From Escherichia coli (GTDB lineage Bacteria; Pseudomonadota; Gammaproteobacteria; Enterobacterales; Enterobacteriaceae): a DNA stretch of 64,000 bases. How positions within the stretch are numbered: position 1 is the first letter of the stretch; every line of letters starts with the position of its first letter. A program made the position numbers and the translations under genes. Location of the stretch: assembly GCF_030384885.1 (NCBI RefSeq), contig NZ_CP128613.1; one strand, written 5' to 3'. The notes below the pieces were generated by a model that had not been told where the DNA came from, did no database searches, and saw nothing but the letters and a program-made list of their open reading frames with translations. Below, piece after piece: positions 1 to 64,000 of this stretch.

Positions 1-1261
1 CGAACTGGCTGCATACATGCCGGTTTCCGGTTCGTTTGCCACTTACGGTCAGAACTATGTTGAAGAAGGCTTTGGCTTTGCGCTGGGCTGGAACTACTGG
101 TACAACTGGGCTGTGACTATTGCCGTTGACCTGGTTGCTGCGCAGCTGGTTATGAGCTGGTGGTTCCCGGATACACCCGGTTGGATCTGGAGTGCGCTGT
201 TCCTCGGCGTTATCTTCCTGCTGAACTACATTTCGGTCCGTGGCTTTGGTGAAGCAGAATACTGGTTCTCACTGATCAAGGTTACGACGGTTATTGTCTT
301 TATTGTTGTCGGCGTGCTGATGATTATCGGTATCTTCAAAGGCGCACAGCCTGCGGGCTGGAGCAACTGGACAATCGGCGAAGCACCGTTTGCTGGTGGT
401 TTTGCGGCAATGATCGGCGTGGCAATGATTGTCGGCTTCTCTTTCCAGGGTACCGAGCTGATCGGTATTGCTGCAGGCGAGTCCGAAGATCCGGCGAAAA
501 ACATTCCACGCGCGGTACGTCAGGTGTTCTGGCGAATCCTGTTGTTCTATGTGTTCGCGATCCTGATCATCAGCCTGATTATTCCGTACACCGATCCGAG
601 CCTGCTGCGTAATGATGTGAAAGACATTAGCGTTAGCCCGTTCACCCTGGTATTCCAACACGCGGGTCTGCTCTCTGCGGCGGCGGTGATGAACGCTGTT
701 ATTCTGACGGCGGTGCTGTCAGCGGGTAACTCCGGTATGTATGCGTCTACTCGTATGTTGTACACCCTGGCGTGTGACGGTAAAGCGCCGCGCATTTTCG
801 CTAAATTGTCGCGTGGTGGCGTGCCGCGTAACGCGCTGTATGCGACGACGGTGATTGCCGGTCTGTGCTTCCTGACCTCGATGTTTGGTAACCAGACGGT
901 ATACCTGTGGTTGCTGAACACCTCTGGTATGACAGGCTTTATTGCCTGGCTGGGGATTGCGATTAGCCACTACCGCTTCCGTCGCGGTTACGTATTGCAG
1001 GGACACGACATTAACGATCTGCCGTACCGTTCAGGCTTCTTCCCACTGGGGCCGATCTTCGCATTCATTCTGTGTCTGATTATTACTTTGGGCCAGAACT
1101 ACGAAGCGTTCCTGAAAGACACCATTGACTGGGGCGGCGTAGCGGCAACATATATTGGTATCCCGCTGTTCCTGATTATCTGGTTCGGATACAAGCTGAT
1201 TAAAGGAACTCACTTCGTACGCTACAGCGAAATGAAGTTCCCGCAGAACGATAAGAAATAA
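1..1261 (+). CDS. lysP: Lysine-specific permease, C-terminal ~420 aa; 5' end lies upstream of the window
   Basis: Reading frame is open from the window start (frame of pos 2) into ORF 17..1261; multi-TM amino acid permease sequence matching my recollection of LysP; conserved position upstream of cirA. Confidence 0.85.
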   Translation, partial: ELAAYMPVSGSFATYGQNYVEEGFGFALGWNYWYNWAVTIAVDLVAAQLVMSWWFPDTPGWIWSALFLGVIFLLNYISVRGFGEAEYWFSLIKVTTVIVFIVVGVLMIIGIFKGAQPAGWSNWTIGEAPFAGGFAAMIGVAMIVGFSFQGTELIGIAAGESEDPAKNIPRAVRQVFWRILLFYVFAILIISLIIPYTDPSLLRNDVKDISVSPFTLVFQHAGLLSAAAVMNAVILTAVLSAGNSGMYASTRMLYTLACDGKAPRIFAKLSRGGVPRNALYATTVIAGLCFLTSMFGNQTVYLWLLNTSGMTGFIAWLGIAISHYRFRRGYVLQGHDINDLPYRSGFFPLGPIFAFILCLIITLGQNYEAFLKDTIDWGGVAATYIGIPLFLIIWFGYKLIKGTHFVRYSEMKFPQNDKK

Positions 1262-1281
1262 GTTTCCTCCCTTCCTTGCTA

Positions 1282-1308
1282 AGCCCTCTCAACCGAGAGG
1301 GCTTTTTC
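1282..1308 (+). terminator. Rho-independent terminator of lysP
   Basis: GC-rich hairpin agccctctc-aacc-gagagggct followed by TTTTT directly after the lysP stop. Confidence 0.7.
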
Positions 1309-1357
1309 AATTCTATTTCCCTGACAAATCATGCGGATATAAATTTTAACATTTGGA

Positions 1358-1386
1358 TTGATAATTGTTATCGTTTGCATTATCGT
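1358..1386 (+). promoter_or_regulatory. Fur box(es) in cirA promoter
   Basis: tgataattgttatcgtttgcattatcgtta resembles the Fur consensus GATAATGATAATCATTATC; cirA is a classical Fur-repressed gene. Confidence 0.6.
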
Positions 1387-1553
1387 TACGCCGAAATCAA
1401 AAAAGGCTGACAAATCAGGGGCTGTTCCGGCTTTCTGGGATGATCACCTGCATACAAATAAGTCCACCGCGATGCTGCCGTACGCAAGGGGACGTGAAGA
1501 AGATGTGAGCGATAACCCATTTTATTTTCGTAGTTACCTCATGGAGATATGGA

Positions 1554-3533
1554 ATGTTTAGGTTGAACCCCTTCGTACGGGTCGGGCTGTGTTTGTCCGC
1601 TATTTCTTGTGCATGGCCTGTGTTAGCGGTCGATGATGATGGCGAAACGATGGTTGTCACCGCATCTTCCGTTGAGCAAAACCTTAAAGATGCACCCGCC
1701 AGTATCAGCGTCATTACCCAGGAAGACCTGCAGCGAAAACCGGTACAGAATCTGAAGGATGTCCTCAAAGAAGTGCCTGGCGTACAACTGACGAACGAAG
1801 GGGATAACCGTAAGGGCGTTAGTATTCGTGGTCTGGACAGCAGCTACACCCTGATTCTCGTCGACGGTAAACGCGTTAACTCCCGCAATGCCGTCTTCCG
1901 CCACAATGATTTCGATCTGAACTGGATCCCGGTCGATTCCATCGAACGTATTGAAGTGGTCCGTGGCCCGATGTCGTCGCTGTACGGTTCCGATGCGCTC
2001 GGCGGTGTCGTCAACATCATCACCAAGAAGATCGGTCAGAAATGGGCAGGCACAGTAACTGTTGACACCACCATTCAGGAACATCGCGATCGCGGTGATA
2101 CCTATAACGGTCAGTTCTTTACCAGCGGACCATTAATTGACGGCGTGCTGGGAATGAAAGCTTACGGCAGCCTGGCAAAACGTGAAAAGGATGACCCACA
2201 AAACTCAACGACCACCGATACCGGAGAAACGCCGCGTATTGAAGGATTCTCCAGCCGCGACGGCAATGTGGAATTTGCCTGGACACCGAATCAAAATCAC
2301 GATTTTACTGCCGGATACGGTTTTGACCGTCAGGATCGTGATTCCGACTCGCTGGACAAAAACCGCCTGGAACGTCAGAACTACTCCGTCAGCCATAATG
2401 GGCGTTGGGATTACGGCACCAGCGAACTGAAATACTACGGTGAGAAAGTCGAAAACAAAAACCCTGGCAACAGCAGCCCGATAACTTCCGAAAGCAATAC
2501 GGTCGACGGCAAATACACGTTGCCGTTGACGGCGATTAATCAGTTTCTCACGGTTGGCGGTGAATGGCGTCACGACAAACTTAGCGATGCGGTGAACCTG
2601 ACCGGGGGAAGCAGCTCCAAAACGTCTGCCAGCCAGTACGCGCTGTTTGTGGAAGATGAATGGCGGATCTTCGAGCCGCTGGCGCTGACGACCGGCGTAC
2701 GTATGGACGATCATGAAACCTACGGTGAACACTGGAGTCCTCGTGCCTACCTGGTTTATAACGCCACCGACACCGTAACGGTGAAAGGGGGCTGGGCGAC
2801 GGCATTTAAAGCGCCTTCTCTGTTGCAACTTAGCCCTGACTGGACGAGCAATTCCTGCCGTGGCGCATGCAAGATTGTGGGTAGCCCGGATCTGAAACCT
2901 GAAACCAGCGAAAGTTGGGAGCTGGGGCTTTACTACATGGGTGAAGACGGCTGGCTGGAAGGGGTGGAGTCCAGCGTGACCGTTTTCCGTAACGATGTGA
3001 AAGATCGCATCAGCATCAGCCGTACGTCTGACGTCAATGCTGCACCGGGCTACCAAAACTTTGTCGGTTTTACAGCGGACGGTGTGCCAGTATTCAGCTA
3101 CTACAACGTTAACAAAGCACGTATTCAGGGCGTGGAAACCGAACTGAAAATTCCGTTCAACGATGAATGGAAACTGTCGATCAACTACACCTACAACGAT
3201 GGTCGTGATGTCAGCAACGGCGAAAACAAACCGTTGTCCGATCTGCCGTTCCATACCGCTAACGGTACGCTGGACTGGAAACCGCTGGCGCTGGAAGACT
3301 GGTCATTCTATGTTTCTGGTCACTATACCGGGCAGAAACGCGCCGACAGCGCGACGGCTAAAACTCCGGGCGGTTATACCATCTGGAATACCGGCGCGGC
3401 CTGGCAGGTGACCAAAGACGTCAAACTGCGTGCGGGTGTGCTGAACCTTGGCGACAAGGATCTCAGTCGTGACGACTACAGCTATAACGAAGACGGACGT
3501 CGTTACTTTATGGCAGTGGATTATCGCTTCTGA
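1554..3533 (+). CDS. cirA: TonB-dependent catecholate siderophore / colicin I receptor
   Basis: 659-aa ORF; N-terminal signal peptide, TonB box region (ETMVVTA) and C-terminal ...AVDYRF beta-barrel terminus; matches recalled CirA sequence. Confidence 0.95.
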
Positions 3534-3540
3534 TGCGAAG

Positions 3541-3567
3541 ATGCCCGGCGTCGATCCCGCCGGGCAT
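3541..3567. terminator. Hairpin between convergent cirA and transporter gene (probable bidirectional terminator)
   Basis: Inverted repeat atgcccggcg-tcgatc-cgccgggcat between two convergent stop codons. Confidence 0.5.
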
Positions 3568-3591
3568 AATTCCAGAAATTCGCTTCTGGCT

Positions 3592-4914
3592 TTATAACCG
3601 ATGAAATTTTGCCAGTAAGGCCAGTGAAAATGTTGTCAGCAAAATGGTAATGACTGCGTAAATATACACTCCTGACCATTCCCAACTGTTTTTCACCATA
3701 ATAACTGGAAGCCCTGCCATTGCCGCGCCTAAATAACTAAACAAGCCCCTGAATCCAGTAATGGAACCTGCCGCATCTTTATGCGTAACATCAAGACACC
3801 CGACAGCGAATAACATATGCGGTCCATACAATGCAAACCCCATGATTGTAAACAGAATAGCCGTTAATGTGTAGGAGACGTCCTGCACCAGCGGTACGAG
3901 AACGATGCAAATACATAAAGCGATGGCAAAGATTAATCCGGTCATCCAGCGGTTACTTTTAAACATGAAATCGGACAAGTACCCCGCCAGTAATCCCCCA
4001 GCAAGTCCACCTGCTTCAAACCAGGATATAATGGAGTTCGCTTTAATCAGGCTCCAGTTATGAACCTGAGAATAATAAATTTGTGGCCAGTCATTGAGGA
4101 TGGTGCGTGCAATATAGACCGACATATCCCCGAGGATAATGAGCCAAACTAATGGGTTGGTAAGAATATATTTAACGAATATTTGCCAAAAACTGAGATC
4201 AACCGGACTTGCTTTAACTTGTGCAAGTTCTGTCGGGTCGTTGCGCCACTTACCGACGTTAGGCAAACCGAGCGTGCCGGGACGATCTTTTATCGTAAAC
4301 AAGGCAACAATCCCCATAATCAGTGAGATTACACCCGGAACATAAAAGCCCATCTTCCAGCTGCCACTAAAAGCAATAGCAAAGCTTGTCAGGAGAGGCG
4401 CAAGACTACCGCCAATATTATGCGCAGCTTCAACAACTGCCCACCAGCGTCCGCGTTCATTTTTCGAGAACCACGAGGCCATAATTTTTGCCATTGGCGG
4501 AAAACTGGTACCCTGGAGAATAGCATTAAGGCTATACAGGATATAGAACGCAGCAACGCTGTCTGAAAAACCGAAAAGAATGTTAACAATACCGACGCCA
4601 ATAAGTACGGGGCCAGTCATCGCTCGTGGGTTAATTTTATCGACTAACATGCCACCTACAAACTTCATGGAGCCATAAAGAATGTAAAAGACCGACGACA
4701 TGATAGCGAAATCTTGTGCGGTTAATGACGTATCCGTTAACATCGCTGGCATGGCCGCAGAGAAATTCTTGCGGGTTAAGTAAAATACGGCATAAGAGAT
4801 AAATACAGAGGTGATGATTTCAATGCGAAATTTTTTATAAGTATGATCAACTTCTTCTTTTGGTTTGACCACCGGTTGGTCGGCCTGGCTGAAAATAAAT
4901 TTTTTCAAACTCAT
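3592..4914 (-). CDS. MFS transporter of the organophosphate:Pi antiporter family (UhpT/GlpT/PgtP-like)
   Basis: 440-aa 12-TM protein; segments such as WQIFVKYILTNPLVWL align to recalled UhpT (WQIFVEYVLKNKVIWL); AT-rich, part of inserted island. Confidence 0.75.
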   Translation of the reverse strand: MSLKKFIFSQADQPVVKPKEEVDHTYKKFRIEIITSVFISYAVFYLTRKNFSAAMPAMLTDTSLTAQDFAIMSSVFYILYGSMKFVGGMLVDKINPRAMTGPVLIGVGIVNILFGFSDSVAAFYILYSLNAILQGTSFPPMAKIMASWFSKNERGRWWAVVEAAHNIGGSLAPLLTSFAIAFSGSWKMGFYVPGVISLIMGIVALFTIKDRPGTLGLPNVGKWRNDPTELAQVKASPVDLSFWQIFVKYILTNPLVWLIILGDMSVYIARTILNDWPQIYYSQVHNWSLIKANSIISWFEAGGLAGGLLAGYLSDFMFKSNRWMTGLIFAIALCICIVLVPLVQDVSYTLTAILFTIMGFALYGPHMLFAVGCLDVTHKDAAGSITGFRGLFSYLGAAMAGLPVIMVKNSWEWSGVYIYAVITILLTTFSLALLAKFHRL

Positions 4915-4946
4915 TGTGAGTTTCCTTTTCTGTGAACCTTATGGCG

Positions 4947-5834
4947 CTATAATTTTTCTTCTATAAAAAAGAGAAGCGACTCGAAACCATTAAAATTAAT
5001 CTGGTCAGCAATTTTTTCCCGGGTTTTAGGTTTTGCTTTCCATGCCACGCCATTTCCGGCATGCAAAAGCATAGGAATATCATTGGCACCATCTCCACAG
5101 GCAATGATGTTTTCACGGCAGATAGCTAACTCTGTCGCTAAATTTATCAGGGTTTGCTTTTTCTTTTCTGCATTCATAATAGGTAAGGTAATTGTATCAG
5201 TTAACAGATCTTCCTTAATGCGCACAGAGTTAGAAAATGCAAAATCAAGTTGATATTTTTCCTTCAATCGCTCAGTAAAAATATCCAAACCTCCAGATAT
5301 AATTGCCGTCTTGAATCCTTTTTCTTTTAGTATGGGAAGAATAGTTTCAAGACCTGGTGAAAGAGTCATCTGTTCACAAACTTGATGCAATATATCTTTA
5401 TGCGTTCCTTTAAGCATGGCAATTCGCCGGGTAAAACTGGTATCAAAATCGATTTTCCCTTCCATCGCTTCACGGGTCAGTGCGGTGATTTTTTCAGAGA
5501 TGCCGAGTCTACGGGCTATTTCATCGACACCTTCTTCTTCAACAAAGGTGGAATCCATATCAAAGGCAATAATTCCCTGATCCGGTAAGACCCTGGGTTT
5601 ACGGAAAAAATCAAACTGATGATTATCAGCACGGTGACGTAAACCAGCATAAAAAGCAGGGTTGGTAACATCATCTGGTAATACTAGCTTTAGATACTCT
5701 TTATTTATTTGCCCACTGTAATTCGTTGTTAGCGAAAACACCGAGGGGGAAATCTTTAAATGTTGCAGATAATCTTCCAGACATTTTTGGGTGATGTCGA
5801 TGCCTGTTGGCGACAAGAAATAAATAATCGTCAT
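4947..5834 (-). CDS. HAD-family phosphatase, phosphoserine phosphatase (SerB)-like
   Basis: 295 aa; HAD motif I FDMDST, motif III K...GG, motif IV GDGANDIPML as in SerB. Confidence 0.75.
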   Translation of the reverse strand: MTIIYFLSPTGIDITQKCLEDYLQHLKISPSVFSLTTNYSGQINKEYLKLVLPDDVTNPAFYAGLRHRADNHQFDFFRKPRVLPDQGIIAFDMDSTFVEEEGVDEIARRLGISEKITALTREAMEGKIDFDTSFTRRIAMLKGTHKDILHQVCEQMTLSPGLETILPILKEKGFKTAIISGGLDIFTERLKEKYQLDFAFSNSVRIKEDLLTDTITLPIMNAEKKKQTLINLATELAICRENIIACGDGANDIPMLLHAGNGVAWKAKPKTREKIADQINFNGFESLLFFIEEKL

Positions 5835-5927
5835 TTACCGCTCCTTTTTATCTGCAATGATTATAATAAGATTTCATAGAGGCTGATGTATCTGACAATC
5901 ACAGTTGTGAATGTTAAATAAAAGATA

Positions 5928-5991
5928 AAAAAGTACTTTTTTTGATACTTTGAAATAATAAGATACTAAAAGTACCATTTTTGATATCTTT
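5928..5991. promoter_or_regulatory. Pair of ~23-bp imperfect direct repeats in divergent promoter region of the island (candidate operator)
   Basis: aaaagtactttttttgatacttt (5928-5950) and aaaagtaccatttttgatatcttt (5968-5991) in the AT-rich gap between divergent operons. Confidence 0.4.
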
Positions 5992-6044
5992 ACCAGGATA
6001 TAAAGAATAACTATTTTTCAACGTTGAAGGAATCATTTAAAAAT

Positions 6045-7397
6045 ATGGAAAGCTGCATAGATATATTCAAGATAGTTATTGGTCCATCCAGTTCCCGCAC
6101 AGTCGGGCCAATGCGTGCGGCTTATAATTTTGTGTCACAATTGAAACAGCAAGAAATGTTACCTTTGTTGCGGAAAATTGATGTCGAACTTTATGGTGCG
6201 CTGTCATTAAGCCGCAAGTGCCATAATGTTGATGTGGCGATTTATCTCGGTTTGCAAGGACACTTACCTGACAGCGTTGACATTCGCATGGAAATGTCCG
6301 CCATCAGGCGTGCAGAAACTGAGGCGACGCTGGAAGTTATGCCTGGTGTCAACGTCAGTGTATCCATTCTTTCTAATCTACAAGCGCATCCGGGGCACCC
6401 TTATGCGATGACATTTCGTGCCAGAGATGACTGGTTTACACTTTATGAAGAAACCTGGTTTTCTATCGGCGACGGTCAAGTGCTAAAAGCAGGAGAGGCG
6501 ATTATTCCTCCATCAGTCACTCCACATCCTTTTGAATTCCAGAACGCAAACGAATTATTAAAACTTTGTCAGCAAAACGGATTATCTGTCGCGGCATTAA
6601 TGATGAAAAACGAACTGCACTGCCAGACAGCAGCTTTTTTGCATGACGATCTTCATAAAAAATGGGAAGTAATGAAGGATGCGGTTTATCGCGGGATGCA
6701 TACAGAAGGATTACTTCCAGGTCCGTTTCAGGTTAACCGTCGTGCCTGTGCTTTATATAAATCGTTGCAGTCAAAGGGTTTTTCCAATGACTTCCTGACT
6801 GCGCTCAATTGGGTCAATACTTTTGCCATTGCGGTGAGCGAAGAAAATGCTGCGGGTGGACGTGTCGTGACAGCACCCACCAACGGCGCGAGCGGTATTA
6901 TCCCGGCTGTACTGTGCTGGTATGATAAATTCATTCACGAGCTTGATACATACTCCGTTACCCGCTTTTTACTGACCGCTGGTGCCATCGCCATTCTGTT
7001 CAAAAAAAATGCCTCTATTCTGGGTTCTGAAGTTGGATGTCAGGGGGAAATAGGTGTTGCCAGTTCAATGGCGGCAGCAGGATTAGCAGAACTTATGGGC
7101 GGGTCAGTGGCTCAGGTACTTAGCGCGGCAGAAATTGCGATGGAGCATCATTTAGGTTTGACCTGTGATCCAGTTGGCGGGCAGGTACAAATTCCTTGTA
7201 TTGAACGAAATGCTATTTCAGCTGTGAAAGCTATCAACGCAACGACGATGGCGTTGAGTCGCATAAGCGAGCCGTGCATTACGCTGGATGAGATAATTTC
7301 CGCGATGTATGAAACCGGAAAGGATATGAGCGCTAAATACCGTGAAACTTATCATGGCTGTCTGAGCAAATTGCAGCCAAGAAAAAAGGATGCGTAA
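6045..7397 (+). CDS. L-serine dehydratase (Fe-S, SdaA/SdaB family) homolog
   Basis: N-terminus [23 protein letters not shown] parallels SdaA [23 protein letters not shown]; ORF track start 6024 is a TTG, ATG at 6045 preferred. Confidence 0.8.
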
Positions 7398-7398
7398 G

Positions 7399-7788
7399 AT
7401 GAAATATAATACGATGAATAACAACGAAATTATTTTATCACTGTGCGCTCGCATTAAAGAAACGCGTATCTCATTATCATTGACCCAACAGCAGTTAGCC
7501 GAGCGTGCATTGGTGGGCATAGCAACGGTCAAGCGGATTGAAAAGGGGGGAAGTTTAAATCTTGATACTCTCATTTCTCTTCTGCGCGCGCTGAATAAAT
7601 TGCAAAATCTCGATGCCATATTGTTCGAAGCAGAAATGCGTAATTTCAACGAAAATAGTTCCAGCGGCGAAGGGGCAGGGCGACTACAGGTACGCCAGCA
7701 ACTGACAGATTTAAACCAGAAGTCTCCAGCCCCGCACGCAGATGACCATAATTTTAGTACGGCGCTGGAAAATACCCTCTGCTGGTGA
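7399..7788 (+). CDS. XRE-family helix-turn-helix transcriptional regulator
   Basis: HTH segment LSLTQQQLAERALVGIATVKRIEKG; start ambiguous (7390/7399/7414); overlaps end of upstream gene, stop abuts yeiG stop. Confidence 0.65.
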   Translation: MKYNTMNNNEIILSLCARIKETRISLSLTQQQLAERALVGIATVKRIEKGGSLNLDTLISLLRALNKLQNLDAILFEAEMRNFNENSSSGEGAGRLQVRQQLTDLNQKSPAPHADDHNFSTALENTLCW

Positions 7789-8658
<870 letters not shown>

Positions 8659-8882
8659 TCATCATACCGTTTATTCAATGTGCTGTGAGTAACTTTCACT
8701 TCCGTATATACATAACGATGTTTTAACATCTGCTGATGAAAGGCAGCGGCAATTACAATAATTATCGCTGTGAATACTGGATTATGTGCGCCGCCTCACG
8801 CACAATAATCAGGCTGTAAATCAGCTTAATAACTTTGCCCCCACGCAGGGCGGAGGCGTCACACCTGCAGGAGAAATCATAA

Positions 8883-9551
8883 ATGCCATCACTCAGTAAA
8901 GAAGCGGCCCTGGTTCATGAAGCGTTAGTTGCGCGAGGACTGGAAACACCGCTGCGCCCGCCCGTGCATGAAATGGATAACGAAACGCGCAAAAGCCTTA
9001 TTGCTGGTCATATGACCGAAATCATGCAGCTGCTGAATCTCGACCTGGCTGATGACAGTTTGATGGAAACGCCGCATCGCATCGCTAAAATGTATGTCGA
9101 TGAAATTTTCTCCGGTCTGGATTACGCCAATTTCCCGAAAATCACCCTCATTGAAAACAAAATGAAGGTCGATGAAATGGTTACCGTGCGCGATATCACC
9201 CTGACCAGTACCTGTGAACACCATTTTGTTACCATCGATGGCAAAGCGACGGTGGCTTATATCCCGAAAGATTCGGTGATCGGTCTGTCAAAAATTAACC
9301 GTATCGTGCAGTTCTTTGCCCAGCGTCCGCAGGTGCAGGAACGTCTGACGCAGCAAATTCTCATTGCGCTACAAACGCTGCTGGGCACCAATAACGTGGC
9401 TGTCTCTATCGATGCGGTACATTACTGCGTGAAGGCGCGTGGCATCCGCGATGCAACCAGTGCCACGACAACGACCTCTCTTGGTGGATTGTTCAAATCC
9501 AGTCAGAATACGCGCCACGAGTTTCTGCGCGCTGTGCGTCATCACAACTGA
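8883..9551 (+). CDS. folE: GTP cyclohydrolase I
   Basis: 222 aa, matches recalled FolE sequence. Confidence 0.95.
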
Positions 9552-9567
9552 TTAAAAGGCAGGAACC

Positions 9568-10725
9568 ATGGAGCGCAACGTCACGCTCGATTTTGTTCGC
9601 GGCGTCGCCATTCTGGGGATCCTGCTATTAAACATCAGCGCCTTTGGGTTACCAAAGGCGGCTTATCTCAATCCCGCCTGGTACGGCGCTATTACGCCGC
9701 AGGATGCATGGACCTGGGCATTACTCGATCTCATCGGTCAGGTGAAATTCCTCACGCTTTTTGCGTTGCTGTTTGGTGCTGGCCTGCAAATGTTGCTACC
9801 CCGTGGCAAACGCTGGATCCAGTCGCGGTTAACACTGTTAGTCTTGTTGGGCTTTATTCACGGTTTATTGTTCTGGGACGGCGATATTCTGTTGGCTTAC
9901 GGGCTGGTGGGCTTAATCTGTTGGCGGCTGGTGCGCGATGCGCCATCGGTAAAAAGCCTGTTTAATACCGGCGTCATGCTTTATCTGGTGGGGCTTGGCG
10001 TTTTGCTATTGTTGGGGTTGATTTCAGACAGTCAGACCAGCCGCGCCTGGACGCCGGATGCATCGGCTATTTTGTATGAAAAATACTGGAAGCTTCACGG
10101 CGGCGTTGAAGCGATCAGTAATCGTGCCGATGGTGTTGGCAACAGTTTACTGGCACTGGGCGCACAGTATGGCTGGCAACTGGCAGGGATGATGCTAATT
10201 GGCGCGGCGCTGATGCGCAGTGGCTGGCTGAAAGGACAGTTTAGCTTGCGCCATTATCGGCGTACCGGTTTTGTGCTGGTGGCGATTGGGGTGATCATTA
10301 ACCTTCCAGCGATCGCCCTGCAATGGCGGCTGGACTGGGCATATCGCTGGTGCGCCTTCTTACTTCAGATGCCGCGGGAACTGAGTGCGCCGTTTCAGGC
10401 GGTTGGCTATGCGTCGCTGTTTTATGGTTTCTGGCCGCAATTGAGCCGCTTTAAGCTGGTGCTCGCGATCGCCTGCGTCGGACGGATGGCGCTGACCAAC
10501 TATCTATTGCAAACGCTGATTTGTACCACGCTTTTTTATCACCTCAGTTTGTTTATGCAGTTTGACCGTCTGGAATTGCTGGCGTTTGTTATTCCGGTAT
10601 GGCTGGCGAATATTCTCTTCTCTGTTATCTGGCTGCGTTACTTCCGTCAGGGGCCGGTGGAATGGCTCTGGCGTCAGTTAACTTTACGTGCTGCCGGACC
10701 TGCATTATCTAAAACATCAAGATAA
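9568..10725 (+). CDS. yeiB: DUF418-family inner membrane protein
   Basis: 385-aa polytopic membrane protein in conserved position after folE. Confidence 0.85.
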   Translation: MERNVTLDFVRGVAILGILLLNISAFGLPKAAYLNPAWYGAITPQDAWTWALLDLIGQVKFLTLFALLFGAGLQMLLPRGKRWIQSRLTLLVLLGFIHGLLFWDGDILLAYGLVGLICWRLVRDAPSVKSLFNTGVMLYLVGLGVLLLLGLISDSQTSRAWTPDASAILYEKYWKLHGGVEAISNRADGVGNSLLALGAQYGWQLAGMMLIGAALMRSGWLKGQFSLRHYRRTGFVLVAIGVIINLPAIALQWRLDWAYRWCAFLLQMPRELSAPFQAVGYASLFYGFWPQLSRFKLVLAIACVGRMALTNYLLQTLICTTLFYHLSLFMQFDRLELLAFVIPVWLANILFSVIWLRYFRQGPVEWLWRQLTLRAAGPALSKTSR

Positions 10726-10755
10726 CGATCTGGATCACATTCATTAACAAAATGG

Positions 10756-10790
10756 TTGTAACCGTTTCCATTGCTGTGACTCGATTCACG
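10756..10790 (+). promoter_or_regulatory. galS promoter: gal-type operator-like palindrome plus CRP site
   Basis: ttgtaaccgtttccat resembles GalR/GalS operator GTGTAAACGATTCCAC; tgtgactcgattcacg (10775-10790) fits CRP consensus TGTGA-N6-TCACA. Confidence 0.5.
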
Positions 10791-10866
10791 AAGTCCTGAA
10801 TTCAGTGCTGACAAAATAGCCGCCAGCAAGCAGGCATTTACTGCAATCTCATAACAGGTAGTGAAT

Positions 10867-11907
10867 ATGATCACCATTCGTGATGTAGCGCGTCAGGCTG
10901 GCGTCTCTGTGGCAACGGTTTCCCGGGTGCTCAATAACAGCACGCTGGTCAGTGCCGACACGCGTGAAGCAGTAATGAAAGCAGTGAGCGAGCTGGATTA
11001 TCGGCCAAACGCCAATGCCCAGGCGCTGGCAACTCAGGTTAGCGATACCATTGGCGTGGTGGTAATGGACGTTTCTGATGCGTTTTTCGGCGCGCTGGTA
11101 AAAGCGGTGGATCTCGTCGCCCAGCAGCACCAGAAATATGTGCTAATAGGTAATAGCTATCATGAAGCGGAAAAAGAGCGTCATGCCATTGAGGTGTTAA
11201 TTCGTCAGCGTTGTAACGCGTTGATTGTTCATTCAAAAGCGTTAAGCGATGATGAATTAGCGCAGTTTATGGATAACATTCCCGGTATGGTGTTAATCAA
11301 CCGCGTTGTGCCAGGTTACGCCCATCGTTGCGTTTGCCTGGATAATCTCAGTGGTGCCCGAATGGCCACGCGCATGTTGCTCAATAATGGTCATCAACGT
11401 ATTGGTTATCTTTCTTCCAGCCACGGTATTGAAGATGATGCCATGCGCAAAGCAGGCTGGATGAGTGCGTTGAAAGAGCAGGATATTATTCCGTCGGAAA
11501 GCTGGATTGGCACTGGCACCCCGGACATGCCAGGCGGTGAGGCGGCGATGGTTGAACTGCTGGGGCGCAATCTACAACTTACCGCTGTATTTGCATACAA
11601 CGACAATATGGCCGCTGGCGCACTGACGGCATTAAAAGATAATGGTATTGCGATTCCGTTACATCTCTCAATCATCGGTTTCGATGATATTCCCATCGCT
11701 CGTTACACCGACCCACAATTAACGACCGTGCGTTATCCCATTGCTTCGATGGCAAAATTAGCTACCGAACTGGCCTTACAAGGGGCAGCAGGCAACATTG
11801 ATCCTCACGCCAGCCACTGTTTTATGCCGACGTTAGTGCGTCGCCATTCTGTCGCAACGCGCCAGAATGCGGCAGCGATCACTAACTCAACAAATCAGTC
11901 GATGTAA
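10867..11907 (+). CDS. galS: LacI-family repressor of mgl/gal regulon
   Basis: N-terminal [26 protein letters not shown]; matches recalled GalS; track start 10861 is 2 codons upstream. Confidence 0.9.
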
Positions 11908-11919
11908 CCGCTTTCAATC

Positions 11920-11935
11920 TGTGAGTGATTTCACA
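11920..11935 (+). promoter_or_regulatory. CRP-binding site upstream of mglB
   Basis: tgtgagtgatttcaca is a perfect TGTGA-N6-TCACA; followed by tgtaac-containing operator-like sequence (11961-11990). Confidence 0.5.
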
Positions 11936-12186
11936 GTATATTAACAATGCGATAGCTATGATTGCACCGTTTTAACGCTGTAACCTGTATGTAACAGTGA
12001 ATCATCACTTTCACCGAGGTAATAGCGTCATAACAACAATTAAAGCCGTTTTCTGGAGCGTTACCGGGCATGGAAGAACGAATTTTAAAAAGTGAGCTTC
12101 GGCGTTCAGTAACACTTCATTAACTCTACTGCCCCGCCGAGCATTTATCTCAAGCACTACCCTGCATAAGAAAAACCGGAGATACC

Positions 12187-13185
12187 ATGAATAAGAAGGT
12201 GTTAACCCTGTCTGCTGTAATGGCCAGTATGTTATTCGGTGCCACTGCACACGCTGCTGATACCCGTATTGGTGTAACAATCTATAAGTACGACGATAAC
12301 TTTATGTCTGTTGTGCGCAAGGCTATCGAACAAGATGCGAAAGCCGCGCCAGATGTTCAGCTGCTGATGAATGATTCTCAGAATGACCAGTCCAAGCAGA
12401 ACGATCAGATCGATGTATTGCTGGCGAAAGGGGTGAAGGCACTGGCGATCAACCTGGTTGACCCGGCAGCTGCGGGTACGGTGATTGAGAAAGCGCGCGG
12501 GCAAAACGTGCCGGTGGTTTTCTTCAACAAAGAACCGTCTCGTAAGGCGCTGGATAGCTACGATAAAGCCTACTATGTCGGCACTGACTCCAAAGAGTCC
12601 GGCATTATTCAGGGCGATTTGATTGCTAAGCATTGGGCGGCAAACCAGGATTGGGATCTCAACAAAGACGGTCAGATTCAATTCGTACTGCTGAAAGGTG
12701 AACCGGGCCATCCGGATGCAGAAGCACGCACCACTTACGTGATTAAAGAGCTGAACGACAAAGGCATCAAAACTGAACAGTTACAGTTAGATACCGCTAT
12801 GTGGGATACCGCTCAGGCGAAAGATAAGATGGACGCCTGGCTGTCTGGCCCGAACGCCAACAAAATCGAAGTGGTTATCGCCAACAACGATGCGATGGCA
12901 ATGGGCGCAGTAGAAGCACTGAAAGCACACAACAAGTCCAGCATTCCAGTGTTTGGTGTCGATGCGCTGCCAGAAGCTCTGGCACTGGTGAAATCCGGTG
13001 CACTGGCGGGCACCGTATTGAACGACGCTAACAACCAGGCGAAAGCGACTTTTGATCTGGCGAAAAACCTGGCCGATGGCAAAGGTGCGGCTGATGGTAC
13101 CAACTGGAAAATCGACAACAAAGTGGTCCGCGTACCTTACGTTGGCGTAGATAAAGACAACCTGGCTGAATTCAGCAAGAAATAA
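12187..13185 (+). CDS. mglB: Periplasmic galactose/glucose-binding protein
   Basis: 332 aa with signal peptide ...[12 protein letters not shown]; matches recalled MglB. Confidence 0.95.
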
Positions 13186-13193
13186 GACTGATT

Positions 13194-13221
13194 GGGCGCA
13201 GTCGTTTACTGCGCCCTTATT
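13194..13221 (+). terminator. Intercistronic hairpin / partial terminator between mglB and mglA
   Basis: gggcgcag-tcgtttact-ctgcgccc followed by ttattgtat. Confidence 0.5.
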
Positions 13222-13245
13222 GTATGGCCAACAAGGTAAAATTAT

Positions 13246-14766
13246 ATGGTCAGCTCAACGACTCCGTCTTCCGGGGAATACTTGTTGGAAATGAGCGGTA
13301 TCAACAAGTCTTTTCCGGGGGTTAAGGCACTTGATAACGTTAATTTAAAAGTCCGGCCACATTCTATCCATGCATTAATGGGGGAAAACGGCGCAGGAAA
13401 ATCAACATTATTAAAATGCCTGTTTGGTATTTATCAAAAAGACTCCGGCACCATTTTGTTCCAGGGTAAAGAGATCGATTTCCATTCTGCCAAAGAAGCA
13501 CTGGAAAATGGTATTTCGATGGTACACCAGGAATTAAACCTGGTATTGCAACGTTCGGTGATGGACAACATGTGGCTGGGGCGATATCCCACCAAAGGCA
13601 TGTTTGTCGATCAGGACAAAATGTACCGCGAAACCAAAGCAATTTTTGATGAGCTGGATATTGATATCGATCCGCGTGCGCGCGTCGGCACATTATCCGT
13701 TTCGCAAATGCAGATGATCGAAATCGCCAAAGCGTTTTCCTATAACGCGAAAATTGTGATTATGGATGAACCGACATCTTCGTTAACTGAAAAAGAGGTC
13801 AATCATCTTTTCACTATTATTCGTAAATTAAAAGAGCGCGGCTGCGGTATTGTTTATATCTCGCATAAAATGGAAGAAATCTTCCAGTTATGTGATGAAG
13901 TCACCGTATTGCGCGACGGTCAGTGGATCGCTACCGAACCGCTGGCAGGGCTAACGATGGACAAGATCATCGCCATGATGGTTGGACGCTCTCTTAACCA
14001 GCGTTTCCCTGACAAAGAAAACAAGCCGGGCGAAGTGATTCTGGAAGTGCGTAATCTGACGTCGCTGCGCCAGCCGTCGATTCGCGATGTCTCGTTTGAT
14101 CTGCATAAAGGGGAGATCCTCGGTATTGCCGGTCTGGTGGGGGCGAAACGTACCGATATTGTTGAGACGTTATTTGGTATTCGCGAGAAATCGGCTGGCA
14201 CCATTACGTTGCACGGCAAAAAGATCAATAACCATAACGCTAACGAAGCCATAAACCACGGATTTGCACTGGTAACTGAAGAGCGCCGCTCAACGGGAAT
14301 TTATGCCTATCTGGATATTGGCTTTAACTCGTTAATTTCCAATATCCGCAACTACAAAAATAAAGTTGGCTTGCTGGATAACTCGCGGATGAAAAGCGAT
14401 ACCCAGTGGGTAATTGATTCGATGCGGGTAAAAACGCCGGGACATCGTACGCAAATTGGTTCACTCTCCGGCGGTAATCAGCAAAAGGTAATTATTGGGC
14501 GCTGGCTGCTTACGCAACCAGAAATATTAATGCTCGATGAACCAACGCGCGGTATTGATGTCGGAGCGAAGTTTGAAATTTATCAGTTAATTGCCGAACT
14601 GGCGAAGAAAGGCAAGGGGATTATTATTATTTCCTCCGAAATGCCAGAGTTGTTAGGGATAACAGACCGTATTCTGGTCATGAGCAATGGTCTCGTTTCC
14701 GGAATTGTCGATACAAAAACAACAACGCAAAACGAAATTCTGCGTCTTGCGTCTTTGCACCTTTAA
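13246..14766 (+). CDS. mglA: Galactose/methyl-galactoside ABC transporter ATP-binding protein (duplicated ABC domains)
   Basis: 506 aa, two Walker A motifs (GENGAGKST and second cassette). Confidence 0.95.
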
Positions 14767-14781
14767 GATTAGGGGCCTCCC

Positions 14782-15792
14782 ATGAGTGCGTTAAATAAGA
14801 AAAGTTTTCTTACTTACCTGAAAGAGGGCGGTATTTACGTCGTTCTTTTAGTTTTGCTGGCGATTATTATTTTCCAGGACCCAACTTTTTTAAGTCTGTT
14901 GAACTTAAGTAATATTCTCACCCAGTCATCGGTGCGTATTATTATCGCGCTTGGTGTGGCAGGATTAATTGTCACCCAGGGGACCGACCTTTCTGCGGGA
15001 CGTCAGGTAGGGCTGGCAGCCGTGGTGGCAGCGACGTTATTGCAGTCCATGGATAACGCTAACAAAGTATTCCCGGAAATGGCGACGATGCCGATTGCGC
15101 TGGTAATTCTGATTGTCTGTGCCATTGGCGCGGTGATCGGTTTGATCAACGGCCTGATTATCGCTTATCTCAACGTGACGCCATTCATTACCACGCTCGG
15201 CACGATGATTATCGTCTACGGCATCAACTCGCTCTATTACGACTTTGTCGGGGCGTCGCCAATTTCTGGTTTTGACAGTGGCTTCTCTACCTTTGCTCAG
15301 GGCTTTGTCGCGCTGGGGAGCTTCCGTCTCTCTTACATCACTTTCTACGCGTTAATTGCGGTGGCATTCGTCTGGGTGTTGTGGAACAAAACCCGCTTCG
15401 GCAAGAACATTTTTGCCATTGGCGGTAACCCGGAAGCGGCGAAAGTTTCTGGTGTCAACGTTGGCCTGAACCTGCTGATGATCTACGCGTTGTCTGGTGT
15501 GTTCTATGCCTTTGGCGGGATGTTAGAAGCCGGACGTATCGGCTCTGCCACCAACAACCTCGGCTTTATGTATGAGCTGGATGCTATCGCAGCGTGCGTG
15601 GTGGGCGGCGTATCATTTAGCGGCGGTGTGGGGACGGTAATTGGTGTAGTGACCGGGGTAATTATCTTTACCGTTATCAACTATGGCCTGACGTACATCG
15701 GCGTAAACCCGTACTGGCAGTACATCATCAAAGGGGCGATTATTATCTTCGCCGTGGCGCTGGATTCACTGAAATACGCGCGTAAGAAGTGA
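14782..15792 (+). CDS. mglC: Galactose/methyl-galactoside ABC transporter permease
   Basis: 336-aa polytopic permease following mglA. Confidence 0.95.
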   Translation: MSALNKKSFLTYLKEGGIYVVLLVLLAIIIFQDPTFLSLLNLSNILTQSSVRIIIALGVAGLIVTQGTDLSAGRQVGLAAVVAATLLQSMDNANKVFPEMATMPIALVILIVCAIGAVIGLINGLIIAYLNVTPFITTLGTMIIVYGINSLYYDFVGASPISGFDSGFSTFAQGFVALGSFRLSYITFYALIAVAFVWVLWNKTRFGKNIFAIGGNPEAAKVSGVNVGLNLLMIYALSGVFYAFGGMLEAGRIGSATNNLGFMYELDAIAACVVGGVSFSGGVGTVIGVVTGVIIFTVINYGLTYIGVNPYWQYIIKGAIIIFAVALDSLKYARKK

Positions 15793-15805
15793 TGTGAATG
15801 TGGGT

Positions 15806-15855
15806 ATTGCCGGATGCGCCGCATCCGGCAATCGGTGCCAAATGCCGGATGCGTC
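15806..15855. repeat. REP (repetitive extragenic palindrome) elements between convergent mglC and preA
   Basis: tgccggatgcgccgcatccggca and gccggatgcg motifs. Confidence 0.7.
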
Positions 15856-15862
15856 TCTGATT

Positions 15863-17098
15863 TTACAACGTTACCGGGTGTTCTTTCTCTCCCTTCTTAA
15901 ACTTCACTTCCCCAAGATCAATACAACCCACCGGGCAGACGTGACCGCAAAGCAGGCAACCCACACATTTCTCGGTATTACAATGCGGTGTGCGGGTTTT
16001 CTCGCTCCATTCCATCGCCTGGTGACCGCCGTCATAACAGGAAATATAACAGCGTCCACAGCCAACACATTTATCGAGATTGATGTTGGGATAGACAATA
16101 TAACTGCGGTCTAAATCTTCCGCCGGAACAATATTGTGATTCGCCAGACCTACCATCTCCTGCAACGAATCAAACCCCTGATCGGCAAGATAGTGTGACA
16201 ACCCGCTCGCCATATCTTCCACTATCCGATAGCCGTACTGCATAATGCCGGTGGTCACCTGCAATGTCGCTGCACCGAGCAATAAAAACTCTGCCGCATC
16301 TTCCCAGGTTTCAATACCGCCGATACCGCTGATCGGGAAATCGCGCAGCTCTGGATGGGTGCGCATTTGCTGAATAAAGCGTAGGGCGATCGGTTTTACC
16401 GCTTTACCGGAATATCCGGAAATACTCGATTTACCGTTAACGATCGGCATACCAATTTTCTGATTAAGATCGATATTGGTGATGGATTTAACGGTATTAA
16501 TCGCCGCAATGCCATCTGCGCCGCCGCGCTTCGCAGCCAGCGCCACTTCGCACATATCACCGATATTCGGCGTCATCTTCGCCAGCATCGGCAGCGTAGA
16601 ACCACGTTTCACTGCCCGACAATATTTTTCTACCAGCTCCGGGCTTTGCCCGACATCACTACCCATCGCATGAGAAGTCATTTGCGGACAGGAGAAGTTA
16701 CACTCGATCATATCCGCACCAGCTTCTTGCACTAGCCGCGCCAGATCCTCCCACTGCTGTTCATTTTCGCCCATGATCGAAGCGATCAACACTTTGTCCG
16801 GATAATCTTCTTTCAGCCGACGCAGGGCGGCCAGATTCTCCTCCAGAGGATGTTCGGCAATCTGCTCCATATTTTTGAAGCCGATAAAACCGGTATCTTC
16901 TTTCACCAGATGATCAAAACGTGGTGAGACTTCGTTGGCGATAAAAAAGCCGATCGTTTTAAATACCACGCCACCCCAGCCCGTGTCGTAGGCTTTGGCG
17001 CACATCTCATAGCAATTGCCTACCGGCGAAGAAGAGAGGCAGAACGGGTTGGGAAACTTCACGCCGCAAAAGGTAATCGAAAGATCTTTCGTTAACAT
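15863..17098 (-). CDS. preA: NAD-dependent dihydropyrimidine dehydrogenase subunit PreA (4Fe-4S, FMN)
   Basis: Matches recalled PreA; C-terminal ferredoxin CxxCxxCxxxCP motifs; start taken at MLTKDL. Confidence 0.9.
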
Positions 17099-18330
17099 GA
17101 GCAAGCTCCCTCTAAATAGTGATGAATTGCCTCAGCGGCTTCTTTCCCGGTTTTCACGGCATAGACCACGGTTTTGTCACCCTCAACAATATCGCCAGCA
17201 GCAAAGACTTGCGGATCGCGGGTCTGGTAATTTTGTGTTTTGATGGTGTTACGCTGCGGCTCTAACTCCGCAAAGGCATCCAGTCTGGCATGCTGACCGA
17301 CGGCGAGAATAATTTTATCTGCCGCCATCGTCAGTTCGCCCGGTAAGCGTACATGCTTAAACGTGACTTTATTGCCTTCCACGGCCACTGGTGTGAATCC
17401 ATCGATGATCGAAACGCCCAACTCCCGGGCGCTGGCAAACTCTTTTTCGCTTGCCGGAAACTCATCTAACTCTTCACGTGCTACGCAGGTTACCGCCTGA
17501 CAGCCGAGAACTTTCAGCGTGCTGGCAACGTCCATCGCGACATCACCGCCGCCGATAATTAATGCGCTTTGTGGAATGCTGATATCGCCCTGCGCCTGCC
17601 GTGCACGTTGCAAGAAGTCGACGGCAATCTCAACGTCGCTATGCTCAAACAGCGGTAGCCCGGAACCGCCCGACAACCCTACGGTGACAAGTACTGCGCG
17701 GTTTTCCGCTTTCAGTTGCTCCAGGGTGAGTACTTTACCGATTTCGTTATTGCACTTAATGGTCACCCCCATTTTTTCGATACGGGCGATCTCTGCATCC
17801 AGCACGGATTGCGGCAAACGAAATTGCGGAATACCGTTACACAGCCAGCCACCGGGTTGCGCTTCTTTTTCATAAATAGTGACGTCGTACCCCATATTTG
17901 TCAGCGTCACGCTGGCCTGCAATCCAGCAGGACCTGCGCCAATAATGGCGACTTTGCCGAGCGTTTTAGTACCAGGCTGATAAATTTCCATCCCGGTTTG
18001 TTGTTCAAAATCAGTGATAAAACGCTGTAAGCGACCGATATCAATGGGATCATCAACACCGGCACGGGTACAACCGCTTTGACATAATTTCTCCGTTGGG
18101 CAAACTCTGGCGCATACAGCACCTAAGGCATTATTTTCGCGAATTGTCTCGGCAGCGCCTTTAAAATTACGAAAGTAGATTGAGCGTATAAATTTCCCCG
18201 GATCGGTTTGTGCCGGGCAAGCCTGACTACAGGGAGCGTCGTGACATAATAAACAGCGAGAGGCTTCTTTAATCGCCAGTAAAGGCGTAAAAGCCGGAGT
18301 GAGTTCATCCAGATAATTTTGTTGCGGCAT
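17092..18330 (-). CDS. preT: NAD-dependent dihydropyrimidine dehydrogenase subunit PreT
   Basis: 412 aa; FAD/NAD GxGxxG motifs (IIGAGPAG), N-terminal Fe-S cysteines. Confidence 0.9.
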
Positions 18331-18534
18331 GTGATCTTCCTTAATGCTATGAGTAATTAAGGCGAACGCTAAATATACTCGTCATACTTCAAGTTGCATG
18401 TGCTGCGTCTGCGTTAGCTCACCCCAGTCACTTGTCGCCTTCCTGCAACTCGAATTATTTAGAGTATAAATATTGCGTGCTGATATTAAGGCTAAGCGTG
18501 TGGGGAAATTTAAACTGTGAAAGGATTCACAAAT

Positions 18535-18565
18535 AGCTGCGGTTCAGAATGTTATATCCGCAGCT
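18535..18565 (-). terminator. Possible terminator downstream of yeiS
   Basis: Inverted repeat agctgcgg...ccgcagct with large loop; weak. Confidence 0.3.
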
Positions 18566-18616
18566 TATTAAGTGAAGTAATAATTATTCTCAATAATTAA
18601 CAGAAAAGGGAAAATA

Positions 18617-19693
<1,077 letters not shown>

Positions 19694-19725
19694 TGATGCG
19701 ACGTTTATCAGTGTGTCAGACCTGA

Positions 19726-20652
<927 letters not shown>

Positions 20653-20781
20653 GGCGTTGCCTCATAATCATGTAATGGGATAACAGTTTACGAACCCGTT
20701 ATGGCTTTATATGTGATCTGAATCTCATTAATTGTGCAACGAATGAAACTTACATCAAAAATGCGCGACGCATCGCAAATT

Positions 20782-21908
<1,127 letters not shown>

Positions 21909-22002
21909 TTAATTCGTAAAACGTGCTACCGATCACATTAAGAATTCTCAGCATAGTTGAATTACAGGGAAGTAACATCGGGCGAGTGCCCAGTTCAGCA
22001 CA

Positions 22003-22914
22003 CTAATTCTGCTGTAAAAAGTGCAGAAACTGACTTAAAGCATAAGAAGGCGTTTCGTTATTACGCCAAAACACACCGACGCTGCCTTTCTGTTCAATCT
22101 TTGGCAGGTTGAGGATTGCCAGTTGCCCCTGGCTGGCATAACGTTGCGCCAGGCGTAATGACAAAATAGAGATCATATTGCTGCTTTGTAACAGGTTGGT
22201 ACTGACGTTCATCGATGCCGACTCAATCGTGTTTTCTGGCAGCATCACGCCGTGGTCTACCAGCGCATTATCAATGCTGATGCGGATGGGGGTACCTGTC
22301 GGCCAGACTATCCACCGCCAGTTAGCAAGATCATTCCAGCTGAGGGTGGCGTATTTCGCCAGTGGATGCTCAGGACGGGCGACAAAGCATACCGGCTCGG
22401 TGTAGAGCACGCGATAATTCAGCGGCAGCTGCAACGCGCGACCGCCAATTCGCCCAACCACCACATCGACAGAACCTGCCAACAGATCTTGCAGCAATGG
22501 GGTCATCACCTTCTCTTCGATATTCAGGTGTAGAGTTGGCATCTCCTTGAGCAAATGCAAAATCGCCTGGGATACGCAGTCAGTGGCGACGGGAGAACAG
22601 CCAATTTTCAGACTGCCGACCAGTCCACCTTGTTTAAAGCGAGCCAGTTCATATTGCGATCTTTCCATGTCATTGATTAACCGTTGGGCATGTTGCAATA
22701 ACAATTTGCCGCCTTCGGTCGGACGAAGCCCTTTGCTGTGCCGCTCAAAAAGTGTGAGTCCGATCTCATCTTCCAGTTGTGACAACCATTTCGAAAGCGC
22801 GGGTTGGGTGATATTCATCATCCGCGCGACATGGGTCAGATTACCCTGTTCACCCAGCGCCACCAGCATTTGCAGGTGATGTAGTTTTAGTTTTTGCGCC
22901 CAGTTCGCCATTTG
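22003..22914 (-). CDS. mhbR: LysR-family regulator of the gentisate cluster (MhbR-like)
   Basis: N-terminal HTH LTHVARMMNITQPALSKWL, divergent from the catabolic operon; start uncertain (22914 or 22959). Confidence 0.75.
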   Translation of the reverse strand, partial: QMANWAQKLKLHHLQMLVALGEQGNLTHVARMMNITQPALSKWLSQLEDEIGLTLFERHSKGLRPTEGGKLLLQHAQRLINDMERSQYELARFKQGGLVGSLKIGCSPVATDCVSQAILHLLKEMPTLHLNIEEKVMTPLLQDLLAGSVDVVVGRIGGRALQLPLNYRVLYTEPVCFVARPEHPLAKYATLSWNDLANWRWIVWPTGTPIRISIDNALVDHGVMLPENTIESASMNVSTNLLQSSNMISILSLRLAQRYASQGQLAILNLPKIEQKGSVGVFWRNNETPSYALSQFLHFLQQN

Positions 22915-23037
22915 CCATAACCTCCAGGTTATCTCTCTGCCCGAAATGCCATTGTACATCTCATCTCTTTAATCACATTATCGCAACATATACAAAACAA
23001 AAGAAACATCTACCTTACCTGCACTGAGGCATTTACT

Positions 23038-24396
23038 ATGACTCAACGACGTGATTTACAAGCACTTATCGATGCCGCTCCGGTCGGCAAGATGCAGTGG
23101 CGCGTTATCATCTGCTGTTTTCTGGTGGTAATGCTCGATGGTTTTGACACCGCGGCTATCGGCTTTATCGCCCCTGATATTCGCACTCACTGGCAGCTCA
23201 CCGCAGGCGATCTCGCCCCGCTTTTTGGTGCGGGTCTGCTGGGATTAACCGCAGGCGCACTGCTTTGTGGCCCGTTGTCCGATCGCTTTGGTCGCAAGCG
23301 GGTGATTGAGCTGTGCGTCTTTTTGTTTGGCGCGTTAAGCCTCGCCTCGGCTTTCTCACCGGATCTGCAAACGCTGGTCTTCCTGCGCTTTCTCACCGGC
23401 CTGGGTCTGGGCGGCGCGATGCCGAACACCATCACCATGACCTCGGAGTATCTGCCTGCCCGCCGCCGCGGCGCGCTGGTGACGCTGATGTTTTGCGGCT
23501 TTACGCTGGGTTCGGCGTTTGGCGGGATTGTCAGTGCGCAGCTGGTGCCGGTGATTGGCTGGCACGGCATTCTGGTGTTGGGGGGCGTGTTACCGCTGAT
23601 GCTGTTTGTCGCACTGCTGGTAGTTCTGCCGGAATCGCCACGCTGGCAGGTGCGCCGCCAGCTACCGCAGGCGGTGATTGCGAAAACCGTCAGCGCCATC
23701 ACCCGCGAGCGTTATGTCGATACCCACTTTTATCTCATTGAATCAGCCTCCGTTACAAAAGGCAGCATTCGTCAACTGTTTATGGGACGTCAGTTACCCA
23801 TTACGTTGATGTTGTGGGTAGTGTTCTTTATGAGCCTGCTGATTATTTACCTGCTCTCAAGCTGGATGCCGACGCTACTGAACCATCGCGGCATAGACCT
23901 GCAACACGCGTCCTGGGTCACCGCCGCGTTCCAGATTGGCGGTACGTTGGGCGCGCTGGCGCTGGGCGTGCTGATGGATAAGTTCAATCCTTTCCGCGTG
24001 CTGGCGCTGAGCTATGCCATAGGCGCTATATGCATCGTGATGATTGGCTTAAGCCAGGATGGATTATGGCTGATGGCGCTGGCGATTTTCGGCACCGGCA
24101 TTGGCATTAGCGGATCTCAGGTGGGGCTGAATGCGCTGACCGCAACACTTTATCCAACACAAAGTCGCGCCACGGGCGTGAGCTGGTCAAATGCTATCGG
24201 CCGCTGCGGCGCGATTGTCGGCTCGCTTTCTGGCGGCCTGATGATGGCGATGAATTTCTCTTTCGACACCCTGTTTTTCATTATCGCTGTGCCCGCGGCG
24301 ATCAGTGCGGTGATGTTAAGCCTGCTGATCACCGTGGTTCGCCAGTCGACCTCTGTCCCTGACTCACTGCCTCGCGCAGGCGTTGTGAACGAATAA
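23038..24396 (+). CDS. mhbT: MFS aromatic acid:H+ symporter (3-hydroxybenzoate/gentisate transporter-like)
   Basis: 452 aa, 12 TM, MFS motifs ([11 protein letters not shown]). Confidence 0.75.
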
Positions 24397-24407
24397 GGAG
24401 CATCCTA

Positions 24408-25436
24408 ATGACTGATAACAATCAAAAAAGCCGCGAGCAATTTTATCAGCATATTTCCGGGCAAAACCTGACCCCGCTGTGGGAGTCACTGCACCACCTG
24501 GTGCCGAAAACGCCCAACGCCAACTGTGCGCCAGCGTACTGGAATTATCAGGAGATCCGCCCGCTGCTGCTGGAGAGCGGCAGCCTGATTGGCGCGAAAG
24601 AAGCTGTGCGTCGTGTGCTGGTACTGGAAAACCCGGCGCTGCGCGGGCAGTCTTCCATTACCGCGACTTTATATGCCGGTTTGCAACTGATCATGCCGGG
24701 CGAAGTGGCACCGAGTCATCGTCATAATCAGTCGGCGCTGCGTTTTATTGTTGAAGGCAAAGGGGCATTTACCGCCGTTGATGGCGAACGCACGCCAATG
24801 AATGAGGGCGATTTTATCCTGACCCCACAATGGCGCTGGCACGATCACGGTAACCCTGGCGACGAACCGGTTATCTGGCTCGATGGACTGGATCTGCCAT
24901 TAGTGAACACTCTGGGCTGCGGTTTTGCCGAAGATTACCCGGAAGAGCAACAACCGGTAACGCGTAAAGAGGGCGATTATCTGCCACGTTACGCTGCCAA
25001 TATGTTGCCGCTGCGCCATCAGACCGGGAACTCCTCACCCATCTTTAACTACCGTTATGACCGTAGCCGCGAAGTGCTGCACGATTTAACCCGCCTGGGC
25101 GATGCCGATGAGTGGGATGGCTACAAAATGCGCTACGTCAACCCGGTCACCGGCGGCTATCCGATGCCGTCGATGGGCGCCTTCCTGCAACTGCTACCGA
25201 AAGGGTTCGCCTCCCGCGTGGCGCGTACCACTGACAGCACTATCTACCATGTAGTGGAAGGTAGCGGACAAGTCACCATCGGCAATGAAATCTTCACCTT
25301 TAGTGCAAAAGATATCTTTGTGGTGCCGACCTGGCACGGCGTGTCATTCCAGATTACGCAAGATACCGTTTTATTCAGTTTTTCGGACAGACCGGTACAA
25401 GAAGCCCTGGGGCTGTTCCGCGAAGCGCGTTATTAA
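24408..25436 (+). CDS. mhbD: Gentisate 1,2-dioxygenase (bicupin)
   Basis: 342 aa; cupin His motif [12 protein letters not shown]; size and order as in gentisate clusters. Confidence 0.8.
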
Positions 25437-25451
25437 TTTGGGAGAGAGAAA

Positions 25452-26153
25452 ATGACTCAATATGTATTCGAACCACAAGCGCCCGTTACCGTACCGGTTG
25501 TTGGCAGTGATGAACAATTCCCCGTGCGCCGCGTTTACTGTGTCGGGCGTAACTATGCCGCCCACGCCCGCGAAATGGGCTTTGATCCGGATCGTGAACC
25601 CCCCTTCTTCTTCTGCAAACCAGCAGATGCCGTTGTTCCGGTCGCCGCTGGCGAAACGCTGGCGCTGCCGTATCCGGCGCAGACCGATAACTATCATTAC
25701 GAAATTGAACTGGTGGTGGCGATTGGTAAAAAGGGCAGCGATATCCCACTGGAAAAGGCCCATGAATATGTCTGGGGTTATGCCACAGGCCTTGATATGA
25801 CTCGCCGTGACCGTCAAATGGAAATGCGTCAGATGGGCCGCCCGTGGGAAATCGGCAAAGCATTTGATCTCTCGGCCCCCATCGCACCGCTGCACAAAGC
25901 CAGCGAAACTGGCGGTATTGATAACGCACCTATCTGGTTACAGGTTAACGGCGAAGATCATCAGCGCAGCGATATTCGTCATCTCATCTGGTCAGTGAAT
26001 GAAACCATCAGCTACCTGTCAGGCTTCTTTGAACTGCAACCGGGCGATCTAATCTTTACCGGTACGCCAGAAGGGGTGGGCCCAGTAGTCAAAGGTGATG
26101 TGATCACGGGCAACGTCGAGGGCTTAACCCCTATCGCGGTGAAGATTGTCTGA
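25452..26153 (+). CDS. mhbH: Fumarylpyruvate hydrolase (FAH family)
   Basis: 233-aa FAH-fold protein following the dioxygenase. Confidence 0.75.
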
Positions 26154-26161
26154 GGTGCATG

Positions 26162-26806
26162 ATGAAGCTGTACAGTTTTTTTAATAGTTCAGCATCGTAC
26201 CGGGTACGCATTGCGCTGGCGCTGAAAGGCATTAATTACCAGACCGAAGGGGTGAATATCCGTATTGGTCAGCAAAATGAACTGGCCTATCGGCGGATGA
26301 ATCCTGTCGGGCTGGTGCCGACGCTGCTGACTGACGAGGGCGAGTCACTCGGTCAGTCGCTGGCGATTATTGACTGGCTGGATCGTCACTACCCGCAAGT
26401 TCCGCTGGTGCCGCAGGAAGAACCGGCCCGCAATAAGGTGCTGGAAATTGTCTATGCCATCGCTTGTGATATTCATCCATTGAATAACCTGCGCGTGCTG
26501 CGCTATCTGACCGAAGAGCTGAACGTCAGTGAAGAAGAGAAAAAACGCTGGTATGCGCACTGGATCCAGCAAGGGTTAAGCGCGGTGGAACAGCTACTGC
26601 GCCAGAGCCAGTCGGGGCAATTTTGTGTGGGTGAGACGCCGACGCTGGCAGACTGCTGCCTTGTTCCGCAGTGGGCGAACGCGCTACGTATGAACTGCGA
26701 TCTGAGTGGATATCCGCGCTGCAAAGCGGTGTACGACGCCTGCACACAACTGCCAGCGTTCATTGCCGCAGCGCCAGAAAATCAACAAGATAAAATTTCA
26801 GCCTGA
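26162..26806 (+). CDS. mhbI: Maleylpyruvate isomerase (GST zeta-class)
   Basis: 214-aa GST-like protein. Confidence 0.75.
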   Translation: MKLYSFFNSSASYRVRIALALKGINYQTEGVNIRIGQQNELAYRRMNPVGLVPTLLTDEGESLGQSLAIIDWLDRHYPQVPLVPQEEPARNKVLEIVYAIACDIHPLNNLRVLRYLTEELNVSEEEKKRWYAHWIQQGLSAVEQLLRQSQSGQFCVGETPTLADCCLVPQWANALRMNCDLSGYPRCKAVYDACTQLPAFIAAAPENQQDKISA

Positions 26807-26820
26807 CCAGGAGAACCATA

Positions 26821-28014
26821 ATGACTAAAGTGACACGCGCAGTAATTGTGGGAGGCGGGATCGGCGGTGCGGCAACTGCGCTGTCACTGGCCCGCCAGGG
26901 GATCAAAGTGGTGCTGCTGGAAAAGGCGCATGAGATCGGTGAGATCGGCGCAGGTATCCAGTTGGGGCCAAATGCGTTTTCGGCGTTGGATAGTCTTGGT
27001 GTTGGCGAAATCGCCCGCCAACGTGCGGTATTCACCGATCACATCACCATGATGGACGCGGTGAACGCCGAAGAAGTGGTGCGTATTGAAACCGGGCAGG
27101 CCTTTCGTGACCATTTCGGCGGCCCTTACGCGGTGATCCACCGCGTTGATATTCATGCCTCGGTGTGGGAAGCGGTACTGACGCATCCGAACGTGGAGTA
27201 TCACACCTCTACGAATGTCGTGGATATTCGTGAGACGGAAGACGATGTCACCGTTTTCGACGATCGAGGTAATAGCTGGAGCGGCGATATTTTGATTGGA
27301 TGTGATGGCGTGAAGTCAGTGGTGCGCCAGAGCTTATTAGGCGATGCGCCGCGCGTCACCGGTCATGTGGTCTACCGTGCGGTTATCGATTGTGCGGATA
27401 TGCCGGAAGATTTACGTATTAATGCGCCGGTATTGTGGGCGGGGCCGCACTGTCACCTGGTGCATTATCCTTTGCGCGGCGGCAAGCAGTATAACCTGGT
27501 GGTGACATTCCACAGCCGCCACCAGGAAGAGTGGGGCGTGAAGGATGGCAGTAAAGAGGAAGTGCTTTCCTATTTTGAAGGCATTCACCCGCGTCCTCGC
27601 CAGATGCTGGATAAACCGACGTCATGGCGACGCTGGTCAACGGCCGATCGTGAACCGGTAGGGAAATGGGGGACTAACCGCATTACGCTGGTGGGCGATG
27701 CGGCCCATCCGGTGGCGCAGTATATGGCACAAGGTGCCTGTATGGCGCTGGAAGATGCAGTAACGCTGGGTAAGGCGCTGGCGCAGTGTGAGGGTGATGC
27801 GGCGCAAGCTTTTGCGCTGTATGAGTCGGTACGTATTCCGCGTACCGCGCGCATCGTCTGGTCGACCCGTGAAATGGGGCGGGTTTATCACGCCGCAGGG
27901 GTAGAACGTCAGGTACGTAACCTGCTGTGGAAAGGGAAATCGCAGGCAGAGTTTTATCGCGGCATGGAGTGGCTGTACGGCTGGAAAGAAGATAACTGTC
28001 TGCAACCACGCTGA
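26821..28014 (+). CDS. mhbM: FAD-dependent aromatic monooxygenase, 3-hydroxybenzoate 6-hydroxylase / salicylate hydroxylase family
   Basis: N-terminal VIVGGGIGGAATALSL dinucleotide fold, DG and GD FAD motifs. Confidence 0.75.
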   Translation: MTKVTRAVIVGGGIGGAATALSLARQGIKVVLLEKAHEIGEIGAGIQLGPNAFSALDSLGVGEIARQRAVFTDHITMMDAVNAEEVVRIETGQAFRDHFGGPYAVIHRVDIHASVWEAVLTHPNVEYHTSTNVVDIRETEDDVTVFDDRGNSWSGDILIGCDGVKSVVRQSLLGDAPRVTGHVVYRAVIDCADMPEDLRINAPVLWAGPHCHLVHYPLRGGKQYNLVVTFHSRHQEEWGVKDGSKEEVLSYFEGIHPRPRQMLDKPTSWRRWSTADREPVGKWGTNRITLVGDAAHPVAQYMAQGACMALEDAVTLGKALAQCEGDAAQAFALYESVRIPRTARIVWSTREMGRVYHAAGVERQVRNLLWKGKSQAEFYRGMEWLYGWKEDNCLQPR

Positions 28015-28042
28015 GTACTTCTTACCCAATCAGGTGCACGGA

Positions 28043-28084
28043 CGGTCCCCTCGCCCCTTTGGGGAGAGGGTTAGGGTGAGGGGA
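28043..28084. repeat. G-rich imperfect palindromic element at island junction
   Basis: ggtcccctcgcccctttggggagagggttagggtgagggg; family not recognised. Confidence 0.4.
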
Positions 28085-28173
28085 AAAATCTTGCCCGAAT
28101 TAATCAGTAAGTCAGTTTGTCTGCAAACACCAGAGGCGCTAACATAGCGCCTCATTTTTTTGCGGGTGATGAT

Positions 28174-29124
28174 ATGCGTGTGTTACTGGCGCCGATGGAG
28201 GGTGTACTCGACTCTCTGGTGCGTGAATTGCTGACCGAAGTTAACGACTACGATCTGTGCATCACCGAGTTTGTCCGCGTGGTGGATCAACTGCTGCCGG
28301 TAAAAGTTTTTCATCGCATTTGCCCGGAGCTACAAAACGCCAGCCGAACGCCATCCGGTACGCTGGTGCGCGTGCAATTGCTGGGTCAGTTCCCACAATG
28401 GCTGGCAGAGAACGCCGCCCGTGCGGTGGAGTTAGGTTCCTGGGGCGTGGATCTTAATTGCGGCTGTCCGTCGAAAACGGTTAACGGTAGCGGCGGCGGG
28501 GCGACACTACTCAAAGATCCTGAACTCATCTACCAGGGTGCAAAAGCGATGCGTGAAGCTGTACCGGCGCATTTGCCCGTCAGTGTGAAAGTGCGTCTGG
28601 GCTGGGACAGCGGTGAGAAGAAATTTGAAATCGCCGATGCGGTTCAACAGGCTGGCGCTACGGAGTTGGTGGTGCATGGGCGGACAAAAGAGCAGGGGTA
28701 CCGCGCGGAGCATATTGACTGGCAGGCGATTGGCGAGATTCGCCAACGGCTGAATATTCCGGTGATTGCCAACGGTGAAATCTGGGACTGGCAGAGCGCG
28801 CAACAGTGTATGGCGATCAGCGGCTGTGACGCGGTGATGATTGGTCGCGGAGCGCTCAATATTCCCAATCTGAGCCGAGTGGTAAAATATAACGAACCGC
28901 GAATGCCGTGGCCGGAGGTGGTTGCTTTGCTACAAAAATATACCCGTCTGGAAAAGCAGGGCGATACCGGGTTATATCACGTTGCGCGGATTAAACAGTG
29001 GTTGAGTTATTTGCGTAAAGAATACGATGAAGCAACAGAATTATTTCAGCATGTTCGGGTGTTGAATAATTCCCCTGATATTGCAAGGGCTATTCAGGCA
29101 ATTGCTATCGATAAGCTGCGATAA
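28174..29124 (+). CDS. dusC: tRNA-dihydrouridine(16) synthase
   Basis: Start at [10 protein letters not shown] (track start 28117 is upstream extension); Dus family TIM barrel. Confidence 0.9.
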
Positions 29125-29506
29125 TAGTGGAATCGCAGCTTACCAGAGACAATGAGTCGTTTATTCAGCTTCATCATCTTGTTGCGCTCCTTTCATGAGC
29201 TAAGCCATATATTGCCACTGGCGCAAGGCGCGCAGGGGAAGGACAATCGCCTCCTCCCCCTGCAAGCCCGGGCTCTGGCGAACAAAATCGCCGTTGCGCG
29301 GTACCTTCAGCTTATCCCCTTCGTCTACCGTGTCGTGCGCGAGTTAACGTATATGGACGCTCCCTCAGCCCACATTCATGTGGGCTGTCCCGGCCTTCGG
29401 GGAACGCTTCAGCGATTTTGACGCCACCAACACCGGAGCTGTTTGCAAATCAAGTACACAAAATATCGAGTTCCTGACCTGACAACTTATATGCCATATC
29501 TGATTT

Positions 29507-29590
29507 TTAAAATATCATCTTAAATACGCCAGTCACCACCAGTAGTCCAATCAGGAAAATAATCAATACAGCCCAGAGTATAATTTTCAT
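29507..29590 (-). CDS. yohP: Small membrane protein YohP (27 aa)
   Basis: Minus-strand ORF MKIILWAVLIIFLIGLLVVTGVFKMIF with AAGGA Shine-Dalgarno; below the ORF-track length cut-off. Confidence 0.8.
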   Translation of the reverse strand: MKIILWAVLIIFLIGLLVVTGVFKMIF

Positions 29591-29813
29591 TGGCGTTCCT
29601 TTATTTGTGAGTGTCGAATAAGTATAGGAAAAAACGAAGCCCTTTGCCGTTACTCATAAGTGATTAAGATAAATCGGAGAATATCATTCACTTACTGTAT
29701 ATTTTTCTGAATATGTCGTTTTATTGCCACTGATGTATTGCCACGCGAAACTAAAAAATATATTGAATCACACGGTAATCTCCGCGCACCTTTTCTTACC
29801 TGACTATTCCTCC

Positions 29814-31250
29814 ATGAATCGTGATTCCTTTTACCCAGCCATCGCCTGTTTTCCTCTGTTACTGATGCTGGCCGGGTGTGCGCCTATGCATGAAACCCGC
29901 CAGGCGTTAAGCCAGCAAACACCCGCTGCGCAAGTTGACACCGCATTACCTACGGCGCTGAAAAATGGTTGGCCAGACAGCCAATGGTGGCTGGAGTATC
30001 ACGATAATCAACTCACTTCATTAATTAACTATGCACTGCAGAACGCACCGGATATGCAGGTGGCTGAACAGCGCATTCAGCTGGCTGAAGCCCAGGCGAA
30101 GGCAGTTGCCACTCAGGATGGCCCTCAGATCGATTTTTCTGCGGATATGGAGCGGCAAAAAATGTCGGCAGAAGGGCTAATGGGGCCGTTTGCTCTGAAC
30201 GATCCTGCCGCAGGTACGACCGGTCCGTGGTACACCAATGGTACTTTTGGCTTAACGGCGGGCTGGCATCTTGATATTTGGGGAAAGAATCGGGCGGAGG
30301 TTACTGCTCGCCTCGGTACGGTTAAAGCACGGGCGGCGGAACGCGAGCAAACCCGCCAATTGCTGGCTGGCAGCGTTGCCCGCCTTTACTGGGAGTGGCA
30401 AACCCAGGCAGCGTTAAACACTGTTTTGCAGCAAATCGAAAAAGAGCAGAACACCATTATCGCGACCGATCGCCAGCTATACCAGAACGGGATTACTTCT
30501 TCAGTTGAAGGTGTGGAAACCGATATTAATGCCAGCAAGACCCGGCAGCAGCTCAACGATGTCGTGGGAAAAATGAAAATTATTGAGGCACGGTTAAGCG
30601 CACTTACAAATCACCAGATAAAGTCATTGAAGCTTAAACCGGTTGAGTTGCCGAAAGTGGCAAGTCAGCTTCCTGATGAACTGGGGTATTCATTGCTGGC
30701 ACGGCGGGCAGATTTGCAGGCAGCGCATTGGTACGTTGAGTCATCGTTAAGCACCATTGATGCGGCAAAAGCGGCATTTTACCCTGACATCAACCTGATG
30801 GCCTTCCTGCAACAGGATGCGTTGCACTTAAGCGATTTGTTCCGTCATTCCGCGCAGCAAATGGGCGTTACGGCAGGCCTGACGCTACCCATTTTCGATA
30901 GTGGTCGTCTTAACGCCAACCTCGATATTGCAAAAGCCGAAAGCAACTTGTCTATCGCCAGCTACAACAAAGCGGTGGTTGAAGCGGTGAATGACGTGGC
31001 GCGGGCAGCCAGTCAGGTTCAGACGCTGGCGGAGAAAAACCAGCATCAGGCGCAAATTGAGCGCGATGCCTTGCGTGTGGTAGGTCTTGCGCAGGCCCGC
31101 TTTAACGCGGGTATCATTGCTGGTTCCCGCGTCAGCGAAGCCAGGATCCCGGCGCTGCGTGAGCGGGCCAATGGCCTGTTATTGCAAGGGCAGTGGCTGG
31201 ATGCCTCCATTCAACTCACTGGTGCGTTGGGCGGGGGTTACAAACGCTGA
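29814..31250 (+). CDS. mdtQ: Outer membrane efflux lipoprotein (OMF/NodT family), apparently intact
   Basis: Lipoprotein signal ...LLMLAGC; TolC-like repeats; uninterrupted 478 codons from MNRDSF. Confidence 0.8.
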   Translation: MNRDSFYPAIACFPLLLMLAGCAPMHETRQALSQQTPAAQVDTALPTALKNGWPDSQWWLEYHDNQLTSLINYALQNAPDMQVAEQRIQLAEAQAKAVATQDGPQIDFSADMERQKMSAEGLMGPFALNDPAAGTTGPWYTNGTFGLTAGWHLDIWGKNRAEVTARLGTVKARAAEREQTRQLLAGSVARLYWEWQTQAALNTVLQQIEKEQNTIIATDRQLYQNGITSSVEGVETDINASKTRQQLNDVVGKMKIIEARLSALTNHQIKSLKLKPVELPKVASQLPDELGYSLLARRADLQAAHWYVESSLSTIDAAKAAFYPDINLMAFLQQDALHLSDLFRHSAQQMGVTAGLTLPIFDSGRLNANLDIAKAESNLSIASYNKAVVEAVNDVARAASQVQTLAEKNQHQAQIERDALRVVGLAQARFNAGIIAGSRVSEARIPALRERANGLLLQGQWLDASIQLTGALGGGYKR

Positions 31251-31302
31251 TGATATACGCCTTCTATACTTAACGTTTATTCAGCGTTAAGTGGAGAACT
31301 CG

Positions 31303-32064
31303 ATGGCACAGGTCGCGATTATTACCGCTTCCGATTCGGGGATCGGCAAAGAGTGCGCGTTATTACTGGCGCAGCAGGGTTTTGATATTGGTATTACCTG
31401 GCACTCAGATGAAGAAGGGGCAAAAGATACCGCGCGTGAGGTGGTTAGCCACGGCGTACGTGCGGAGATGGTGCAGCTCGATCTCGGTAAACTGCCAGAG
31501 GGGGCACTGGCGCTGGAGAAACTTATTCAACGGCTGGGGCGCATCGATGTGCTCGTGAATAATGCGGGCACAATGACCAAAGCGCCGTTTCTTGATATGG
31601 CTTTCGATGAGTGGCGCAAGATTTTTACCGTTGATGTTGATGGTGCATTTTTATGCTCGCAAATTGCGGCCCGCCAGATGGTGAAACAAGGGCAGGGCGG
31701 TCGCATCATCAACATTACGTCGGTACATGAGCATACGCCGCTGCCGGATGCCAGCGCCTATACAGCCGCTAAACATGCACTCGGTGGGCTAACCAAAGCG
31801 ATGGCGCTTGAGCTGGTCAGGCATAAGATTTTGGTGAATGCAGTCGCGCCTGGGGCTATCGCCACGCCAATGAATGGCATGGATGACGGCGACGTGAAGC
31901 CCGACGCGGAGCCTTCGATTCCCCTGCGGCGTTTCGGCGCAACGCATGAGATTGCCAGCCTGGTGGCGTGGTTATGCTCTGAAGGCGCAAATTACACCAC
32001 CGGGCAGTCGTTAATTGTCGATGGTGGCTTTATGCTGGCGAATCCGCAGTTCAACCCAGAATAG
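31303..32064 (+). CDS. yohF: Short-chain dehydrogenase/reductase
   Basis: TASDSGIG Rossmann motif, Y-x3-K catalytic motif (YTAAK). Confidence 0.85.
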   Translation: MAQVAIITASDSGIGKECALLLAQQGFDIGITWHSDEEGAKDTAREVVSHGVRAEMVQLDLGKLPEGALALEKLIQRLGRIDVLVNNAGTMTKAPFLDMAFDEWRKIFTVDVDGAFLCSQIAARQMVKQGQGGRIINITSVHEHTPLPDASAYTAAKHALGGLTKAMALELVRHKILVNAVAPGAIATPMNGMDDGDVKPDAEPSIPLRRFGATHEIASLVAWLCSEGANYTTGQSLIVDGGFMLANPQFNPE

Positions 32065-32193
32065 CACAGTGAGGTGCGTGGTTATTTCAATGGGTAATAT
32101 TTGGTAGGCATGGTAAGACGTGCAAGCGTCGCATCAGGCATGGTGCGACGGATGTCGGATGCGGCGCAAACCACCTTATCCGAGGCAATGGTT

Positions 32194-32772
32194 TTACGCC
32201 TGATCATCCGGCTTTTTCTTCCCGCGCCGTTTCAGCCACCAGCGCACGCCAACCACCAGAACCACGACCAGGATCAACCAGACCCAGTGCTTCAAATGCT
32301 GGTCGAGATTGTGCAACCACGGCGCAATCACCTGACCACCAGCATAACCGATAGTGGTAAAAATCAACGCCCAGGCAAATGCGCCGAGAATATTCAGCGG
32401 CAGAAAGATTTTCGGCGGCAGCTGGCTGGCACCAATCAGCGTCGGGCCAATGACCCGAAAGCCATACATAAAACGCGTACCAATGACAAACAGATACGGA
32501 TGGCGCTGGATAAGTTTCTGCGCCCGCTCAATTTTATCCTGATGCTTAGAGAAGCGGCGTAACAGCTTGCCACCAAACCGCCGCCCGCACAGATAAAGCA
32601 CCTGGTCGCCAATCATGCCGCCAAGCGCTACAGAAAGTACCACCAGCGGGAACTTTAATAACCCCTGATGTGCCGCAACGCCTCCCAGCAACGTCACGGT
32701 TTCACCTTCCGCCAGACTTCCGAGCACCAGCGCAGCATAACCATATTGTGAGATGAGTGTATTGAGATCCAT
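32194..32772 (-). CDS. yohD: DedA-family inner membrane protein
   Basis: Start taken at MDLNTLISQYGY. Confidence 0.8.
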   Translation of the reverse strand: MDLNTLISQYGYAALVLGSLAEGETVTLLGGVAAHQGLLKFPLVVLSVALGGMIGDQVLYLCGRRFGGKLLRRFSKHQDKIERAQKLIQRHPYLFVIGTRFMYGFRVIGPTLIGASQLPPKIFLPLNILGAFAWALIFTTIGYAGGQVIAPWLHNLDQHLKHWVWLILVVVLVVGVRWWLKRRGKKKPDDQA

Positions 32773-32941
32773 AGGCCCGTCTGTCTCCCTTTGGTTGCTT
32801 GTAAGCATACACCCTGTGAATCATTCACGCTGAAAAAGGACGCTCATCAGACGGTGCAAATTCTATGAATGCACAAAAAATAATCACAAGCTGACTTATA
32901 CTTGAACTGTCAGGTTCATGAACTCACAACAAGGGGGCGGT

Positions 32942-33529
32942 ATGAGCCATGTCTGGGGACTGTTTTCCCATCCCGATCGTGAAATGCAGGTGATTAATCG
33001 CGAAAACGAAACGATTTCTCATCACTACACCCACCACGTTTTGCTGATGGCGGCGATTCCGGTGATTTGCGCCTTCATTGGCACTACACAGATTGGCTGG
33101 AATTTTGGCGATGGCACTATCCTGAAGTTATCCTGGTTCACCGGACTGGCGCTGGCCGTCTTGTTTTATGGCGTTATGCTGGCTGGGGTCGCGGTGATGG
33201 GGCGGGTCATTTGGTGGATGGCACGCAATTACGCGCAGCGTCCGTCGCTTGCGCACTGTATGGTCTTCGCGGGCTACGTTGCGACGCCGCTGTTTTTAAG
33301 CGGTCTGGTGGCGCTTTACCCGCTGGTCTGGTTGTGTGCGCTGGTCGGCACGGTGGCGCTGTTTTACACCGGCTACCTGCTTTACCTCGGTATTCCAAGC
33401 TTCCTGAATATCAACAAAGAGGAAGGCCTTAGCTTCTCCAGTTCGACGCTGGCGATTGGCGTGCTGGTACTGGAAGTGCTGCTCGCCCTTACCGTTATAC
33501 TATGGGGCTACGGTTATCGTTTGTTCTAG
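32942..33529 (+). CDS. yohC: Yip1-family inner membrane protein
   Basis: Start taken at MSHVWGLF. Confidence 0.8.
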   Translation: MSHVWGLFSHPDREMQVINRENETISHHYTHHVLLMAAIPVICAFIGTTQIGWNFGDGTILKLSWFTGLALAVLFYGVMLAGVAVMGRVIWWMARNYAQRPSLAHCMVFAGYVATPLFLSGLVALYPLVWLCALVGTVALFYTGYLLYLGIPSFLNINKEEGLSFSSSTLAIGVLVLEVLLALTVILWGYGYRLF

Positions 33530-33702
33530 CAAGTTCTTTTGCGTTGCATTGCTGGCGTAAATGTCAGCAATGCAGCATTTCCTCACGATTCTTCTTTGAC
33601 GATCGCACTTTTTGCTCGTTATGATGGCGTCGCTAGCCTCAGTAAATCCTTACTCCGGCGGTGCGCAACCTGTGCGCGTGAACCACTATCTGAATGCTCA
33701 TC

Positions 33703-34635
33703 ATGCCGAAATTTCGAGTTTCTTTATTTAGCCTGGCCCTGATGCTGGCTGTGCCTTTTGCACCGCAGGCCGTTGCGAAAACGGCAGCCGCTACCACCGC
33801 TTCACAGCCGGAAATTGCCTCCGGTAGCGCTATGATTGTTGATCTGAATACCAACAAAGTGATCTATTCGAACCACCCGGATCTGGTGCGTCCGATTGCG
33901 TCTATCAGCAAATTAATGACCGCGATGGTTGTGCTGGATGCACGATTGCCGCTGGATGAAAAACTGAAAGTGGATATCAGCCAGACGCCGGAGATGAAAG
34001 GGGTCTATTCGCGCGTACGACTGAACAGCGAAATCAGCCGTAAAGATATGCTGTTGCTGGCGCTGATGTCTTCAGAAAACCGCGCGGCGGCAAGCCTTGC
34101 GCACCATTATCCCGGTGGTTACAAAGCCTTTATTAAGGCGATGAATGCGAAAGCGAAATCGCTCGGAATGAACAACACGCGCTTTGTTGAACCGACCGGA
34201 TTGTCGGTGCATAACGTTTCAACTGCCCGTGACTTAACCAAACTGCTCATTGCCAGCAAACAATATCCGTTGATTGGTCAGTTAAGTACTACCAGGGAAG
34301 ATATGGCAACCTTCTCTAACCCGACGTATACGCTGCCGTTCCGCAATACTAACCATCTGGTGTATCGCGATAACTGGAATATTCAGTTAACCAAAACGGG
34401 CTTTACCAATGCGGCGGGCCATTGTCTGGTGATGCGTACGGTTATCAATAATAAACCGGTAGCGTTGGTGGTGATGGACGCGTTTGGCAAATATACCCAT
34501 TTTGCCGATGCCAGCCGCCTGCGTACCTGGATTGAAACCGGTAAAGTGATGCCTGTTCCGGCAGCAGCGTTGAGCTATAAAAAACAAAAAGCCGCCCAGA
34601 TGGCGGCGGCGGGGCAGACGGCGCAGAACGATTAA
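33703..34635 (+). CDS. pbpG: D-alanyl-D-alanine endopeptidase (PBP7)
   Basis: Signal peptide, SxxK motif (SISK), SEN motif (SSEN), KTG motif. Confidence 0.9.
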
Positions 34636-34815
34636 GGGTAGGCAGGATAAGGCGTTTACGCCGCATCAGGCATTCGGAGCACGATGCCTGATGCGATGCT
34701 TGCGCATCTTATCAGGCCTACAAACGTGACGCGTCCGTAGGCAGGATAAGGCGTTCACGCCGCATCCGGCATTCGGTGCACGATGCCTGATGCGATGCTT
34801 CTATTTGCATCAGGC
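34636..34815. repeat. BIME: two tandem ~60-bp units each containing REP palindromes
   Basis: aggcaggataaggcgtt(t/c)acgccgcatc(a/c)ggcattcgg(a/t)gcacgatgcctgatgcgatgctt occurs twice. Confidence 0.8.
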
Positions 34816-34827
34816 ATCCAGCCGTAT

Positions 34828-36543
34828 TTACTCCACTTCCTGCCAGTTTTTCCGCTTACTGGTTTTACCGATCCCCGGATTCATGCTGTTGGTCGGATCG
34901 TTCTCGCGATAGAACTTCTGCAACGTCTCCGGTGCTTTATACAAATGACCGACGTTATGCTCGGCAGGGTATTGCGCGCCGCGCTGCTGTAGCAGTTCCA
35001 GCATCTGTTCTTTCAACGCATGCACATCCACGCCTTTTTTAACGATGTAATCCTGATGGAAGACATAGCACATAAAATGGCCGTAATAGAGCTTGTGCAC
35101 CAGCTGGCAGTCGATCTCCGGCGGTAAATGCTCATACCACTCGGTGTCGTTACGCCGCAGAGCGATATCCAGTGCCAGAATGTCTTCGACTTCATCGGAA
35201 TGCACCGCCTGATAACGAATTGCTGCGCCCGCAGCGGCGAAACGGTGTAAAAACGCTTTGCTGCCTTCTTCCGGCGTACAGACAAAGAAATCGCCCTCGG
35301 CCTGTTTGAAATAATCCACCAGCCACGATTTAGCTTCGCCGACGCCATCGCCCGCCATTTTTAACAGCAGATGATGTTCATATTTATCGCGCCAGCTTTT
35401 CATGCGCGGTGGTAAATGGCTGGGGAACAAGTGACCGAATTTTTGCATCGCACGGTCGGTAAAATGCGGACGGAAGAATTTCACTTTCTCCAGCATCGCA
35501 TCGGTGCGTCCCTTGAGATTAAAGAAGAACGGCATCTTGTCGGTGCCTAACTTATCAATCATCAGGAAGGTGTCTTTGCCGTATTTTTCCGCAATATCGT
35601 AGATATCCCGGTGCATATATTCCCCGGCAACTGGCAGATTTTCGAAATTAGCCAGGATATGGCGGCGGATTTCGGTCAGCACTTCCGGCTGGTTGGTGCC
35701 GATATAAAACACTTGCTGATTTTTTTCTGCTTCGAAGGTATCAAGACGTACCGCAAAGACGGCCAGTTTACCGGCGCAACCGGAGGATTCAAACAGGCGA
35801 TCCGGGTCGGCGTTATAACGTGCTGGTGTGTCGGCTTCAATATCACGAACGCGGTGGACATAGTCATAATCGTGGGCGTGACGACCATCGTGGCGCACAT
35901 CGTCATCTTTGATGCGATCGTCATCCAGCTTGCTAAGGATCTGCTCCGGCGTTTCGCCGAGATCAATCCCCAGATGGTTCACCAGCGTCAGTTTGCCGTC
36001 TTCATTTATACGCGCGAATAACGACATTTCGGTATACGCCGGGCCACGCTGCACCAGCGAGCCGCCGGAGTTGTTACAGATACCGCCGATGACTGATGCG
36101 CCTATACACGATGAGCCAATCACCGAGTGCGGTTCGCGTCCCAGCGGTTTGAGGGCTTTTTCCAGCGAATAAAGCGTGGTGCCCGGATAGGCCAGCACCT
36201 GTTCGCCCTTGCCAAGAACATGTAGTTTGTCGAGACGCAGGGTGCTGATGATCACGATATCGCGATCATAGTCGTTACCGTTTGGCGTCGAGCCTTCGGT
36301 CAGACCTGTATTGGCAGCCTGCATCAGAATAATTTTGTCGGCGGTGACGCAGGCTTTCAGCACCCGCCACAATTCCAGTAGTGAGCCAGGGAAAACGACA
36401 GCCAGCGCGTCGCCCTGACCAGAACGGAAGCCCTTGCGATAGCGGGCCGTTTTTGCGGGATCGGTGAGCAGGTGTGAATGACCGACCAGACGGGCAAGTT
36501 CATTCAAAAAGGCTTTATTATCAGTTGTTGTCATGGAAGACAT
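34828..36543 (-). CDS. dld: FAD-dependent D-lactate dehydrogenase (membrane-associated)
   Basis: Start at MSSMTTTDNK; matches recalled Dld. Confidence 0.9.
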   Translation of the reverse strand: MSSMTTTDNKAFLNELARLVGHSHLLTDPAKTARYRKGFRSGQGDALAVVFPGSLLELWRVLKACVTADKIILMQAANTGLTEGSTPNGNDYDRDIVIISTLRLDKLHVLGKGEQVLAYPGTTLYSLEKALKPLGREPHSVIGSSCIGASVIGGICNNSGGSLVQRGPAYTEMSLFARINEDGKLTLVNHLGIDLGETPEQILSKLDDDRIKDDDVRHDGRHAHDYDYVHRVRDIEADTPARYNADPDRLFESSGCAGKLAVFAVRLDTFEAEKNQQVFYIGTNQPEVLTEIRRHILANFENLPVAGEYMHRDIYDIAEKYGKDTFLMIDKLGTDKMPFFFNLKGRTDAMLEKVKFFRPHFTDRAMQKFGHLFPSHLPPRMKSWRDKYEHHLLLKMAGDGVGEAKSWLVDYFKQAEGDFFVCTPEEGSKAFLHRFAAAGAAIRYQAVHSDEVEDILALDIALRRNDTEWYEHLPPEIDCQLVHKLYYGHFMCYVFHQDYIVKKGVDVHALKEQMLELLQQRGAQYPAEHNVGHLYKAPETLQKFYRENDPTNSMNPGIGKTSKRKNWQEVE

Positions 36544-36738
36544 TTTCCACTCCTTGTGGTGGCGAAAAAATATCACAAACTAGAATAGCGCCTTGTATGA
36601 CAATTCAGCGAGTGAATATTTTGAAAATTCAGACAATAAACTGAGCATTCTTTTTCTCTCTCCATCATGCTTATGGCAAACTACGGTTTTTGCACCATTT
36701 TCGCTGCCTCGTCGGGCAACAGAGGAAGAATAATCCAT

Positions 36739-39036
36739 ATGAAATGGCTATGTTCAGTAGGTATCGCGGTGAGTCTGGCCCTGCAACCAGCACTGGCGGA
36801 TGATTTATTCGGCAACCATCCATTAACGCCTGAAGCGCGGGATGCGTTCGTCACCGAACTGCTTAAGAAAATGACGGTTGATGAGAAAATTGGTCAGCTG
36901 CGCTTAATCAGCGTCGGCCCGGATAACCCGAAAGAGGCGATCCGCGAGATGATCAAAGACGGGCAGGTTGGGGCGATTTTCAACACCGTAACCCGTCAGG
37001 ATATCCGCGCCATGCAGGATCAGGTGATGGAATTAAGCCGCCTGAAAATTCCTCTTTTCTTTGCTTACGACGTGCTGCACGGTCAGCGCACGGTGTTCCC
37101 GATTAGCCTCGGTCTGGCCTCGTCTTTTAACCTCGATGCGGTGAAAACGGTCGGACGTGTCTCTGCTTATGAAGCGGCAGATGATGGCCTGAATATGACC
37201 TGGGCACCGATGGTCGATGTTTCGCGCGATCCGCGCTGGGGACGTGCTTCCGAAGGTTTTGGGGAAGATACGTATCTCACTTCGATTATGGGTAAGACTA
37301 TGGTGGAAGCGATGCAGGGTAAAAGCCCGGCAGATCGCTACTCGGTGATGACCAGCGTCAAACACTTTGCCGCTTACGGCGCGGTAGAAAGTGGTAAAGA
37401 GTACAACACCGTCGATATGAGTCCGCAGCGCCTGTTTAACGACTATATGCCGCCGTACAAAGCGGGGCTGGATGCAGGCAGCGGTGCGGTAATGGTGGCG
37501 CTGAACTCGCTGAATGGCACGCCAGCAACTTCCGACTCCTGGCTGCTGAAAGATGTGCTGCGCGATCAGTGGGGCTTTAAAGGCATTACCGTTTCCGATC
37601 ATGGCGCAATCAAAGAGCTGATTAAACATGGCACGGCGGCAGACCCGGAAGATGCGGTGCGCGTGGCACTGAAATCCGGCATCAACATGAGTATGAGCGA
37701 CGAGTACTACTCGAAGTATCTGCCCGGTTTGATCAAATCCGGCAAAGTGACGATGGCAGAGCTGGACGACGCTGCCCGCCACGTGCTGAACGTCAAATAT
37801 GATATGGGGCTGTTCAACGACCCATACAGCCACCTTGGACCGAAAGAGTCTGACCCGGTTGATACGAATGCTGAAAGCCGCCTGCACCGCAAAGAAGCGC
37901 GTGAAGTGGCGCGCGAAAGCCTGGTATTGCTGAAAAACCGCCTTGAAACGCTGCCGCTGAAAAAATCGGCAACCATTGCGGTGGTAGGGCCACTGGCGGA
38001 CAGCAAACGTGACGTGATGGGCAGCTGGTCCGCAGCCGGTGTTGCCGATCAATCTGTGACCGTACTGACCGGGATTAAAAACGCCGTCGGTGAAAACGGC
38101 AAGGTGCTGTATGCCAAAGGTGCGAACGTTACCAGTGATAAAGGCATTATCGATTTCCTGAATCAGTATGAAGAGGCGGTCAAAGTCGATCCGCGTTCGC
38201 CGCAAGAGATGATTGATGAAGCGGTGCAGACCGCGAAACAATCTGATGTGGTGGTGGCTGTGGTCGGTGAAGCTCAGGGGATGGCGCACGAAGCCTCCAG
38301 CCGTACCGATATCACTATTCCACAAAGCCAACGTGACTTGATTGCAGCGTTGAAAACCACTGGTAAACCGCTGGTGCTGGTGCTGATGAACGGGCGTCCG
38401 CTGGCGCTGGTGAAAGAAGATCAGCAGGCTGATGCGATTCTGGAAACCTGGTTTGCGGGGACTGAAGGCGGTAATGCAATTGCCGATGTATTGTTTGGCG
38501 ATTACAACCCGTCCGGCAAGCTGCCAATGTCCTTCCCGCGTTCTGTCGGGCAGATCCCGGTGTACTACAGCCATCTGAACACCGGGCGGCCGTATAATGC
38601 CGACAAGCCGAACAAATACACTTCGCGTTATTTTGATGAAGCTAACGGGGCGCTTTATCCGTTCGGCTATGGTCTGAGCTACACCACTTTCACCGTCTCT
38701 GATGTGAAACTTTCTGCGCCGACCATGAAGCGTGACGGCAAAGTGACCGCCAGTGTGCAGGTGACGAACACCGGTAAGCGCGAAGGGGCGACGGTAGTGC
38801 AGATGTACTTGCAGGATGTGACGGCTTCCATGAGTCGTCCGGTGAAGCAGCTGAAAGGCTTTGAGAAAATCACCCTGAAACCGGGCGAAACTCAGACCGT
38901 CAGCTTCCCAATTGATATCGAGGCGTTGAAGTTCTGGAATCAACAGATGAAATATGACGCCGAGCCTGGCAAGTTCAATGTCTTTATCGGCACTGATTCC
39001 GCACGCGTTAAGAAAGGCGAGTTTGAGTTGCTGTAA
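36739..39036 (+). CDS. bglX: Periplasmic beta-glucosidase (GH3)
   Basis: Start at MKWLCSVG with signal peptide; GH3 motifs. Confidence 0.9.
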   Translation: MKWLCSVGIAVSLALQPALADDLFGNHPLTPEARDAFVTELLKKMTVDEKIGQLRLISVGPDNPKEAIREMIKDGQVGAIFNTVTRQDIRAMQDQVMELSRLKIPLFFAYDVLHGQRTVFPISLGLASSFNLDAVKTVGRVSAYEAADDGLNMTWAPMVDVSRDPRWGRASEGFGEDTYLTSIMGKTMVEAMQGKSPADRYSVMTSVKHFAAYGAVESGKEYNTVDMSPQRLFNDYMPPYKAGLDAGSGAVMVALNSLNGTPATSDSWLLKDVLRDQWGFKGITVSDHGAIKELIKHGTAADPEDAVRVALKSGINMSMSDEYYSKYLPGLIKSGKVTMAELDDAARHVLNVKYDMGLFNDPYSHLGPKESDPVDTNAESRLHRKEAREVARESLVLLKNRLETLPLKKSATIAVVGPLADSKRDVMGSWSAAGVADQSVTVLTGIKNAVGENGKVLYAKGANVTSDKGIIDFLNQYEEAVKVDPRSPQEMIDEAVQTAKQSDVVVAVVGEAQGMAHEASSRTDITIPQSQRDLIAALKTTGKPLVLVLMNGRPLALVKEDQQADAILETWFAGTEGGNAIADVLFGDYNPSGKLPMSFPRSVGQIPVYYSHLNTGRPYNADKPNKYTSRYFDEANGALYPFGYGLSYTTFTVSDVKLSAPTMKRDGKVTASVQVTNTGKREGATVVQMYLQDVTASMSRPVKQLKGFEKITLKPGETQTVSFPIDIEALKFWNQQMKYDAEPGKFNVFIGTDSARVKKGEFELL

Positions 39037-39045
39037 TGCTTTAGT

Positions 39046-39070
39046 AAGGGCGCGACGTCTGCGCCCTTTA
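39046..39070 (+). terminator. Terminator after bglX
   Basis: aagggcgc-gacgtct-gcgccctt followed by T-rich stretch. Confidence 0.55.
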
Positions 39071-39184
39071 AGTATTTCTCTGATTCTGCAATTGAATCCC
39101 TCCGCTCAGGCTAACCCCGCCATTATCAACTATGCTTTTCTCTTAATTCGCTGAAAACAACAGTAAAAGAATGAGGAAAGCATC

Positions 39185-40102
39185 ATGCCACTCTCAAAGC
39201 TCTGGGCAGGTTCACTGGTTTTGTTGGCAGCCGTGAGCCTGCCGCTACAGGCGGCTTCTGCCGTTAAAGTCGGTTCAAAAATCGATACCGAAGGCGCGCT
39301 ACTCGGCAACATTATTTTGCAAGTGCTGGAAAGCCACGGCGTACCGACGGTGAATAAAGTCCAGTTGGGAACCACGCCGGTGGTGCGCGGCGCGATCACT
39401 TCTGGCGAGCTGGATATCTATCCGGAATATACCGGTAATGGCGCTTTCTTCTTTAAAGATGAAAATGATGCGGCGTGGAAAAATGCCGGACAAGGCTACG
39501 AGAAAGTCAAAAAGCTCGATGCAGAGCAAAACAAGTTAATCTGGCTAACGCCCGCGCCTGCAAATAACACCTGGACCATCGCCGTGCGTCAGGATGTGGC
39601 AGAGAAAAATAAACTCACTTCGCTTGCCGACCTGAGTCGTTATCTGAAAGAGGGTGGCACCTTCAAACTGGCAGCCTCGGCTGAGTTTATCGAACGCGCC
39701 GATGCCTTACCCGCTTTTGAAAAAGCCTACGACTTTAAACTCGGTCAGGATCAGTTGCTGTCACTGGCCGGTGGCGACACGGCGGTGACAATCAAAGCTG
39801 CTGCCCAGCAAACATCCGGCGTTAATGCGGCGATGGCTTACGGCACCGACGGCCCGGTCGCGGCGCTGGGGCTGCAAACCTTAAGCGATCCGCAAGGCGT
39901 GCAACCTATCTACGCGCCTGCACCAGTGGTGCGTGAATCGGTGTTGAAGGAGTATCCGCAAATGGCACAGTGGCTACAGCCAGTCTTCGCCAGCCTCGAT
40001 GCAAAAACATTGCAGCAACTGAATGCCAGCATTGCTGTGGAAGGACTGGATGCCAAAAAAGTGGCTGCCGACTACCTGAAACAAAAAGGGTGGACGAAGT
40101 AA
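39185..40102 (+). CDS. osmF: Glycine betaine-binding periplasmic protein
   Basis: 305 aa with signal peptide; first gene of osmF-yehYXW. Confidence 0.85.
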   Translation: MPLSKLWAGSLVLLAAVSLPLQAASAVKVGSKIDTEGALLGNIILQVLESHGVPTVNKVQLGTTPVVRGAITSGELDIYPEYTGNGAFFFKDENDAAWKNAGQGYEKVKKLDAEQNKLIWLTPAPANNTWTIAVRQDVAEKNKLTSLADLSRYLKEGGTFKLAASAEFIERADALPAFEKAYDFKLGQDQLLSLAGGDTAVTIKAAAQQTSGVNAAMAYGTDGPVAALGLQTLSDPQGVQPIYAPAPVVRESVLKEYPQMAQWLQPVFASLDAKTLQQLNASIAVEGLDAKKVAADYLKQKGWTK

Positions 40103-40108
40103 TTTCCC

Positions 40109-41266
40109 GTGACTTATTTCCGTATTAATCCTGTTCTGGCGCTGCTGCTGTTGCTGACGGCAATCGCAGCGGCGCTGCCGTTTATCAGTTACGCGCCTAA
40201 TCGTTTAGTCTCGGGTGAGGGGCGTCATCTCTGGCAGCTGTGGCCGCAAACGATCTGGATGCTGGTGGGCGTTGGTTGCGCCTGGCTGACCGCCTGTTTT
40301 ATTCCCGGTAAAAAAGGCAGCATTTTTGCACTCATTCTGGCGCAATTCGTCTTCATATTGCTGGTGTGGGGCGCGGGAAAGGCGGCGACACAACTGGCGC
40401 AAAATGGCAGTGCGCTGGCGCGTACCAGCCTCGGCAGTGGTTTCTGGCTGGCTGCGGCGCTGGCACTGCTGGCCTGTAGCGATGCCATCCGCCGAATCTC
40501 CACGCATCCGCTGTGGCGCTGGTTGTTGCATATGCAGATTGCCATTATTCCGCTGTGGTTGCTGTATTCCGGCGCGCTTAACGATCTCTCGCTAATGAAA
40601 GAATACGCCAACCGTCAGGATGTGTTTAATGACGCGCTGGCGCAACATCTGACGTTGCTGTTTGGTGCGGTGCTGCCTGCGTTAGTGATTGGTGTGCCGC
40701 TGGGCGTCTGGTGCTACTTTTCCACTGCGCGGCAGGGGGCGATTTTTTCTCTGCTGAATGTCATTCAGACCGTGCCTTCGGTGGCGCTCTTTGGCCTGTT
40801 GATTGCGCCGCTTGCCGCGCTGGTTACGGCCTTTCCGTGGCTGGGAACGCTCGGCGTAGCAGGAACCGGAATGACACCCGCACTGATTGCCCTGGTGCTC
40901 TATGCCTTGCTGCCGCTGGTGCGCGGTGTGGTAGTCGGCTTGAACCAGATCCCGCGCGATGTGCTGGAGAGCGCCAGAGCGATGGGCATGAGCGGGGCGC
41001 AGCGATTCCTGCATGTTCAGTTACCGCTGGCGTTACCGGTATTTCTGCGCAGCCTGCGGGTGGTGATGGTGCAAACCGTCGGCATGGCGGTGATTGCGGC
41101 GTTAATCGGCGCAGGTGGTTTTGGTGCGCTGGTTTTCCAGGGGCTGCTAAGCAGTGCCATTGATTTAGTGTTGCTGGGGGTGATCCCGGTAATCGTACTG
41201 GCGGTGCTGATCGACGCACTGTTCGATCTGGTTATCGCACTGCTGAAGGTGAAAAGTAATGATTGA
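40109..41266 (+). CDS. yehY: ABC transporter permease
   Basis: 385 aa, GTG start, overlaps yehX start. Confidence 0.85.
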
Positions 41267-42185
41267 ATTTAGCCATGTCAGCAAACTGTTCGGCACACAA
41301 AAAGCCGTTAACGATCTCAACCTCAATTTTCAGGAAGGGAGTTTCTCGGTGCTGATTGGTACATCAGGCTCCGGTAAATCCACCACATTGAAAATGATCA
41401 ACCGTCTGGTAGAGCATGACAGCGGAGTGATCCGCTTTGCCGGAGAAGAAATTCGCTCGCTGCCAGTGCTGGAGTTACGCCGCCGGATGGGCTATGCCAT
41501 TCAATCTATTGGCCTGTTTCCCCACTGGAGCGTGGCGCAAAACATTGCTACTGTGCCGCAATTACAAAAATGGTCGCGGGCGCGGATCGACGACCGTATC
41601 GACGAATTAATGGCGCTACTGGGGCTGGAGCCAAATTTGCGTGAGCGTTATCCGCATCAGCTTTCCGGTGGTCAGCAGCAACGTGTGGGAGTGGCCCGCG
41701 CGTTGGCTGCCGATCCGCAAGTCTTACTGATGGATGAACCTTTTGGCGCACTGGACCCGGTAACGCGTGGTGCGTTGCAACAAGAGATGACGCGTATTCA
41801 CCGTTTGTTAGGGCGCACCATTGTGCTGGTCACTCATGATATTGATGAGGCGCTACGGTTGGCAGAACATCTGGTATTGATGGATCACGGTGAAGTGGTG
41901 CAGCAGGGCAATCCTCTGGCGATGCTGACTCGTCCGGCGAATGATTTCGTCCGCCAGTTTTTTGGCCGTAGTGAACTGGGGGTCCGCCTGCTTTCGTTAC
42001 GTAGCGTGGCGGATTATGTGCGCCGCGAAGAACGGGCAGAAGGTGAGGCACTGGCAGAAGAGATGACGCTACGCGATGCGCTCTCCCTGTTTGTCGCGCG
42101 GGGATGCGAAGTGCTGCCGGTGGTAAACACGCAGGGCCAGCCTTGCGGCACGCTGCATTTTCAGGATCTGCTGGTGGAGGCGTAA
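41259..42185 (+). CDS. yehX: ABC transporter ATP-binding protein with C-terminal CBS-like domain
   Basis: Walker [10 protein letters not shown], signature LSGGQQQRV. Confidence 0.9.
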
Positions 42186-42189
42186 GCGT

Positions 42190-42921
42190 ATGAAGATGTT
42201 GCGCGATCCGCTGTTCTGGCTCATTGCTCTGTTTGTGGCACTGATTTTCTGGCTGCCTTACAGCCAGCCGCTGTTTTCTGCCTTGTTCCCACAACTGCCA
42301 CGCCCCGTTTATCAGCAAGAAAGTTTTGCTGCTCTGGCACTGGCTCATTTCTGGCTGGTGGGAATTTCGAGTTTGTTTGCGGTGATCATTGGCACAGGTG
42401 CCGGAATTATTGTTACTCGCCCGTGGGGTGCGGAATTTCGCCCACTGGTGGAAACTATTGCCGCCGTTGGGCAGACTTTTCCGCCCGTTGCGGTGCTGGC
42501 GATTGCCGTTCCGGTGATTGGGTTTGGTCTGCAACCGGCGATTATCGCCTTGATCCTGTACGGTGTGCTGCCCGTCCTGCAGGCGACACTTGCCGGGCTG
42601 GGAGCGATTGATGTCAGCGTGACAGAAGTTGCGAAAGGTATGGGAATGAGCCGTGGTCAGCAACTGCGTAAGGTCGAGCTACCGCTGGCGGCTCCGGTGA
42701 TTCTGGCGGGCGTGCGAACTTCGGTGATTATCAACATTGGTACGGCGACGATCGCCTCAACGGTAGGGGCCAGCACGCTGGGTACGCCCATCATCATCGG
42801 GCTTAGCGGATTTAATACCGCGTATGTGATCCAGGGGGCGTTACTGGTGGCACTGGCGGCGATCATCGCAGACCGCCTGTTTGAAAGGCTGGTGCAGGCG
42901 CTTAGCCAGCACGCAAAATAA
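42190..42921 (+). CDS. yehW: ABC transporter permease
   Basis: 243 aa permease. Confidence 0.85.
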
Positions 42922-43009
42922 AGGTATAACCTGCGAGCATGACGCCACCAATTCCGCCTAACGCCATAAAAAGGAACAGGGCGATGACCCCAATTTTAGC
43001 TATGCGCAT
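42902..43009 (-). CDS. yohO: Small membrane protein YohO (35 aa)
   Basis: Minus-strand [38 protein letters not shown] preceded by AAGGAG; 3' end overlaps yehW 3' end by 20 nt; absent from ORF track. Confidence 0.8.
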
Positions 43010-43068
43010 AATGCACTCCTTATGTTAACGAAAGGATTGTACAGTAAAGCGCATTTGTTAACGAATCA

Positions 43069-43800
43069 TTAAATGCCGAGTGGGAAAATATCATGGCCTT
43101 GTTCCTGCCAACTGGTAAGTTGCTGCTGTTGGGCAGAGGTTCGATTTTCACCGCACCACACCAGCAATGTACGGCCTTCGAACAGTTCTGGGCGTAGTTG
43201 ATTGAGCGAGTGGGCGAGGACATCAATGCGCCATCCTTGTTGACTGGCAATCCAGCCCTCTAGCCACAGACGGGTGGTATCCTGAATATTCCAGCCAACC
43301 ACCAGCGCATCTTTACCCTGTTTTTTACGTGCCGAAGCCAGACAAATGGCGATGTAGTTGATCAGTACGCCGTCGAGGATCGCCAGCAGCGCCTGGAGAG
43401 TCGGTTGTTGGCACTGAAGCCGTCGGCGCAGAGGAATAAACAGGTGCGTGGTGAGTGTCTGGGCGGGGTAATCCTGACCGCGCTCTTTGATCCACGTTCG
43501 CAGGCTATGCAGATTGCCGCTTTGCAGGTAAGTCAGTAATGTTTCTTGCTGATCGCGCCAGCCGTTCTGCACATCAACATTTTCATTACTGAGCAGCATT
43601 TTAACTTTGCTGACCTGCACGCCGTTGTCGATCCAGCGTTTGATCTCGCGGATCCGGTCAATATCGGCATCATTGAACAGCCGATGACCGCCGTCTGTCC
43701 GTTGCGGTTTCAGCAATCCGTAACGCCTCTGCCACGCGCGTAACGTGACAGGGTTAATATCACAAAGCAACGCCACTTCACCAATTGTGTAAAGCGCCAT
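43069..43800 (-). CDS. mlrA: MerR-family regulator (curli/csgD activator)
   Basis: 243 aa; N-terminal MerR HTH MALYTIGEVALLCDINPVTLRAWQRRYGLL. Confidence 0.9.
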   Translation of the reverse strand: MALYTIGEVALLCDINPVTLRAWQRRYGLLKPQRTDGGHRLFNDADIDRIREIKRWIDNGVQVSKVKMLLSNENVDVQNGWRDQQETLLTYLQSGNLHSLRTWIKERGQDYPAQTLTTHLFIPLRRRLQCQQPTLQALLAILDGVLINYIAICLASARKKQGKDALVVGWNIQDTTRLWLEGWIASQQGWRIDVLAHSLNQLRPELFEGRTLLVWCGENRTSAQQQQLTSWQEQGHDIFPLGI

Positions 43801-44021
43801 CGTCTCACCCTTGCTCGCGAGGTCCCAGTTTAACTTTAGACGCAGTTTTGCGAACCAGGTAGTTTTGCCCGTTTTTTGTTCATCTATAGGGTGATTTTAT
43901 TTTTGCCAGGCGATTTTGAGTGATCGTACTCACGAATTCTCATTTTTCTGCAAGAGTTCAAAGAAAGTTAAACGCAGGCAATGTATGTTACGCGTTTTAA
44001 AGGGAAGTGTGGTTTGCGGGT

Positions 44022-45707
44022 ATGTACGATTTTAATCTGGTGTTGCTGCTGCTTCAGCAGATGTGCGTTTTTTTAGTCATTGCGTGGTTAATGAGTAAAA
44101 CGCCATTATTCATACCGTTAATGCAGGTCACGGTTCGTCTGCCGCATAAATTTCTCTGCTACATCGTCTTTTCCATCTTCTGCATCATGGGCACCTGGTT
44201 TGGGCTGCACATTGACGATTCTATTGCCAATACCCGTGCGATTGGTGCGGTAATGGGCGGCTTACTCGGCGGTCCGGTCGTCGGTGGGCTGGTTGGTCTG
44301 ACCGGCGGGTTACATCGATATTCGATGGGGGGCATGACCGCGCTAAGTTGCATGATCTCGACCATCGTTGAAGGATTGCTCGGCGGCCTGGTACACAGCA
44401 TCCTGATCCGTCGCGGGCGTACTGATAAAGTCTTTAATCCCATTACCGCGGGTGCCGTCACGTTCGTCGCTGAAATGGTGCAAATGCTGATCATCCTGGC
44501 TATCGCCCGACCTTATGAAGATGCGGTGCGTCTGGTGAGTAATATTGCTGCGCCAATGATGGTCACCAATACCGTCGGCGCGGCGCTGTTTATGCGTATA
44601 TTGCTCGATAAACGCGCGATGTTTGAAAAATACACCTCGGCTTTTTCTGCCACCGCACTGAAAGTGGCGGCTTCGACGGAAGGCATTTTGCGCCAGGGTT
44701 TTAACGAAGTGAACAGCATGAAAGTGGCACAGGTGCTGTATCAGGAGCTGGATATTGGTGCAGTCGCGATTACCGATCGAGAGAAATTGCTGGCTTTTAC
44801 CGGAATTGGTGACGACCACCATTTACCCGGCAAACCGATTTCTTCGACTTATACCTTAAAAGCGATTGAAACCGGTGAAGTGGTCTACGCTGATGGCAAC
44901 GAAGTACCTTATCGTTGCTCTTTGCATCCGCAATGCAAACTGGGGTCGACGCTGGTAATTCCGTTGCGTGGTGAAAATCAGCGGGTGATGGGTACCATCA
45001 AATTGTATGAAGCCAAAAACCGTTTATTCAGTTCAATCAATCGCACGCTGGGCGAGGGGATTGCGCAATTGCTTTCGGCGCAGATCCTCGCTGGGCAATA
45101 TGAGCGGCAAAAAGCGATGCTCACCCAGTCAGAGATCAAACTACTTCACGCCCAGGTGAACCCCCATTTTCTGTTCAATGCGCTTAACACCATTAAAGCG
45201 GTGATCCGACGCGACAGCGAACAGGCCAGTCAGCTGGTGCAGTATCTTTCCACTTTTTTCCGTAAAAACTTAAAGCGGCCTTCGGAGTTTGTGACTCTCG
45301 CCGACGAAATTGAACATGTGAATGCTTATCTGCAAATTGAAAAGGCGCGCTTCCAGTCGCGGTTGCAGGTCAACATTGCTATTCCGCAAGAATTATCCCA
45401 GCAGCAACTGCCCGCGTTTACCCTGCAACCGATAGTGGAAAACGCTATTAAACATGGGACATCACAACTGCTCGATACAGGGCGAGTGGAAATCAGCGCC
45501 CGACGTGAGGGGCAACATTTGATGCTGGAGATCGAAGACAATGCTGGTTTGTATCAACCGGTAACCAATGCCAGTGGGCTGGGGATGAATCTGGTGGATA
45601 AGCGTTTACGTGAACGGTTTGGCGATGACTATGGGATAAGCGTCGCCTGTGAACCTGATAATTACACCCGAATAACGTTACGACTGCCATGGAGGGACGA
45701 GGCATGA
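44022..45707 (+). CDS. btsS: LytS-type sensor histidine kinase (pyruvate sensing)
   Basis: 5TM-LytS N-domain, GAF, His-kinase motifs; start at MYDFNLV. Confidence 0.9.
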
Positions 45708-46423
45708 TTAAAGTCTTAATTGTCGATGACGAACCGTTAGCACGGGAGAACCTGCGCGTATTTTTGCAGGAGCAGAGTGATATTGAAATTGTCGGCGAGT
45801 GTTCAAACGCTGTAGAAGGGATCGGCGCGGTGCATAAACTGCGCCCGGACGTGCTGTTTCTCGATATCCAGATGCCGCGTATTAGCGGTCTGGAAATGGT
45901 GGGGATGCTCGACCCGGAACATCGTCCGTATATCGTTTTTCTCACCGCGTTTGACGAATACGCCATTAAAGCCTTTGAAGAACATGCATTTGATTATCTC
46001 CTGAAGCCAATTGATGAAGCGCGGCTGGAGAAAACGCTGGCGCGTTTGCGTCAGGAGCGCAGCAAGCAGGATGTTTCGCTGTTACCGGAAAATCAACAGG
46101 CGCTGAAATTTATCCCTTGTACGGGGCATAGTCGGATTTATTTGCTGCAAATGAGAGATGTAGCATTTGTCAGCAGTCGGATGAGCGGTGTCTACGTTAC
46201 CAGCCACGAAGGGAAAGAAGGTTTTACCGAACTGACTTTGCGCACCCTGGAGAGCCGTACACCACTACTGCGCTGCCATCGTCAGTACCTGGTTAACCTC
46301 GCGCATTTACAGGAGATTCGTCTGGAAGATAACGGCCAGGCCGAGTTGATTTTACGTAATGGCTTAACTGTTCCGGTCAGCCGCCGCTATCTGAAAAGTT
46401 TAAAAGAGGCGATTGGCCTGTAA
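45704..46423 (+). CDS. btsR: LytTR-family response regulator
   Basis: Receiver domain VLIVDDEP...D, LytTR C-terminus; ATGA overlap with btsS. Confidence 0.9.
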
Positions 46424-46469
46424 AAGACTGCTAAAATGGTTTTTTGCCTCATCAACACCTGAAGGCCTC

Positions 46470-46940
46470 ATGCTAAGTAACGATATTCTGCGCAGCGTGC
46501 GCTACATTTTGAAAGCCAATAATAACGACCTGGTGCGCATTCTGGCGCTGGGTAATGTCGAAGCCACTGCGGAACAGATCGCCGTCTGGCTACGCAAAGA
46601 AGACGAAGAAGGGTTTCAGCGTTGTCCGGACATTGTTCTGTCTTCATTCCTGAATGGCCTGATTTATGAAAAACGTGGCAAGGATGAGTCAGCTCCGGCA
46701 CTGGAGCCGGAACGTCGCATTAATAACAACATCGTGCTGAAAAAATTACGTATCGCGTTTTCGCTGAAAACTGATGATATTCTGGCGATCCTTACCGAAC
46801 AGCAGTTCCGCGTTTCGATGCCGGAAATTACGGCGATGATGCGTGCACCGGATCATAAAAACTTTCGTGAATGCGGCGATCAATTCATGCGTTATTTTCT
46901 GCGTGGGCTGGCAGCGCGCCAGCATGTGAAGAAAAGCTAA
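46470..46940 (+). CDS. yehS: DUF1456 protein
   Basis: Start at MLSNDILRS, internally duplicated domain. Confidence 0.8.
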   Translation: MLSNDILRSVRYILKANNNDLVRILALGNVEATAEQIAVWLRKEDEEGFQRCPDIVLSSFLNGLIYEKRGKDESAPALEPERRINNNIVLKKLRIAFSLKTDDILAILTEQQFRVSMPEITAMMRAPDHKNFRECGDQFMRYFLRGLAARQHVKKS

Positions 46941-46947
46941 GACGGGT

Positions 46948-46978
46948 ATGGCGGCCATGCGAAGAACATGGCCGCCGA
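46948..46978. terminator. Bidirectional terminator hairpin between convergent yehS and yehR
   Basis: tggcggccatg-cgaagaa-catggccgcc. Confidence 0.55.
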
Positions 46979-46982
46979 CAGA

Positions 46983-47444
46983 TTATTTCACTTCTTTAAA
47001 ACCAGCGGCTTTCATCACCAGTTCCATTTGCGCCATAGTGATACCTTTTTTGGCATCTTCAGCAGAAACGTTGATACCTGAAATACCCTGCAGGGCTTTA
47101 AAATCAACTTTTTCCATATCGATAGTCACGTTTTCCTGAGCATAGGTATCGGTAAAGGTTAATTTTTCTTCAACGCCAGGGATGTTTTTATATTTGGCAC
47201 TTAACGGCTCAAGTGTCTTGGCAGCATCTTCTTTGGTGGTTGCACCAATGGAGGCAAATTGAATTTTGGTTTCAGAAGATTGCTTAAGAACCTTGTCACC
47301 TTTGTAGACATAGGTAATAGCAATTTCAGTACCGTTCAGATTAGCGCTAAATTTCTTCGATTCTTCTTTGTCACCGCAGCCAGCAAGAGAGAAAACCAGA
47401 ACAGATGCAACAACAAGGGAAAACAGCTTATTGAAAGCCTTCAT
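46983..47444 (-). CDS. yehR: Lipoprotein (DUF1307)
   Basis: Lipobox FSLAGC; start at MKAFNKLF. Confidence 0.8.
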   Translation of the reverse strand: MKAFNKLFSLVVASVLVFSLAGCGDKEESKKFSANLNGTEIAITYVYKGDKVLKQSSETKIQFASIGATTKEDAAKTLEPLSAKYKNIPGVEEKLTFTDTYAQENVTIDMEKVDFKALQGISGINVSAEDAKKGITMAQMELVMKAAGFKEVK

Positions 47445-47575
47445 GTAAAACTCCATTTTATTTAATCAAGGAACTGGTGACCACACCAGGGGCCATATAG
47501 GATATGCCTAATACCTTGGCGTGAGCAGTCCGGAACTGGAGTAGAACTCTTTGTAAAAAGCACTATTTGTTCTTG

Positions 47576-49567
47576 TTACTCAAGCAAGGTTAATAATTGT
47601 TCGCAAAGCAAAACGCAGTTATTCATTGCTTCTCCCCGTGCCTCGCCTTCTGTATTACGAAATTGTCCCAACACATGTGCCAGCCGATAAAAACCCATCG
47701 CGGTGAGTTCATTGACCAGCAACTCTGACTGACTAATGGCACTCTGTTCCTGATAGCGCCAGCCATTATGGAGCAGTTGAATAAGCAACGCCTGACAGCG
47801 CATCAGTAACTGATGAGTGGTAGACGGTACAGGCAGAACGCTGGTAGAAGGTAGCGGTGCCACAGGCGAAGTTTCTGCGTCCAGTGCCCAGGCGCGGGTT
47901 TGCGTCATCATTACTCGTGGTTCCAGTGTCAATTGCCCCTCAGCAAAATTGATAAACCCAGAAACCAGACTAACGGGATCTTCTGTTTGTTGTAACAGAG
48001 CTGCCATGCGTTCAACAGCAAAGGGCGCACTGGCTGAAGCTGGCAGTGATAACGTCAGCACATTATCGTCACCTTCGCCACTGATTACCTGCGCATCCAG
48101 TGTCTGCCGACTGCTGTCCCAACCGAGTGAAATGCACTCTTCTACTGGCAGAATAAATAAGTTATCGACCTGGTTAAGCGGTCGTATGGCGGCTGGCGGA
48201 CGTTGGCGTAAATATTCCCGCAAAGCCACAATGCCCGGCTGGCGCAGTGGTGCGCTCAACATTTGCCAGGCATCAGGCGACAGCGGAACAACACTGCTTA
48301 AGCGGTTGCGGGTAGCTAACAGCAACTCGCCATCGGCACTGCGTTTTGCTGCTTGTGAAACAATTTGCCCACCCGCCAGCGCGCCAGCCTGAAAACTAAA
48401 CAGCCGCCGTTTTGCCGCTGGAGAGTTATCCTGTTCACTTCTCGGCCAACTGCGCGAAAGATGCAAAATACTGCCGGTGTCGGGATCGGTGAACCAGATG
48501 CGTAAACCATACCGCTCATTATCCTGCCAGCAACGCATACCTAGTGACACCAGCCGCAAATGATCAAGCTTTGCTTCGCCAGCAATGCCTGCGCCGACGA
48601 GCGTGCGCCACGGTATGGGCGGTACCTCACCGACACTGTCACGTCGCGCCATCTCTTGTGCACTGTTCAAGCGACTGGTTAACGCCGCAATCTGGCACAA
48701 GCATTTTCCGGCATGATAGTGGCTGGCGCGGGCGTGGAAGGCATCAACGCTTGCCCGTAGCTGTCGTAGTGATTCACTTACCCAACGCCAGTTGCAGCGT
48801 TCCGCCGCTTGCTGCGCGCGGCTGAAAGCGGCCTCGTAGTGGATTGGCGGTTGGCTGATCCCGCCCAGCCATAATGCCTGACTTAATTGCTGAACATATT
48901 GACGACATGCTTTACCTTCGTCGCTGGAAAACGGATCGTCAGATGATGTGACGTGTTCACTGTGCATCTGCCAGATCAAATGAGTAAATTCCGCTTGTTG
49001 ATTTTTGGCCTCGACGAAGGCCTGCACAGCCAGTGCTACGTGTTCACACAGCGTTCCTTCAATACAATCACAACGGGCGAAACGAATGCTGCTGCGGGAA
49101 TAAAAACGCACATCGCTCATCGGTAAGCGGGCAGAGGGAATTTCGCCCGGTGTGCAGAACAACTCAATGGTGATGCCTTTAGCGACCAGCGCCTGCGCGC
49201 GTTTACGCGTGGTATTGGGCAGGGTAGCCAGTTCTTCCTGCCAGATTGCCGGATCCCACTCTTCTTCTTTTTCCGTAGGCTGGGCGGTGGCACAAAGTCG
49301 TTGATAACTTAACACCAGCATCACGCGATGACGGCACATGCCGCTGGCCCCGCAGCTACATTGAGCCTCTTTCAGTGCCTGACTGTTCGCCAGCCGGGTA
49401 CGGACACCGTCACTGAAGGTGGCGATTAAAGCGCCGTTCTCATGGCAGATTTCCGGGACATTGCCATTTTCCAGTTCCTTAAGGCTGCGCTTCACAAAAC
49501 CAGCATTGCTTAACGCCGTCAGGGCCTGCGGTGTCAGTTCTAATAATTCCGGACGTAGTGAATTCAT
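47576..49567 (-). CDS. yehQ: SWIM zinc-finger protein, last gene of yehLMPQ
   Basis: CxC...CxH SWIM signature (CSCGASGMCRH) near N-terminus; start at MNSLRPEL gives ATGA overlap with yehP. Confidence 0.75.
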   Translation of the reverse strand: MNSLRPELLELTPQALTALSNAGFVKRSLKELENGNVPEICHENGALIATFSDGVRTRLANSQALKEAQCSCGASGMCRHRVMLVLSYQRLCATAQPTEKEEEWDPAIWQEELATLPNTTRKRAQALVAKGITIELFCTPGEIPSARLPMSDVRFYSRSSIRFARCDCIEGTLCEHVALAVQAFVEAKNQQAEFTHLIWQMHSEHVTSSDDPFSSDEGKACRQYVQQLSQALWLGGISQPPIHYEAAFSRAQQAAERCNWRWVSESLRQLRASVDAFHARASHYHAGKCLCQIAALTSRLNSAQEMARRDSVGEVPPIPWRTLVGAGIAGEAKLDHLRLVSLGMRCWQDNERYGLRIWFTDPDTGSILHLSRSWPRSEQDNSPAAKRRLFSFQAGALAGGQIVSQAAKRSADGELLLATRNRLSSVVPLSPDAWQMLSAPLRQPGIVALREYLRQRPPAAIRPLNQVDNLFILPVEECISLGWDSSRQTLDAQVISGEGDDNVLTLSLPASASAPFAVERMAALLQQTEDPVSLVSGFINFAEGQLTLEPRVMMTQTRAWALDAETSPVAPLPSTSVLPVPSTTHQLLMRCQALLIQLLHNGWRYQEQSAISQSELLVNELTAMGFYRLAHVLGQFRNTEGEARGEAMNNCVLLCEQLLTLLE

Positions 49568-50700
49568 GACTGAAGATTCTCCGCAAGCCAGGTAGCCAGT
49601 TCGCCCGGTGTCATGGCAGCTATTTGTGCGCCGACATTTACCAGCGCCTGGGCTGTATCGCGGTCGTAGCAAGGTGTTGCGGTGCTATCGAGCGCTGCCA
49701 GTCCCAGCACTTTGATGCCGCTCTGGACACACTTTTTCACCTGATGCGTCAGCAAAGATGATGAACCCCCTTCATAAAAATCGCTCACGAGTATGATGAC
49801 GCTTTTCGCTGGTTGTTCAATAAGTTGCCGACCATATTCCACGGCACTGGCGATATTGGTCCCGCCGCCCAATTGTACTTTCATTAATAACTCTACCGGA
49901 TCGGCAACGTCGGCAGTGAGATCGACGACGTTAGTGTCAAAAGCGACCAGATGGGTACGAATGCCGGGTAACTGCCATAAACAGGCCGCCATCACCGCTG
50001 AGTGGATCACCGAGTCAACCATCGATCCGCTTTGATCAACCAGTAACACCAGCTGCCATTGTTCGCTATGGCGCTTAATGCGACTGTTAAAGCGGGGGGA
50101 TTCGATATACAACTTGCCGTGTTGCGGGTGCCAGTGTTGCAGGTTGGCGCGCAGAGTACTTTTGAAATCGAAATTACGCGCCAGTGGAATAAATGAGCGG
50201 CGACGGCGATCGCGGACACCAGAAAAAGCCTGACGAACTTCCTTTGCCAGTCGCGCCATAATTTCTTCAACAACCTGGCGCACTATCCGGCGGGCGGCAG
50301 CCAGCACTTCGGGATTCATCAGATGTTTGGTGTGCAAAACGGCGCGTAACAGGCTTTCAGAGGGCTGCATACGTTCCAGCACGTCGAGATTTGTCACTAC
50401 ATCTTCAATGCCATAGCGCAGTACAGCATCGCTTTCCAGCCGCTCAATCACCTGTTGCGGAAACAGCGTGTGAATACTGTTGATCCAATCAGGGGTGGTG
50501 AGATTTGAGCCACCTAATCCACCGGAGCGTTCACCACGCTGGAGCCGTTCAGGATCGCGCCCGTACAGCCACTCCAGCGCGTGGTCCATCCGCCGGGCGT
50601 TGTCATCCAGCCCACAAAGCGTCGTTTCTGCCGCTTCGCCAAGAATTAATCGCCAGCGTTGTAGCTCACGAGTGGTCAGAAGATCGTTCAGTTCAGACAT
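49564..50700 (-). CDS. yehP: von Willebrand factor A (VWA) domain protein
   Basis: MIDAS motif LLVDQSGSM; start at MSELNDLL; overlaps yehM stop. Confidence 0.8.
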   Translation of the reverse strand: MSELNDLLTTRELQRWRLILGEAAETTLCGLDDNARRMDHALEWLYGRDPERLQRGERSGGLGGSNLTTPDWINSIHTLFPQQVIERLESDAVLRYGIEDVVTNLDVLERMQPSESLLRAVLHTKHLMNPEVLAAARRIVRQVVEEIMARLAKEVRQAFSGVRDRRRRSFIPLARNFDFKSTLRANLQHWHPQHGKLYIESPRFNSRIKRHSEQWQLVLLVDQSGSMVDSVIHSAVMAACLWQLPGIRTHLVAFDTNVVDLTADVADPVELLMKVQLGGGTNIASAVEYGRQLIEQPAKSVIILVSDFYEGGSSSLLTHQVKKCVQSGIKVLGLAALDSTATPCYDRDTAQALVNVGAQIAAMTPGELATWLAENLQS

Positions 50701-52972
50701 GGAAAACTCCCCAGTGTTGCAGTGATGCCAGTGCCTGCTGTTCGAGCTGTTGATGATGTGCAATGGCTTGCGGTGGGCAATGCAACGGCATTTGCAGCGC
50801 CGAAACGGGAAGCTGAGCGAGCTGGTAATGCTCAAGCACCTGATGCGCCAGCGTCCCGCGTTCTCGTGGCGGTAGCCAGGCCATCGCCGCGCGTAAATCG
50901 GGCAGGGCGTTAATAAAATCGGCGTCACTCAGTTGATTCAAATGGCTGCTGAAACCGGCGATAAATGCAGGCTGACTGGCCAGTTGATGGCGGGCTAATG
51001 CCAGCAAACCGTGCAGCGCCTCGCCAGATTGTGCCGGGGATAATTGTGCCAGCATCGTCAGCGCCGCTTCGGCACTGGCGTTGGGATGTTCCAGACGCAT
51101 CAGCGCGCCAAGGGCCGCACCGCGATCCAGCGCTGGGGCATGAATCGCCTGACTGCGACGTTCCAGTAAGGCTACCGCCGCAGAAAGCGAAACGCCGGGT
51201 AAATTAACGCCGCTATTTAGATCGCGCAGGATATGGCAAAGCGCCTGCCAGCTATGCAGGTGAGCGTGAAACTCCTTCTCATCCGGCCTGCCGTTGGATT
51301 CACATAGCCACAGTGTGCGATCGATAGCCGCGTATAACGTCGTCTGTAATATCTGCGCGCCTTGCATACCGCTGATTTCATCGAGCTGCCACAAGGCGTA
51401 AAGCACTTCCAGCGCCTGGCCCATTTCGGCAAACTGATTTTCCTGGGCGATTAATAATGTGAGTTGTTCCAGTAATTGCTGACTGAAGGACGCCAGACCC
51501 GCTAACGCTGCCTGGCTAAGACATGTGGTGATGCCGCTGATTCCACCCGCGTCCAGCATATCGGCTTCTAATTTATTGCGTGCGGCCTCCTGGAGTGTGG
51601 CACCAAAGCAGGCGGCTTCAATCAATGCCGCATGTTGGCTAAGTGGCTGGGTTAATGTCCAGCGTTCTTCACCGTTGCCCGCCAGCGTCAGTGTACTTCC
51701 TTGCTCGCGCACAATGCCGGGAATCTCCAGTATTGCCAACCGATGTAGCACCTGACTTTGCGCCAGTCCATCGGGGGTAAAGCGATTTAAGGTAAGCTCC
51801 GCCGGAAGAGAGATTCCGGTACGTTCCAGTTCGCAGGTGACATCTTTTGGCAGAGGTGGCTGTGGCGTCGAGGGGGCAAGTTTACCGAATCCGTCACCTG
51901 CTAATGTGTCTATCAACGTTACCAGTATCGGATCGGTATCGGGATGAATAACGCCGCGATAGCTCCACGGCAACGGCGCATTCAAGGCTTCTTTAATCAG
52001 CGAGCCTGCTATGGCATCCAGCCAGTCAGCGCGTAACGGTAGTGTATGACCGCGCAGCTGTGCCAGCGCCATCGCATGTAGATGAGCGGCAGCCATATCC
52101 GCGGTTGAAGCAGGCAAGTGGTGCTGGCGCAAACGGGTAAGAACCGTTTTTAGTAGTTGTTCACCTGCCTGCTGCAAACCTGACTGCCAGCACCAGTTTT
52201 GCCAGACCGGGGCTGGCATTCCTGAAAGGTATCCTGCCAGCACATCAAGGCGCTTTTCACTGTATGGCGTGAGATAGCAACCTGTAACGGCATCATCCTG
52301 TGAGAGCAATTCTGGCTTGTTAATTTCTTGCGGGCATTCGCGCCACATTTTTGCAAGTGCCGGAGCGTGCCAGCCTCCGCAGACGACTAATACGTCGCCA
52401 TTATTTTGCTGCATCGCCCATGCAATCCAGCGGGCCATAAAGGCTTCGCGCTGACGATTGAGTGCATCGCCGGAGGCGTCGCCCCGCAGTTGTGCAAAAT
52501 AGTGCGCCAGTGCAGAGGGTAATATAGTTTGCTGGCTTTCATCTTCGAACAAGTGATCCCACAAGGTGTCGCTGTTATCCATGCGGGTGGCACGCAGCAG
52601 CAAGGCCTGGCTTTCCTCTTGCATATCAGGCGAATCATCCTCTTCTTCACTTTGTGCCCAGCAAGGCAAATCGATGAAGTAAGTTTGTGCCTGAATACGA
52701 CGTGCGGCTTGTAGCGCCTGCCACTCCGGCGAAAATTCAGCAAATGGCGTCCAGGCACCACGCCCAGGGGCCGCACCGTCCTGATACTGGCAATAACTGT
52801 AAATAGCTACCGGAAGCTGGTGGGCTAACAACAGTTCGTCTACCCGGTCATTAAAATCAGCAGGGCCTTCAATCAATACGTATCGTGGCCGCTGTCTTTC
52901 GATTAACGATTTCACCAGCCTGGCACAGGCTGGGCTATGATGCCGGATGCCGACAATTAACGGCTCGCTCAT
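50693..52972 (-). CDS. yehM: Large uncharacterized protein of yehLMPQ operon
   Basis: 759 aa from MSEPLIVG; no motif I recognise. Confidence 0.75.
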   Translation of the reverse strand: MSEPLIVGIRHHSPACARLVKSLIERQRPRYVLIEGPADFNDRVDELLLAHQLPVAIYSYCQYQDGAAPGRGAWTPFAEFSPEWQALQAARRIQAQTYFIDLPCWAQSEEEDDSPDMQEESQALLLRATRMDNSDTLWDHLFEDESQQTILPSALAHYFAQLRGDASGDALNRQREAFMARWIAWAMQQNNGDVLVVCGGWHAPALAKMWRECPQEINKPELLSQDDAVTGCYLTPYSEKRLDVLAGYLSGMPAPVWQNWCWQSGLQQAGEQLLKTVLTRLRQHHLPASTADMAAAHLHAMALAQLRGHTLPLRADWLDAIAGSLIKEALNAPLPWSYRGVIHPDTDPILVTLIDTLAGDGFGKLAPSTPQPPLPKDVTCELERTGISLPAELTLNRFTPDGLAQSQVLHRLAILEIPGIVREQGSTLTLAGNGEERWTLTQPLSQHAALIEAACFGATLQEAARNKLEADMLDAGGISGITTCLSQAALAGLASFSQQLLEQLTLLIAQENQFAEMGQALEVLYALWQLDEISGMQGAQILQTTLYAAIDRTLWLCESNGRPDEKEFHAHLHSWQALCHILRDLNSGVNLPGVSLSAAVALLERRSQAIHAPALDRGAALGALMRLEHPNASAEAALTMLAQLSPAQSGEALHGLLALARHQLASQPAFIAGFSSHLNQLSDADFINALPDLRAAMAWLPPRERGTLAHQVLEHYQLAQLPVSALQMPLHCPPQAIAHHQQLEQQALASLQHWGVFHV

Positions 52973-52982
52973 GCATCTTTCC

Positions 52983-54071
52983 TCACGGCAGGCGGTGGCG
53001 AGCTTGATAATAAGCCTGCCAGTGAGCTTCTTTATGTGTAGCGACACGCTGTTCGAAGTAACGGCGCAGACGTGCGCGATCTTCTTCGTTATCTTTGACG
53101 ATGGTTCCGGCAATACAGTCTACCAGGTCGGCAGGCTCCCCAGCGCGATTCGCTAAAAACCAGGCGCGGAAACCCACGGCGTGTGCTACGTTAACGGCTT
53201 CAGCGGTGGACATAATCGCTGTAAGGGTATCCATTGAGGTTTTCTTTTCGCCGTTGGCACGCAGATCGCGGAAGGTGCGGACCAGTAACTCCAGTACCGC
53301 GTCAGGCACTTTATGCGGAATACCGCTATGGGCCAGCAAACGTGCCGAAGCGCTGGCGACAAGCTCCAGCTCCTGGGCGAAATCCATAATCGGAAAGACA
53401 GTTTCAAAATCGAAGCGACGCTTGAGTGCGGCACTCATTTCATTGACGCCGCGATCGCGGGTATTGGCAGTAGCAATAATATTAAAGCCTTCCCGCGCAT
53501 AGAGCTGACTGGCTTCACCAGTGAGTTCCGGCACCGTCATAACCCTGTCAGAAAGCATACCTAACAGACAGTCTTGTACTTCCAGTGGTGTACGCGTTAT
53601 CTCTTCAAAACGGACAATTTTGCCGTCGCGCATTCCCTGGTAGAGCGGGGCAGGGACCAGCGCTTCCGTTGACGGACCATGGTTGATAAGCAGGGCGTAG
53701 TTCCAGCCGTACTTGATTTGATCTTCGGTGGTAGATGCGCCGCCCTGGATGGTTAACCCGGCATCGCCGCTAATAGCGGTTGCCAGTAATTCAGACAGGA
53801 GCGATTTTGCGGTGCCAGGTTCCCCCACCAACATCAAACCGCGCCCGGTAGCGAGAGTGACTAACATGCGTTCGACAGCGGAGGGGCTAATCACGACTTT
53901 ACGGCTAATATTTTGTGCTTCGTCGCCAAGGATAAAAACACGGGCCGCAGGCAAACTTAACTGCCAACCGGGCGGGCAAGGTGCGTGATCATTTTGTTTT
54001 AATTTTGCCAGTTCATCGGCGTATAACACAGCGGCAGGCGGACGCTGCAGATGATTATTCTGCGGTGACAT
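52983..54071 (-). CDS. yehL: MoxR-like AAA+ ATPase
   Basis: Walker A LVGEPGTAKS, Walker B/sensor motifs; start at MSPQNNHL. Confidence 0.85.
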   Translation of the reverse strand: MSPQNNHLQRPPAAVLYADELAKLKQNDHAPCPPGWQLSLPAARVFILGDEAQNISRKVVISPSAVERMLVTLATGRGLMLVGEPGTAKSLLSELLATAISGDAGLTIQGGASTTEDQIKYGWNYALLINHGPSTEALVPAPLYQGMRDGKIVRFEEITRTPLEVQDCLLGMLSDRVMTVPELTGEASQLYAREGFNIIATANTRDRGVNEMSAALKRRFDFETVFPIMDFAQELELVASASARLLAHSGIPHKVPDAVLELLVRTFRDLRANGEKKTSMDTLTAIMSTAEAVNVAHAVGFRAWFLANRAGEPADLVDCIAGTIVKDNEEDRARLRRYFEQRVATHKEAHWQAYYQARHRLP

Positions 54072-54181
54072 ATATTCATCCCTGAAATGTATTAATGAAA
54101 TAAACGATATTTTACGCGCAATAAATGTTTGGCGCATTAGTTGTTTGAGCGGAAAATATCTGGAAAGCAGATCACAGTAAA

Positions 54182-54265
54182 TAAAAAAACCTGCTGGTGA
54201 GGCAGGTTCTTTTATTTACTACTTTCAGGCCTAACACCACGGCCTGTGCAACATCGTGTTCCAAC
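54182..54265 (-). ncRNA. orzO: Antisense antitoxin sRNA (OrzO-like) of type I TA locus
   Basis: Minus-strand promoter TTGCAA-17 nt-TATAAT (-10 at 54272-54277), 5' region complementary to toxin leader (54246-54265 vs 54412-54431, 19/20), hairpin acctgc..gcaggt + U7 terminator at 54182-54207. Confidence 0.7.
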
Positions 54266-54294
54266 GAACGAATTATAACCATCGGTGGACCCCG

Positions 54295-54322
54295 TTGCAA
54301 TTAAGATAATGAGATTTATAAT
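54295..54322 (+). promoter_or_regulatory. Promoter of toxin mRNA (TTGCAA-16 nt-TATAAT), giving ~175-nt 5' leader
   Basis: -35 ttgcaa 54295-54300 (palindromic, shared with divergent sRNA promoter), -10 tataat 54317-54322. Confidence 0.65.
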
Positions 54323-54502
54323 CCTGACTGTTGGGACGTTGCGCCGGATCGAACCCATTTCAAGTCCTGGCTACCGGACGGGTGGTGCCGCAGGTAGTGC
54401 CCTGATCCGGAGTGCAACATCGTGGTCCAACATACGTAAACCAGTATCGACAGGCAGTGTAAGGGTAAGATGCTGGTGTTGCGCTCCTTAATAAGGAGAG
54501 CG

Positions 54503-54592
54503 GATGGACACGCTGACACAAAAGTTAACCGTGCTCATTGCCGTACTGGAGTTATTAGTGGCTCTGTTACGGCTGATTGATTTGTTGAAGTA
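54503..54592 (+). CDS. zorO: Type I toxin, 29-aa hydrophobic peptide (ZorO-like)
   Basis: ORF MDTLTQKLTVLIAVLELLVALLRLIDLLK preceded by strong SD taaggagag; matches my recollection of ZorO from E. coli O157:H7; not in ORF track (too short). Confidence 0.7.
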
Positions 54593-54615
54593 ACGGGCAA
54601 ATTGAAACGCATCTA

Positions 54616-54645
54616 AGGGGGAAAATACCGCTTCCCCCTTTAATA
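54616..54645 (+). terminator. Rho-independent terminator of toxin mRNA
   Basis: agggggaa-aataccgc-ttccccct followed by ttaataaaat. Confidence 0.6.
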
Positions 54646-54792
54646 AAATGATTATTGCTTCCATTAATTCACCCGATAACTTTTTTCTTATTTATTAATT
54701 CATCGATTTTATAATTAACGTACATTTGACCGGGATGTGAGTATTTATGGTGGCTATTGGCGAAAAATATCTGGAAACCAGATCGCGGAAAA

Positions 54793-54874
54793 TAAAAAAA
54801 CCTGCTGGTGAGGCAGGTTCTTTTATTTACTACTTTGACGATAACTTGCTGATTGTGCAACATTTCGTACCAAC
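54793..54874 (-). ncRNA. Second Orz-like sRNA (orphan: no cognate toxin ORF downstream)
   Basis: Intact minus-strand promoter TTGCAA(54904-54909)-17-TATAAT(54881-54886), terminator hairpin 54800-54818 + U-run; seed gtgcaacatttcgtaccaac differs from unit 1. Confidence 0.6.
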
Positions 54875-54986
54875 GAGTAAATTATAACCATATCCACACT
54901 CCATTGCAATTCAGTGAGTGAGATTTATAATCCTGCCCCTTGGGAGGTTGTGCCGGATCGGACCAATTTGAATTATTTAGAGTATA

Positions 54987-55304
54987 TTATTCTATTTCTT
55001 GGTTGAATATGTTCTGTAGTTCACGATTAAAAATGGCTATTACCGTTTCTGGTGATTCACCTCGTAATTTTCGCTCATCAATAAATTCATCTCTTATATA
55101 AATCAACGCATCATTTATTAGCGGGTCGGCATCTTCTCCATCACGTTGATGAAATGTTGGACGTAGCCGGAATCGTTCCTGTCGATAGACGGAACCTGTA
55201 AATAATTCAGAGCATTTATGGATCTCAAGTCTGAAGGAAAACGGATCTTCAGGTACAGGGACTTCATAATCATAAGTAGCGACCAGCTCTTTTTGCACGA
55301 TCAT
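54987..55304 (-). CDS. yehK: Uncharacterized small protein
   Basis: 105 aa in conserved position between yehL and yehI. Confidence 0.75.
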   Translation of the reverse strand: MIVQKELVATYDYEVPVPEDPFSFRLEIHKCSELFTGSVYRQERFRLRPTFHQRDGEDADPLINDALIYIRDEFIDERKLRGESPETVIAIFNRELQNIFNQEIE

Positions 55305-55364
55305 CGCTTTTCCCGGTGGTAAGTCGTGTTGATAACGGGCAGTCGCATCACTGCCCGCTGTGTT

Positions 55365-58300
55365 TTAATGGAAAATGACGTCAGGTGCGCTTAACGCTTC
55401 ACTCAAATCAAACGTATCGAGTTCGGCAAAAGTGACAGATTTATTGTCACGGTACACTCGAAGAGAACGGAAGCTCATTAGCGCTTTGCTATCAGCACTG
55501 TAGTGGTTAAAACCGGGTGAAAACTTAAGGACCAGCCGATACTCGCCCAGGTCATAGACACATGCGTCCTCAAAACCTGACTCCCAGCCTTTGTATCGCA
55601 TTCCCATAAGTTGCCCAACGGTTGCGGATTTACCTTCCCAGCGAGTCAGGCTGTTACTGGCTGACTCGTCAGGTGTGAGCAGCACTGTGCGCCGCATCAA
55701 CTGGCGAAAAGGCGGCATAATTTCGTAATCGGCAAAAACCTGTGCAAATTCACTGCGCATTTCTGCTGTCATTTCTAACGGGTGGGCAATGCCAATCAGA
55801 GCATCCGCAGGCAGGTCAATTGGCTCATCTTGTGCGTTGCAGAACTCCCTCTCAGCGGCCACACGAAAGGCGTTAAGTAAACGACGCGGTTCATTTGCCG
55901 GATAAACCGCCCATATTAATCGCTGAGTAACCAGGCGAGTAAAGGGATGATTAACAAACAGAGAATGAAAATCTGCCAGCGACCAGCGTCGAGTGGTGCG
56001 TAGGGCAGTTTCAAGACGCGGGAGCAGGTTTTTGCTCACCTGAGTGGCATCTTTTTTTAGCCCTTTTAGTCGGGCCAGTGCCTCGGGTGCTTTCAGCTGA
56101 TCGTCATCGGCGCGCAACCGGGGAACACTTTTCTGGCGAACGTTTTGCTGATCAAAGATAACCGGGTTGAGGTTTTCATCGAAGCGAACGGTAAACTGCC
56201 GGGGTCCAAAATCAAATATCAACGCCTGCGGATCATCCAGGCCCAGTGTTGGGACTAATCTGTCCGCTAACTCTTCCTGGCTTAGTCCACGATTTTCTGC
56301 GACCACCTGAAGAAATTCCGCCGCGTTATCACGTAAGGGACGGGATTTCGCCCGTTGCGATATATGATGCAGCTGTATCAGCGCCATATCATTATTCATC
56401 AGGGTAAGTATATTCAGACCACTGACAGCACGGGCAGATTTGCCCTCTTGAGGCCAGGCAAGGATCTGTGTCGTCAGATCCCGTGCCGTGCTTTCGTCGC
56501 CAAAGAGACTTAACGCCAGAAATGCCCAGTTGTCTTTTGCGGGAGCACCAGCTTGTTGCCACGCGGTGAAAAGATCCCAGGCAAAAGCGGCCAGCGTTTG
56601 TGGCTGGCAGAACGTTTTCAGTTGTTCCAGCCCGCAATAAAAACGTCCGCCCTGGGTAAAGCGCAGCATTTCGCCAATAATTTCCAGAGCGTCATCAGTA
56701 ACAGGTTGATTATTCGTGATAAGTCTCGGTCTGGACCACATTGTCGGATGCCAGAAATCAGGAGCTTTTGGAATGCGTGTTGGGTAAATCTCTATTGGAC
56801 TCTGTTTAAGTAATTGATCCAGGGCAGGCCATACATCTGTACGCTGCCAGCGGTTTGCCACGGTTTGCAGTAATTCGCCATGCCCTTGTTCATACAGTAA
56901 ACGCAGAGCGCTGAGTGCCGCTTCGCTGTTATCGCCAGACCTGGCAAAGATTAATGGGATCAGCGCCGTAGCCGTATGCTCCGGCCATTGTAAAATCCAC
57001 TGGCGAGCCAGATTACGCTGGCCCGCAAAACGATGCCAGACGCGGGCAACGGGCAGCGCCAGTTCTGTTGCGCCAAAATGAATCAGCAGCGGAAATATCT
57101 CTTTGGGATGTCGGGCAAAGGCGGTGATTAATCCGGGCAAAGCATCGGTACCCAGGACACTTAACAGATATTCTACCCCGGTGTAATGAAAATCAGCCGC
57201 AACAATTTGTTGCCAGCACGATACCGCCATTTCGCGCGGCATCTGCGCGATAAGGTACAGATTCCACACTCCCCAACGCTTTTCATCAGTGTAATTAAAT
57301 TTGCGTTGGAAAGTTCGCCACCCCTCCATCAACGCAACGCTATCTTGTGCCAGTAATGCGCTGGCGGCCTCTTCCCGGTAGTGTTTATTTTCAGTCTGTT
57401 TTGCCTGATAATTGAGCAATCTTCCTAATGAAGTATGTGTCTCTAGTTGATCGGTATCCAGAGCATCCAACTGTCCTGTGAGAATAAACTCATTAAACTT
57501 CCACCTGTGATCTTCAAAACCTAATTCCCGCAAGAAGGTATCTGCCCCTCTGCTTACGAGACGTTCGTCAAAAGACATGGCGCTAAAATGGTCAATTGCA
57601 GTTTGCTGTTCCGGCGTCCAGTGTTTATTCGGCGACCTATACGCTTGCGGTACAAGCGTAAGTTCAGGTAGCGAAAAGTGAGTTATGGAAGTCTTTTTCC
57701 TGCCACGCCATGGTGGTGAAACGAGGATTTCAGGCAGACTGCTGTTATCGGTGCTATCAATAACCGGTTTTGGCGATGCCGATAAATAACTATTCACCAC
57801 TGCCCGGGCTTGAGTACTTAACCACGGGATCACCTCTTCTGCCAGTTGTGGCTGCGATGCCATCAGCGTTTGTAACAGCGTACGCCAGTATTCATCACGT
57901 GCTTTTTGCTGTGCAGGCAGCTTTTTGTCTTCGATGATAGGATAACCAGGGCGCGTAGGGGGGGCTTTTAACGCCAGTAGTTCTGCCAGTGCGGCGAGCG
58001 TCGCATGGGGAAAGTTTTTACTGTATTTAGCCACACGCTGCAGGCTGGGTTTGTTTTTATCGGCAACTAACAGCAAGATGCGAATAATTTGCGGATGGTT
58101 AATTTGTACCAGCAGGCTACCGCAATCTTCTTTATGGGCATACATTGCCAGGTGTGGAATGGCTGCCAGTCCTTGTTCGCGCAAAAGGGCAGCGCAGGCC
58201 GCGTAGCCGAAGTGGTTTTCATGCGACATGTAGCTGGCTTCCCGATCGCTAAATATATCCTGGCTCCAGTAGCGTTCGAGTTTTTTCACCGCTCTGGGGT

Positions 58301-59015
58301 CATTAGCAACAACTTTTAACCACTCCTTAGAATGAAAATGAGTCCGCGGGCATTCAAGGCCTACCAACTCATTGGCGATTTCTGGTTTCTCCGGGAGGAT
58401 GAGTGCAATAAAAGGACGGCGAACTTTGGGTATTCCTGGCAGTGCGGCAATGAGTTTGTCGGCGCAACGCTGCCAGCAGCTTTCCTCTGCCAGAGAGAGA
58501 TGCTTACGCAGTCGGAGATCGAATTCGTTATAGGTTTCTGAGCGATAACCATAACCATCGTCCTCGTTCTGATACTGCAATGTTACTACCAGAGGATCAC
58601 TCTCATAACACCGTACAATAAACTGGCGTGCAATCACCACTTCAGTCGCATATTCCAGTCCCTCTTGTTGGACGATTTCGTCGAGCAACTGTTGGCTATC
58701 ATTTTGCGCGATACAGGCTAGCGCCGCCATTGTCCGGGCCGGAATTGAGGGTTTGTGCTCGCCGATCAAGTTGATGGCTTGCGTAATGGCCGACTGCCAC
58801 TCCAGTGAAAAATTTTCATAACGCCAGACGATGTTTTTTTTCTTCTCAGCAATGTGTAGCAATTTATCACCCAGTGTCTGGATGAGGCTTTCAGTGATAA
58901 CAGGCACCGGTTCGCCCGGCCAATTGCGATGGCTGAGTGGTGTTTTGCCTTTTTTATATTTCAGTTCCAGTTGGGCGTTATCCGCCAGCCACGGTAATTC
59001 CTTGTCCATGCTCAT
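55365..59015 (-). CDS. yehI: Giant uncharacterized protein, MolR/YehI family (DUF4132)
   Basis: 1216-aa ORF paralogous to the two upstream genes; start may be 2 codons downstream. Confidence 0.8.
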   Translation of the reverse strand: MSMDKELPWLADNAQLELKYKKGKTPLSHRNWPGEPVPVITESLIQTLGDKLLHIAEKKKNIVWRYENFSLEWQSAITQAINLIGEHKPSIPARTMAALACIAQNDSQQLLDEIVQQEGLEYATEVVIARQFIVRCYESDPLVVTLQYQNEDDGYGYRSETYNEFDLRLRKHLSLAEESCWQRCADKLIAALPGIPKVRRPFIALILPEKPEIANELVGLECPRTHFHSKEWLKVVANDPRAVKKLERYWSQDIFSDREASYMSHENHFGYAACAALLREQGLAAIPHLAMYAHKEDCGSLLVQINHPQIIRILLLVADKNKPSLQRVAKYSKNFPHATLAALAELLALKAPPTRPGYPIIEDKKLPAQQKARDEYWRTLLQTLMASQPQLAEEVIPWLSTQARAVVNSYLSASPKPVIDSTDNSSLPEILVSPPWRGRKKTSITHFSLPELTLVPQAYRSPNKHWTPEQQTAIDHFSAMSFDERLVSRGADTFLRELGFEDHRWKFNEFILTGQLDALDTDQLETHTSLGRLLNYQAKQTENKHYREEAASALLAQDSVALMEGWRTFQRKFNYTDEKRWGVWNLYLIAQMPREMAVSCWQQIVAADFHYTGVEYLLSVLGTDALPGLITAFARHPKEIFPLLIHFGATELALPVARVWHRFAGQRNLARQWILQWPEHTATALIPLIFARSGDNSEAALSALRLLYEQGHGELLQTVANRWQRTDVWPALDQLLKQSPIEIYPTRIPKAPDFWHPTMWSRPRLITNNQPVTDDALEIIGEMLRFTQGGRFYCGLEQLKTFCQPQTLAAFAWDLFTAWQQAGAPAKDNWAFLALSLFGDESTARDLTTQILAWPQEGKSARAVSGLNILTLMNNDMALIQLHHISQRAKSRPLRDNAAEFLQVVAENRGLSQEELADRLVPTLGLDDPQALIFDFGPRQFTVRFDENLNPVIFDQQNVRQKSVPRLRADDDQLKAPEALARLKGLKKDATQVSKNLLPRLETALRTTRRWSLADFHSLFVNHPFTRLVTQRLIWAVYPANEPRRLLNAFRVAAEREFCNAQDEPIDLPADALIGIAHPLEMTAEMRSEFAQVFADYEIMPPFRQLMRRTVLLTPDESASNSLTRWEGKSATVGQLMGMRYKGWESGFEDACVYDLGEYRLVLKFSPGFNHYSADSKALMSFRSLRVYRDNKSVTFAELDTFDLSEALSAPDVIFH

Positions 59016-59018
59016 TCC

Positions 59019-62000
59019 TTATTCAAACAGGGCTTCGATGTCGTTAATTAACTCGCTAGCGGTGATGTCATCGAGTGCGGAGAACAGCGCTTCCTGTGTT
59101 GAATTAATCCCCCAGCCATAGCTTTCTGCTTTGCCTTCCCATAGCCACAGCTTGCTTAAGAGTTGCTCGGCACTGAGTTCGGCTGGCGACATACCAACTG
59201 CAAATCCTTCATCGATTTCCATGATTAATGACCAGCGGCCCAGAGGTTTGATCATCCAGCCGATCCAGCCACCGTCCTGCGGTTCACCACGCACCCAGCC
59301 TTTATTCGACAGCCCCATAACCCGACCGCTCGGGCATTTTCTGCCTGCCCAGCGGGTTAGTTCGCTGGTGTTTCGTTCGACTTCAGTCAGGGCATAACTG
59401 TTGCGGTCGAGCTGGCGGAACGGCGGTAACAGCTCGTAGTCGGCAAAAAGCTGACCAAAGGCGGCGGCATCCGTCGGTGATATTTCCAGAACGTGAGGAA
59501 TACCTATAGAGATATCGCCTTCCGGCAGGGTGAAAAGATCATCGTCAGCGGTGCTGTAGCTGTTATCTTCCGCCACACGGAAGCACGCCAGTAACTGGTT
59601 GTCTGCGCTATAAATGCCCCAAATCAGACGGCGGGTTAAGTGGCAGACCAGCGGATTCTCAACCAGAAAGAGCTGAAAGTTTTCTGGCGACCAGCGGCGG
59701 CGCAGGCACATGGCGGATTCCAGCCTTGCCACCTGCTGGGCGGCAACGGTACGCGCATCTTTTTTCAGCAGTTTGTAGCGGTTAACTGCATCGTTCGCTT
59801 GGGTTTCATCATCGCTTTTGTTCGGTTTAGGCAAGTCTTTCAGGCGGCTGCCGGAAGCATCACGCACAAACGGTTTTAAGGTTTCATCAAAGCTGACGGT
59901 GAACTGCCGTGGCCCGAAATCCAGCAGCAGCGAACCGTTATCATCCAGACCGAGATCGGGCGCTAAGCGATCTTCAAGTTCTGCCACTGTGAGTTCGCGG
60001 CTTTCGGCAATGTCGGCAATTTTTTCTTTTGCCCGCTCCTGTAATGCTTTGAATTTCAGTTTCTGGGCGATGCCGTTAAGCTGCATCAGGGCGATATCAC
60101 TACCGATAGCAGCGAGAATATCCAGCCCGACGGTGGCGCGTTTATGCTGGGATTCACCAGGCCAGGCGCGGATTAATGGCGTCAGTTTGCGGGCGGTGTC
60201 ATCGTTGCCAAGAACACCTAATGCAGTGAACGCCCAGCTCTCTTTCGACGGCGCGCCAGCGGTCTCCCAGGCGGTAAACAGATCCCAGGCAAACTCAGCC
60301 AGTGAGTCGGCAGTACAGGCGTCTTTCACCTGTAATAACCCCGCATACAGCGTATCTTCCTGAGGGAAGCGGAGCATTTCACCGAGGTGGAAGAGGGCGC
60401 TATCTGGCAGTGATTGGGCGTTTGCTTTTAATACCGGGCGTGTCCAGAGCGATGGCTGATAAAAGGCCGGAAGTGTCGGGATTTTAGTCGGGTGATTATC
60501 TAAGGGATCGAGCGCAAGTAGAGCGTTCACCGCATCGGTTACTTCCGGCTGGTTATAACGCTGGGCGATTTCTTGCAGTAATGACGGATAACCACTTTCA
60601 ATCAACATACGTAAGGCGGCGCGGGCGTTATCCTGGGCTTCACCAGCTTTGCCGAGTGCCGCAGGCAACAGGCCGATAATGGCATGTTCCGGATATTTCA
60701 GCAGCCAGGTGCGGGCGTCTTGTCGTAGAGTTTTGAGTTTGTTAAAGGCGCGGGCGACGGCAGGAGCCAGCTCACTCGCTGCGAAGTAATTCGTTATGGG
60801 CAAGGCTTCCTGTGGATAGCGTGCAAGTGAGTTTACTAACCCAGGTAATCCTTTGAGTCCAAAATGTAACATGGCGTATTCGGTATCGGTATGCGGAGAT
60901 ACAGTAAGGGCATTCCATGCTCTTATTGCTTTCTCCAGCGGCAATGTTGTCAAAATCCCCAAATGCCAATAATGCCCGGTAGGTGAATGAAACACCTTAA
61001 ATTCACTTATTAAGGTTGAATAATCTTCATTTAGCCATGCCTCAACTACCGCTTCGGGAGCTTTAATATATGTACCAGCGATCCGTCGTTGAAAACCCAT
61101 CCTTGCCAACAGATTGGCAGTACTTTCTTCATGACTAACCGTGATGTGTTTTGAATACCAGATATATTTCGCCAAAAGTTGATTACTGATTTCTTCTGTC
61201 AGATAACTGATTGGCTCAATGCCTAATGGTGCTAAATCAAGCACCGGAATCGACGATTTTTTCTTTTTCGAAAGCCATGGTGGGGAGACTACTATGGCCG
61301 GCAGTAGATCGGTGCTGGCATGGTTTGAGGGCTGTGTCAGTTGTTGCTGGCATGATTTCAGCACTGCAGCTGCGGGTGTCGAAAGCCAGGGAATGACCTG
61401 TTCTGCCAGTGCTGGTTGCGAGATAAGCATCGTCATTAGCATAATGCGCCAACTATTCTCTTCTTTTTGCACTAGAAGTTCCGCCAGTGCTGCCAGTGCT
61501 GCGTGTGGGAACGCAGCGCAGGCTTTCGTCATTCGATCGTGACAGCGTTTAGTATGCCCGGCTACACGTATAAGCAGTGTTAATGCGAACGGATGATTGA
61601 TATGACGCAACACATCGGCGCAGTAGTCACTTGCGGCATAGGGAGCAAATCGGGGCAGGGCTGCAACACCTTGCTCCTGTAATACGGTGGCTGACCATAT
61701 CGCACCACAATAGTAATCATCAAAAATGGCATATGGCTCGTGATATTTTTCTAATGAGGCAAGAATGTGCTCATCAGTCGCCACTATTTTTAGCCACTCA
61801 AGCGAGGGTAATTTTTTTTTCCCCAGTAGACGCTGGGCAATTTCATGTGCAATTTCTGGTTTTTCGGGTAATAACAAAGCAATTAATGGTTGCCGCCATT
61901 CTGGAATATGTGGAATTGCGGCAATGAGTTTTTGTGCACATTTTTGCCAGAGAGACTCTTCCGCCAGTGATAAATGTTTCCGTAGGCGTAATTCAAAACT

Positions 62001-62813
62001 GGAATATTGCTGCAAGTTATCAGGTGCAATGCCAGACGGCAGAATAATAATGATATTATTCGCATAATTCCATTCAATATCAATCTGTTGAAGGTGTATT
62101 ATTACATCAGTAGCATATTCCAGACCGCCTTCCTGAATGATCTGATCCATAACATCCTCACGCACTTTATATCTTGTGCATTTCATTTCAAGTGCCGTGA
62201 GTACAGCCATTACTGGTGATGGTAACTGTGTTGTTTTCAGGCAGTCGATCTGACTGATCGCCTGGGCGACGGTGTTTTGCCATACTAAAGAACAGGCGCT
62301 GAAGTCAAATGTGGCTGTTTTATTATCCCGTTGCGACACGCTACAGGCTAAGCGACGTAACTGGGTCAAGTTGTCTGCTTGCTGAACAGGAACTCCGGGA
62401 AAGCGGCGATGGCTTAACGTGGTGTGTACAACTTCGGGCGGAAAAACGACAGCAATATCTTTCGCCAGCCACGGTAAAACATCATCTGTATTTTTGTCAG
62501 CCACACGGGCTTCTGCTACGCAAAAGGGTTGTTCCTGAATAATGGTGGATAAGGCCGCTACCTTGAGAGAATCCGTTACCGTTTGGGAAGGTTGCAAAGA
62601 ATTATCCTTCGCTTGCTCCACATACCCCTTCTTCATCTTCTCCGCAATCAGCCTCAGTTCCGCTTTTTCCGCCGCCGCAGCATCAGCAAAGCTTTTTACC
62701 TGGCTTTGCCCGTTGGTACCAACTTTGCCCCAACTAATATGCAGCTCGTTTCCCTGTTGCTCCACTGCCCAGAATTTATGTGATTTTTCGTCCTGATAAA
62801 TATAGGTTTTCAT
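59019..62813 (-). CDS. molR: Giant WGR-domain + DUF4132 protein (MolR), intact
   Basis: 1264 aa; N-terminus KFWAVEQQGNELHISWGKVGTNGQ...AELRLIAEKMKKGY fits WGR domain; stop 3 nt from yehI start. Confidence 0.8.
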   Translation of the reverse strand: MKTYIYQDEKSHKFWAVEQQGNELHISWGKVGTNGQSQVKSFADAAAAEKAELRLIAEKMKKGYVEQAKDNSLQPSQTVTDSLKVAALSTIIQEQPFCVAEARVADKNTDDVLPWLAKDIAVVFPPEVVHTTLSHRRFPGVPVQQADNLTQLRRLACSVSQRDNKTATFDFSACSLVWQNTVAQAISQIDCLKTTQLPSPVMAVLTALEMKCTRYKVREDVMDQIIQEGGLEYATDVIIHLQQIDIEWNYANNIIIILPSGIAPDNLQQYSSFELRLRKHLSLAEESLWQKCAQKLIAAIPHIPEWRQPLIALLLPEKPEIAHEIAQRLLGKKKLPSLEWLKIVATDEHILASLEKYHEPYAIFDDYYCGAIWSATVLQEQGVAALPRFAPYAASDYCADVLRHINHPFALTLLIRVAGHTKRCHDRMTKACAAFPHAALAALAELLVQKEENSWRIMLMTMLISQPALAEQVIPWLSTPAAAVLKSCQQQLTQPSNHASTDLLPAIVVSPPWLSKKKKSSIPVLDLAPLGIEPISYLTEEISNQLLAKYIWYSKHITVSHEESTANLLARMGFQRRIAGTYIKAPEAVVEAWLNEDYSTLISEFKVFHSPTGHYWHLGILTTLPLEKAIRAWNALTVSPHTDTEYAMLHFGLKGLPGLVNSLARYPQEALPITNYFAASELAPAVARAFNKLKTLRQDARTWLLKYPEHAIIGLLPAALGKAGEAQDNARAALRMLIESGYPSLLQEIAQRYNQPEVTDAVNALLALDPLDNHPTKIPTLPAFYQPSLWTRPVLKANAQSLPDSALFHLGEMLRFPQEDTLYAGLLQVKDACTADSLAEFAWDLFTAWETAGAPSKESWAFTALGVLGNDDTARKLTPLIRAWPGESQHKRATVGLDILAAIGSDIALMQLNGIAQKLKFKALQERAKEKIADIAESRELTVAELEDRLAPDLGLDDNGSLLLDFGPRQFTVSFDETLKPFVRDASGSRLKDLPKPNKSDDETQANDAVNRYKLLKKDARTVAAQQVARLESAMCLRRRWSPENFQLFLVENPLVCHLTRRLIWGIYSADNQLLACFRVAEDNSYSTADDDLFTLPEGDISIGIPHVLEISPTDAAAFGQLFADYELLPPFRQLDRNSYALTEVERNTSELTRWAGRKCPSGRVMGLSNKGWVRGEPQDGGWIGWMIKPLGRWSLIMEIDEGFAVGMSPAELSAEQLLSKLWLWEGKAESYGWGINSTQEALFSALDDITASELINDIEALFE

Positions 62814-62825
62814 TGCAAAGTCCTT

Positions 62826-64000
62826 TTAATCAAAAAGTGATTCAACATCGTTAATCAACTCGCTGGCGGTGATGTCGTCGAGCATGGAAAAAGTAAGTAA
62901 AGGTTGTTTACCGTAGCGATCATCTGGCGAGGTGATTTTTACGCTTTCAACAGGTAACAGGTCGCCATAACCTGTTTCACCATAAATTAATGAAAAATGT
63001 TCTGTTTCAAGTTCGAGATCGCCATAAGGGGTAGATTTGCGCATCGCATAGACGCTGCCGCTTTCTTCCAGACGTTGCCAGCCTCGGCGCTCTAGCCCGA
63101 CAATACGTCCGGCCTGACAGAGCTGTCCTTGCCAGCGTGTCAGGTCGTGGGTATTCCGTTCATTATCAGCAAGACGATAACTACCACGATCGAGCTGTTG
63201 GAAGGGGGGAAGCAGTTCGTAATCAGCGTAAATTTGCCTGAATGCAGCGGCAGATTCAGGGGGGATTTCCAGCACATGCGGTATACCGATGTTTCCTGCT
63301 GGCAGCGTGAATAACTCATCCTGCGCATCGCTGTAAGTGCTGTCTTCTGCGACCCGGAAGCAGGCAATCAGCGTGTTTTCTTCAGTATATACTCCCCATA
63401 ACAGCCGTCGGGTTAAGTGACGTACCAGCGGATGCTCCACCAGAAACAGGCGGAACTGTTCTGCCGTCCAGCGTCTGCGCTGGCACATAGCCTGCTCCAG
63501 ACGATCAATCTGCTGACTGGCAATGGCGCGCACATCTTTCTTCAATTGTTTGAAGAGGTTAACGGCGTCAGTTGCCAGTGTTTTATCATCGCTCTGATTT
63601 GGTTTGGGTAAATCTTTCAGGACTTTGCCGTTTGCATCGCGCACTACAGGTTTTAAGGTTTCGTCAAAACCAACGGTGAATTGACGTGGGCCGAAATTAA
63701 GTATCAGCGAGCCGTTGATATCAAGCCCTAAATCTGGAGCCAGGCGGTCTTCCAGTTCGGCCATAGTCAGCCCACGGTTTTCAGCAACTATGTTGATTTT
63801 CTCGCGGGCATGTTCCTGTAATACAACGAATTTAATCTTTTTCGCAATGCCATTAAGCAGCATTAGCGCAACATCGCTGCCAATATCAGCTAATACATCC
63901 AACCCGGACACCGCCCGTTTATGCTGTGATTCCCCAGGCCAGGCACTGATAAGCGGGGTTAATTTACGCGCGGTGTCGTCATTGCCTAAAATCCCCAGCG
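62826..64000 (-). CDS. Third MolR/YehI-family paralog, C-terminal part (gene continues beyond window end)
   Basis: Frame open to window edge; protein and DNA alignable to molR (59019-60300); C-terminal ...LDDITASELINDVESLFD. Confidence 0.75.
   Translation of the reverse strand, partial: LGILGNDDTARKLTPLISAWPGESQHKRAVSGLDVLADIGSDVALMLLNGIAKKIKFVVLQEHAREKINIVAENRGLTMAELEDRLAPDLGLDINGSLILNFGPRQFTVGFDETLKPVVRDANGKVLKDLPKPNQSDDKTLATDAVNLFKQLKKDVRAIASQQIDRLEQAMCQRRRWTAEQFRLFLVEHPLVRHLTRRLLWGVYTEENTLIACFRVAEDSTYSDAQDELFTLPAGNIGIPHVLEIPPESAAAFRQIYADYELLPPFQQLDRGSYRLADNERNTHDLTRWQGQLCQAGRIVGLERRGWQRLEESGSVYAMRKSTPYGDLELETEHFSLIYGETGYGDLLPVESVKITSPDDRYGKQPLLTFSMLDDITASELINDVESLFD

Follow-up and report, generated by a model that had tools for sequence, protein, structure and literature searches.

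MdtQ is one of four TolC-family outer-membrane factors (OMFs) in Escherichia coli. A 2025 review (PMC11762307) regards its gene, mdtQ, as a conserved core gene despite the pseudogene label given to it in K-12, takes UniProt Q8X659 (from O157:H7) as the MdtQ entry, and calls the function unelucidated and the promoter unconfirmed. The closest E. coli paralogue is MdtP (35% identity over the whole length), likewise a NodT-type lipoprotein, which is encoded in the operon ytcA-mdtN-mdtO-mdtP, with the architecture YtcA-HlyD-FUSC-OEP. The best sequence homologue with a solved structure is VceC from Vibrio cholerae (PDB 1yc9, E = 2.8e-39), the channel of an MFS-type pump, whereas OprM, OprN, OprJ, CusC, SilC and CmeC serve RND pumps. 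All seven are lipoprotein OMFs whose protomers have four strands and long helices, as predicted for MdtQ. TolC, from the same superfamily, has been established experimentally as the duct that most E. coli pumps use. Here we analyzed a 64-kb stretch of E. coli DNA (hereafter the window) that contains an intact, probably functional wild-type allele of mdtQ (formerly yohG).

The mdtQ allele and its product

Three features belong to the gene itself:

29814..31250, + strand: mdtQ CDS, an uninterrupted ORF for an intact OMF lipoprotein of 478 aa
29814..29879, + strand: MdtQ lipoprotein signal peptide with lipobox L19-A20-G21-C22, read directly from the sequence
29961..29965, + strand: A5 run at codons K50-N51, the site of the K-12 deletion (A4 in K-12)

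The first-pass annotation had described an unbroken ORF with a LAGC lipobox, and both are present. The ORF runs on the + strand from the ATG at 29814 to the TGA at 31248-31250 (478 codons), and the N-terminus of the protein is MNRDSFYPAIACFPLLLMLAGC-AP, with the codon of Cys22 at 29877-29879. This Cys is invariant across a 60-sequence family alignment, and a lipobox-type Cys followed by AP is seen in every intact mdtQ orthologue. Cys22 would be the lipidated N-terminus of MdtQ, as predicted from these residues. By the established Lol sorting rule, Asp is the inner-membrane retention signal, and this signal is absent from MdtQ since its +2 residue is Ala.

MdtQ scores 1019 bits against the NCBIfam equivalog model NF008524 (cutoff of 650), spanning residues 1-478 of 478, and 273.8 bits against TIGR01845 for NodT-type OMFs (cutoff of 210.05), spanning 16-475. 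Pfam OEP (PF02321) matches two tandem stretches (E = 3.3e-31). The RefSeq entry for this protein in a near-identical strain is WP_001078154.1. In the AF2 model (pLDDT of 84.2, pTM of 0.78) there are four strands (105-116, 139-153, 325-336 and 348-357) and long helices reaching 73 residues, and the best Foldseek matches are VceC, CusC, OprN, CmeC, OprJ, SilC and OprM. AF2 and Foldseek predict a protomer of the OprM and VceC kind, in which four beta-strands are combined with long antiparallel helices. With two OEP repeats, a lipobox Cys and an OprM/VceC-like predicted protomer, MdtQ is a member of the NodT-type OMF subfamily, and the full-length score above the cutoff, together with the orthologous slot from dusC/yohP to yohF/yohD, identifies it as an MdtQ equivalog. 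No Shine-Dalgarno sequence was found before the ATG, which suggests a low translation of mdtQ, and an Rfam search of the leader found no RNA family.

The first-pass annotation also took the K-12 copy to be a pseudogene. This is correct: RefSeq lists it as 'frameshifted', with b2139 as a pseudogene in NC_000913.3. In the MAFFT alignment, the window gene and its K-12 counterpart differ by one gap and 54 substitutions; the gap is a 1-bp deletion with no second lesion in the K-12 copy, which is thus not intact. Once the missing A is put back, the K-12 sequence has zero stop codons, so that its pseudogene status is due to this single-A loss alone. The K-12 65-mer bearing the deletion occurs exactly in 355 of 5,403 complete E. 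coli genomes; among the rows sampled, the deletion was confined to laboratory strains, and all the remaining ones contain the 66-nt span without it. O157:H7, ST131, CFT073 and JNE23-011 have an intact gene without a pseudogene flag, and at least 80% of mdtQ is present in 5,390 of 5,426 complete E. coli genomes, being chromosomal in every case. Since intact mdtQ is the norm and K-12 the exception, its intactness here is unremarkable. That mdtQ is an intact core gene is already known from the RefSeq name, the curated equivalog model and the review cited above. It follows for experimental work that K-12 is the wrong background for MdtQ studies.

The MdtQ of the window has 5 amino-acid differences from the repaired K-12 protein and 97% identity with the representative of the main E. 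coli cluster, while the nucleotide divergence of the gene from most E. coli is about 3.8%. The flanking genes diverge to the same degree, since the window derives from a rare E. coli lineage that is divergent as a whole: at folE-yeiB, 20 kb off, the close matches are again to the same set of roughly 13-17 genomes. A foreign or recombinant allele (96% identity to most E. coli) was considered and rejected, since the flanking genes are likewise at 94.5-98%.

Neighbors and the orphan locus

The neighbors were annotated from the RefSeq record of a near-identical strain, with locus coordinates shifted by 17,813. The genes on either side are:

29507..29590, - strand: yohP, encoding a small membrane protein of 27 aa; the divergent neighbor on the upstream side, not a pump component (RefSeq annotation)
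31303..32064, + strand: yohF, an SDR oxidoreductase 52 nt downstream of mdtQ, not a pump component (RefSeq annotation)

The statement that no pump or adaptor gene lies next to mdtQ holds over the whole 64 kb, where the annotation of the reference strain contains no membrane-fusion, RND, ABC-efflux or FUSC genes. The yohF gene is missing in many genera, in which yohD comes directly after mdtQ, and is a pseudogene in CFT073. A distinct K-12 transcription start is listed just upstream of yohF (PMC12052159, S2 table), and our sigma-70/terminator scan found no terminator-like site between mdtQ and yohF.

The gene order dusC-mdtQ-(yohF)-yohD-yohC-pbpG-dld-bglX is kept in about 78 Enterobacteriaceae species representatives, and the lipoprotein ORF is intact in about 74 of these. 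Judging by this synteny, the stand-alone (orphan) status of mdtQ is ancient. The gene does not belong to a YtcA-adaptor-FUSC-OMF operon, as neither the window nor any orthologous locus has an annotated YtcA/DUF1656, HlyD-type adaptor or FUSC gene, although MdtQ may function in the manner of an OMF from such an operon. In Klebsiella, Enterobacter and Kluyvera the gap between dusC and mdtQ is enlarged, and we considered a lost partner pump there, but there is no pump: the contents are an OprB porin, a BglG antiterminator, a PTS EII, a GH1 glucosidase and a methyltransferase (in Klebsiella and Enterobacter, a bgl-type operon plus the methyltransferase), or alternatively a KdgM porin downstream.

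The conserved upstream block

Upstream of mdtQ, the following features were delimited:

29719..29744, + strand: tandem direct repeat TTTTATTGCCAC / ATGTATTGCCAC, the two copies starting 14 nt apart
29741..29755, + strand: marbox-like block CCACGCGAAACTAAA (20-mer 29738-29757), in forward orientation, centered about -40 from the predicted start
29776..29781, + strand: predicted -10 hexamer TAATCT, with the predicted transcription start near 29788

The predicted promoter came from cross-species footprinting alone. Its layout is CCACGC-N3-ACTAAA, then exactly 20 unconserved bases, then the -10 hexamer. Of 75 species loci, 74 have the block, in which CAC, CT and A never vary, and TAnnnT follows exactly 20 nt after it in about 63 of 69 distinct sequences, the information in the spacer being about zero. 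The composite pattern of block plus -10 occurs once in the 64 kb (0.05 expected). There is no TTGACA-like -35 at the predicted promoter, and for this reason the generic sigma-70 and terminator scan, which returned nothing relevant near mdtQ, missed it. The downstream copy of the tandem repeat overlaps the marbox-like block; the upstream one is confined to Escherichia, apart from a partial retention in Citrobacter.

The E. coli block agrees with the mar operon marbox CCACGTTTTGCTAAA (as listed in PMC12052159, S2 table) at 10 of 15 positions, with 10-13 of 15 across genera. Against the classical consensus AYNGCACNNWNNRYYAAAYN it matches 10 of 14 defined positions, Klebsiella-type sites reaching 11-12, and a score of at least 10/14 is attained by 0.6% of the 20-mers in the window. 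The agreement with the ChIP-derived consensus GCANNWWNTGNNAAA is of 5-7 out of 10 positions. If TAnnnT is the -10 hexamer, the center at about -40 fits the class II range of -36 to -55. Block and hexamer together would have the geometry of a class II marbox promoter, for which MarA, SoxS, Rob and RamA are the candidate binding factors. Sites for sigma-E, sigma-54, CRP, CpxR, OmpR, PurR and TyrR, whose consensus sequences were compared by eye, fit the block more poorly than the marbox does. A position weight matrix from published marboxes was dropped because those sites had been selected by consensus, making the exercise circular.

It is an even call whether the block is instead the site of another activator, or an unusual promoter element, with mdtQ outside the mar/sox/rob/ram regulon. 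The E. coli site differs from GCANNWWNTGNNAAA at 5 positions and agrees with only the 10 of 14 classical ones, and mdtQ/yohG was not found in the accessible parts of an E. coli marbox screen and of Salmonella MarA/SoxS/Rob/RamA ChIP-seq lists (PMC12052159, PMC10268841). On the other hand, CAC(G) and CTAAA are invariant at a spacing equal to that of the mar operon marbox, and the orientation and the fixed 20-nt gap to the -10 suit class II geometry in all genera. The absence from the lists is weak evidence since the E. coli ChIP-seq caught few known targets (S3 table), and the E. coli screen was made on K-12 (U00096.2) with at most 2 mismatches, so that the mdtQ site would be skipped. Our literature search on mdtQ/yohG with MarA, RamA and STM2172 retrieved genome reports and two transcriptome tables, and no regulatory study was found. 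Salmonella yohG rises 5.3-fold in a ciprofloxacin-selected mutant, together with many pump genes, and is raised under hypochlorite.

Following the footprint, transcription of mdtQ would begin near 29788 from an activator-dependent promoter with class II marbox geometry, in which case expression is probably conditional and not constitutive. A more ambitious proposal is that mdtQ is a family-wide mar/sox/rob/ram member, through a class II marbox promoter kept at a fixed 20-nt spacing ever since the radiation of the Enterobacteriaceae, and an inducible duct for FUSC/PET pumps that lack an OMF of their own (AaeAB, YdhJK) or for MFS pumps. We hold this only tentatively and consider it rather unlikely in its entirety. 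If true, the regulon membership would have been overlooked because the E. coli mapping uses a strain in which mdtQ is a pseudogene and a stringent consensus misses the site.

Partner pump, function and known systems

Among the 120 matches listed in the first large protein search there were only orthologues of MdtQ, and the gene context of more distant relatives came from a 50%-representative search. The nearest non-orthologous relatives have 35-41% identity, and five of them have an informative context. Four adjoin a FUSC transporter, three of these in complete YtcA-adaptor-FUSC-OMF operons, an architecture shared with the MdtP operon; the fifth lies in an MFS-OMF-EmrA-like cluster. By analogy, this context hints indirectly at a FUSC/PET-type (AaeAB-, YdhJK-like) or MFS partner for MdtQ, rather than an RND one. 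AaeAB functions in MG1655, whose mdtQ is broken (PMC11481567), and so does not strictly need MdtQ. Neither the predicted promoter with marbox geometry nor the kinship of MdtQ to channels of FUSC-type pumps was found in searchable papers, and both are concrete experimental leads on this protein.

Going by what holds for the OMF family, MdtQ would be exported by Sec, lipidated at Cys22 and Lol-sorted to the outer membrane, where it may trimerise into a beta-barrel with a periplasmic alpha-helical tunnel. The tunnel would engage the hairpins of a membrane-fusion protein whose gene lies elsewhere, and a tripartite pump would thereby have its exit duct. The relatives make an EmrA/AaeA-type adaptor pump (FUSC/PET, such as AaeAB and YdhJK, or MFS) a likelier partner than RND. 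For the whole explanation, that this is wild-type mdtQ encoding an OMF lipoprotein, with its pump partner elsewhere and an activator-dependent promoter, we estimate a probability of about 85%.

Another reading is that MdtQ is a channel for non-drug cargo, such as an endogenous metabolite, an aromatic acid or a type I-like secretion substrate. We find this possible but doubtful, and it overlaps the explanation preferred here without excluding it. The FUSC/PET relatives of the AaeAB kind are metabolic relief valves for aromatic carboxylates (PMC11481567), and in this lineage a 3-hydroxybenzoate/gentisate catabolic cluster lies one gene from mdtQ, as it does in many Citrobacter, Salmonella and Klebsiella genomes; the published drug phenotypes, too, are marginal. 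However, the cluster is variably present and dusC stands between it and mdtQ. The phenotypes cited for K-12 mdtQ null mutants concern puromycin, acriflavine and tetraphenylarsonium (PMC11762307); since K-12 mdtQ is already frameshifted at codon 50, they are hard to reconcile and constitute weak evidence of function, and call for repetition in a strain with an intact allele.

It is improbable that MdtQ is a back-up for TolC, docking with AcrA-, MdtA-, EmrA- and MacA-type adaptors and replacing TolC once induced. The two share a fold class, a marbox-like promoter would put mdtQ in one stress regulon with tolC and acrAB, and the increases of Salmonella yohG mentioned above agree with this role. 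However, MdtQ is much nearer to the NodT/OprM/VceC lipoprotein branch (Foldseek E-values of 1e-23, against 1e-14 for TolC), its identity with TolC is about 12-13%, and the systems found with its nearest relatives are of the FUSC or MFS type and not RND. Moreover, in Salmonella, Klebsiella and pathogenic E. coli, where mdtQ is intact, tolC mutants are known to be hypersusceptible all the same, which means that MdtQ does not make up for TolC under laboratory conditions.

The dN/dS of mdtQ is 0.028 against the repaired K-12 sequence and 0.035-0.051 against other Escherichia, and the gene is under strong purifying selection within the genus. These low values and the same orphan slot in ~78 species indicate a maintained core gene. 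On the other hand, mdtQ is truncated by IS1 in STEC379, broken in C. koseri, one C. amalonaticus and Leclercia NCTC13032, and truncated in part of the isolates of S. Typhi and Paratyphi A (PMC9241588). Given these several independent losses, it is dispensable in some niches. That mdtQ is a functionless, decaying relic, with K-12 showing the future of all lineages, is highly improbable: the independent inactivations (K-12, STEC379, C. koseri, Leclercia, some Typhi), the lack of a linked pump and of a Shine-Dalgarno sequence, and the absence of a clear phenotype from the literature speak for it, but selection and conservation already contradict it, with dN/dS of 0.03-0.05, the ORF and lipobox kept in about 74 of 78 species representatives across the family, at least 99% of complete E. 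coli genomes keeping the gene, and a conserved promoter architecture upstream.

Compared with the known MdtQ/YohG of E. coli (NF008524; UniProt Q8X659, O157:H7), the gene in the window has the same length, lipobox and chromosomal slot, the differences being only allelic. The paralogue mdtP closes an operon that also encodes an adaptor and a FUSC transporter, whereas mdtQ has neither, in the 64 kb as in ~78 species. The MdtQ model aligns with VceC, OprM, OprN, OprJ, CusC, SilC and CmeC at TM of 0.77-0.89, with 18-25% sequence identity, and each of these is encoded with its own pump, unlike mdtQ. Upstream, the class II mar/sox/rob promoters (fumC, inaA, rfaY and the marRAB marbox) have a forward, bipartite CAC...CTAAA over the -35, which the mdtQ block resembles, and the predicted mdtQ promoter would share with them the center at about -40 and the fixed distance to the -10, while the block departs from the ChIP-derived consensus at the central WW and TG positions. 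TolC differs in not being a lipoprotein, but resembles MdtQ in overall architecture and in having its gene away from the pumps served.

The mdtQ gene and its K-12 counterpart

The following features frame the outer-membrane factor (OMF) gene mdtQ.

Features of the mdtQ gene
29814-31250 (+), mdtQ, single uninterrupted ORF of 478 codons
Adjoining mdtQ, divergent: yohP, 27-aa membrane protein
Other immediate neighbours: dusC; yohF (SDR); yohD (DedA family); yohC

As the first-pass annotation had proposed, the ORF is uninterrupted and its product starts with a predicted lipoprotein signal peptide, MNRDSFYPAIACFPLLLMLAGC-AP, with the lipobox LAGC and Cys22. The protein aligns along its whole length (1-478 of 478) with NF008524, the NCBIfam MdtQ equivalog (1019 bits, cutoff 650), also passes TIGR01845, the NodT-type OMF subfamily (273.8, cutoff 210), and contains two OEP repeats (Pfam).

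The K-12 copy, given as a pseudogene in the first-pass annotation, is indeed one: it is flagged 'frameshifted' in RefSeq, and b2139 is a pseudogene in NC_000913.3. The alignment with K-12, also suggested in the first-pass annotation, has a single gap, AAAAA at 29961-29965 (codons K50-N51) against AAAA, corresponding to a 1-bp deletion in a K-12 gene that is not intact. Only 5 of the 54 substitutions between both copies alter the amino acid. Since K-12 mdtQ repaired with the missing A has no stop codons and a dN/dS of 0.028 against the window, the frameshift is recent and the sole lesion.

A probe for the K-12 form (65 nt of K-12 sequence spanning the deletion) matched exactly in 355 of 5,403 genomes, and the four of these 355 that were listed are laboratory strains or have no natural source; every other sampled row has the 66-nt span with the fifth A. 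The annotations of O157:H7, ST131, CFT073 and a Japanese clinical isolate carry no mdtQ pseudogene flag. STEC379, with a truncated, IS1-associated mdtQ, represents a rare loss, and mdtQ is independently truncated in certain isolates of S. Typhi and Paratyphi A (PMC9241588). Intact mdtQ is the rule and K-12 the exception. The gene is a known core gene, and the allele in the window is its ordinary wild-type form.

The initial finding is thus right, yet already known, since mdtQ is covered by PMC9241588 and by a 2025 TolC review (PMC11762307). The latter counts four E. coli OMFs (TolC, CusC, MdtP and MdtQ) and describes mdtQ as 'encoded independently', its function not elucidated and its promoter not confirmed. 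Published phenotypes of mdtQ null mutants, if obtained in K-12 derivatives, are difficult to explain when the gene is already frameshifted at codon 50. The channel is still uncharacterised, mostly owing to its absence from the model strain.

The orphan locus and the lineage of the window

Genes for membrane-fusion proteins, RND, FUSC or efflux ABC components are not annotated anywhere in the 64 kb, as read from the near-identical E. coli 2013C-4282 (human stool, USA; 3 base differences in 25 kb compared), where RefSeq names the gene mdtQ (WP_001078154.1). The absence of an adjacent pump or adaptor gene, claimed from the sequence alone, is therefore upheld.

Scanning a single representative genome for each bacterial species yielded 79 loci, and the order dusC-mdtQ-(yohF)-yohD-yohC-pbpG-dld-bglX is kept in about 78 Enterobacteriaceae species, including Escherichia, Citrobacter, Salmonella, Klebsiella, Raoultella, Enterobacter, Kluyvera, Lelliottia, Leclercia, Pluralibacter, Yokenella, Phytobacter and Superficieibacter. 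About 74 of these about 78 species have a full-length ORF in which AP comes directly after a lipobox-type Cys; C. koseri, one C. amalonaticus and Leclercia NCTC13032 have a broken mdtQ. The larger dusC-mdtQ gap of Klebsiella and Enterobacter holds no pump, its contents being a methyltransferase gene and a bgl-type sugar operon. The SDR gene yohF has an internal stop in CFT073 (locus L095, 1790-2037) and is missing in many species (loci L006, L008, L010-L014 and others), where mdtQ is directly followed by yohD, so yohF is more expendable than mdtQ.

Among Escherichia, the dN/dS of mdtQ is 0.035-0.051. At the protein level, the identity of MdtQ is 81% to Citrobacter and 69% to Klebsiella, against 89-94% and 83-91% for the neighbouring genes, so MdtQ evolves faster than they do. 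Faster change is common in surface-exposed proteins.

The mdtQ allele of the window is present at >=99% identity in only 17 of 5,420 complete E. coli genomes, all others being at <=96.8%. We considered an unusual mdtQ allele and rejected it: folE-yeiB, 20 kb off, has close matches in essentially the same genomes only (13 at >=99%, about 17 at >=98.5%), and the flanking genes are similarly divergent from K-12 (94.5-98% identity; mdtQ 96.2%). For 8883-10725 and 29814-31250, only about 13-17 of 5,426 complete genomes are >=99% identical and the others reach at most about 97.5%, with 2-5.5% divergence from K-12 across the region. Given these shared close genomes and similar levels of divergence, the window comes from an E. 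coli lineage that is both rare and divergent, possibly a cryptic-clade-like group.

Other features were observed in the window.

Other features of the window
3592-7788, cirA-yeiG interval: genes for an MFS transporter, a SerB-type phosphoserine phosphatase, an L-serine ammonia-lyase and an HTH protein
22003-28014, between yohJ and dusC: six-gene 3-hydroxybenzoate/gentisate cluster (LysR regulator (-), mhbT, gentisate 1,2-dioxygenase, FAH-family hydrolase, maleylpyruvate/maleylacetoacetate isomerase, 3-hydroxybenzoate 6-monooxygenase)
29164-29430, dusC-yohP gap: ~270-bp repeat, inverted relative to K-12, 82% identity to the K-12 repeat
33618-33698 (+), pbpG leader: Peptidase-S11 RNA motif (Rfam, 73.1 bits)
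33703-34635: pbpG, a proven mar-regulon target three genes downstream of mdtQ
34641-34718 (+), pbpG-dld gap: naRNA4 match (nucleoid-associated ncRNA, REP-type; 74.2 bits)
50034-64000 (-), right end: three consecutive DUF4132-domain genes (~1,200 aa each), adjoining the yehL-yehM-yehP-SWIM zinc-finger (yehQ-like) cluster
54183-54258 and 54794-54867 (-), ~0.9-kb unannotated yehL-yehK gap: two OrzO-P antitoxin sRNA family copies (Rfam, 98.9 and 90.6 bits)

The four genes between cirA and yeiG may form an accessory islet, since cirA presumably adjoins yeiG in K-12. The 3-hydroxybenzoate/gentisate cluster is absent from K-12, where yohJ adjoins dusC. Many representatives of Citrobacter, Salmonella and Klebsiella, and one other of E. 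coli, have the cluster at this same site. Both OrzO-P matches imply a putative tandem zor-orz type I toxin-antitoxin pair. The ~270-bp repeat is TRIP1c (PMC10888264), and the 89-aa ORF within it (29152-29421) is probably spurious.

A conserved block and a predicted promoter upstream of mdtQ

Cross-genera alignment exposed a block upstream of mdtQ that survives where the remaining intergenic sequence does not.

Predicted promoter elements
29741-29755, conserved block, Escherichia form CCACGCGAAACTAAA
29776-29781, predicted -10 hexamer TAATCT

Of 75 loci, 74 have the pattern CAC-N6-CT(A/T)A. It lies 57-75 nt 5' of the ATG, in most cases 69-72 nt, with CCACGCGTAACTAAA, ACACGCTTTACTAAA and CCACGCGTTACTAAA as common forms. 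Across an essentially unconserved spacer of exactly 20 nt, the block is followed by a TAnnnT hexamer (TATGAT in K. pneumoniae, TAATTT in Enterobacter) in about 63 of the 69 distinct sequences. In the 64-kb window, both strands considered, there is one occurrence of the composite pattern, against 0.05 expected. Ahead of the hexamer there is no TTGACA-like -35, which is why a generic scan missed the promoter and which implies dependence on an activator. An activator-dependent mdtQ promoter is thus a well-supported prediction. The stretch ahead of the ATG, 29795-29813 (...CTGACTATTCCTCC-ATG), has no Shine-Dalgarno-like sequence, as in the orthologues of other genera, which suggests weak translation initiation.

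The block resembles the marbox of the mar operon, CCACGTTTTGCTAAA (the S2 table of PMC12052159 gives the reverse complement), and begins with CCA like the mlaF site. [quoted passage not shown] The sequence match is only moderate: of the 14 defined positions of the consensus AYNGCACNNWNNRYYAAAYN quoted in PMC2064960, the E. coli block matches 10, a score reached by 0.6% of window 20-mers, and that of other genera 11-12, while the ChIP-derived consensus GCANNWWNTGNNAAA gives 5 mismatches. In the available portions of text and supplements, mdtQ/yohG is mentioned neither in the E. coli marbox screen nor in the Salmonella ChIP-seq (PMC12052159, PMC10268841); the former used K-12 (U00096.2), allowed <=2 mismatches, and its ChIP-seq recovered a minority of known targets (PMC12052159). 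Published expression data from Salmonella offer indirect hints: a ciprofloxacin-selected mutant shows yohG raised 5.3-fold, and hypochlorite raises it 2^1.6-fold. We would give a MarA-like activator roughly even odds or less.

Candidate partners and related channels

MdtP is the closest E. coli paralogue of MdtQ (35% identity, full length), and its gene is the last of ytcA-mdtN-mdtO-mdtP, encoding YtcA, an HlyD-type adaptor, a FUSC-family transporter and the OMF. Among 1.84 billion representative proteins, the nearest non-orthologous relatives have 35-41% identity, with informative gene context in five. Three (P0127, P0128, P0129) lie within complete YtcA-adaptor(AaeA-like)-FUSC-OMF operons, P0125 has a FUSC gene directly upstream on a short contig, and P0131 belongs to an MFS-OMF-EmrA-like-adaptor cluster. 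A 60% relative, P0121, looks like an mdtQ orthologue, since it too is an orphan, with an SDR gene following it.

Together with VceC as best structural match, these contexts suggest that MdtQ belongs to the branch of channels that work through EmrA/AaeA-type adaptors for FUSC/PET or MFS transporters, rather than for RND pumps. AaeXAB and YdhIJK, the two E. coli FUSC systems without a linked channel, would be the natural candidate partners. A strict need of AaeAB for MdtQ is disfavoured, since AaeAB works in MG1655 (PMC11481567), where mdtQ is broken. Both the kinship with FUSC-type pump channels and the conserved class II-type promoter are cheap to test and would help assign MdtQ function.

By sequence, VceC of Vibrio cholerae is the top solved homologue (E = 2.8e-39), followed by OprM, CmeC, SilC, CusC, OprN, MtrE and OprJ. 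The AlphaFold2 model (input alignment of 60 sequences, mean pLDDT 84.2) predicts four beta-strands and very long helices, as expected for an OMF. Foldseek against the PDB places VceC, CusC, OprN, CmeC, OprJ, SilC and OprM on top (TM 0.77-0.89), with TolC clearly below these VceC/OprM-type channels.

Follow-up and report, generated by a model that had tools for sequence, protein, structure and literature searches.

The 64-kb window analysed here, a stretch of 64,000 nucleotides of Escherichia coli DNA, carries the pbpG gene on its plus strand (33703..34635, within an open reading frame of 33694..34635). This gene encodes the D-alanyl-D-alanine endopeptidase PBP7 and ends with a TAA stop codon at 34633-34635. 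On the minus strand the annotated D-lactate dehydrogenase gene, dld (34828..36543; stop codon 34830-34828), converges on pbpG, and bglX is the next gene after dld. A region of 100% identity was present in E. coli 2013C-4282 (NZ_CP027579.1), where yohC, pbpG (933 nt), dld and bglX are annotated. The whole pbpG-dld spacer, from stop codon to stop codon, comprised 192 nt (34636-34827). The initial annotation had placed a repeat array between convergent genes, and the facing stop codons of pbpG and dld bore this out; the array was wholly extragenic, lying between the two stop codons. At the other end of pbpG, the Rfam Peptidase-S11 RNA motif (RF03039), a known candidate cis-regulatory leader of S11-peptidase genes, was detected at 33618-33698 on the plus strand, directly upstream of and overlapping the pbpG start, with a score of 73.1 bits against a gathering score of 34.8.

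A repeat finder identified a 64-nt direct repeat in the spacer, present in two copies (34638-34701 and 34737-34800) with 95% identity and a start-to-start distance of 99 nt, and several perfect 12-nt inverted repeats inside the array. Comparison of the copies register by register gave 61 matches in 64 positions, with the likeness collapsing past 34800. The longest exact direct repeat in the 192-nt spacer was 23 nt, compared to a maximum of 10 nt and a mean of 6.6 nt in 500 shuffles of the spacer. Tandem Repeats Finder gave no report at the locus, since the array contains fewer than two full 99-bp copies. The shared part amounted to only 64 nt of the 99-bp period because the z2 REP of the second unit is truncated. 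The initial annotation had described two near-identical units of about 60 bp; the duplication was confirmed, but the period was longer, at 99 bp, and the copies were not contiguous.

Each complete unit was composed of a y REP of 35 nt, a linker of 12 nt, an inverted z2 REP of 37 nt and a spacer of 15 nt, which add up to 99 nt. On the plus strand, two nucleotides (GG, 34636-34637) separated the pbpG stop codon from the first y-type REP (GTAGGCAGGATAAGGCGTTTACGCCGCATCAGGCA, 34638..34672), in which GTAG was followed by an imperfect palindrome corresponding to the first hairpin of naRNA4. Next came a short (S-type) linker of 12 nt (TTCGGAGCACGA, 34673..34684), which aligned with the naRNA4 consensus linker, and an inverted z2-type REP with a CTAC end (TGCCTGATGCGATGCTTGCGCATCTTATCAGGCCTAC, 34685..34721), corresponding to the second naRNA4 hairpin. 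The unit was completed by a 15-nt inter-unit spacer (AAACGTGACGCGTCC, 34722..34736) that served as a signature of the locus; it was identical in Escherichia sp. MOD1-EC7003 and similar in Escherichia albertii (AAATGTGACGAACCT), in both cases at the same locus.

The second unit began with another y-type REP (GTAGGCAGGATAAGGCGTTCACGCCGCATCCGGCA, 34737..34771), a copy of 34638-34672, and a second 12-nt linker (TTCGGTGCACGA, 34772..34783) delimited from the sequence and the direct repeat. Only the 5' half of the second inverted z2 REP was present (TGCCTGATGCGATGCTT, 34784..34800), the 3' half being missing, and the sequence CTATT (34801-34805) stood in for 23 nt of it. In the allele of strain 2020CK-00188 the second z2 REP was complete (…GATGCTTACGCATCTTATCAGGCCTACGTC TGCATCAGG…), and it is these 23 nt that correspond to CTATT in the window. 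CTATT was followed by a sequence resembling the 3' end of a y REP (TGCATCAGGCATCC, 34806..34819) and then by the last 8 nt before the dld stop codon (AGCCGTAT, 34820-34827). REP-derived sequence thus reached approximately 34819, slightly beyond the end of 34815 that had initially been given. A perfect 12-bp hairpin (inverted repeat I3; 34782-34793 with 34807-34818, 100% complementary, loop of 13 nt) spanned this junction and, on the minus strand, began 9 nt after the dld stop codon.

To classify these parts, y and z2 consensus sequences were taken from the Rfam naRNA4 alignment and from the literature, independently of the locus. A REP is an imperfect palindrome of 30-40 nt with a conserved GTAG sequence 5' of the stem foot (PMC3333891). 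In agreement with this definition, GTAG was found at 34638 and 34737 and CTAC at 34718-34721, and the palindromes were 35 and 37 nt in length. The y consensus, with 34 specified bases, was matched with two mismatches at 34638-34672 and one mismatch at 34737-34771, and the z2 consensus with two mismatches over 37 nt at 34685-34721; there were no consensus matches in 100 shuffles of the window. The z2 stem was preserved, because its two mismatches compensate for one another (GACGC/GCGTC to GATGC/GCATC). The consensus search that had been proposed as a check was therefore positive for both REP types (1-2 mismatches, 0 expected by chance), and these matches, together with the inverted repeats, confirmed that each unit contained REP palindromes.

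The AA/GC internal stem mismatch of the y REP (ATAAGGCG…CGCCGCAT), which is required for TnpA(REP) binding (PMC3333891), was kept in both copies. Both y REPs also had an additional mismatch at the stem foot, a GCAGG variant (in y REP no. 1 in place of GCCGG) that gave non-standard pairs in the naRNA4 alignment and that could weaken binding by REP-recognising proteins. The repeat was dispersed and of high copy number: 5,425 of the 5,426 complete E. coli genomes contained matches to the spacer, at a median of 33 places in each, and in 4,138 genomes one place covered at least 80% of the spacer, with 80-90% identity in most records.

These findings bear on the reading that the palindromes arose by chance or constitute an ordinary bidirectional intrinsic terminator unrelated to any repeat family. 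The position between convergent genes, where terminator hairpins are expected, is in keeping with such a reading, but a terminator scan of the spacer (34636-34827) revealed no terminator-like site and no hairpin followed by a T-run. With this missing T-run, consensus matches whose chance expectation was 0, and a median of 33 matching places per E. coli genome, the reading was refuted, and its probability is negligible.

BIME-2 elements are composed of y and z2 REPs in inverted orientation with a short S linker and s, l or r flanks, and occur in multiple tandem copies that vary in number between strains; BIME-1 elements are composed of y and z1 REPs with a long L linker, often containing an IHF site, and occur as single copies (PMC3333891). 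The order in the window was y, inverted z2, y, inverted z2 (truncated). The linkers were 12 nt and the inter-unit spacer 15 nt, and there were two tandem units here and from one to three in other E. coli strains. The possibility that the array is instead a BIME-1 or RIP element, in which a y and z1 pair flanks an IHF site and acts through IHF-induced DNA bending, is consistent with the pairing of a y REP with an inverted Z-class REP. However, the linker was 12 nt rather than a long L motif, the Z REP matched the z2 consensus taken from naRNA4, and the units were in tandem, whereas BIME-1 elements are single copy (PMC3333891). Furthermore, the IHF consensus WATCAANNNNTTR was absent from the spacer, all four of its matches in the 64-kb window lying elsewhere. 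The length of the linker and the absence of an IHF site refuted a BIME-1 identity, to which we attach almost no probability.

By every criterion that could be tested on its sequence, the element is a BIME-2, and no evidence contradicting its identification as REP/BIME-2 was found. In common with other BIME-2 elements it had alternating y and z2 REPs with GTAG and CTAC ends, a short linker and a spacer of approximately 15 nt between pairs, and was tandem, extragenic and located at gene 3' ends, with a unit number that varied between strains. It differed in that its final z2 REP was cut short and ran into a y-like tail, the GCAGG foot variant was present in both y REPs, and the z2 REP had the compensatory ATGC/GCAT variant that is typical of the pbpG-dld locus. 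The BIME-2 is an already known kind of element, and neither BIME-2 arrays nor changes in their copy number are new; such arrays and their strain-to-strain variation have been described since the 1990s. Since the RefSeq records that were examined contain no repeat annotation, spacers of this type appear as unexplained structure.

The closest copy elsewhere was the aceA-aceK BIME of E. coli, with approximately 90.7% identity over 163 nt. The two arrays had the same y-linker-z2-spacer layout, approximately the same unit length and a strain-variable number of units. In contrast to the pbpG-dld array, which lies between convergent genes, the aceA-aceK BIME is located inside an operon of co-directional genes, its inter-unit spacer (AGCCGTTGCCGAAC) differs, and its y and z2 sequences are canonical.

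The Rfam naRNA4 model (RF02564) matched unit 1 (34641-34718, plus strand) with 74.2 bits, above its gathering score of 59.5, and the truncated unit 2 with 52.0 bits, below that score. naRNA4 is one y+z2 unit of REP325, and it is for REP325 RNAs only that a discrete HU-binding, nucleoid-condensing RNA has been demonstrated (PMC4550694). The pbpG-dld array had the two-hairpin y+z2 unit in common with REP325 (RF02564; PMC4550694), of which it is unit 1 that passed the gathering score; in REP325 the units number six and lie between yjdM and yjdN, and HU binding is backed by experimental evidence there. It is conceivable that the array is a functional small-RNA gene of the naRNA4 type, whose y+z2 RNA would, together with HU, bridge cruciform DNA and condense the nucleoid. 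In favour of this, Qian et al. 2015 (PMC4550694) observed that DNA was condensed in vitro by HU together with any two-hairpin RNA, naRNA4 antisense included, and since the array is located in the 3' untranslated regions of two genes it is probably transcribed. However, because the Rfam family in effect models a BIME-2 unit, the match of unit 1 shows only that it is a BIME-2; unit 2 was below threshold (52 bits), there was no promoter-like site in the spacer, this copy is missing from almost all E. coli genomes, and the reported in vivo effect was specific to REP325. We therefore regard a small-RNA gene as improbable.

To assess how common the array is, the 5,426 complete E. coli genomes were searched with the spacer and its flanks, and genomes with at least 80% coverage of this query were counted as carriers. 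The array was found at the pbpG-dld site in 20 genomes (0.4%), the remaining 99.6% being without it. Ranked coverage fell from 94% directly to 66%, the latter corresponding to the flanks alone, and the places sampled at that level were 393-397 bp long. A query with the K-12 allele could not separate empty sites, since the flanks of BIME carriers merge into one place with more than 80% coverage. The array had initially been called ordinary for E. coli; this is true of the element as a type, whereas at this particular site it occurs in only 20 of 5,426 complete genomes and is absent from K-12. Since the site is empty of it in K-12, the array is not among the catalogued REPs of that strain.

The spacer of K-12 MG1655 was 37 nt in length (GTGAATTCGGATGGCGATACTCTGCCATCCGTAATTT; L002 3187-3223) and contained a terminator-like hairpin (CGGATGGC-GATACTCT-GCCATCCG) followed by TAATTTTTAC. 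The terminator scan placed this terminator at 3194-3217 of the same record, followed by a T-run and oriented for pbpG. Nearly all remaining strains, approximately 99.6% of E. coli genomes, have the 37-nt form of the spacer with its small hairpin resembling a terminator. The K-12 rho-independent terminator and the array are alike in their location between the 3' ends of pbpG and dld and in their GC-rich hairpins; the K-12 hairpin has a T-run and is a single unit in a 37-nt spacer, whereas the BIME allele has no T-run and occupies 192 nt. The arms of the K-12 hairpin were faintly reminiscent of a y REP (CGGATGGCG… compared to GCCGGATGCGGCG…, with a common CATCC…GTA tail). The hairpin could be a decayed single y REP, the resemblance being too weak to decide.

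To determine how old the array is at this site, the pbpG neighbourhood was obtained from one genome per species and the pbpG-dld spacer was measured in each. In E. albertii the same site had a 463-nt spacer with five y REPs, the last unit of which had the same GCAGG foot and ended in a tail (…CTCCATCTGTATCCGGCATCCTGCCGTAT) corresponding to that of the E. coli GF4-3 allele. Escherichia sp. MOD1-EC7003 had at least five units, with the left junction TAAGGGTAGGC and the 15-nt spacer identical to those in the window, and its contig ended inside the array, an example of an assembly break at repeats of this kind. Spacers with y and z2 REPs were also present in Escherichia whittamii (211 nt) and in SCPM-O-B-8794, a separate species-level representative (147 nt). 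Escherichia sp. E1V33 retained a 61-nt remnant whose right tail (…GCATCAGGCATCCAGCCGTAT) was the same as in the window, and a related tail was found in E. albertii. Overall, the arrays of other Escherichia shared with the window the z2 variant, the linker, the left junction TAAGGGTAGGC or the right tail. In Citrobacter, Salmonella, Klebsiella and Enterobacter the pbpG-dld position contained REP types of their own.

Two further observations were made in these relatives. The pbpG gene of MOD1-EC7003 (L011) had a short in-frame deletion near its 3' end (…ATGGCGGCGAACGATTAA). In Enterobacter, Klebsiella, Kosakonia, Lelliottia and some Citrobacter (L013-L088), a minus-strand open reading frame of approximately 600-700 nt (plus strand TTACTCCGGCAGCGTCCAGTC…) was located between pbpG and dld; this extra reading frame was absent in Escherichia.

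Within E. coli, the carrier alleles had diverged to 93-96% identity and the array was linked to an unusual form of the neighbouring gene. The best 18 matches to the dld gene of the window among the 5,426 genomes were all BIME carriers, the other genomes listed having at most 97.8% identity, and only two of the 5,426 had an identity of at least 99%. This dld gene was 96.5% identical to that of K-12 and approximately 91% identical to those of other Escherichia species; pbpG was 98.0% identical to that of K-12, and against other species identities of the two genes were approximately 91-92%. Introgression from another Escherichia species was rejected, since both genes are plainly of E. coli type, the dld gene of MOD1-EC7003, the lineage whose array was most similar, lying outside this comparison. 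A dld segment of 200 nt, located 800-1000 nt from the stop codon, was only 90.5% identical to K-12, which suggests that dld may be a mosaic or recombinant gene.

An alternative origin is a recent insertion, in which TnpA(REP) newly moved a BIME into the empty pbpG-dld spacer of this lineage, where it was then duplicated. The absence of the array from 99.6% of complete E. coli genomes would be expected under this scenario, and two features required by TnpA(REP), GTAG and the stem mismatch, are present in the REPs (PMC3333891). In contrast to its predictions, however, the arrays of E. albertii, E. whittamii, MOD1-EC7003 and SCPM-O-B-8794 occupied the same site and had the same z2 variant, linker and junctions, the E. 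coli carrier alleles were themselves diverged (93-96% identity), and the array travelled with a divergent dld haplotype. Furthermore, the K-12 spacer was no clean empty site but held a different sequence. A recent insertion or private duplication was largely refuted by the corresponding multi-unit arrays in other Escherichia species, and we consider it very unlikely. Because arrays are present at the same site in sister species and the linked dld haplotype is divergent, the array is, on parsimony grounds rather than from a rooted genome tree, a long-standing occupant of this site in the genus, which in E. coli is found on a rare, divergent but E. coli-like haplotype. On the same grounds, the K-12-type spacer is most simply the derived state. 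As to direction, either loss from most E. coli strains or re-import into a few may account for the distribution.

The spacers of the carriers formed a series: 93 nt with one unit in four genomes, 192 nt with two units (the form in the window) in ten genomes, and 291 nt with three units in two genomes, while four genomes had a spacer of 210-211 nt with a complete fourth REP. The natural alleles with one, two and three units differed by exactly 99 bp, which substantiated the initial description of the array as tandemly duplicated. A literature search on BIME polymorphism in ECOR strains yielded nothing useful.

The two units in the window differed at three markers, namely the y loop (TTTACG/TTCACG), the y foot (CATCAGG/CATCCGG) and the linker (GGAGCAC/GGTGCAC). 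In the three-unit allele the middle unit was a composite, its y REP being that of unit 2 and its linker and complete z2 REP those of unit 1; in the one-unit allele the y REP and linker of unit 1 were joined to the truncated z2 REP of unit 2. From their sequences, the one- and three-unit forms look like the products expected of misaligned recombination between units. Units would thereby be gained or lost in exact 99-bp steps through misaligned pairing of the 64-nt homology, either by unequal crossing-over or by replication slippage. Strand exchange catalysed by TnpA(REP) is a possible alternative route. TnpA(REP) recombines BIMEs in vitro and needs a C|T dinucleotide for cleavage (PMC3333891). 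The crossover interval of the three-unit allele, GGCATTCGG, contained no C|T dinucleotide, which weakly favours, as an inference, homologous misalignment over exchange by the transposase.

The RNA of the spacer was predicted to fold with a free energy of -109.8 kcal/mol for the plus strand and -110.5 kcal/mol for the minus strand (z-scores of -8.3 and -7.8, respectively), and no shuffled sequence folded as well. Because the minimum-energy fold paired neighbouring REPs across the linkers instead of forming individual REP hairpins, the structure within the cell is uncertain. The first paired base was approximately 6 nt past the pbpG stop codon and the terminal hairpin was 9 nt past the dld stop codon. 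On transcription of either gene, the REPs would fold into very stable 3' hairpins, which should block 3'-to-5' exonucleases. REP hairpins at 3' ends reportedly protect the upstream mRNA from such exonucleases, as described by Higgins, Newbury and colleagues (reference 2 in PMC12306157). The hairpins should also attenuate read-through into the opposing gene, and so replace the intrinsic terminator that is absent from the BIME allele.

According to Liang et al. 2015 (as cited in PMC12306157), an upstream gene is translated less when a REP lies fewer than 16 nt from its stop codon. Here the first hairpin begins within 15 nt of the stop codon on either side, and PbpG and Dld may therefore be produced at a lower rate of translation. 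Gyrase cleaves BIME-2 elements in vivo, with a preference for y REPs and independently of transcription (PMC6379681). The y REPs are thus likely to be sites of gyrase binding and cleavage on the DNA, and they would be placed where the positive supercoils of convergent transcription accumulate. We infer that the array supplies both mRNAs with stable hairpins at their 3' ends and probably also offers a site for gyrase; whatever its role, it is dispensable, since 99.6% of E. coli genomes are without the array. As a whole, the explanation that the spacer carries a BIME-2 array of two 99-bp units, that the array is an old resident which changes copy number stepwise, and that it has a putative role at mRNA 3' ends and with gyrase is held with high confidence.

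The site is occupied in only 0.4% of E. coli genomes and yet also in sister species, and it thus represents a case in which, across most of a species, a simple terminator has taken the place of a REP array. A further reading of the allelic series, from zero to three units compared to the terminator, is that the rare ancestral BIME allele, because its REP hairpins start so close to the two stop codons, measurably alters the expression of pbpG and dld and that the near-fixation of the terminator reflects selection rather than drift. This reading is tentative and on balance rather doubtful. If it were true, the effect could be exerted through mRNA 3'-end stability, stalling at translation termination or recruitment of gyrase between the convergent genes. 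The natural alleles with zero, one, two and three units constitute ready material for testing the action of REPs at convergent gene ends.

Other repeats and RNA features were also encountered. Within the window, three REP-like GCCGGATGCG cores were present at 15809-15853, a y-like REP at 19727-19761 on the plus strand and a z2-like REP at 32104-32140 on the minus strand. Two OrzO-P antitoxin RNAs (RF02083) were detected on the minus strand at 54183-54258 and 54794-54867, approximately 600 bp apart, with scores of 98.9 and 90.6 bits, respectively; their arrangement suggests a tandem zor-orz type I toxin-antitoxin pair. In E. coli Z1323CEC0015, beside purK (L091 37-1385), a transposase gene of the IS3-family element IS1397, which is reported to insert into BIMEs, adjoined a BIME array that started with a truncated y REP.

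Follow-up and report, generated by a model that had tools for sequence, protein, structure and literature searches.

The two short open reading frames (ORFs) that a first-pass annotation of this DNA had named yohO and yohP are indeed those known genes, the orthologues of b4542 and b4679 of Escherichia coli K-12 MG1655, and both are translated. We consider it about 90% probable that the full picture consists of known genes in which yohO forms an autonomous unit of promoter, Shine-Dalgarno (SD) sequence and ORF, with its 3' end lying antisense to the 3' end of yehW. In the window, by which we mean the whole stretch of 64,000 nucleotides (nt) that was analysed, yohO occupies 42902-43009 (-) and encodes 35 aa plus stop, while yohP occupies 29507-29590 (-) and encodes 27 aa plus stop (MKIILWAVLIIFLIGLLVVTGVFKMIF); ORF calls and RefSeq agree on the coordinates, and RefSeq and profile HMMs on the names. 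Annotation was taken from the RefSeq record of E. coli 2013C-4282 (NZ_CP027579.1), which is 100% identical to the window and in which PGAP assigns these very positions to "protein YohO" (WP_001216963.1) and "small membrane protein YohP" (WP_000691708.1). The two genes and the overlap of the yohO and yehW transcripts were thus already known, with both genes annotated and both products detected, and what is added here is a comparative picture comprising a family-wide, frame-locked overlap, a predicted promoter block specific to yohO and the linkage of yohO to yehW.

The first-pass annotation had also described both genes as missing. This was correct for the ORF track from which they were absent but not for the annotation, since both are annotated in RefSeq/PGAP and in K-12, and their missing status is an artefact of the length cut-off of the track rather than a matter of annotation or biology. 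Both are absent because they are shorter than that cut-off; yohO is listed at a 20-aa ORF threshold and dropped at the default threshold of 60 aa. ORF tracks with a length cut-off will systematically hide such genes. As a control for chance occurrence we took all ATG-initiated ORFs of 20-50 aa in the window (n=493) and looked for those with an SD at the right distance together with a stretch of transmembrane (TM)-grade hydropathy. Only three of the 493 passed, namely yohP, yohO and a ZorO-like toxin ORF, compared with a mean of 0.03 ORFs in shuffled sequence (30 shuffles). A simple filter of start codon, SD and hydropathy therefore picked exactly three genuine candidates.

YohO, a member of the UPF0387/YohO family, is a small protein that spans the membrane once. 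Its gene is preceded by an SD, AAGGAG, at 43016-43021 (-), read directly from the sequence and separated from the ATG by a 6-nt spacer, which bears out the description of its ribosome binding site as a good one. The predicted product is hydrophobic and single-TM as had been proposed, with a best 19-aa Kyte-Doolittle window of 2.41 and charges at the ends only, and its AF2 model (built from a 25-sequence alignment) is one continuous helix covering residues 3-34 with a mean pLDDT of 89.7. Ten residues are invariant (M15 A16 G19 I20 G22 V23 M24 L25 G27 Y28). Hydropathy, structure model and invariant residues together place the protein among the 35-37 aa single TM helices with a conserved GGxGG-containing core, and the NCBIfam equivalog model for YohO, NF010225, matches residues 1-35 of 35 with 80.1 bits (E 8.8e-23), above its cut-off of 57. 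Searches of PDB sequences with the YohO and YohP peptides returned no match. The K-12 MG1655 protein is 100% identical and its gene differs by one synonymous base, with 70 nt upstream identical and the same 20-nt overlap with yehW (b2128). yohO is single-copy and vertically conserved, and 5423 of the 5426 complete genomes of E. coli carry the region.

The YohO protein has been detected by top-down mass spectrometry (MS; PMC12529367) and its translation by Ribo-seq (bioRxiv 10.1101/2020.05.05.079178). YohO is absent from a 2025 review of small membrane proteins (PMC12648545). For YohP, detection has come from epitope tagging (PMC12719787; PMC5437024). The outcome that the first-pass annotation had named as counting against these ORFs, an absence of translation signal, had therefore already been answered by published work. 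These experiments were performed in K-12, and for YohP also in Salmonella, rather than in the strain from which the window derives.

In order to look at yohO across the enterobacteria we performed a scan anchored on MlrA using one genome per species, which yielded 80 loci from genera including Escherichia, Citrobacter, Salmonella, Enterobacter, Leclercia, Lelliottia, Kosakonia, Phytobacter, Buttiauxella, Atlantibacter, Franconibacter and Cedecea. A yohO-like sequence was present between mlrA and the convergent yehW in 80/80 loci and an intact ATG-initiated ORF of 35-37 codons in 79/80. The sole disrupted copy, in Citrobacter amalonaticus AUH_CA_2023_1 (L010:3293-3400), carries an extra T in a T-run that results in a frameshift; it sits on a 4.9 Mb contig and could be a homopolymer sequencing or assembly error or a genuine pseudogene.

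Short ORFs are abundant, as the total of 493 given above illustrates, and an ORF such as yohO might be a by-product of conserved non-coding sequence, for instance a terminator, the 3' end of yehW or the 3' UTR of mlrA. The pattern of substitution argues against this. Among 79 distinct coding sequences (CDSs) the variable sites at codon positions one, two and three number 19/12/29, a 3-nt periodicity, and pooled Nei-Gojobori pN/pS is 0.29 overall, 0.31 outside the overlap with yehW and 0.21 in the overlap codons. The SD is likewise conserved at a fixed spacing, with the core GGAG in 77/79 loci and the 6-nt spacer in 70. A structured-RNA signal is absent, no Rfam family matching the yohO region at either gathering or permissive thresholds. 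Together with the equivalog HMM match and the detection of the product, these results leave the non-coding reading with almost no probability, and the MS and Ribo-seq data effectively refute it. yohO is coding and under purifying selection.

Directly upstream of yohO on the same strand lies mlrA (43069-43800, - strand, RefSeq), separated by a 59-nt spacer. A predicted -10 hexamer, TACAAT, is located at 43036-43041 (-), 26 nt 5' of the ATG, and belongs to a block that is conserved in a 72-sequence alignment of this spacer. In the 79 loci the hexamer is TATAAT in 56, comprising most other genera, TACAAT in 16 and TATACT in 6, and its end falls 25-27 nt from the ATG in 74/79. This conserved -10 leads us to infer a separate promoter for yohO. 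Between it and the SD, the alignment consensus also shows a GTTAACA motif (43023-43029, -), and a second TTAACA copy lies at 43056-43061 (-), so that two copies flank the predicted -10, both conserved across genera. These could be a site for a regulator. A role for TTAACA as the -35 element of yohO was considered and rejected, as most genera have it 14 nt from the -10 and several Citrobacter only 6 nt, and it thus does not behave as a fixed-spacing -35. The sequence TGTACAAT at the -10, which resembles an MlrA-box half-site, was similarly set aside because it is not conserved and reads CGTATAAT elsewhere.

At its other end yohO converges on yehW (42190-42921, +; ORF and RefSeq), with which the osmF-yehYXW operon for a glycine betaine ABC transporter ends. 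The two CDSs share 20 nt at 42902-42921, exactly as the first-pass annotation had stated, with the last 6 codons and stop of yohO lying opposite the last 5 codons and stop of yehW. The overlap is a feature of all 79 intact loci, being 20 nt in 33, 23 nt in 4 and 26 nt in 42, and these lengths track YohO lengths of 35, 36 and 37 aa respectively, so that the relative frame of the two genes never changes. The last ~10 residues of YehW are the most variable stretch of its C-terminal 40. Given this variable tail and the pN/pS of 0.21 for yohO in the overlap codons, YohO looks like the more constrained of the two partners.

No canonical intrinsic terminator was found past the overlap on either strand by a terminator scan or by folding against shuffled sequence (z about -1). 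One terminator-like match inside yohO, at 42977-42992 (-), was discarded; its stem is weak (3 GC and 3 GU pairs) and such matches occur at chance level, with 4 found against 2.2 expected. As the CDSs overlap, both mRNAs must reach their stop codons and no recognisable terminator lies nearby, at least 20 nt of the yohO and yehW mRNAs are bound to be complementary, and the complementary stretch is probably considerably longer. The antisense relationship of the 3' transcript ends that had been proposed is real and has already been catalogued: in the ExcludonFinder study of 2025 the pair is among 165 convergent excludons, found in at least half of 58 RNA-seq samples of MG1655 (PMC12288877). The window agrees with that listing (PMC12288877, Table 1), since the CDS overlap by itself makes the transcripts of these convergent neighbours overlap. 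Like the other convergent excludons the two genes are a neighbouring pair with complementary 3' ends; they differ in that the coding sequences themselves overlap, beyond any UTRs.

Whether the overlap couples the expression of yohO and yehW, as had been suggested, up to the mutual exclusion that defines an excludon, is a matter of speculation. One possibility is a functional excludon, in which transcriptional interference or cleavage of the duplex by RNase III would give reciprocal expression of YohO and the betaine transporter. Overlapping CDSs with no nearby terminator on either strand and the inclusion of the pair among the MG1655 convergent excludons (PMC12288877) would both be expected of such a device, as would an overlap that was never lost in 79/79 loci, or in 6 further loci described below, and whose frame is fixed. 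Constraint on the tails of the two proteins, or the inseparability of overlapping genes by rearrangement, would however account for that conservation equally well. Moreover, in a study that captured double-stranded RNA (dsRNA) with p19, the read density of captured dsRNA in 5' (divergent) operon overlaps exceeded that in 3' (convergent) ones 37.9-fold on average; neither yohO nor yehW is named in the main text of that study. A functional excludon is on balance unlikely.

Our best estimate is instead that the overlap is in the main an old arrangement not easily broken, with mutual interference modest at most. The last codons of yohO are written opposite the last codons of yehW, which leaves the two mRNAs with complementary 3' ends, and yohO appears to be an autonomous unit consisting of the -10, the GTTAACA motif, a strong SD and an ORF of 35-37 codons. 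An overlap of this kind would be difficult to undo because no rearrangement could part the two genes without damage to one, and because both stop positions are constrained. That the arrangement has instead been selected, either as a family-wide excludon setting YohO against OsmF-YehYXW or because YohO is a dedicated partner of the transporter, we regard as unlikely.

The family to which YohO belongs is narrow. An exhaustive phmmer search among 1.84 billion cluster representatives gave 17 matches at E<=0.001, most of which are frameshifted variants of one sequence. The divergent homologues carry the Pfam domain PF27791 (UPF0387_membrane), and in the genomes of the two most divergent full-length proteins (P0014 and P0015) yohO does not have mlrA upstream. 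The place of mlrA in the divergent genomes is taken by metG, by an ArsR-type regulator or by a TonB-dependent receptor, and yohO remains convergent with the permease gene that ends an OpuAC-type ABC operon. In these six loci (L084-L089) the overlap is exactly 20 nt, and the loci lacking mlrA keep the block TATAAT - GTTAACA - AAGGAG - ATG, with GTTAACA itself seen in L084 and L087-L089. As the predicted promoter block and the 20-nt overlap both persist without mlrA, yohO is tied to the end of yehW and not to mlrA. In the locus with the TonB-dependent receptor (L084:2890-3000) the spacer starts ...CATTTAATGTTTTATTAAC..., like the mlrA stop-codon region of other genera, which suggests that mlrA was lost or replaced there and the yohO promoter block kept.

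That yohO travels with the end of yehW provides a first testable hypothesis on the function of YohO. In E. coli the small TM proteins AcrZ, MgrB and CydX act as regulators of larger membrane proteins. YohO resembles them in being shorter than 50 aa, with a single TM helix, a strong SD and conservation at the level of the Enterobacteriaceae; unlike them, it has to our knowledge no known partner protein. YohO could accordingly be imagined as a dedicated accessory TM partner or regulator of the OsmF-YehYXW ABC transporter, with the linkage of the genes reflecting a shared function. The linkage to the yehW end outlasts that to mlrA, and the invariant mid-membrane core MAxxGIxGVMLxGY spans several faces of the helix, suggestive of specific helix packing. 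Overlapping genes would nevertheless remain linked on structural grounds alone, and a convergent orientation with a separate promoter is unusual for a subunit. With 17 YohO representatives in 1.84 billion, we would also expect that such transporters work without YohO elsewhere, and no solved structure contains YohO. We therefore consider a dedicated transporter partner improbable and retain the ancient, hard-to-break arrangement as the preferred account of the overlap. The osmF-yehYXW operon is itself reportedly sigma-S-dependent.

The combination of a short, hydrophobic peptide with one TM helix and a transcript antisense to part of its gene is also reminiscent of a type I toxin-antitoxin system, with yohO as the toxin and the yehW 3' end as its antisense RNA, and what appears to be a genuine locus of this type (zor-orz) lies elsewhere in the window. 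The geometry does not fit, as the sole antisense partner, the 3' end of the yehW mRNA, covers the 3' end of yohO and not its translation-initiation region. The locus has no dedicated cis-antisense sRNA and no match in Rfam, yohO is a single-copy and vertically conserved gene, and a growth-based screen at 0.1 mM IPTG yielded a live ASKA overexpression clone of yohO (PMC10299036). A toxin-antitoxin-like pair is consequently very unlikely, and the reading of yohO as an autonomous gene with a 3' end antisense to yehW is the one we keep. The zor-orz-like region was recognised from two matches to the Rfam OrzO-P RNA at 54183-54258 (-) and 54794-54867 (-), with scores of 98.9 and 90.6 bits, which flank a 29-aa hydrophobic ORF (MDTLTQKLTVLIAVLELLVALLRLIDLLK; 54504-54593, +) preceded by an AGGAG SD. 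The region 54183-54867 looks like a zor-orz type I toxin-antitoxin locus. Only one toxin-like ORF was found for the two Orz copies, and an ORF track with a 60-aa threshold would miss it.

The second short gene, yohP, encodes a small membrane protein whose sequence is 100% identical to that of K-12 MG1655, with one synonymous difference in the gene. Its SD, AAGGA(A), lies 5-6 nt before the ATG (AAGGAA at 29596-29601, -) and is identical in K-12, which again agrees with the first-pass description. Upstream of it the sequence CTATACT (29621-29627, -), also identical in K-12, is a candidate sigma-S-type -10 hexamer. As such it would fit the sigma-S-dependent production of YohP in Salmonella (STnc1330/YohP; PMC5437024) and the induction of YohP in stationary phase and minimal medium in E. 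coli (PMC12719787; PMC7549839; PMC12648545). We regard yohP as a sigma-S and stationary-phase induced gene whose product is a single TM helix. The best 19-aa Kyte-Doolittle window of YohP is 2.96, with charges at the ends only. The 27-aa protein has a TM segment flanked by K2 and K24, contains G15 and G21, and matches NCBIfam NF011345 (67.3 bits against 58) and Pfam PF25659 (50.6 bits against 27). SPA/FLAG-tagged YohP expressed from its native promoter has been detected by westerns against the tag and localised to the membrane, into which it is inserted via SRP or mRNA targeting, and the protein has been linked to membrane depolarisation and "metabolic silencing" (PMC12719787; PMC7549839; PMC12648545). 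It dimerises through G15 (PMC7549839).

The position of yohP between dusC and mdtQ is common to the window and K-12, and the same context is described in PMC12719787. In the window mdtQ is intact (29814-31250, +, a 1437-nt CDS), whereas in K-12 MG1655 it is a pseudogene. A further difference from K-12 lies 3' of yohP, where ~270 nt of the dusC-yohP spacer (29164-29430) are in the opposite orientation and only 82% identical, with near-identical flanks. This element is unannotated and without a match in Rfam; a perfect 10-bp hairpin (29366-29387) and an 89-aa ORF (29152-29421, +) lie in it. Of 5426 E. coli genomes, 5177 carry the element, with a median of 2 copies each, but this strain has only one. 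Upstream of dusC, the region 26200-28014 (+) carries maiA and a 3-hydroxybenzoate 6-monooxygenase gene of the gentisate pathway where K-12 has yohJ-yohK, and it represents a strain-specific replacement or island.

Further Rfam matches at gathering level in the window were to the Peptidase-S11 RNA at 33618-33698 (+; 73.1 bits) and to naRNA4/CssrE at 34641-34718 (+; 74.2 bits). PGAP also annotates a 41-aa hypothetical protein (WP_255753470.1) at 32082-32207 (-), which shares a 14-nt same-strand overlap with the start of yohD (32194-32772, -).

Follow-up and report, generated by a model that had tools for sequence, protein, structure and literature searches.

The operon yehLMPQ of Escherichia coli raises the question of what kind of machine is built from a MoxR-family AAA+ ATPase, a VWA protein and two further, tightly linked proteins. 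No functional study of these proteins was found in full-text searches of the literature, in agreement with the original prediction, which had called their function undescribed and suggested a stress- or defence-related machine. The locus was analysed in a 64,000-nucleotide stretch of contig NZ_CP128613.1 (the window), which contains the following features.

47576-49567, minus strand: yehQ, 663 aa; two SWIM zinc fingers, helical bundles, two OB folds
49564-50700, minus strand: yehP, 378 aa; CoxE-type VWA protein
50693-52972, minus strand: yehM, 759 aa; DUF5682 protein
52983-54071, minus strand: yehL, 362 aa; AAA_5 / MoxR-family ATPase, YehL subfamily
54072-55364, no strand: lineage-specific insert separating the DUF4132 genes from yehL, outside the conserved module
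54183-54258 and 54794-54867, minus strand: orz antitoxin RNAs (Rfam OrzO-P, 98.9 and 90.6 bits)
54504-54593, plus strand: zorO-like toxin ORF, 29 aa (ORF list)
54987-55304, minus strand: yehK, within the insert
55365-59009, minus strand: DUF4132 paralogue 1, YehI-like, 1214 aa (annotation, DUF4132-family homology)
59019-62813, minus strand: DUF4132 paralogue 2, MolR-like, 1264 aa (Pfam WGR and DUF4132)
62826-64000, minus strand: DUF4132 paralogue 3, MolR-like with WGR, 1265 aa in the full record (annotation; identical record L001, 29251-33048); the gene extends to about 66623, so that the window covers just its 3' part

Composition and conservation of the module

The four yeh genes, which carry the same annotation in the E. 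coli chromosome NZ_CP027579 (100% identical), are as tightly coupled as had been predicted. The yehL stop codon TGA occupies 52985-52983 and the yehM ATG lies at 52972, as read from the sequence, leaving a 10-nt gap that contains GAGGAAAG; yehM and yehP overlap by 8 nt (ATGTCTGA, 50700-50693), and yehP and yehQ share an ATGA overlap (49567-49564). All four reading frames are intact, with dN/dS values of 0.04-0.12 relative to another E. coli lineage, and purifying selection acts on all genes of the module. Because of these values and because the gene order is kept across phyla, the yehLMPQ arrangement is far beyond chance.

The sample of 84 loci covers four phyla and includes Gamma- and Betaproteobacteria, Myxococcota and Actinobacteria; the order on one strand is always one to five tandem DUF4132 giants, AAA_5 (YehL), DUF5682 (YehM), VWA_CoxE (YehP) and SWIM (YehQ), with YehL present in 83 loci, YehP in 81, YehQ in 79 and DUF4132 in 77. 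The same order was found in independently obtained, Pfam-annotated contigs, searches starting from DUF4132 proteins led to neighbourhoods with L-M-P(-Q), and no sixth gene family was co-conserved with the module in the 84 loci. Linkage therefore clearly extends beyond Escherichia to at least four phyla. yehLMPQ is an invariant four-gene core and the DUF4132 array is the fifth component; the WGR/DUF4132 giants, which the original prediction had described as flanking the operon, do adjoin it as three paralogues but are a conserved part of the module rather than mere neighbours. High confidence can be placed in this five-part composition and in the domain assignments given below.

The other predicted flank, a type I toxin-antitoxin locus, is present in the form of the two OrzO-P antitoxin RNAs and the ZorO-like 29-aa ORF, within an insert that holds a tandem repeat of about 610 nt. 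The zor/orz locus is absent from the Klebsiella locus and from E. coli ST540, and yehK was seen, among the loci compared, only in those of Escherichia and is likewise absent from the Klebsiella locus. On this comparison, zor/orz and yehK are Escherichia-lineage insertions within the module.

The module is patchily distributed (at least 560 loci among the 100,044 species of one collection), but in E. coli the locus is near-universal and positionally fixed (5353 of 5426 genomes). It is carried by 39 of 72,556 plasmid records, several of them chromosome-sized, and is essentially absent from phages. A silenced, decaying remnant of horizontal acquisition that has no current function in E. coli would account for the DUF4132 genes that are pseudogenes or disrupted in some lineages and for the many truncated YehM and YehQ fragments held in databases; this explanation is hardly credible, however, in view of the intact frames and low dN/dS of all four genes, the finding that 5202 of 5426 genomes contain 80% or more of the region, the invariant catalytic motifs and the retention of the module across phyla.

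Motor, adaptor and putative enzymatic subunit

The predicted gene content of MoxR AAA+, VWA and SWIM proteins was recovered by Pfam and motif analysis. YehL matches AAA_5 (2.6e-34) and gives its name to one of seven MoxR subfamilies (PMC3893208). Walker A (GEPGTAK89S), Walker B (VRFE156E157I, a variant common to the whole family), Sensor-1 (N203) and R218-R219-F are all present, and conservation of these ATPase motifs across 84 homologues is 98% or higher. YehP matches VWA_CoxE (2.2e-71) and VWA_2 (2.5e-8), and contains a helical N-terminal region and a complete MIDAS (D222-x-S224-x-S226, T281 and D307) whose motifs are conserved in 83 homologues; no solved structure was found for it at any significant E-value. 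All MoxR-VWA pairs studied so far follow one scheme, in which a peptide is captured by the VWA domain and remodelling is powered by ATP (Kaur et al. 2020, PMC7159879).

Among proteins of solved structure, those nearest to YehL in sequence are the Midasin/Rea1 AAA domains (7e-10), MoxR 2r44, McrB and NorQ. The first of these, together with the separate MIDAS protein, could point to a role like that of midasin in putting together or taking apart a large ribonucleoprotein, for instance the ribosome, in which the MIDAS protein would pull a factor off the particle while the WGR, OB and SWIM domains bind RNA. The synthetic slow growth of a molR deletion combined with a lepA deletion (PMC4245954) would fit such a role. 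Nevertheless, the similarity is confined to the AAA_5 domain, and a patchy distribution with variable paralogues is unsuited to a universal particle. Moreover, molR adjoins metG and K-12 carries it only as a pseudogene (PMC3950696), so that polarity on metG may explain the lepA interaction. The ribonucleoprotein reading is considered very improbable.

A second reading is a dedicated maturation or cofactor-insertion chaperone akin to CoxD/CoxE, NorQ/NorD, CbbQ/CbbO or the AAA+/VWA/large-subunit chelatases. A client would receive a metal or cofactor from the YehL-YehP motor, or be activated by it, with the DUF4132 protein of about 1250 aa as the large subunit. It draws on the CoxE type of YehP, on weak NCBIfam matches of YehL to GvpN and of YehP to a putative cobaltochelatase, on a match of YehL to a PHROG labelled 'porphyrin biosynthesis' (CobS-like, 1e-10), on NorQ among the distant solved relatives of YehL and on the resemblance of YehM to haem-binding ChaN. 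Furthermore, molR was named from a molybdate-utilisation phenotype, as cited in PMC8533742 and PMC4245954, and this old phenotype would be meaningful if the chaperone reading were true. On the other hand, the chelatase, GvpN and NorQ matches all lie far under the family cut-offs, molR is the K-12 pseudogene noted above, and known systems of this kind adjoin their client enzyme genes, whereas no further family is co-conserved in the 84 loci. WGR, SWIM and OB domains and one to five fast-evolving paralogues with a hypervariable cassette would also be unexpected, and YehM, in contrast to binding-only members of the superfamily, appears to have kept His and Glu residues characteristic of active TIKI hydrolases as invariant positions. 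Such a chaperone is accordingly judged quite unlikely.

YehM matches Pfam DUF5682 (1.1e-97), with ChaN and TraB as the sole secondary Pfam matches. In a confident AlphaFold model (pLDDT 93, as for YehQ), residues ~1-250 adopt a TIKI/TraB/ChaN/Ere fold and the C-terminal part consists of HEAT-like helical repeats; no solved structure was found for either YehM or YehQ. R10, H11, E35, H51, E83, D101, R175 and H202 are invariant in YehM homologues, and four of them, H11, E35, E83 and H202, agree with the 2His/2Glu catalytic motif that active TIKI enzymes are reported to carry (PMC6254334). The best match to a TIKI-superfamily member (5.5e-3) is sequence similarity at noise level. Based on the modelled fold and these residues, YehM is probably the enzymatic subunit, predicted to be protease- or esterase-like.

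YehQ was only partly described by its prediction as a SWIM protein. The Pfam SWIM matches are weak (0.0036 and 0.24), but the motif C70-x-C72-x5-C78-x-H80 is invariant in 58 homologues, with the zinc fingers at about residues 39-95 and 133-190. The description was incomplete, because the AlphaFold model also contains a four-helix bundle (216-311), OB folds at ~331-430 and 470-561, which resemble those of Teb1, Stn1 and RPA32, and a C-terminal helical bundle.

DUF4132 giants and possible links to DNA damage

The DUF4132 paralogues are mutually 34-47% identical (47% between paralogues 3 and 2) and evolve fastest in the module, with dN/dS of 0.16-0.30 versus 0.04 for YehL. They occur in one to five tandem copies per locus, many with an N-terminal WGR domain. 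In paralogue 2, Pfam places WGR at residues 7-69 (3.5e-17) and DUF4132 at 988-1173 (8.9e-50); its middle is variable and the C-terminal ~450 aa, including DUF4132, are strongly conserved. Paralogue 1, in which no WGR domain was detected, shares 84% identity with YehI of E. coli ST540 (dN/dS 0.30) and carries a hypervariable central cassette (residues about 400-700, window 56909-57809) that is only 35-66% identical between flanks of 93-100% identity, the present allele occurring in 48 of 5426 genomes. The copy number, fast evolution, hypervariable cassette and variable middle suggest that the DUF4132 component behaves in a sensor-like manner.

In PARP2 and PARP3, DNA breaks are sensed by the WGR domain (PMC8190142), and a profile of the DUF4132 family hits WGR in 2ra8 and in PARP3. 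These similarities raise the possibility of SOS-type DNA repair or clearing, rather than an immune-like system, in which damaged or single-stranded DNA would be bound by WGR-DUF4132 proteins and by YehQ, whose OB folds are of the RPA/Stn1/Teb1 type, and the AAA+/VWA motor and TIKI-like hydrolase would remove or cleave DNA-stuck proteins, in a logic likened to that of Cdc48 with a DNA-protein-crosslink protease. The predicted protease-type fold of YehM and the chromosomal, near-core position in E. coli are consistent with this. In addition, molR is reported in the LexA regulon of E. coli, and Deinococcus WGR and DUF4132 proteins are under DdrO control (PMC8533742). In Escherichia, and also in a single Klebsiella locus (L004), a LexA-like box precedes the first DUF4132 gene; however, LexA-type boxes upstream of the module are not enriched in the other ~80 loci, outside these two genera, and the DNA-damage link is therefore not general. 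A general repair system would also be expected to be less scattered than the loci described above, repair factors seldom vary in copy number or carry a hypervariable cassette, and disruption of DUF4132 genes is frequent and has no obvious cost, as in the K-12 pseudogenes and by a transposon in a successful ST131 sublineage. Dedicated repair is thus an unlikely role. OB folds, SWIM fingers and WGR domains are also able to bind proteins or RNA.

For a defence or stress machine, the variable sensor-like paralogues and the phyletic pattern speak in favour. Against it stand the fixed, near-universal E. coli locus, its rarity on plasmids, its near-absence from phages and the lack of any PADLOC match: none of the seven proteins matched a defence model, even at E = 5. 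No defence island was found in seven annotated module neighbourhoods.

Proposed mechanism and comparison with known systems

We infer a complex in which YehL assembles as a MoxR-type AAA+ ring and YehP serves as its VWA/MIDAS adaptor, which may be physically tied to YehM, as natural YehM-YehP fusions in distant lineages suggest. Nucleic acid, or a partner bound to it, could be recognised by YehQ and the WGR-DUF4132 paralogues, which would therefore provide the input, or the targeting, of the complex; ATP hydrolysis by YehL, acting via YehP, may then remodel or gate YehM with its predicted TIKI-superfamily domain on a HEAT-repeat scaffold. The proposed link to nucleic acid draws on the WGR domains, the OB folds of YehQ, the LexA-like boxes and the reported LexA and DdrO control described above. 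Such sensor-switch-effector logic would be more in keeping with a DNA-linked stress or conflict response, to damage or to foreign DNA, than with a cofactor-insertion chaperone. Taken as a whole, this mechanism with its stress or conflict role is put forward tentatively, as plausible but somewhat short of probable.

Individual parts have counterparts elsewhere. As in CbbQ-CbbO, NorQ-NorD, CoxD-CoxE and GvpN systems, an AAA_5 ATPase (YehL) is encoded next but one to a CoxE-type VWA protein (YehP) with an intact MIDAS, and a hexameric ring with a VWA adaptor gripping a client peptide is presumably shared (PMC7159879). However, the Yeh module has no linked client enzyme gene in the 84 loci, DUF5682, SWIM/OB and WGR-DUF4132 are without counterparts there, and the sequence similarity of NorQ and GvpN to YehL is marginal. 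RavA-ViaA, the other E. coli MoxR-VWA pair, also places an ATPase and its VWA partner in one operon (PMC3893208), but it belongs to another MoxR subfamily and comprises two genes instead of five components; RavA has a LARA domain and partners (lysine decarboxylase, Nuo and fumarate reductase), whereas the Yeh module is without a known partner. Class I Mg/Co chelatases (BchI/BchD/BchH and CobS/CobT/CobN) combine an AAA+ ATPase, a VWA protein and a third subunit of ~1250 residues, and weak profile matches link the module to cobaltochelatase and CobS-like phage proteins. However, neither CobN nor BchH resembles the DUF4132 proteins, and no tetrapyrrole pathway genes lie near the module. Midasin, the best solved match of YehL, likewise couples an AAA_5 motor to a MIDAS domain, but it is a single eukaryotic protein of ~4900 residues with six fused AAA domains that acts on pre-60S particles, whereas the Yeh motor and MIDAS domain are separate small proteins. 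YehM differs from the named TIKI-superfamily members (Tiki, TraB/PrgY, ChaN, erythromycin esterases, HopBA1, RRSP and PMT) in that its domain is fused to a helical/HEAT region of ~500 residues and is encoded in a MoxR-VWA operon.

The vWA-MoxR ternary conflict systems (Kaur et al. 2020) contain VMAP, iSTAND, FtsH and beta-propeller components. The Yeh module has no VMAP-C, iSTAND, FtsH or beta-propeller and no effector fused to the vWA, YehL matches the bpMoxR Pfam family at only 0.0024, and SWIM, WGR, YehL and DUF5682 are unmentioned in that study (PMC7159879). Both nevertheless combine a MoxR ATPase with a CoxE-derived vWA; the ternary systems, found preferentially in actinomycetes, myxobacteria and further bacteria with large genomes, have additional components that are proposed to detect an invader and then set an effector free, and their diversifying sensors are comparable to the variable DUF4132 paralogues.

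Layout of the yehLMPQ locus and its insertions

Based on the annotation of the E. coli 2013C-4282 chromosome, which is 100% identical to the window region, and on direct reading of the sequence, the four yeh genes and the small toxin-antitoxin locus beside them were placed as follows.

Features of the yehLMPQ locus (genes from the annotation of the identical record, antitoxin RNAs from Rfam OrzO-P, toxin ORF from the ORF list)
47576-49567, minus strand: yehQ, SWIM zinc-finger gene
49564-50700, minus strand: yehP
50693-52972, minus strand: yehM
52983-54071, minus strand: yehL
54183-54258, minus strand: orz antitoxin, first copy
54504-54593, plus strand: zorO-like ORF of 29 aa, MDTLTQKLTVLIAVLELLVALLRLIDLLK
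54794-54867, minus strand: orz antitoxin, second copy

The tight coupling of the four genes described in the original prediction was borne out in its coordinates, overlaps and gap: the TGA of yehL (52985-52983) is followed by 10 bases including GAGGAAAG before the ATG of yehM at 52972, yehM and yehP overlap by 8 nt (ATGTCTGA), and yehP and yehQ overlap in ATGA. Longer upstream starts appear in a mechanical ORF list, and the annotated starts match the positions where homologues begin. Both flanks that had been named, a type I toxin-antitoxin locus and giant WGR/DUF4132 proteins, are also present. Two Rfam OrzO-P RNAs (RF02083, 98.9 and 90.6 bits against a gathering score of 60) between yehL and yehK, together with the single 29-aa ZorO-like ORF, identify a zor-orz locus, and three DUF4132 genes lie upstream, the third of which extends beyond the window.

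The zor/orz locus (54149-54972) is a tandem duplication with a unit of ~610 nt, in which the toxin ORF occurs only in the first unit and the second OrzO-P copy, which adjoins yehK, is an orphan antitoxin. This insertion is missing entirely from a typical E. coli (ST540) and from Klebsiella. Because the DUF4132 genes directly adjoin yehL in Klebsiella, and are separated from it by yehK and 304 bp alone in ST540, zor/orz and yehK are regarded as lineage-specific insertions inside the module formed by yehLMPQ and the DUF4132 array, and not as its members. Two further Rfam RNAs on the plus strand are unrelated to the module, namely a Peptidase-S11 cis-regulatory RNA (73.1 bits, 33618-33698), presumably upstream of pbpG, and naRNA4/CssrE (74.2 bits, 34641-34718).

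Component proteins and their predicted activities

YehL is an AAA_5 ATPase (Pfam, 2.6e-34), the closest solved relatives of which by sequence are the Midasin AAA domains (7e-10), followed with far weaker E-values by the bacterial MoxR structure 2r44, McrB and NorQ. The Walker A (GEPGTAK89S), Walker B (VRFE156E157I), sensor-1 (ATAN203) and Arg (KR218R219F) motifs expected of a MoxR ATPase are all present and at least 98% conserved among 84 homologues, with E-E in place of D-E in Walker B throughout the family. The pairing with a VWA protein that characterizes MoxR ATPases is likewise found, as yehP lies two genes downstream and a VWA_CoxE gene occurs in 81 of 84 loci. YehP is a CoxE-type VWA protein (Pfam VWA_CoxE, 2.2e-71, residues 151-372) with the VWA fold, a helical N-terminal domain and a complete, conserved MIDAS (D222-Q-S224-G-S226, GGGT281 and SD307) that follows the DxSxS...T...D pattern. 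By these membership characters, YehL and YehP belong to the MoxR and VWA families, respectively. To our knowledge, the MoxR subfamily that bears the name of YehL has never been studied. YehL is the type member of this "YehL subfamily", one of seven MoxR subfamilies, and is one of only two MoxR proteins in E. coli K-12 (PMC3893208).

By sequence, YehM is recognized in Pfam only as DUF5682, and a profile search of PDB sequences with the family alignment found no solved relative. An AlphaFold2 model built from a 90-sequence alignment (pLDDT 93.4, pTM 0.90) has the alpha/beta architecture with a parallel beta-sheet core that is typical of the TIKI fold, and the structures that it resembles are the set by which the paper on the RRSP structure defines that superfamily (PMC6254334). 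In the same alignment, R10, H11, E35, H51, E83, D101, R175 and H202 are invariant and fall within the motifs G-x-R-H-H, L-I-E-G-P and G-G-x-H, each immediately following strands of the core. Pfam searches with each of the 90 members gave just two noteworthy secondary families, ChaN ("Tiki superfamily") in three members, at best only 5.5e-3, and TraB_PrgY_gumN in two, at best only 1.7e-2. Taken together, the model matches, the invariant-residue motifs and these secondary matches allow a TIKI-type fold to be predicted with good confidence for the N-terminal domain of YehM. In active TIKI members, a constellation of two His and two Glu residues hydrolyses peptide or ester bonds (PMC6254334), and H11, E35, E83 and H202, as well as H51, are candidate counterparts among the invariant residues of YehM, which is regarded as a putative, probably catalytically competent hydrolase.

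YehQ gives weak Pfam SWIM matches (0.0036 and 0.24), and its first finger, C70-x-C72-x5-C78-x-H80, is invariant among 58 homologues and follows the SWIM signature CxCxnCxH; a second finger, CDCx6CxH, is less conserved than the first. The YehQ model (pLDDT 92.8) contains a pair of small beta/alpha zinc-finger units, one four-helix bundle, a pair of beta-barrel domains and, at the C terminus, a further helical bundle, and a profile search of PDB sequences with the family alignment found no match. Among Escherichia, YehQ ranges in length from ~605 to 709 aa. The protein of the window is closer to those of E. fergusonii (95%) than to E. coli proteins of the main cluster (90%), and it diverges most in its last ~60 residues, which have 77% identity to ST540.

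The fifth component is the array of giant DUF4132 proteins, the two complete ones of the window each being longer than 1200 aa. In the window strain there are three tandem paralogues (55365-64000 and beyond; 21790-33048 in L001, the identical record of the window region) versus two in a typical E. coli, and the three are 34-47% identical to one another. The MolR-like paralogue at 59019-62813 carries both WGR (3.5e-17) and DUF4132 (8.9e-50) domains in Pfam, and a DUF4132-family profile searched against the PDB matched only WGR domains, that of PARP3 among them. The family is well conserved over its N-terminal ~80 residues (WGR) and its C-terminal ~450, but not over the ~700 in between. An invariant motif, S1253-E1254, lies in the C-terminal part. 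WGR is nearly always present in single-copy arrays, and multi-copy arrays mix WGR and non-WGR forms, a count in which a single-sequence query may miss divergent WGR domains. In the YehI-like paralogue (55365-59009), residues ~400-700 (56909-57809 in the window) form a hypervariable internal cassette that is 35-66% identical to the common E. coli allele, with flanks at 93-100%. Of 5426 complete E. coli genomes, just 48 carry the window's cassette allele; in the others, only about a third of the segment aligns, at ~85% identity.

Distribution, selection and regulation of the five-component module

Homologues of YehM form 2266 clusters at 50% identity with E ≤ 0.001. In a scan that covered 100,044 species with one genome each, at least 560 loci were confirmed, of which 80 were fetched, and 84 loci were translated in all six frames and searched with the proteins of the window by single-round phmmer. 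YehL was found in 83 of the 84 loci, YehP in 81, YehQ in 79 and DUF4132 proteins in 77, and several of the incomplete loci (e.g., L009, L022 and L074) are truncated by the end of their contig. With very few exceptions, the genes lie on one strand in the order DUF4132 (one to five tandem copies)-L-M-P-Q, and the hosts include Enterobacterales, Xanthomonadales, Burkholderiales, Myxococcota and many filamentous Actinobacteria. Conserved linkage thus reaches from Gammaproteobacteria to Actinobacteria and includes the co-occurrence with DUF4132/molR-family genes that had been suggested as a check. Seven more Pfam-annotated contigs gave the same picture, two of them reached from DUF4132 proteins instead of YehM, by way of a DUF4132 homologue search in which the matches listed were mostly fragments. 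Natural YehM-YehP fusions (~1180 aa), found in several distant clusters and one genome assembly, argue that the two proteins are in physical contact.

The flanks of the module differ from genus to genus, and all-against-all clustering of flanking ORFs in the 84 loci gave no sixth conserved family beyond genus-level synteny. These data bear on a reading of the module as a cofactor chaperone resembling CoxD/CoxE, NorQ/NorD or CbbQ/CbbO. Such a role is weakened mainly by the absence of a linked client gene in the 84 loci and by the types of accessory domain that the module carries.

Variation within the module was also observed. One genome holds two variants in tandem (L087, 3227-23468): the first contains a natural YehM-YehP fusion of 1180 aa, and in the second an unannotated 501-aa protein and a HEAT_2 protein replace the DUF4132 giants; a gene with an ATP-dependent DNA ligase domain lies nearby on the opposite strand. 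In another locus (L088, 20367-21051), the VWA gene is followed downstream by a RelE/HTH toxin-antitoxin pair and then by an unannotated 688-aa gene, possibly the SWIM gene, which runs off the locus end; this pair would represent another case of a toxin-antitoxin locus inserted into the module, unrelated to the zor/orz of Escherichia.

Relatives of YehM are seldom found on plasmids: 39 of 72,556 records carry one, and several of these are the size of a chromosome. From phage genomes they are essentially absent. In a PHROG search of 47576-62813, six families of "unknown function" (phrog_30700, 33984, 31592, 29006, 20839 and 36295) matched the yeh and DUF4132 proteins end to end. The scores are typical of near-identity, and the families probably represent host chromosome within prophage predictions; they were not taken to point to a phage origin.

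In pairwise comparison of the window strain with E. coli ST540, dN/dS is 0.04 for yehL, 0.06 for yehP, 0.095 for yehM, 0.12 for yehQ and 0.16-0.30 for the DUF4132 genes, and 0.01-0.03 for the flanking mlrA, btsSR and yehSR. All genes are under purifying selection, with constraint dropping from the motor to the putative input proteins, and the idea that the locus is a pseudogene remnant is contradicted by these values. The four-gene region occurs in 5353 of 5426 E. coli genomes at one chromosomal place. The allele of the window is unusually divergent, with 90-95% identity to almost all other strains versus 95-99% for btsSR. Across 43069-59009, synonymous divergence from the ST540 locus is 0.07-0.10 for mlrA and btsS and rises to 0.17-0.36 over the genes from btsR to yehI, yehQ included. 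The raised synonymous divergence and the lower identity together suggest that the whole yeh region of this lineage is an old or recombinant allele.

The statement that the function of the operon is undescribed holds: no paper on the function of the yehLMPQ/DUF4132 genes was found in the literature searched, which yielded only scattered facts. Expression of yehL and yehM is raised in hns/stpA mutants, and the upstream intergenic region is bound by H-NS (PMC3686432). Observing effects of the module in E. coli probably needs release from H-NS silencing. BglJ-RcsB activates the molR promoter, and molR is disrupted in K-12 (PMC3950696). Deletion of molR together with lepA causes synthetic slow growth (PMC4245954), a result that could stem from polarity on the neighbouring metG, and a successful ST131 sublineage carries a resistance transposon within the DUF4132 region (PMC9334617). 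Furthermore, molR is listed in the LexA regulon, and the DdrO radiation/desiccation regulon of Deinococcus includes WGR and DUF4132 proteins (PMC8533742). Consistent with the former, the first DUF4132 gene is immediately preceded by a LexA-like box, AACTGGATATAAATACAGGG (33055-33074 in L001, outside the window at ~66630-66649), and a similar box occurs in one Klebsiella locus, L004. A scan for CTGT-N8-ACAG with at most one mismatch upstream of the module in 83 loci gave no enrichment (7 matches against ~6 expected), and only the Klebsiella match resembles the E. coli box. The Gram-positive box GAAC-N4-GTTC gave four matches in 43 Myxococcota and actinobacterial loci, probably inside coding sequence. 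With neither box enriched, DNA-damage control was dropped as a general feature of the module.

Possible mechanism and relation to known systems

A possible mechanism can be outlined from the predicted properties of the five components. In MoxR-VWA pairs, the VWA/MIDAS domain captures a client peptide and the AAA+ ring changes the conformation of the client with ATP (PMC7159879). YehL and YehP could form such a switch. YehM is the best candidate for the switched part, since it is encoded between yehL and yehP, is in some cases fused to YehP, bears the only enzyme-like domain and offers a HEAT scaffold of a kind fit for holding partners. YehQ and the WGR-DUF4132 proteins may recognize something outside the complex, as they carry the only domains of the module suited to this; WGR, OB and SWIM domains are best known from nucleic-acid recognition. 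The DUF4132 proteins, being variable, duplicated and partly hypervariable with a conserved C-terminal part, may act as interchangeable inputs docking on a machine that itself stays constant. That the module as a whole is a sensor-switch-effector complex linked to nucleic acid is the favoured, though tentative, proposal, to which we give somewhat less than an even chance.

For the biological role, we give about equal weight to an immune-like conflict system and to a function in DNA stress or repair. In the most specific form of the former, the module would be an unrecognized immune-like system of the near-core E. coli genome and of many actinomycetes and myxobacteria, in which diversifying WGR-DUF4132 proteins and the SWIM/OB protein sense foreign or aberrant nucleic acid, YehL-YehP sets a threshold, and the TIKI-like YehM cleaves a host or invader protein; we consider this full scenario rather unlikely. 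A classical defence system, in line with the stress- or defence-related machine first suggested, is opposed by several observations. None of seven proteins matched a PADLOC-DB v2 family at E ≤ 0.01, and relaxation to E ≤ 5 added one meaningless match at E 0.063; the locus is near-core and positionally fixed in E. coli; the seven annotated neighbourhoods have no defence-island context; and the proteins contain no recognizable toxic effector domain.

The analysis turns four anonymous y-genes into a five-part module, with YehL as the motor, YehP as a MIDAS adaptor, YehM as a predicted TIKI-type hydrolase on a HEAT scaffold, YehQ as a SWIM/OB protein and WGR-DUF4132 proteins as putative variable inputs, and it names residues for mutation. 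The genes themselves and the name of the YehL subfamily were already known; the five-part module, the TIKI assignment of DUF5682, the SWIM-plus-OB architecture of YehQ and the YehI cassette were not found in the literature searched. A nucleic-acid-triggered conflict or DNA-stress role would extend the MoxR-VWA family with a new kind of effector and sensor logic and explain the large DUF4132 expansions in actinomycetes, and a role in cofactor maturation would reveal a client so far not known. Whichever role holds, the module can be studied genetically in E. coli; it is well defined, conserved over a wide range of bacteria and open to experiment, and does not amount to demonstrated new biology.

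Compared with known systems, the module stands apart from the vWA-MoxR ternary conflict systems (Kaur et al. 2020), the third component of which is a VMAP, iSTAND, FtsH or beta-propeller protein, none of which is detected by Pfam in YehLMPQ. Effector domains are carried by the vWA protein in those systems, whereas YehP is without a C-terminal effector, and SWIM, WGR, YehL and DUF5682 are not mentioned in that work (PMC7159879). Nor is the module a member of the chelatases or the Cox/Nor/Cbb maturation systems; it is placed outside all of these since it lacks the third components or the client linkage that define them. In its mode of working, on the other hand, the module would be alike to the MoxR-VWA systems.

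Follow-up and report, generated by a model that had tools for sequence, protein, structure and literature searches.

[quoted passage not shown] Fozo et al. (2010) described the locus in the strain EDL933, where it lies between yehI and yehL and comprises a tandem pair of 29-aa genes (Z3289 and Z3290) and two divergent sRNAs of ~85 nt each, the latter detected by Northern blotting; start sites at the locus were mapped by primer extension, and the proteins of Z3289 and Z3290 were both toxic at high level (PMC2887945). The zorO mRNA carries a 174-nt UTR with the ribosome-binding site (RBS) at +164 to +169 and the EAP region at +73 to +102, at the 3' end of which the antitoxin OrzO pairs (PMC5397157). 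GGAGTG is conserved in the EAP region (PMC11264685). Wen et al. (2014) assigned the specificity of the sRNAs to V1, nucleotides +9 to +11, which read GAA in OrzO and ACG in OrzP, and zorO was not repressible by OrzP (PMC3919570). The sRNA has to pair through its 5' end with the toxin leader, ~60 nt upstream of the RBS, over 15 or more continuous nt, or over 17 or more discontinuous nt with one mismatch (PMC11264685, PMC3919570). A "1.5-copy" class was recorded by Shore et al. (2024) in 6 of 2,212 assemblies.

We analysed a stretch of 64,000 nucleotides of E. coli DNA, hereafter the window, in which an initial annotation made from the sequence alone had proposed a complete zor-orz-type module between yehL and yehK. 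Every feature described there was found where it had been placed, and the assignment to zor-orz is borne out by an Rfam OrzO-P match, a ZorO-identical peptide, leader landmarks and the location, which is the published zor-orz site (PMC2887945). The RefSeq annotation of near-identical genomes agrees, placing yehL at 52983-54071 (-) and yehK at 54987-55304 (-). A megablast search of 5,426 complete genomes of E. coli likewise put the region between these genes, with the strain 2013C-4282 as the best match (99.9%); this strain and 2020CK-00188 are 99.8-99.9% identical to the window here. We regard it as almost certain that the region is a chromosomal zor-orz type I toxin-antitoxin locus in the 1.5-copy state. 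The intact module, spanning 54183-54641, represents the zorP-orzP paralogue, and the adjoining unit is an orphan orzO. Sequence identity, family membership, pairing, landmarks, location and the deletion described below are the basis of this explanation in the present analysis, while toxicity, sRNA expression and the repression mechanism are taken from the literature on identical or near-identical sequences. The features are collected in Table 1.

Table 1. Features of the zor-orz locus in the window, in order of position.
Feature	Position	Strand	Details or basis
orzP-type antitoxin sRNA gene, 83 nt	54183-54265	-	Rfam RF02083; 5' end GUUGGAACACGAUGUUGCAC
orz promoter	-35 TTGCAA 54300-54295, 17-nt spacer, -10 TATAAT 54277-54272	-	10/12 consensus
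zor promoter	-35 TTGCAA 54295-54300, 16-nt spacer, -10 TATAAT 54317-54322	+	10/12 consensus
zor 5' UTR, 174 nt	54330-54503	+	start inferred from -10 position and published landmarks
Antitoxin pairing site	54412-54431	+	19/20 complementarity; identical in O157 zorP leader
Shine-Dalgarno (SD) AAGGAG	54493-54498	+	5 nt before ATG; within inverted repeat GCGCTCCTT / AAGGAGAGC
29-aa toxin ORF (zorP position, ZorO protein sequence)	54504-54593 including stop	+	MDTLTQKLTVLIAVLELLVALLRLIDLLK; ORF listing
zor mRNA terminator-like hairpin GGGGGAA / TTCCCCC, then TTT	54615-54641	+	sequence; kept in both O157 copies
Orphan orzO-type sRNA gene, 81 nt	54794-54874	-	5' end GUUGGUACGAAAUGUUGCAC; V1 = GAA
Second divergent promoter pair	-35 TTGCAA 54904-54909 shared; orzO -10 54886-54881 (-); remnant zorO -10 54926-54931 (+)		consensus scan
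zorO leader stub, ~31 nt	54939-54969	+	pairwise BLAST against O157, alignments

The toxin peptide matched exactly the "Small toxic protein ZorO" (ZORO_ECO57) in a public protein collection (UniProt), of which the T3S variant is ZorP (ZORP_ECO57). This ZorO is that of E. coli O157:H7. A search of NCBIfam with the 29-aa peptide returned no family, a result that is uninformative as no curated model exists. The proposed hydrophobic ORF, its strong SD and its distance of ~175 nt from a promoter were likewise recovered, the leader measuring 174 nt if the start is placed at the inferred 54330. Numbered from this inferred start, the RBS occupies +164..+169 and the site of antitoxin pairing +83..+102, so that the landmarks coincide with the published zorO numbering (PMC5397157). 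Positions +73..+102 (54402-54431) are the counterpart of the published EAP/standby region, and its conserved GGAGTG is present at 54409-54414, preceding the pairing site. Thermodynamic folding of the full-length zor mRNA predicted an unpaired probability of 0.06 for the SD. The hairpin downstream of the ORF was missed by our consensus scan because its T run is short.

On the minus strand, the orzP-type sRNA was detected as an OrzO-P match (RF02083) at 54183-54258 with 98.9 bits (E = 1.9e-16; gathering score 60). The predicted RNA starts at 54265, seven bases past the -10, and ends at 54183 after a 12-bp hairpin and U7; its 83 nt agree with the ~85-nt hairpin-terminated transcript that had been anticipated, and its fold has an energy of -27.5 kcal/mol (z = -2.7). 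The sub-threshold Rfam matches, namely ohsC (28.5 bits), STnc370 (30.4 bits), Thr/Trp leaders (20-25 bits) and OrzO-P itself on the plus strand (25.2 bits), were rejected as due to chance or to the terminator, as they lie on the terminator hairpin and far below the gathering scores.

The divergent promoter TTGCAA-17-TATAAT of the initial annotation was located at 54300-54272. The consensus scan found four promoter-like sites against 3.4 expected from shuffles, and these four are exactly two divergent pairs, one per repeat copy; the count of terminators was likewise without significance by itself. Because the number of promoters is not above the shuffled expectation, the scan alone proves nothing, and the promoter assignment rests on identity with the published hexamers, which are conserved in >99% of loci (PMC11264685, Table 3). 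The hexamer TTGCAA is a palindrome, and at 54295-54300, and again at 54904-54909, a single stretch of 6 bp provides the -35 for the toxin promoter (+) as well as for the antitoxin promoter (-), so that two polymerases could compete for one site. We found no discussion of this shared hexamer in the zor-orz papers cited here (PMC2887945, PMC3919570, PMC5397157, PMC11264685).

The first 20 nt of the sRNA can pair with 54412-54431 at all positions but one (19/20); this site lies inside the toxin leader, as had been noted, and ends 61 nt upstream of the SD. A lone A/G mismatch at sRNA position +7 gives a 6(1)13 pattern, which passes the published minimum of 17 nt for discontinuous pairing (PMC11264685). 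The duplex has a predicted energy of -34.4 kcal/mol, compared with -20.0 +/- 2.4 for 500 dinucleotide-preserving shuffles (z -6.1); none of the 500 reached this value, the best being -29.6 kcal/mol. The position of a mismatch, here +7, can matter, since a single mismatch at +9 of OrzO abolished repression (PMC3919570). By analogy with OrzO, we infer that OrzP represses zorP; no direct test of OrzP on zorP was found in the four papers cited above.

The intact module likely follows the mechanism worked out experimentally for zorO-orzO. A sigma-70 promoter would give rise to an mRNA in which a structured leader of 174 nt precedes the coding sequence of a 29-aa hydrophobic inner-membrane toxin, and a divergent promoter with the common palindromic -35 would produce the ~83-nt sRNA. 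Because the SD would be locked in a stem, the full-length zor mRNA is expected to be poorly translated; 5' processing would open +73..+102 as a single-stranded region, aiding ribosome loading. Pairing of the sRNA 5' end with +83..+102 would block translation and lead to RNase III-dependent mRNA decay. If the antitoxin drops, the toxin would be made, the membrane depolarised or damaged, and growth arrested. We know of no LexA/SOS control of zor-orz. Folding of the full-length and delta-28 leaders reproduced the RBS sequestration, and the published opening of the EAP region only weakly, the unpaired probability of +73..+102 rising from 0.30 to 0.39 after the removal of 28 nt; as this opening is only modest, the processing model is not reproduced by thermodynamic prediction alone. 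In published experiments, overproduction of the identical toxin caused growth arrest, and OrzO rescued cells from zorO in a partly RNase III-dependent manner (PMC3919570, PMC5397157).

It could be argued that the neighbouring deletion betrays a locus in the course of being lost, and that the module is by now a decaying and silent remnant whose surviving pair is no longer expressed or toxic, given that one toxin of the two is gone and that about a third of E. coli genomes lack any toxin copy (see also PMC11264685). We consider this highly unlikely, as both promoters (10/12 each), the SD, the 29-codon wild-type ORF, the pairing site and the terminators are intact and agree with the consensus, and the module shares 96% identity with the functional O157 copy with no indels.

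Next to be weighed is which paralogue has survived. The initial annotation had recognised the architecture of ZorO-OrzO; it was right about the family but not about the paralogue, which is zorP-orzP by its V1 and its BLAST score. V1 of the sRNA (54265-54183) was found to be ACG by alignment and pattern scan, and the GUUGGAACACGAUGUUGCAC end is therefore of the OrzP type; the first 20 nt of this sRNA and its leader target are identical to those of O157 orzP/zorP. From orz to the stop codon, the module scored 674 bits (96.35% identity, no gaps) against O157 zorP/orzP, compared with 514 bits (88.1%) against zorO/orzO. The published category cut-off is >650 bits to the EDL933 pair (PMC11264685), and our reference was a different O157 strain, AR-0428. 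With AR-0428 as the reference, the intact module shows both hallmarks of zorP-orzP (V1 ACG and >650 bits) and neither of those of zorO-orzO (V1 GAA and >650 bits), GAA occurring only in the orphan sRNA at 54794-54874. In the O157 genome (L001), the yehL-proximal unit combines an ACG sRNA with MDSLTQ... (ZorP) and the yehK-proximal unit a GAA sRNA with MDTLTQ... (ZorO), and pairwise BLAST showed the intact unit to be colinear with the yehL-proximal O157 copy 1. An assignment of the intact pair to zorO-orzO itself is thus extremely unlikely in spite of its peptide, which has the T3 of ZorO and not the S3 of EDL933 ZorP. At 72.5% of zor ORFs overall, the ZorO sequence is the commonest zor product (PMC11264685), and it is encoded by two single-copy P-type loci (L004 and L005) as well, so that a P module with a ZorO protein is unremarkable. 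The intact module is, in short, zorP-orzP by RNA and position, with a protein of ZorO sequence. The third published type, zorQ/orzQ, was judged improbable, the peptide being without its A20S change and the zorP/orzP cut-off being passed. Finally, we dismiss an intergenic chance coincidence of ORF, hairpin and complementarity: although promoter-like sites, taken by number only, do not exceed the shuffled expectation, the Rfam E value of 1.9e-16, a peptide exactly that of a characterised toxin, a duplex energy beyond all 500 shuffles and conservation in 3,397 genomes stand against it.

Beyond the span of the initial annotation, which ends at 54650, the locus continues with the orphan orzO and a zorO stub (54794-54970). 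The former gave a second OrzO-P match (RF02083) at 54794-54867 (-) with 90.6 bits (gathering 60), is 96.3% identical to O157 orzO over 81 nt and has a fold z of -3.3. V1 in GUUGGUACGAAAUGUUGCAC is GAA, and the sRNA is therefore of the OrzO type. Relative to O157 (L001 ~3374-3693), the window carries a deletion of ~320 bp with its junction at ~54969/54970 and TTTAA microhomology. This removed the ORF and terminator of zorO together with its leader from around +32 onwards; in the second unit, orzO is still intact and has its promoter, and of zorO there remain the promoter and a stub of ~31 nt. Just past each orz terminator (54155-54177 and 54766-54788) we also noticed a short and imperfect inverted repeat, ATCTGGAAA(G/C)CAGAT, which is part of a ~215-bp repeat unit and of which the minus strand of copy 2 was flagged as terminator-like.

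Whether OrzO acts on the surviving toxin can be judged from its predicted pairing with the zorP leader, which is 15/20 and interrupted (5+2+9), with an energy of -24.4 kcal/mol compared with -34.4 for OrzP. Given this pairing, OrzO is an orphan by the published specificity rules. In the mirror case, OrzP on zorO, 15 nt of pairing fail experimentally (PMC3919570), and cross-regulation of the surviving toxin by OrzO is therefore unlikely. The orphan OrzO, with promoter, 5' end and terminator intact, may be retained for some role apart from toxin repression. The remnant zorO promoter (+) aims into the 3' end of yehK, and the next terminator-like site on the plus strand lies at 55336-55357. With the zorO terminator lost, this promoter could yield an RNA antisense to the full length of yehK, and it may be driving such a transcript now; the same geometry of remnant promoter and yehK is also present in K-12.

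The initial annotation had taken the system to be absent from K-12. This holds for the toxins, which are missing, but not for the antitoxin: K-12 (L003, DHB4, 2071-2290) has an OrzO-P match of 99.9 bits with V1 = ACG, and the orphan orzP it keeps has been published as OrzPmg and detected by Northern blotting (PMC11264685). Since this orphan is kept and expressed, zor-orz is not simply absent from K-12. A pattern scan found the junction 20-mer CCAATTTGAATTATTTAGAG to be common to the window, K-12 and two other genomes. The K-12 stub has a P-like promoter and early leader, followed by O-like sequence over the ~17 nt that adjoin the junction. This P/O mosaic and the identical junction suggest a two-step origin, in which zorO would have been deleted first by the 320-bp microhomology deletion, resulting in the state seen in the window, and an unequal crossover between the P and O repeats would then have removed zorP and orzO, leaving orzP only. 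We put this scenario forward tentatively, the evidence for the order being just two diagnostic positions and the shared junction, and it is equally tentative that the orzP-only state of K-12 and of about a third of E. coli arose in this way. The present-day 1.5-copy strains could instead be secondary recombinants.

Among the 5,426 complete E. coli genomes, the toxin-specific segment 54380-54600 was found in 3,397 (5,228 places) and orz-containing segments in ~5,240. At least one toxin was present in ~63% of the genomes and about a third were antitoxin-only, shares near the published 67% and 30% (PMC11264685). A junction-spanning search recovered the 1.5-copy arrangement in a single piece in at least ~5 of the 5,426 genomes (best 60 matches), those among the matches listed being 2013C-4282, 2020CK-00188, HCP5S3_I2, LCP30S3_I5 and AST215; the arrangement is rare, yet already a recorded category. 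No zorO, zorP or orz features were found in the PGAP annotation of the yehL-yehK interval in NZ_CP044145.1 (L001), NZ_CP027579.1 and NZ_CP014270.1 (L003). The O157 record flags yehM as a pseudogene with an internal stop.

The discovery value of the locus is small, zor-orz having been studied experimentally since 2010 and being present in most E. coli. Because neither the toxin nor the sRNAs appear in the RefSeq/PGAP annotation of the genomes inspected, a reader of the raw sequence can legitimately "rediscover" the system. A name based only on the peptide misassigns the paralogue; it is the RNA pairing region that holds the specificity. The uncommon 1.5-copy arrangement offers a natural system in which to ask if orphan type I antitoxins do anything in their own right; such a strain would also be useful to reconstruct the rise of the K-12 orphan.

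Compared with known systems, the intact module is closest to EDL933 zorP-orzP (Z3290 / sRNA-2). Both adjoin yehL, and the 411-nt unit is 96.35% identical without gaps; the promoters, the SD and the ORF length of O157 zorP-orzP are as in the window, and so are the sRNA 5' 20 nt (V1 = ACG) and the leader target. There are 15 substitutions in all, one of them in codon 3, which is ACG (Thr) in the window and TCG (Ser) in EDL933 zorP, and for this reason the protein in the window is ZorO and not EDL933 ZorP. EDL933 zorO-orzO (Z3289 / sRNA-1), the experimentally dissected pair, encodes the identical 29-aa protein and has the same 174-nt leader, RBS at +164..169, pairing at +83..102 and a divergent sRNA of ~81-83 nt. 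Nevertheless, it is only 88% identical to the module in the window and has V1 GAA instead of ACG; its antitoxin gene orzO is present in the window at 54794-54874, whereas the zorO toxin gene is deleted. The resemblance to ohsC is sub-threshold (28.5 bits in Rfam) and terminator-driven. A further comparison system with a divergent sRNA resembles zor-orz in that the RBS is sequestered and the sRNA pairs by its 5' end at a site far upstream of it, and in its long processed leader with standby-site logic (PMC5397157), although its toxin is unrelated in sequence to the zor toxins. The OrzPmg locus of MG1655 (PMC11264685) keeps, like the second unit in the window, an orz gene with its promoter, a zor promoter and a ~30-nt stub, and its deletion junction by yehK is identical. 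The two differ in the orphan, which is orzP in K-12 and orzO in the window, and in the toxin, of which K-12 has none left, the window still having a full zorP-orzP pair.

Follow-up and report, generated by a model that had tools for sequence, protein, structure and literature searches.

A common palindromic -35 hexamer at the divergent zor and orz promoters of Escherichia coli: probably a constitutive pair rather than a switch

The divergent promoters of the toxin gene zor and its antitoxin RNA, Orz, were found to have one plausible -35 hexamer between them, the palindrome TTGCAA, which is positioned to serve both. The core of this module is probably two sigma-70 promoters that share their -35 element and act as a compact constitutive pair with an output ratio fixed by sequence, not as a switch, and we put the probability of this reading at roughly 0.75. 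The DNA analyzed was a 64-kb stretch of E. coli sequence, called the window here. The locus within it is the known zor-orz type I toxin-antitoxin system, which lies between yehL and yehK. This system was discovered in O157:H7 (PMC2887945) and has since been characterized (PMC3919570; PMC5397157). The locus has already been published together with its start sites and hexamers, and the sharing of the -35 is implicit in the published tables. The zor-orz papers and reviews that we searched discuss neither the sharing nor polymerase competition at this locus, and our literature searches gave no usable explicit statement of -35 sharing at divergent promoters.

The locus and its promoter pair

The full copy of the system, unit 1, has the following parts.

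54182 to 54265, minus strand: Orz antitoxin sRNA of unit 1, about 84 nt, with the OrzP-type 5' end GUUGGAACACGAUG (Rfam RF02083)
54272 to 54277, minus strand: orz promoter -10 hexamer TATAAT, plus-strand ATTATA (consensus scan); +1 at 54265, 7 nt downstream
54295 to 54300, both strands: palindromic TTGCAA, the -35 hexamer of both promoters (sequence read and consensus scan)
54317 to 54322, plus strand: zor promoter -10 hexamer TATAAT (consensus scan); +1 at 54330, 8 nt downstream
54330 to 54503, plus strand: zor 5' untranslated leader, 174 nt, starting with GUUGGGACG; the length equals that of the published leader
54412 to 54431, plus strand: target site of the Orz 5' end, 73-92 nt upstream of the ATG, belonging to direct-repeat family D3 (computed pairing)
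54493 to 54498, plus strand: zor ribosome-binding site AAGGAG (sequence)
54504 to 54593, plus strand: zor ORF of 29 aa, MDTLTQKLTVLIAVLELLVALLRLIDLLK, which is ZorO (ORF list); the peptide is the same in the O157:H7 unit adjoining yehK
54616 to 54640, plus strand: likely zor terminator, a GC-rich hairpin followed by TTT (sequence read)

Both flanking genes, yehL and yehK, were confirmed in the RefSeq annotation of matching records, which places the locus in the yehI/yehK-yehL intergenic region. The region is 100% identical to that of E. coli 2013C-4282. Neither zor nor orz was annotated in any RefSeq record inspected, though dinQ and dqlB are named, and NCBIfam has no model for ZorO. The Rfam OrzO-P model (RF02083) scored 98.9 bits at 54183-54258 on the minus strand against a gathering score of 60. 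The predicted fold of the unit-1 Orz has an energy of -27.5 kcal/mol (z = -2.7), and its 3' end is a terminator hairpin (plus-strand 54188-54208) followed by a U-run. Pairing between this RNA and its target involves 19 of 20 possible Watson-Crick pairs (6, one mismatch, then 13), which exceeds the published threshold of at least 15 continuous pairs or at least 17 with one mismatch. The position of the target matches the published one, 72-92 nt upstream of the ATG (Fozo 2010). The zor terminator hairpin was not flagged by the terminator scan because its T-run is short.

The locus is the same as that of zorO-orzO and zorP-orzP in the yehK-yehL gap of EDL933 (Fozo 2010; Wen 2014, 2017; Shore 2024). 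The two have in common a 29-aa toxin, a divergent sRNA of about 85 nt, a 174-nt leader, the pairing site, the hexamers, and the spacings. For the EDL933 genes, it is published that Zor is toxic on overproduction and is rescued by the cognate Orz.

According to the original prediction, the TTGCAA at 54295-54300 lies 17 nt from a minus-strand TATAAT and 16 nt from a plus-strand TATAAT. Direct reading of the sequence and the consensus scan agree on this arrangement in unit 1. The complete pattern, ATTATA-17-TTGCAA-16-TATAAT, occurs at 54272-54322 and again at 54881-54931, and these are its only two occurrences in the 64 kb. The promoters for orz and zor each match the consensus at 10 of 12 positions. 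The proposal that one hexamer can serve both promoters also held up, since no better -35 was found for either: a register shifted by 1 nt has only 3/6 consensus matches and still overlaps the same bases. Among all hexamers, TTGCAA is the only one that reads TTG in its first three positions on both strands. The two -10 hexamers are separated by 39 bp (54277 to 54317).

We compared this layout with chance expectation. Only two of the 25 TTGCAA hexamers in the window are flanked on each side by a -10-like hexamer at a distance of 16-18 nt, while 100 first-order Markov simulations of the window gave an expectation of 0.03 such two-sided layouts per 64 kb. Promoter-like sites in general were not above chance in the surrounding 1-kb A/T-rich region, with 4 found compared to 3.0 +/- 1.9 in shuffled sequences.

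Published transcript ends bear on the -10 elements as well. Primer extension has mapped both toxin mRNAs and both sRNAs (Fozo 2010). In the published cloning work, oligos EF537 and EF541 place Orz at the +1 of the plasmid promoter, and EF853 and EF875 are 5' deletions of 3 and 6 nt. Read from these oligos, the Orz +1 is the G of GTTGG, 7 nt past TATAAT, at 54265 in unit 1 (set by EF541) and at 54874 in unit 2 (set by EF537, EF853, and EF875). The zorO leader is published as 174 nt (PMC5397157); counted back from 54504, the zor transcript begins at 54330, at the G of GTTGGGACG and 8 nt past the plus-strand TATAAT. The start sites at 54265 and 54330 are therefore 65 bp apart. Mapped starts out of register with the named -10 elements were to count against the prediction; the published 5' ends lie 7-8 nt downstream of them and are consistent with it. 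With starts on opposite strands, each 7-8 nt from its -10, the geometry is that of back-to-back divergent sigma-70 promoters with one common -35. In K-12, where the copy is orz-only and of the OrzP type, the predicted start at 2204402 and the Term-seq 3' end at 2204485 fit an RNA of 84 nt. The Cappable-seq supplements had no entry matching the zor-orz coordinates.

The 3' side of Orz gave two further observations. The Orz terminator hairpins of both units (54182-54212 and 54793-54823) lie between an A-run and a T-run and are terminator-like on the plus strand too. Orz is also co-directional with yehL, which starts at 54071. In a published Term-seq table, the 3' end of K-12 Orz is entered as an "upstream ORF -111" element of yehL, which makes read-through into this gene possible.

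A second unit without a toxin gene

A second unit lies between unit 1 and yehK, and its parts are listed below.

54793 to 54874, minus strand: Orz sRNA of unit 2 with the OrzO-type 5' end GUUGGUACGAAAUG, an orphan antitoxin (Rfam RF02083)
54881 to 54886, minus strand: orz -10 hexamer TATAAT of unit 2 (consensus scan)
54904 to 54909, both strands: shared TTGCAA of unit 2 (consensus scan)
54926 to 54931, plus strand: orphan zor-type -10 hexamer TATAAT (consensus scan)
54939 to 54974, plus strand: remnant of the zor leader, about 31-36 nt (direct repeat D1 ends at 54972; compared with O157:H7 and K-12)

The promoter layout was predicted to recur in this unit. The same hexamers are indeed present at 54881-54931, but the unit lacks a toxin gene, which makes its "toxin promoter" an orphan. 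A deletion has removed the ORF, the terminator, and all of the leader beyond the remnant, and the stop codon of yehK follows at 54987. The antitoxin itself is well recognized, with a score of 90.6 bits for RF02083 at 54794-54867 on the minus strand (gathering score 60). "Orz-only" units were described in 2024. Since unit 2 is of this kind, the strain carries 1.5 copies: unlike EDL933, it has one full unit (OrzP-type sRNA and ZorO peptide) and an OrzO-type orz-only unit. Against the unit-1 target, the unit-2 Orz falls short of the published threshold, with only 15 Watson-Crick pairs and one G-U pair. The combination of a full unit with an OrzO-type orphan is rare, as 2 of 5,236 matching E. coli records were at least 99% identical to this arrangement (54100-55000).

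Several features of the deletion were observed in passing. Transcription from the orphan zor-type promoter, if it is active, would run into the 3' end of yehK (54987-55304, minus strand) and yield an RNA antisense to that gene. The usual +1 G of this promoter is replaced by C here and by A in K-12. The deletion junction GGATCGGACCAATTTGAATTATTTAGAG (54760-54990) is the same as the K-12 orz-only junction (NC_000913.3 2204290-2204400), and the Orz at this identical junction is OrzO-type here and OrzP-type in K-12. The same junction with different Orz types suggests either that units recombined after a single deletion or that deletion occurred repeatedly at one site.

Conservation and relatives of the promoter pair

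Conservation was assessed with 13 units, 12 of them distinct, from the window, O157:H7, ABU 83972, K-12, a chicken isolate, E. whittamii, and two other Escherichia species. This is a small sample; a scan of the genome collection for the Orz terminator added just three loci from Escherichia species other than E. coli. Between the start sites, none of the 18 hexamer columns varied among the 12 distinct units, compared to 29 of the 46 other columns (Fisher P = 1.3e-6, a value that overstates the independence of the units because they are related sequences). In the spacers, 12 of 17 columns varied on the orz side and 8 of 16 on the zor side, with zero indels among the 12 units. Invariant hexamers combined with variable spacers of fixed length are the pattern that would be expected of two working promoters. 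A larger survey from 2024 gives "-35 (TTGCAA)" as 99.4% for zor and 99.4% for orz over 2,439 full loci (Table 3 of PMC11264685). One hexamer counted under both genes would give just such identical figures.

To judge from sequence, zor-orz is homologous to dinQ-agrAB and to the plasmid system dqlB-agrB, which is new here; databases keep these as separate families. Local alignment of the zor and dinQ leaders (54183-54510 with positions 1283-1645 of the K-12 dinQ-agrAB locus, L012) scored 27.5 compared to 10.2 +/- 1.3 in shuffles (z = 12.9). The leader blocks AAGTCCTGG, GGTGGTGC, and GACAGGCAGTG and a Shine-Dalgarno (SD) hairpin are common to zor, dinQ, and ten plasmid loci. The antitoxin promoters of orz, agrA, and agrB are also alike, with TTGCAA, 17 nt, a -10, and then a GTT(G/A)G start, and the plasmid version has TTGCAT. 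K-12 dinQ differs from zor-orz in having its own LexA-controlled promoter on an insertion of about 37 nt that carries a LexA box. No LexA operator (CTG-N10-CAG motif) was found from 54140 to 54986. Upstream of its insertion, K-12 dinQ retains a disabled relic, TTGCAA-N14-TATAAC, at the zor-type position.

At least 5,000 plasmid records contain relatives annotated as dinQ or dqlB, and ten of these were examined. Five of the ten, from IncX1, Pantoea IncFII, IncL/M, IncN, and IncP plasmids, have the compact layout, with one shared hexamer and predicted starts 64-65 bp apart. Their hexamer is the asymmetric ATGCAA; the antitoxin side reads TTGCAT and keeps the TTG, whereas the toxin side, with 3/6 consensus matches, does not. 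The other five have insertions of 35-60 nt between the promoters, or a contraction. A separate inserted toxin promoter is present in L014, L015, L016, L019, and K-12 dinQ, which are working relatives; this counts against the shared-hexamer reading. The compact module thus looks ancestral and widely kept, yet dispensable. In all, 1,089 plasmid records carry the IncL/M core, and from the size of many of those listed, about 63-64 kb, we infer that they are of the pOXA-48 plasmid type. DqlB-AgrB of pOXA-48 was recently shown to be an addiction module.

An argument against shared use is that the orz promoter might by itself account for the conservation of TTGCAA, and a consensus -10 can work with a poor -35. 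The hexamer would then serve only the antitoxin promoter, the zor promoter would be -35-independent and driven by its consensus -10, and the palindrome would be incidental. The asymmetry of the plasmid hexamer, which reads well only toward the antitoxin, favors this explanation, and so does the use of TTGCAA-17-(-10) by agrA and agrB with no toxin promoter opposite at a working distance. However, the 16-nt length of the zor spacer is kept in 12/12 units even though 8 of its 16 columns vary, and a toxin-side spacing of 16-17 nt is kept in the five diverged plasmid relatives. The zor promoter also lacks an extended -10 TG motif, and K-12 dinQ, with its spacing down to 14 nt and its -10 reduced to TATAAC, has a new promoter downstream. 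These points argue for use of the hexamer in both directions, and we consider an antitoxin-only role quite improbable.

The first 5-7 transcribed bases were seen to be the same in the antitoxin and the toxin mRNA of each locus and to co-vary across loci: GTTGG/GTTGG, GTTGGTT/GTTGGTT, GTTAG/GTTAG, and GTCAAT/GTCAAT (54260-54335; L013 483-558; L017 479-554; L020 485-559; L022 478-553). Pairing of both 5' ends with one and the same site inside the leader probably accounts for this. These matched starts make a pseudo-palindromic module of about 75 bp around the -35, and similarity further along the arms was not significant. An origin by inverted duplication around the -35 was considered and rejected for zor-orz, where the local similarity of the transcribed 5' ends was not significant (z = 0.9). 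Comparison of the 75-nt arms gave z = -1.1, and the semi-global alignment was degenerate. The same 5'-end test gave a modest similarity in plasmid members (z = 2.3-3.5). Since the match within a locus is limited to the first 5-7 transcribed bases, we do not claim a duplication.

One plasmid relative, the IncX4 locus L016, has a 28-bp palindrome, CTAAATGTGGTTAAGGAACCACATTTAG, inserted between the antitoxin -35 and the toxin promoter at about 567-594. This insert may act as an operator or form a hairpin, and the locus adjoins a gene of the H-NS family.

Working of the promoter pair

In the proposed mechanism, the leftward promoter would produce the Orz RNA of about 84 nt and the rightward promoter the zor mRNA, with the Orz pairing site within its 174-nt leader, and both would read the same 6 bp, TTGCAA, as their -35. 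In the sigma-70 holoenzyme, which spans about -55 to +20 of a promoter, region 4 of sigma binds the -35 hexamer. Calculated on that basis, the two polymerase footprints, 54245-54320 and 54275-54350, overlap by about 46 bp. Since the same 6 bp would have to accommodate region 4 of two sigma subunits, one polymerase would be bound at a time. Mutually exclusive binding of polymerase is plausible from this contact and from the overlap of the footprints.

With the promoters sharing their -35 as a constitutive pair, the ratio of the two outputs would be fixed by sequence. In unit 1, it would probably favor the antitoxin because the orz promoter has the optimal 17-nt spacer, compared to 16 nt for zor, and because 19 of 22 bases are A/T in its upstream flank, compared to 10 of 22 on the zor side. 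This asymmetry is weaker in unit 2 (16/22 and 14/22). A mutation in the -35 would be expected to weaken both promoters together. Control of the toxin would stay post-transcriptional, through leader structure, 5' processing, Orz pairing, and RNase III, and the documented control of ZorO is indeed of this kind.

The original prediction went further and suggested a possible built-in switch between toxin and antitoxin transcription. We found no support for this in the promoter region, where the spacers are hypervariable and neither a LexA box nor a site for a regulator able to tip the balance was found; the post-transcriptional control of ZorO points the same way. A switch could in principle arise by competition, with occupancy of the shared hexamer so high that firing of one promoter blocks the other. 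Transcription of the two genes would then be anticorrelated, and a change in one, such as a stationary-phase fall in Orz, would release the other. The geometry, which makes simultaneous binding implausible, would allow for this, and occupancy could be substantial since both promoters are near consensus (10/12). Orz levels do fall in stationary phase (Fozo 2010). A 2025 review, in which the regulation of zor-orz is described as yet to be elucidated, mentions interference between the promoters of type I systems as no more than a general possibility. An experimental comparison comes from promoters that share a -10, where competition was seen only after strong activation or up-mutations, and 5/5 of those tested showed no competition at basal activity (PMC12825309). 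In addition, relatives with separated promoters remain type I toxin-antitoxin systems. Taken with the lack of a regulator site, these results make a competitive mechanism unlikely.

Another possible explanation is that the promoters stimulate each other, with the negative supercoils left behind a departing polymerase activating the neighboring promoter so that the two genes are co-activated. Such coupling is known at the back-to-back ilvY-ilvC promoters and has been discussed for divergent promoters 64 bp apart (PMC4469952). It requires that both promoters cycle, and a shared -35 limits cycling; the same source notes that competition can mask coupling at overlapping promoters (PMC4469952). We therefore regard mutual stimulation as very unlikely. 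The palindrome might instead be an operator for a dimeric regulator, as TTGCAA is a perfect 6-bp palindrome and is extended to ATTGCAAT in unit 2. The symmetry stops at 6-8 bp, however, and there is no LexA-type motif. This explanation was rejected as extremely improbable because the flanks are hypervariable and lack symmetry.

The constitutive pair proposed here resembles the bidirectional promoters of Warman and Grainger in its pseudo-symmetric DNA and divergent transcription; in those promoters, one orientation of polymerase excludes the other. They differ in that the Warman and Grainger promoters share a -10 and have starts 10, 18, or 23 bp apart, whereas zor-orz shares a -35 and has separate -10 elements. 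The locus falls outside their definition (a shared or overlapping -10 with starts about 10-23 bp apart), and separate divergent promoters are explicitly not counted as bidirectional by these authors. Sharing of the -35 was also looked for in two other divergent type I systems of E. coli, shoB-ohsC and tisB-istR-1, which are like zor-orz in having a divergent antitoxin sRNA that pairs with a long toxin leader. It was not found in either, as the hexamers are separate. In shoB-ohsC, they are GTGACC and TTGTAA, about 70 bp apart. For tisB-istR, the published promoter table gives no tisB -35, and istR-1 has its own TTGCGC; the consensus scan of this region flagged only the istR-2 promoter (TGGACA/GATACT). 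The lambda promoters PR and PRM are likewise back-to-back divergent sigma-70 promoters with abutting upstream regions and mutual influence. Compared to zor-orz, their starts are 82 bp apart, their -35 elements are distinct, both can be occupied, and they are regulated by CI and Cro.

A stronger claim would be that the shared -35 is a conserved device of the zor/dinQ/dqlB family, at which polymerase chooses toxin or antitoxin at each initiation. This would produce anticorrelated bursts and cell-to-cell variation in the toxin:antitoxin ratio, and a -35 mutation would always hit both genes. We find this improbable.

The locus is known, and what is added here, that the compact layout is kept in distant plasmid relatives, is of modest interest. 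In K-12, the promoter pair exists in a natural form without a toxin. The zor/dinQ/dqlB family extends to addiction modules, probably carried by more than a thousand resistance plasmids. If the promoters do compete, the arrangement would be a simple means at the level of DNA to set, or to add noise to, the toxin:antitoxin ratio. This would matter for ZorO, for which a link to growth in aminoglycosides has been described, and for DqlB-AgrB, the addiction module of carbapenem-resistance plasmids of the pOXA-48 type. The recently described bidirectional promoters that share a -10 would then be joined by a class that shares a -35.
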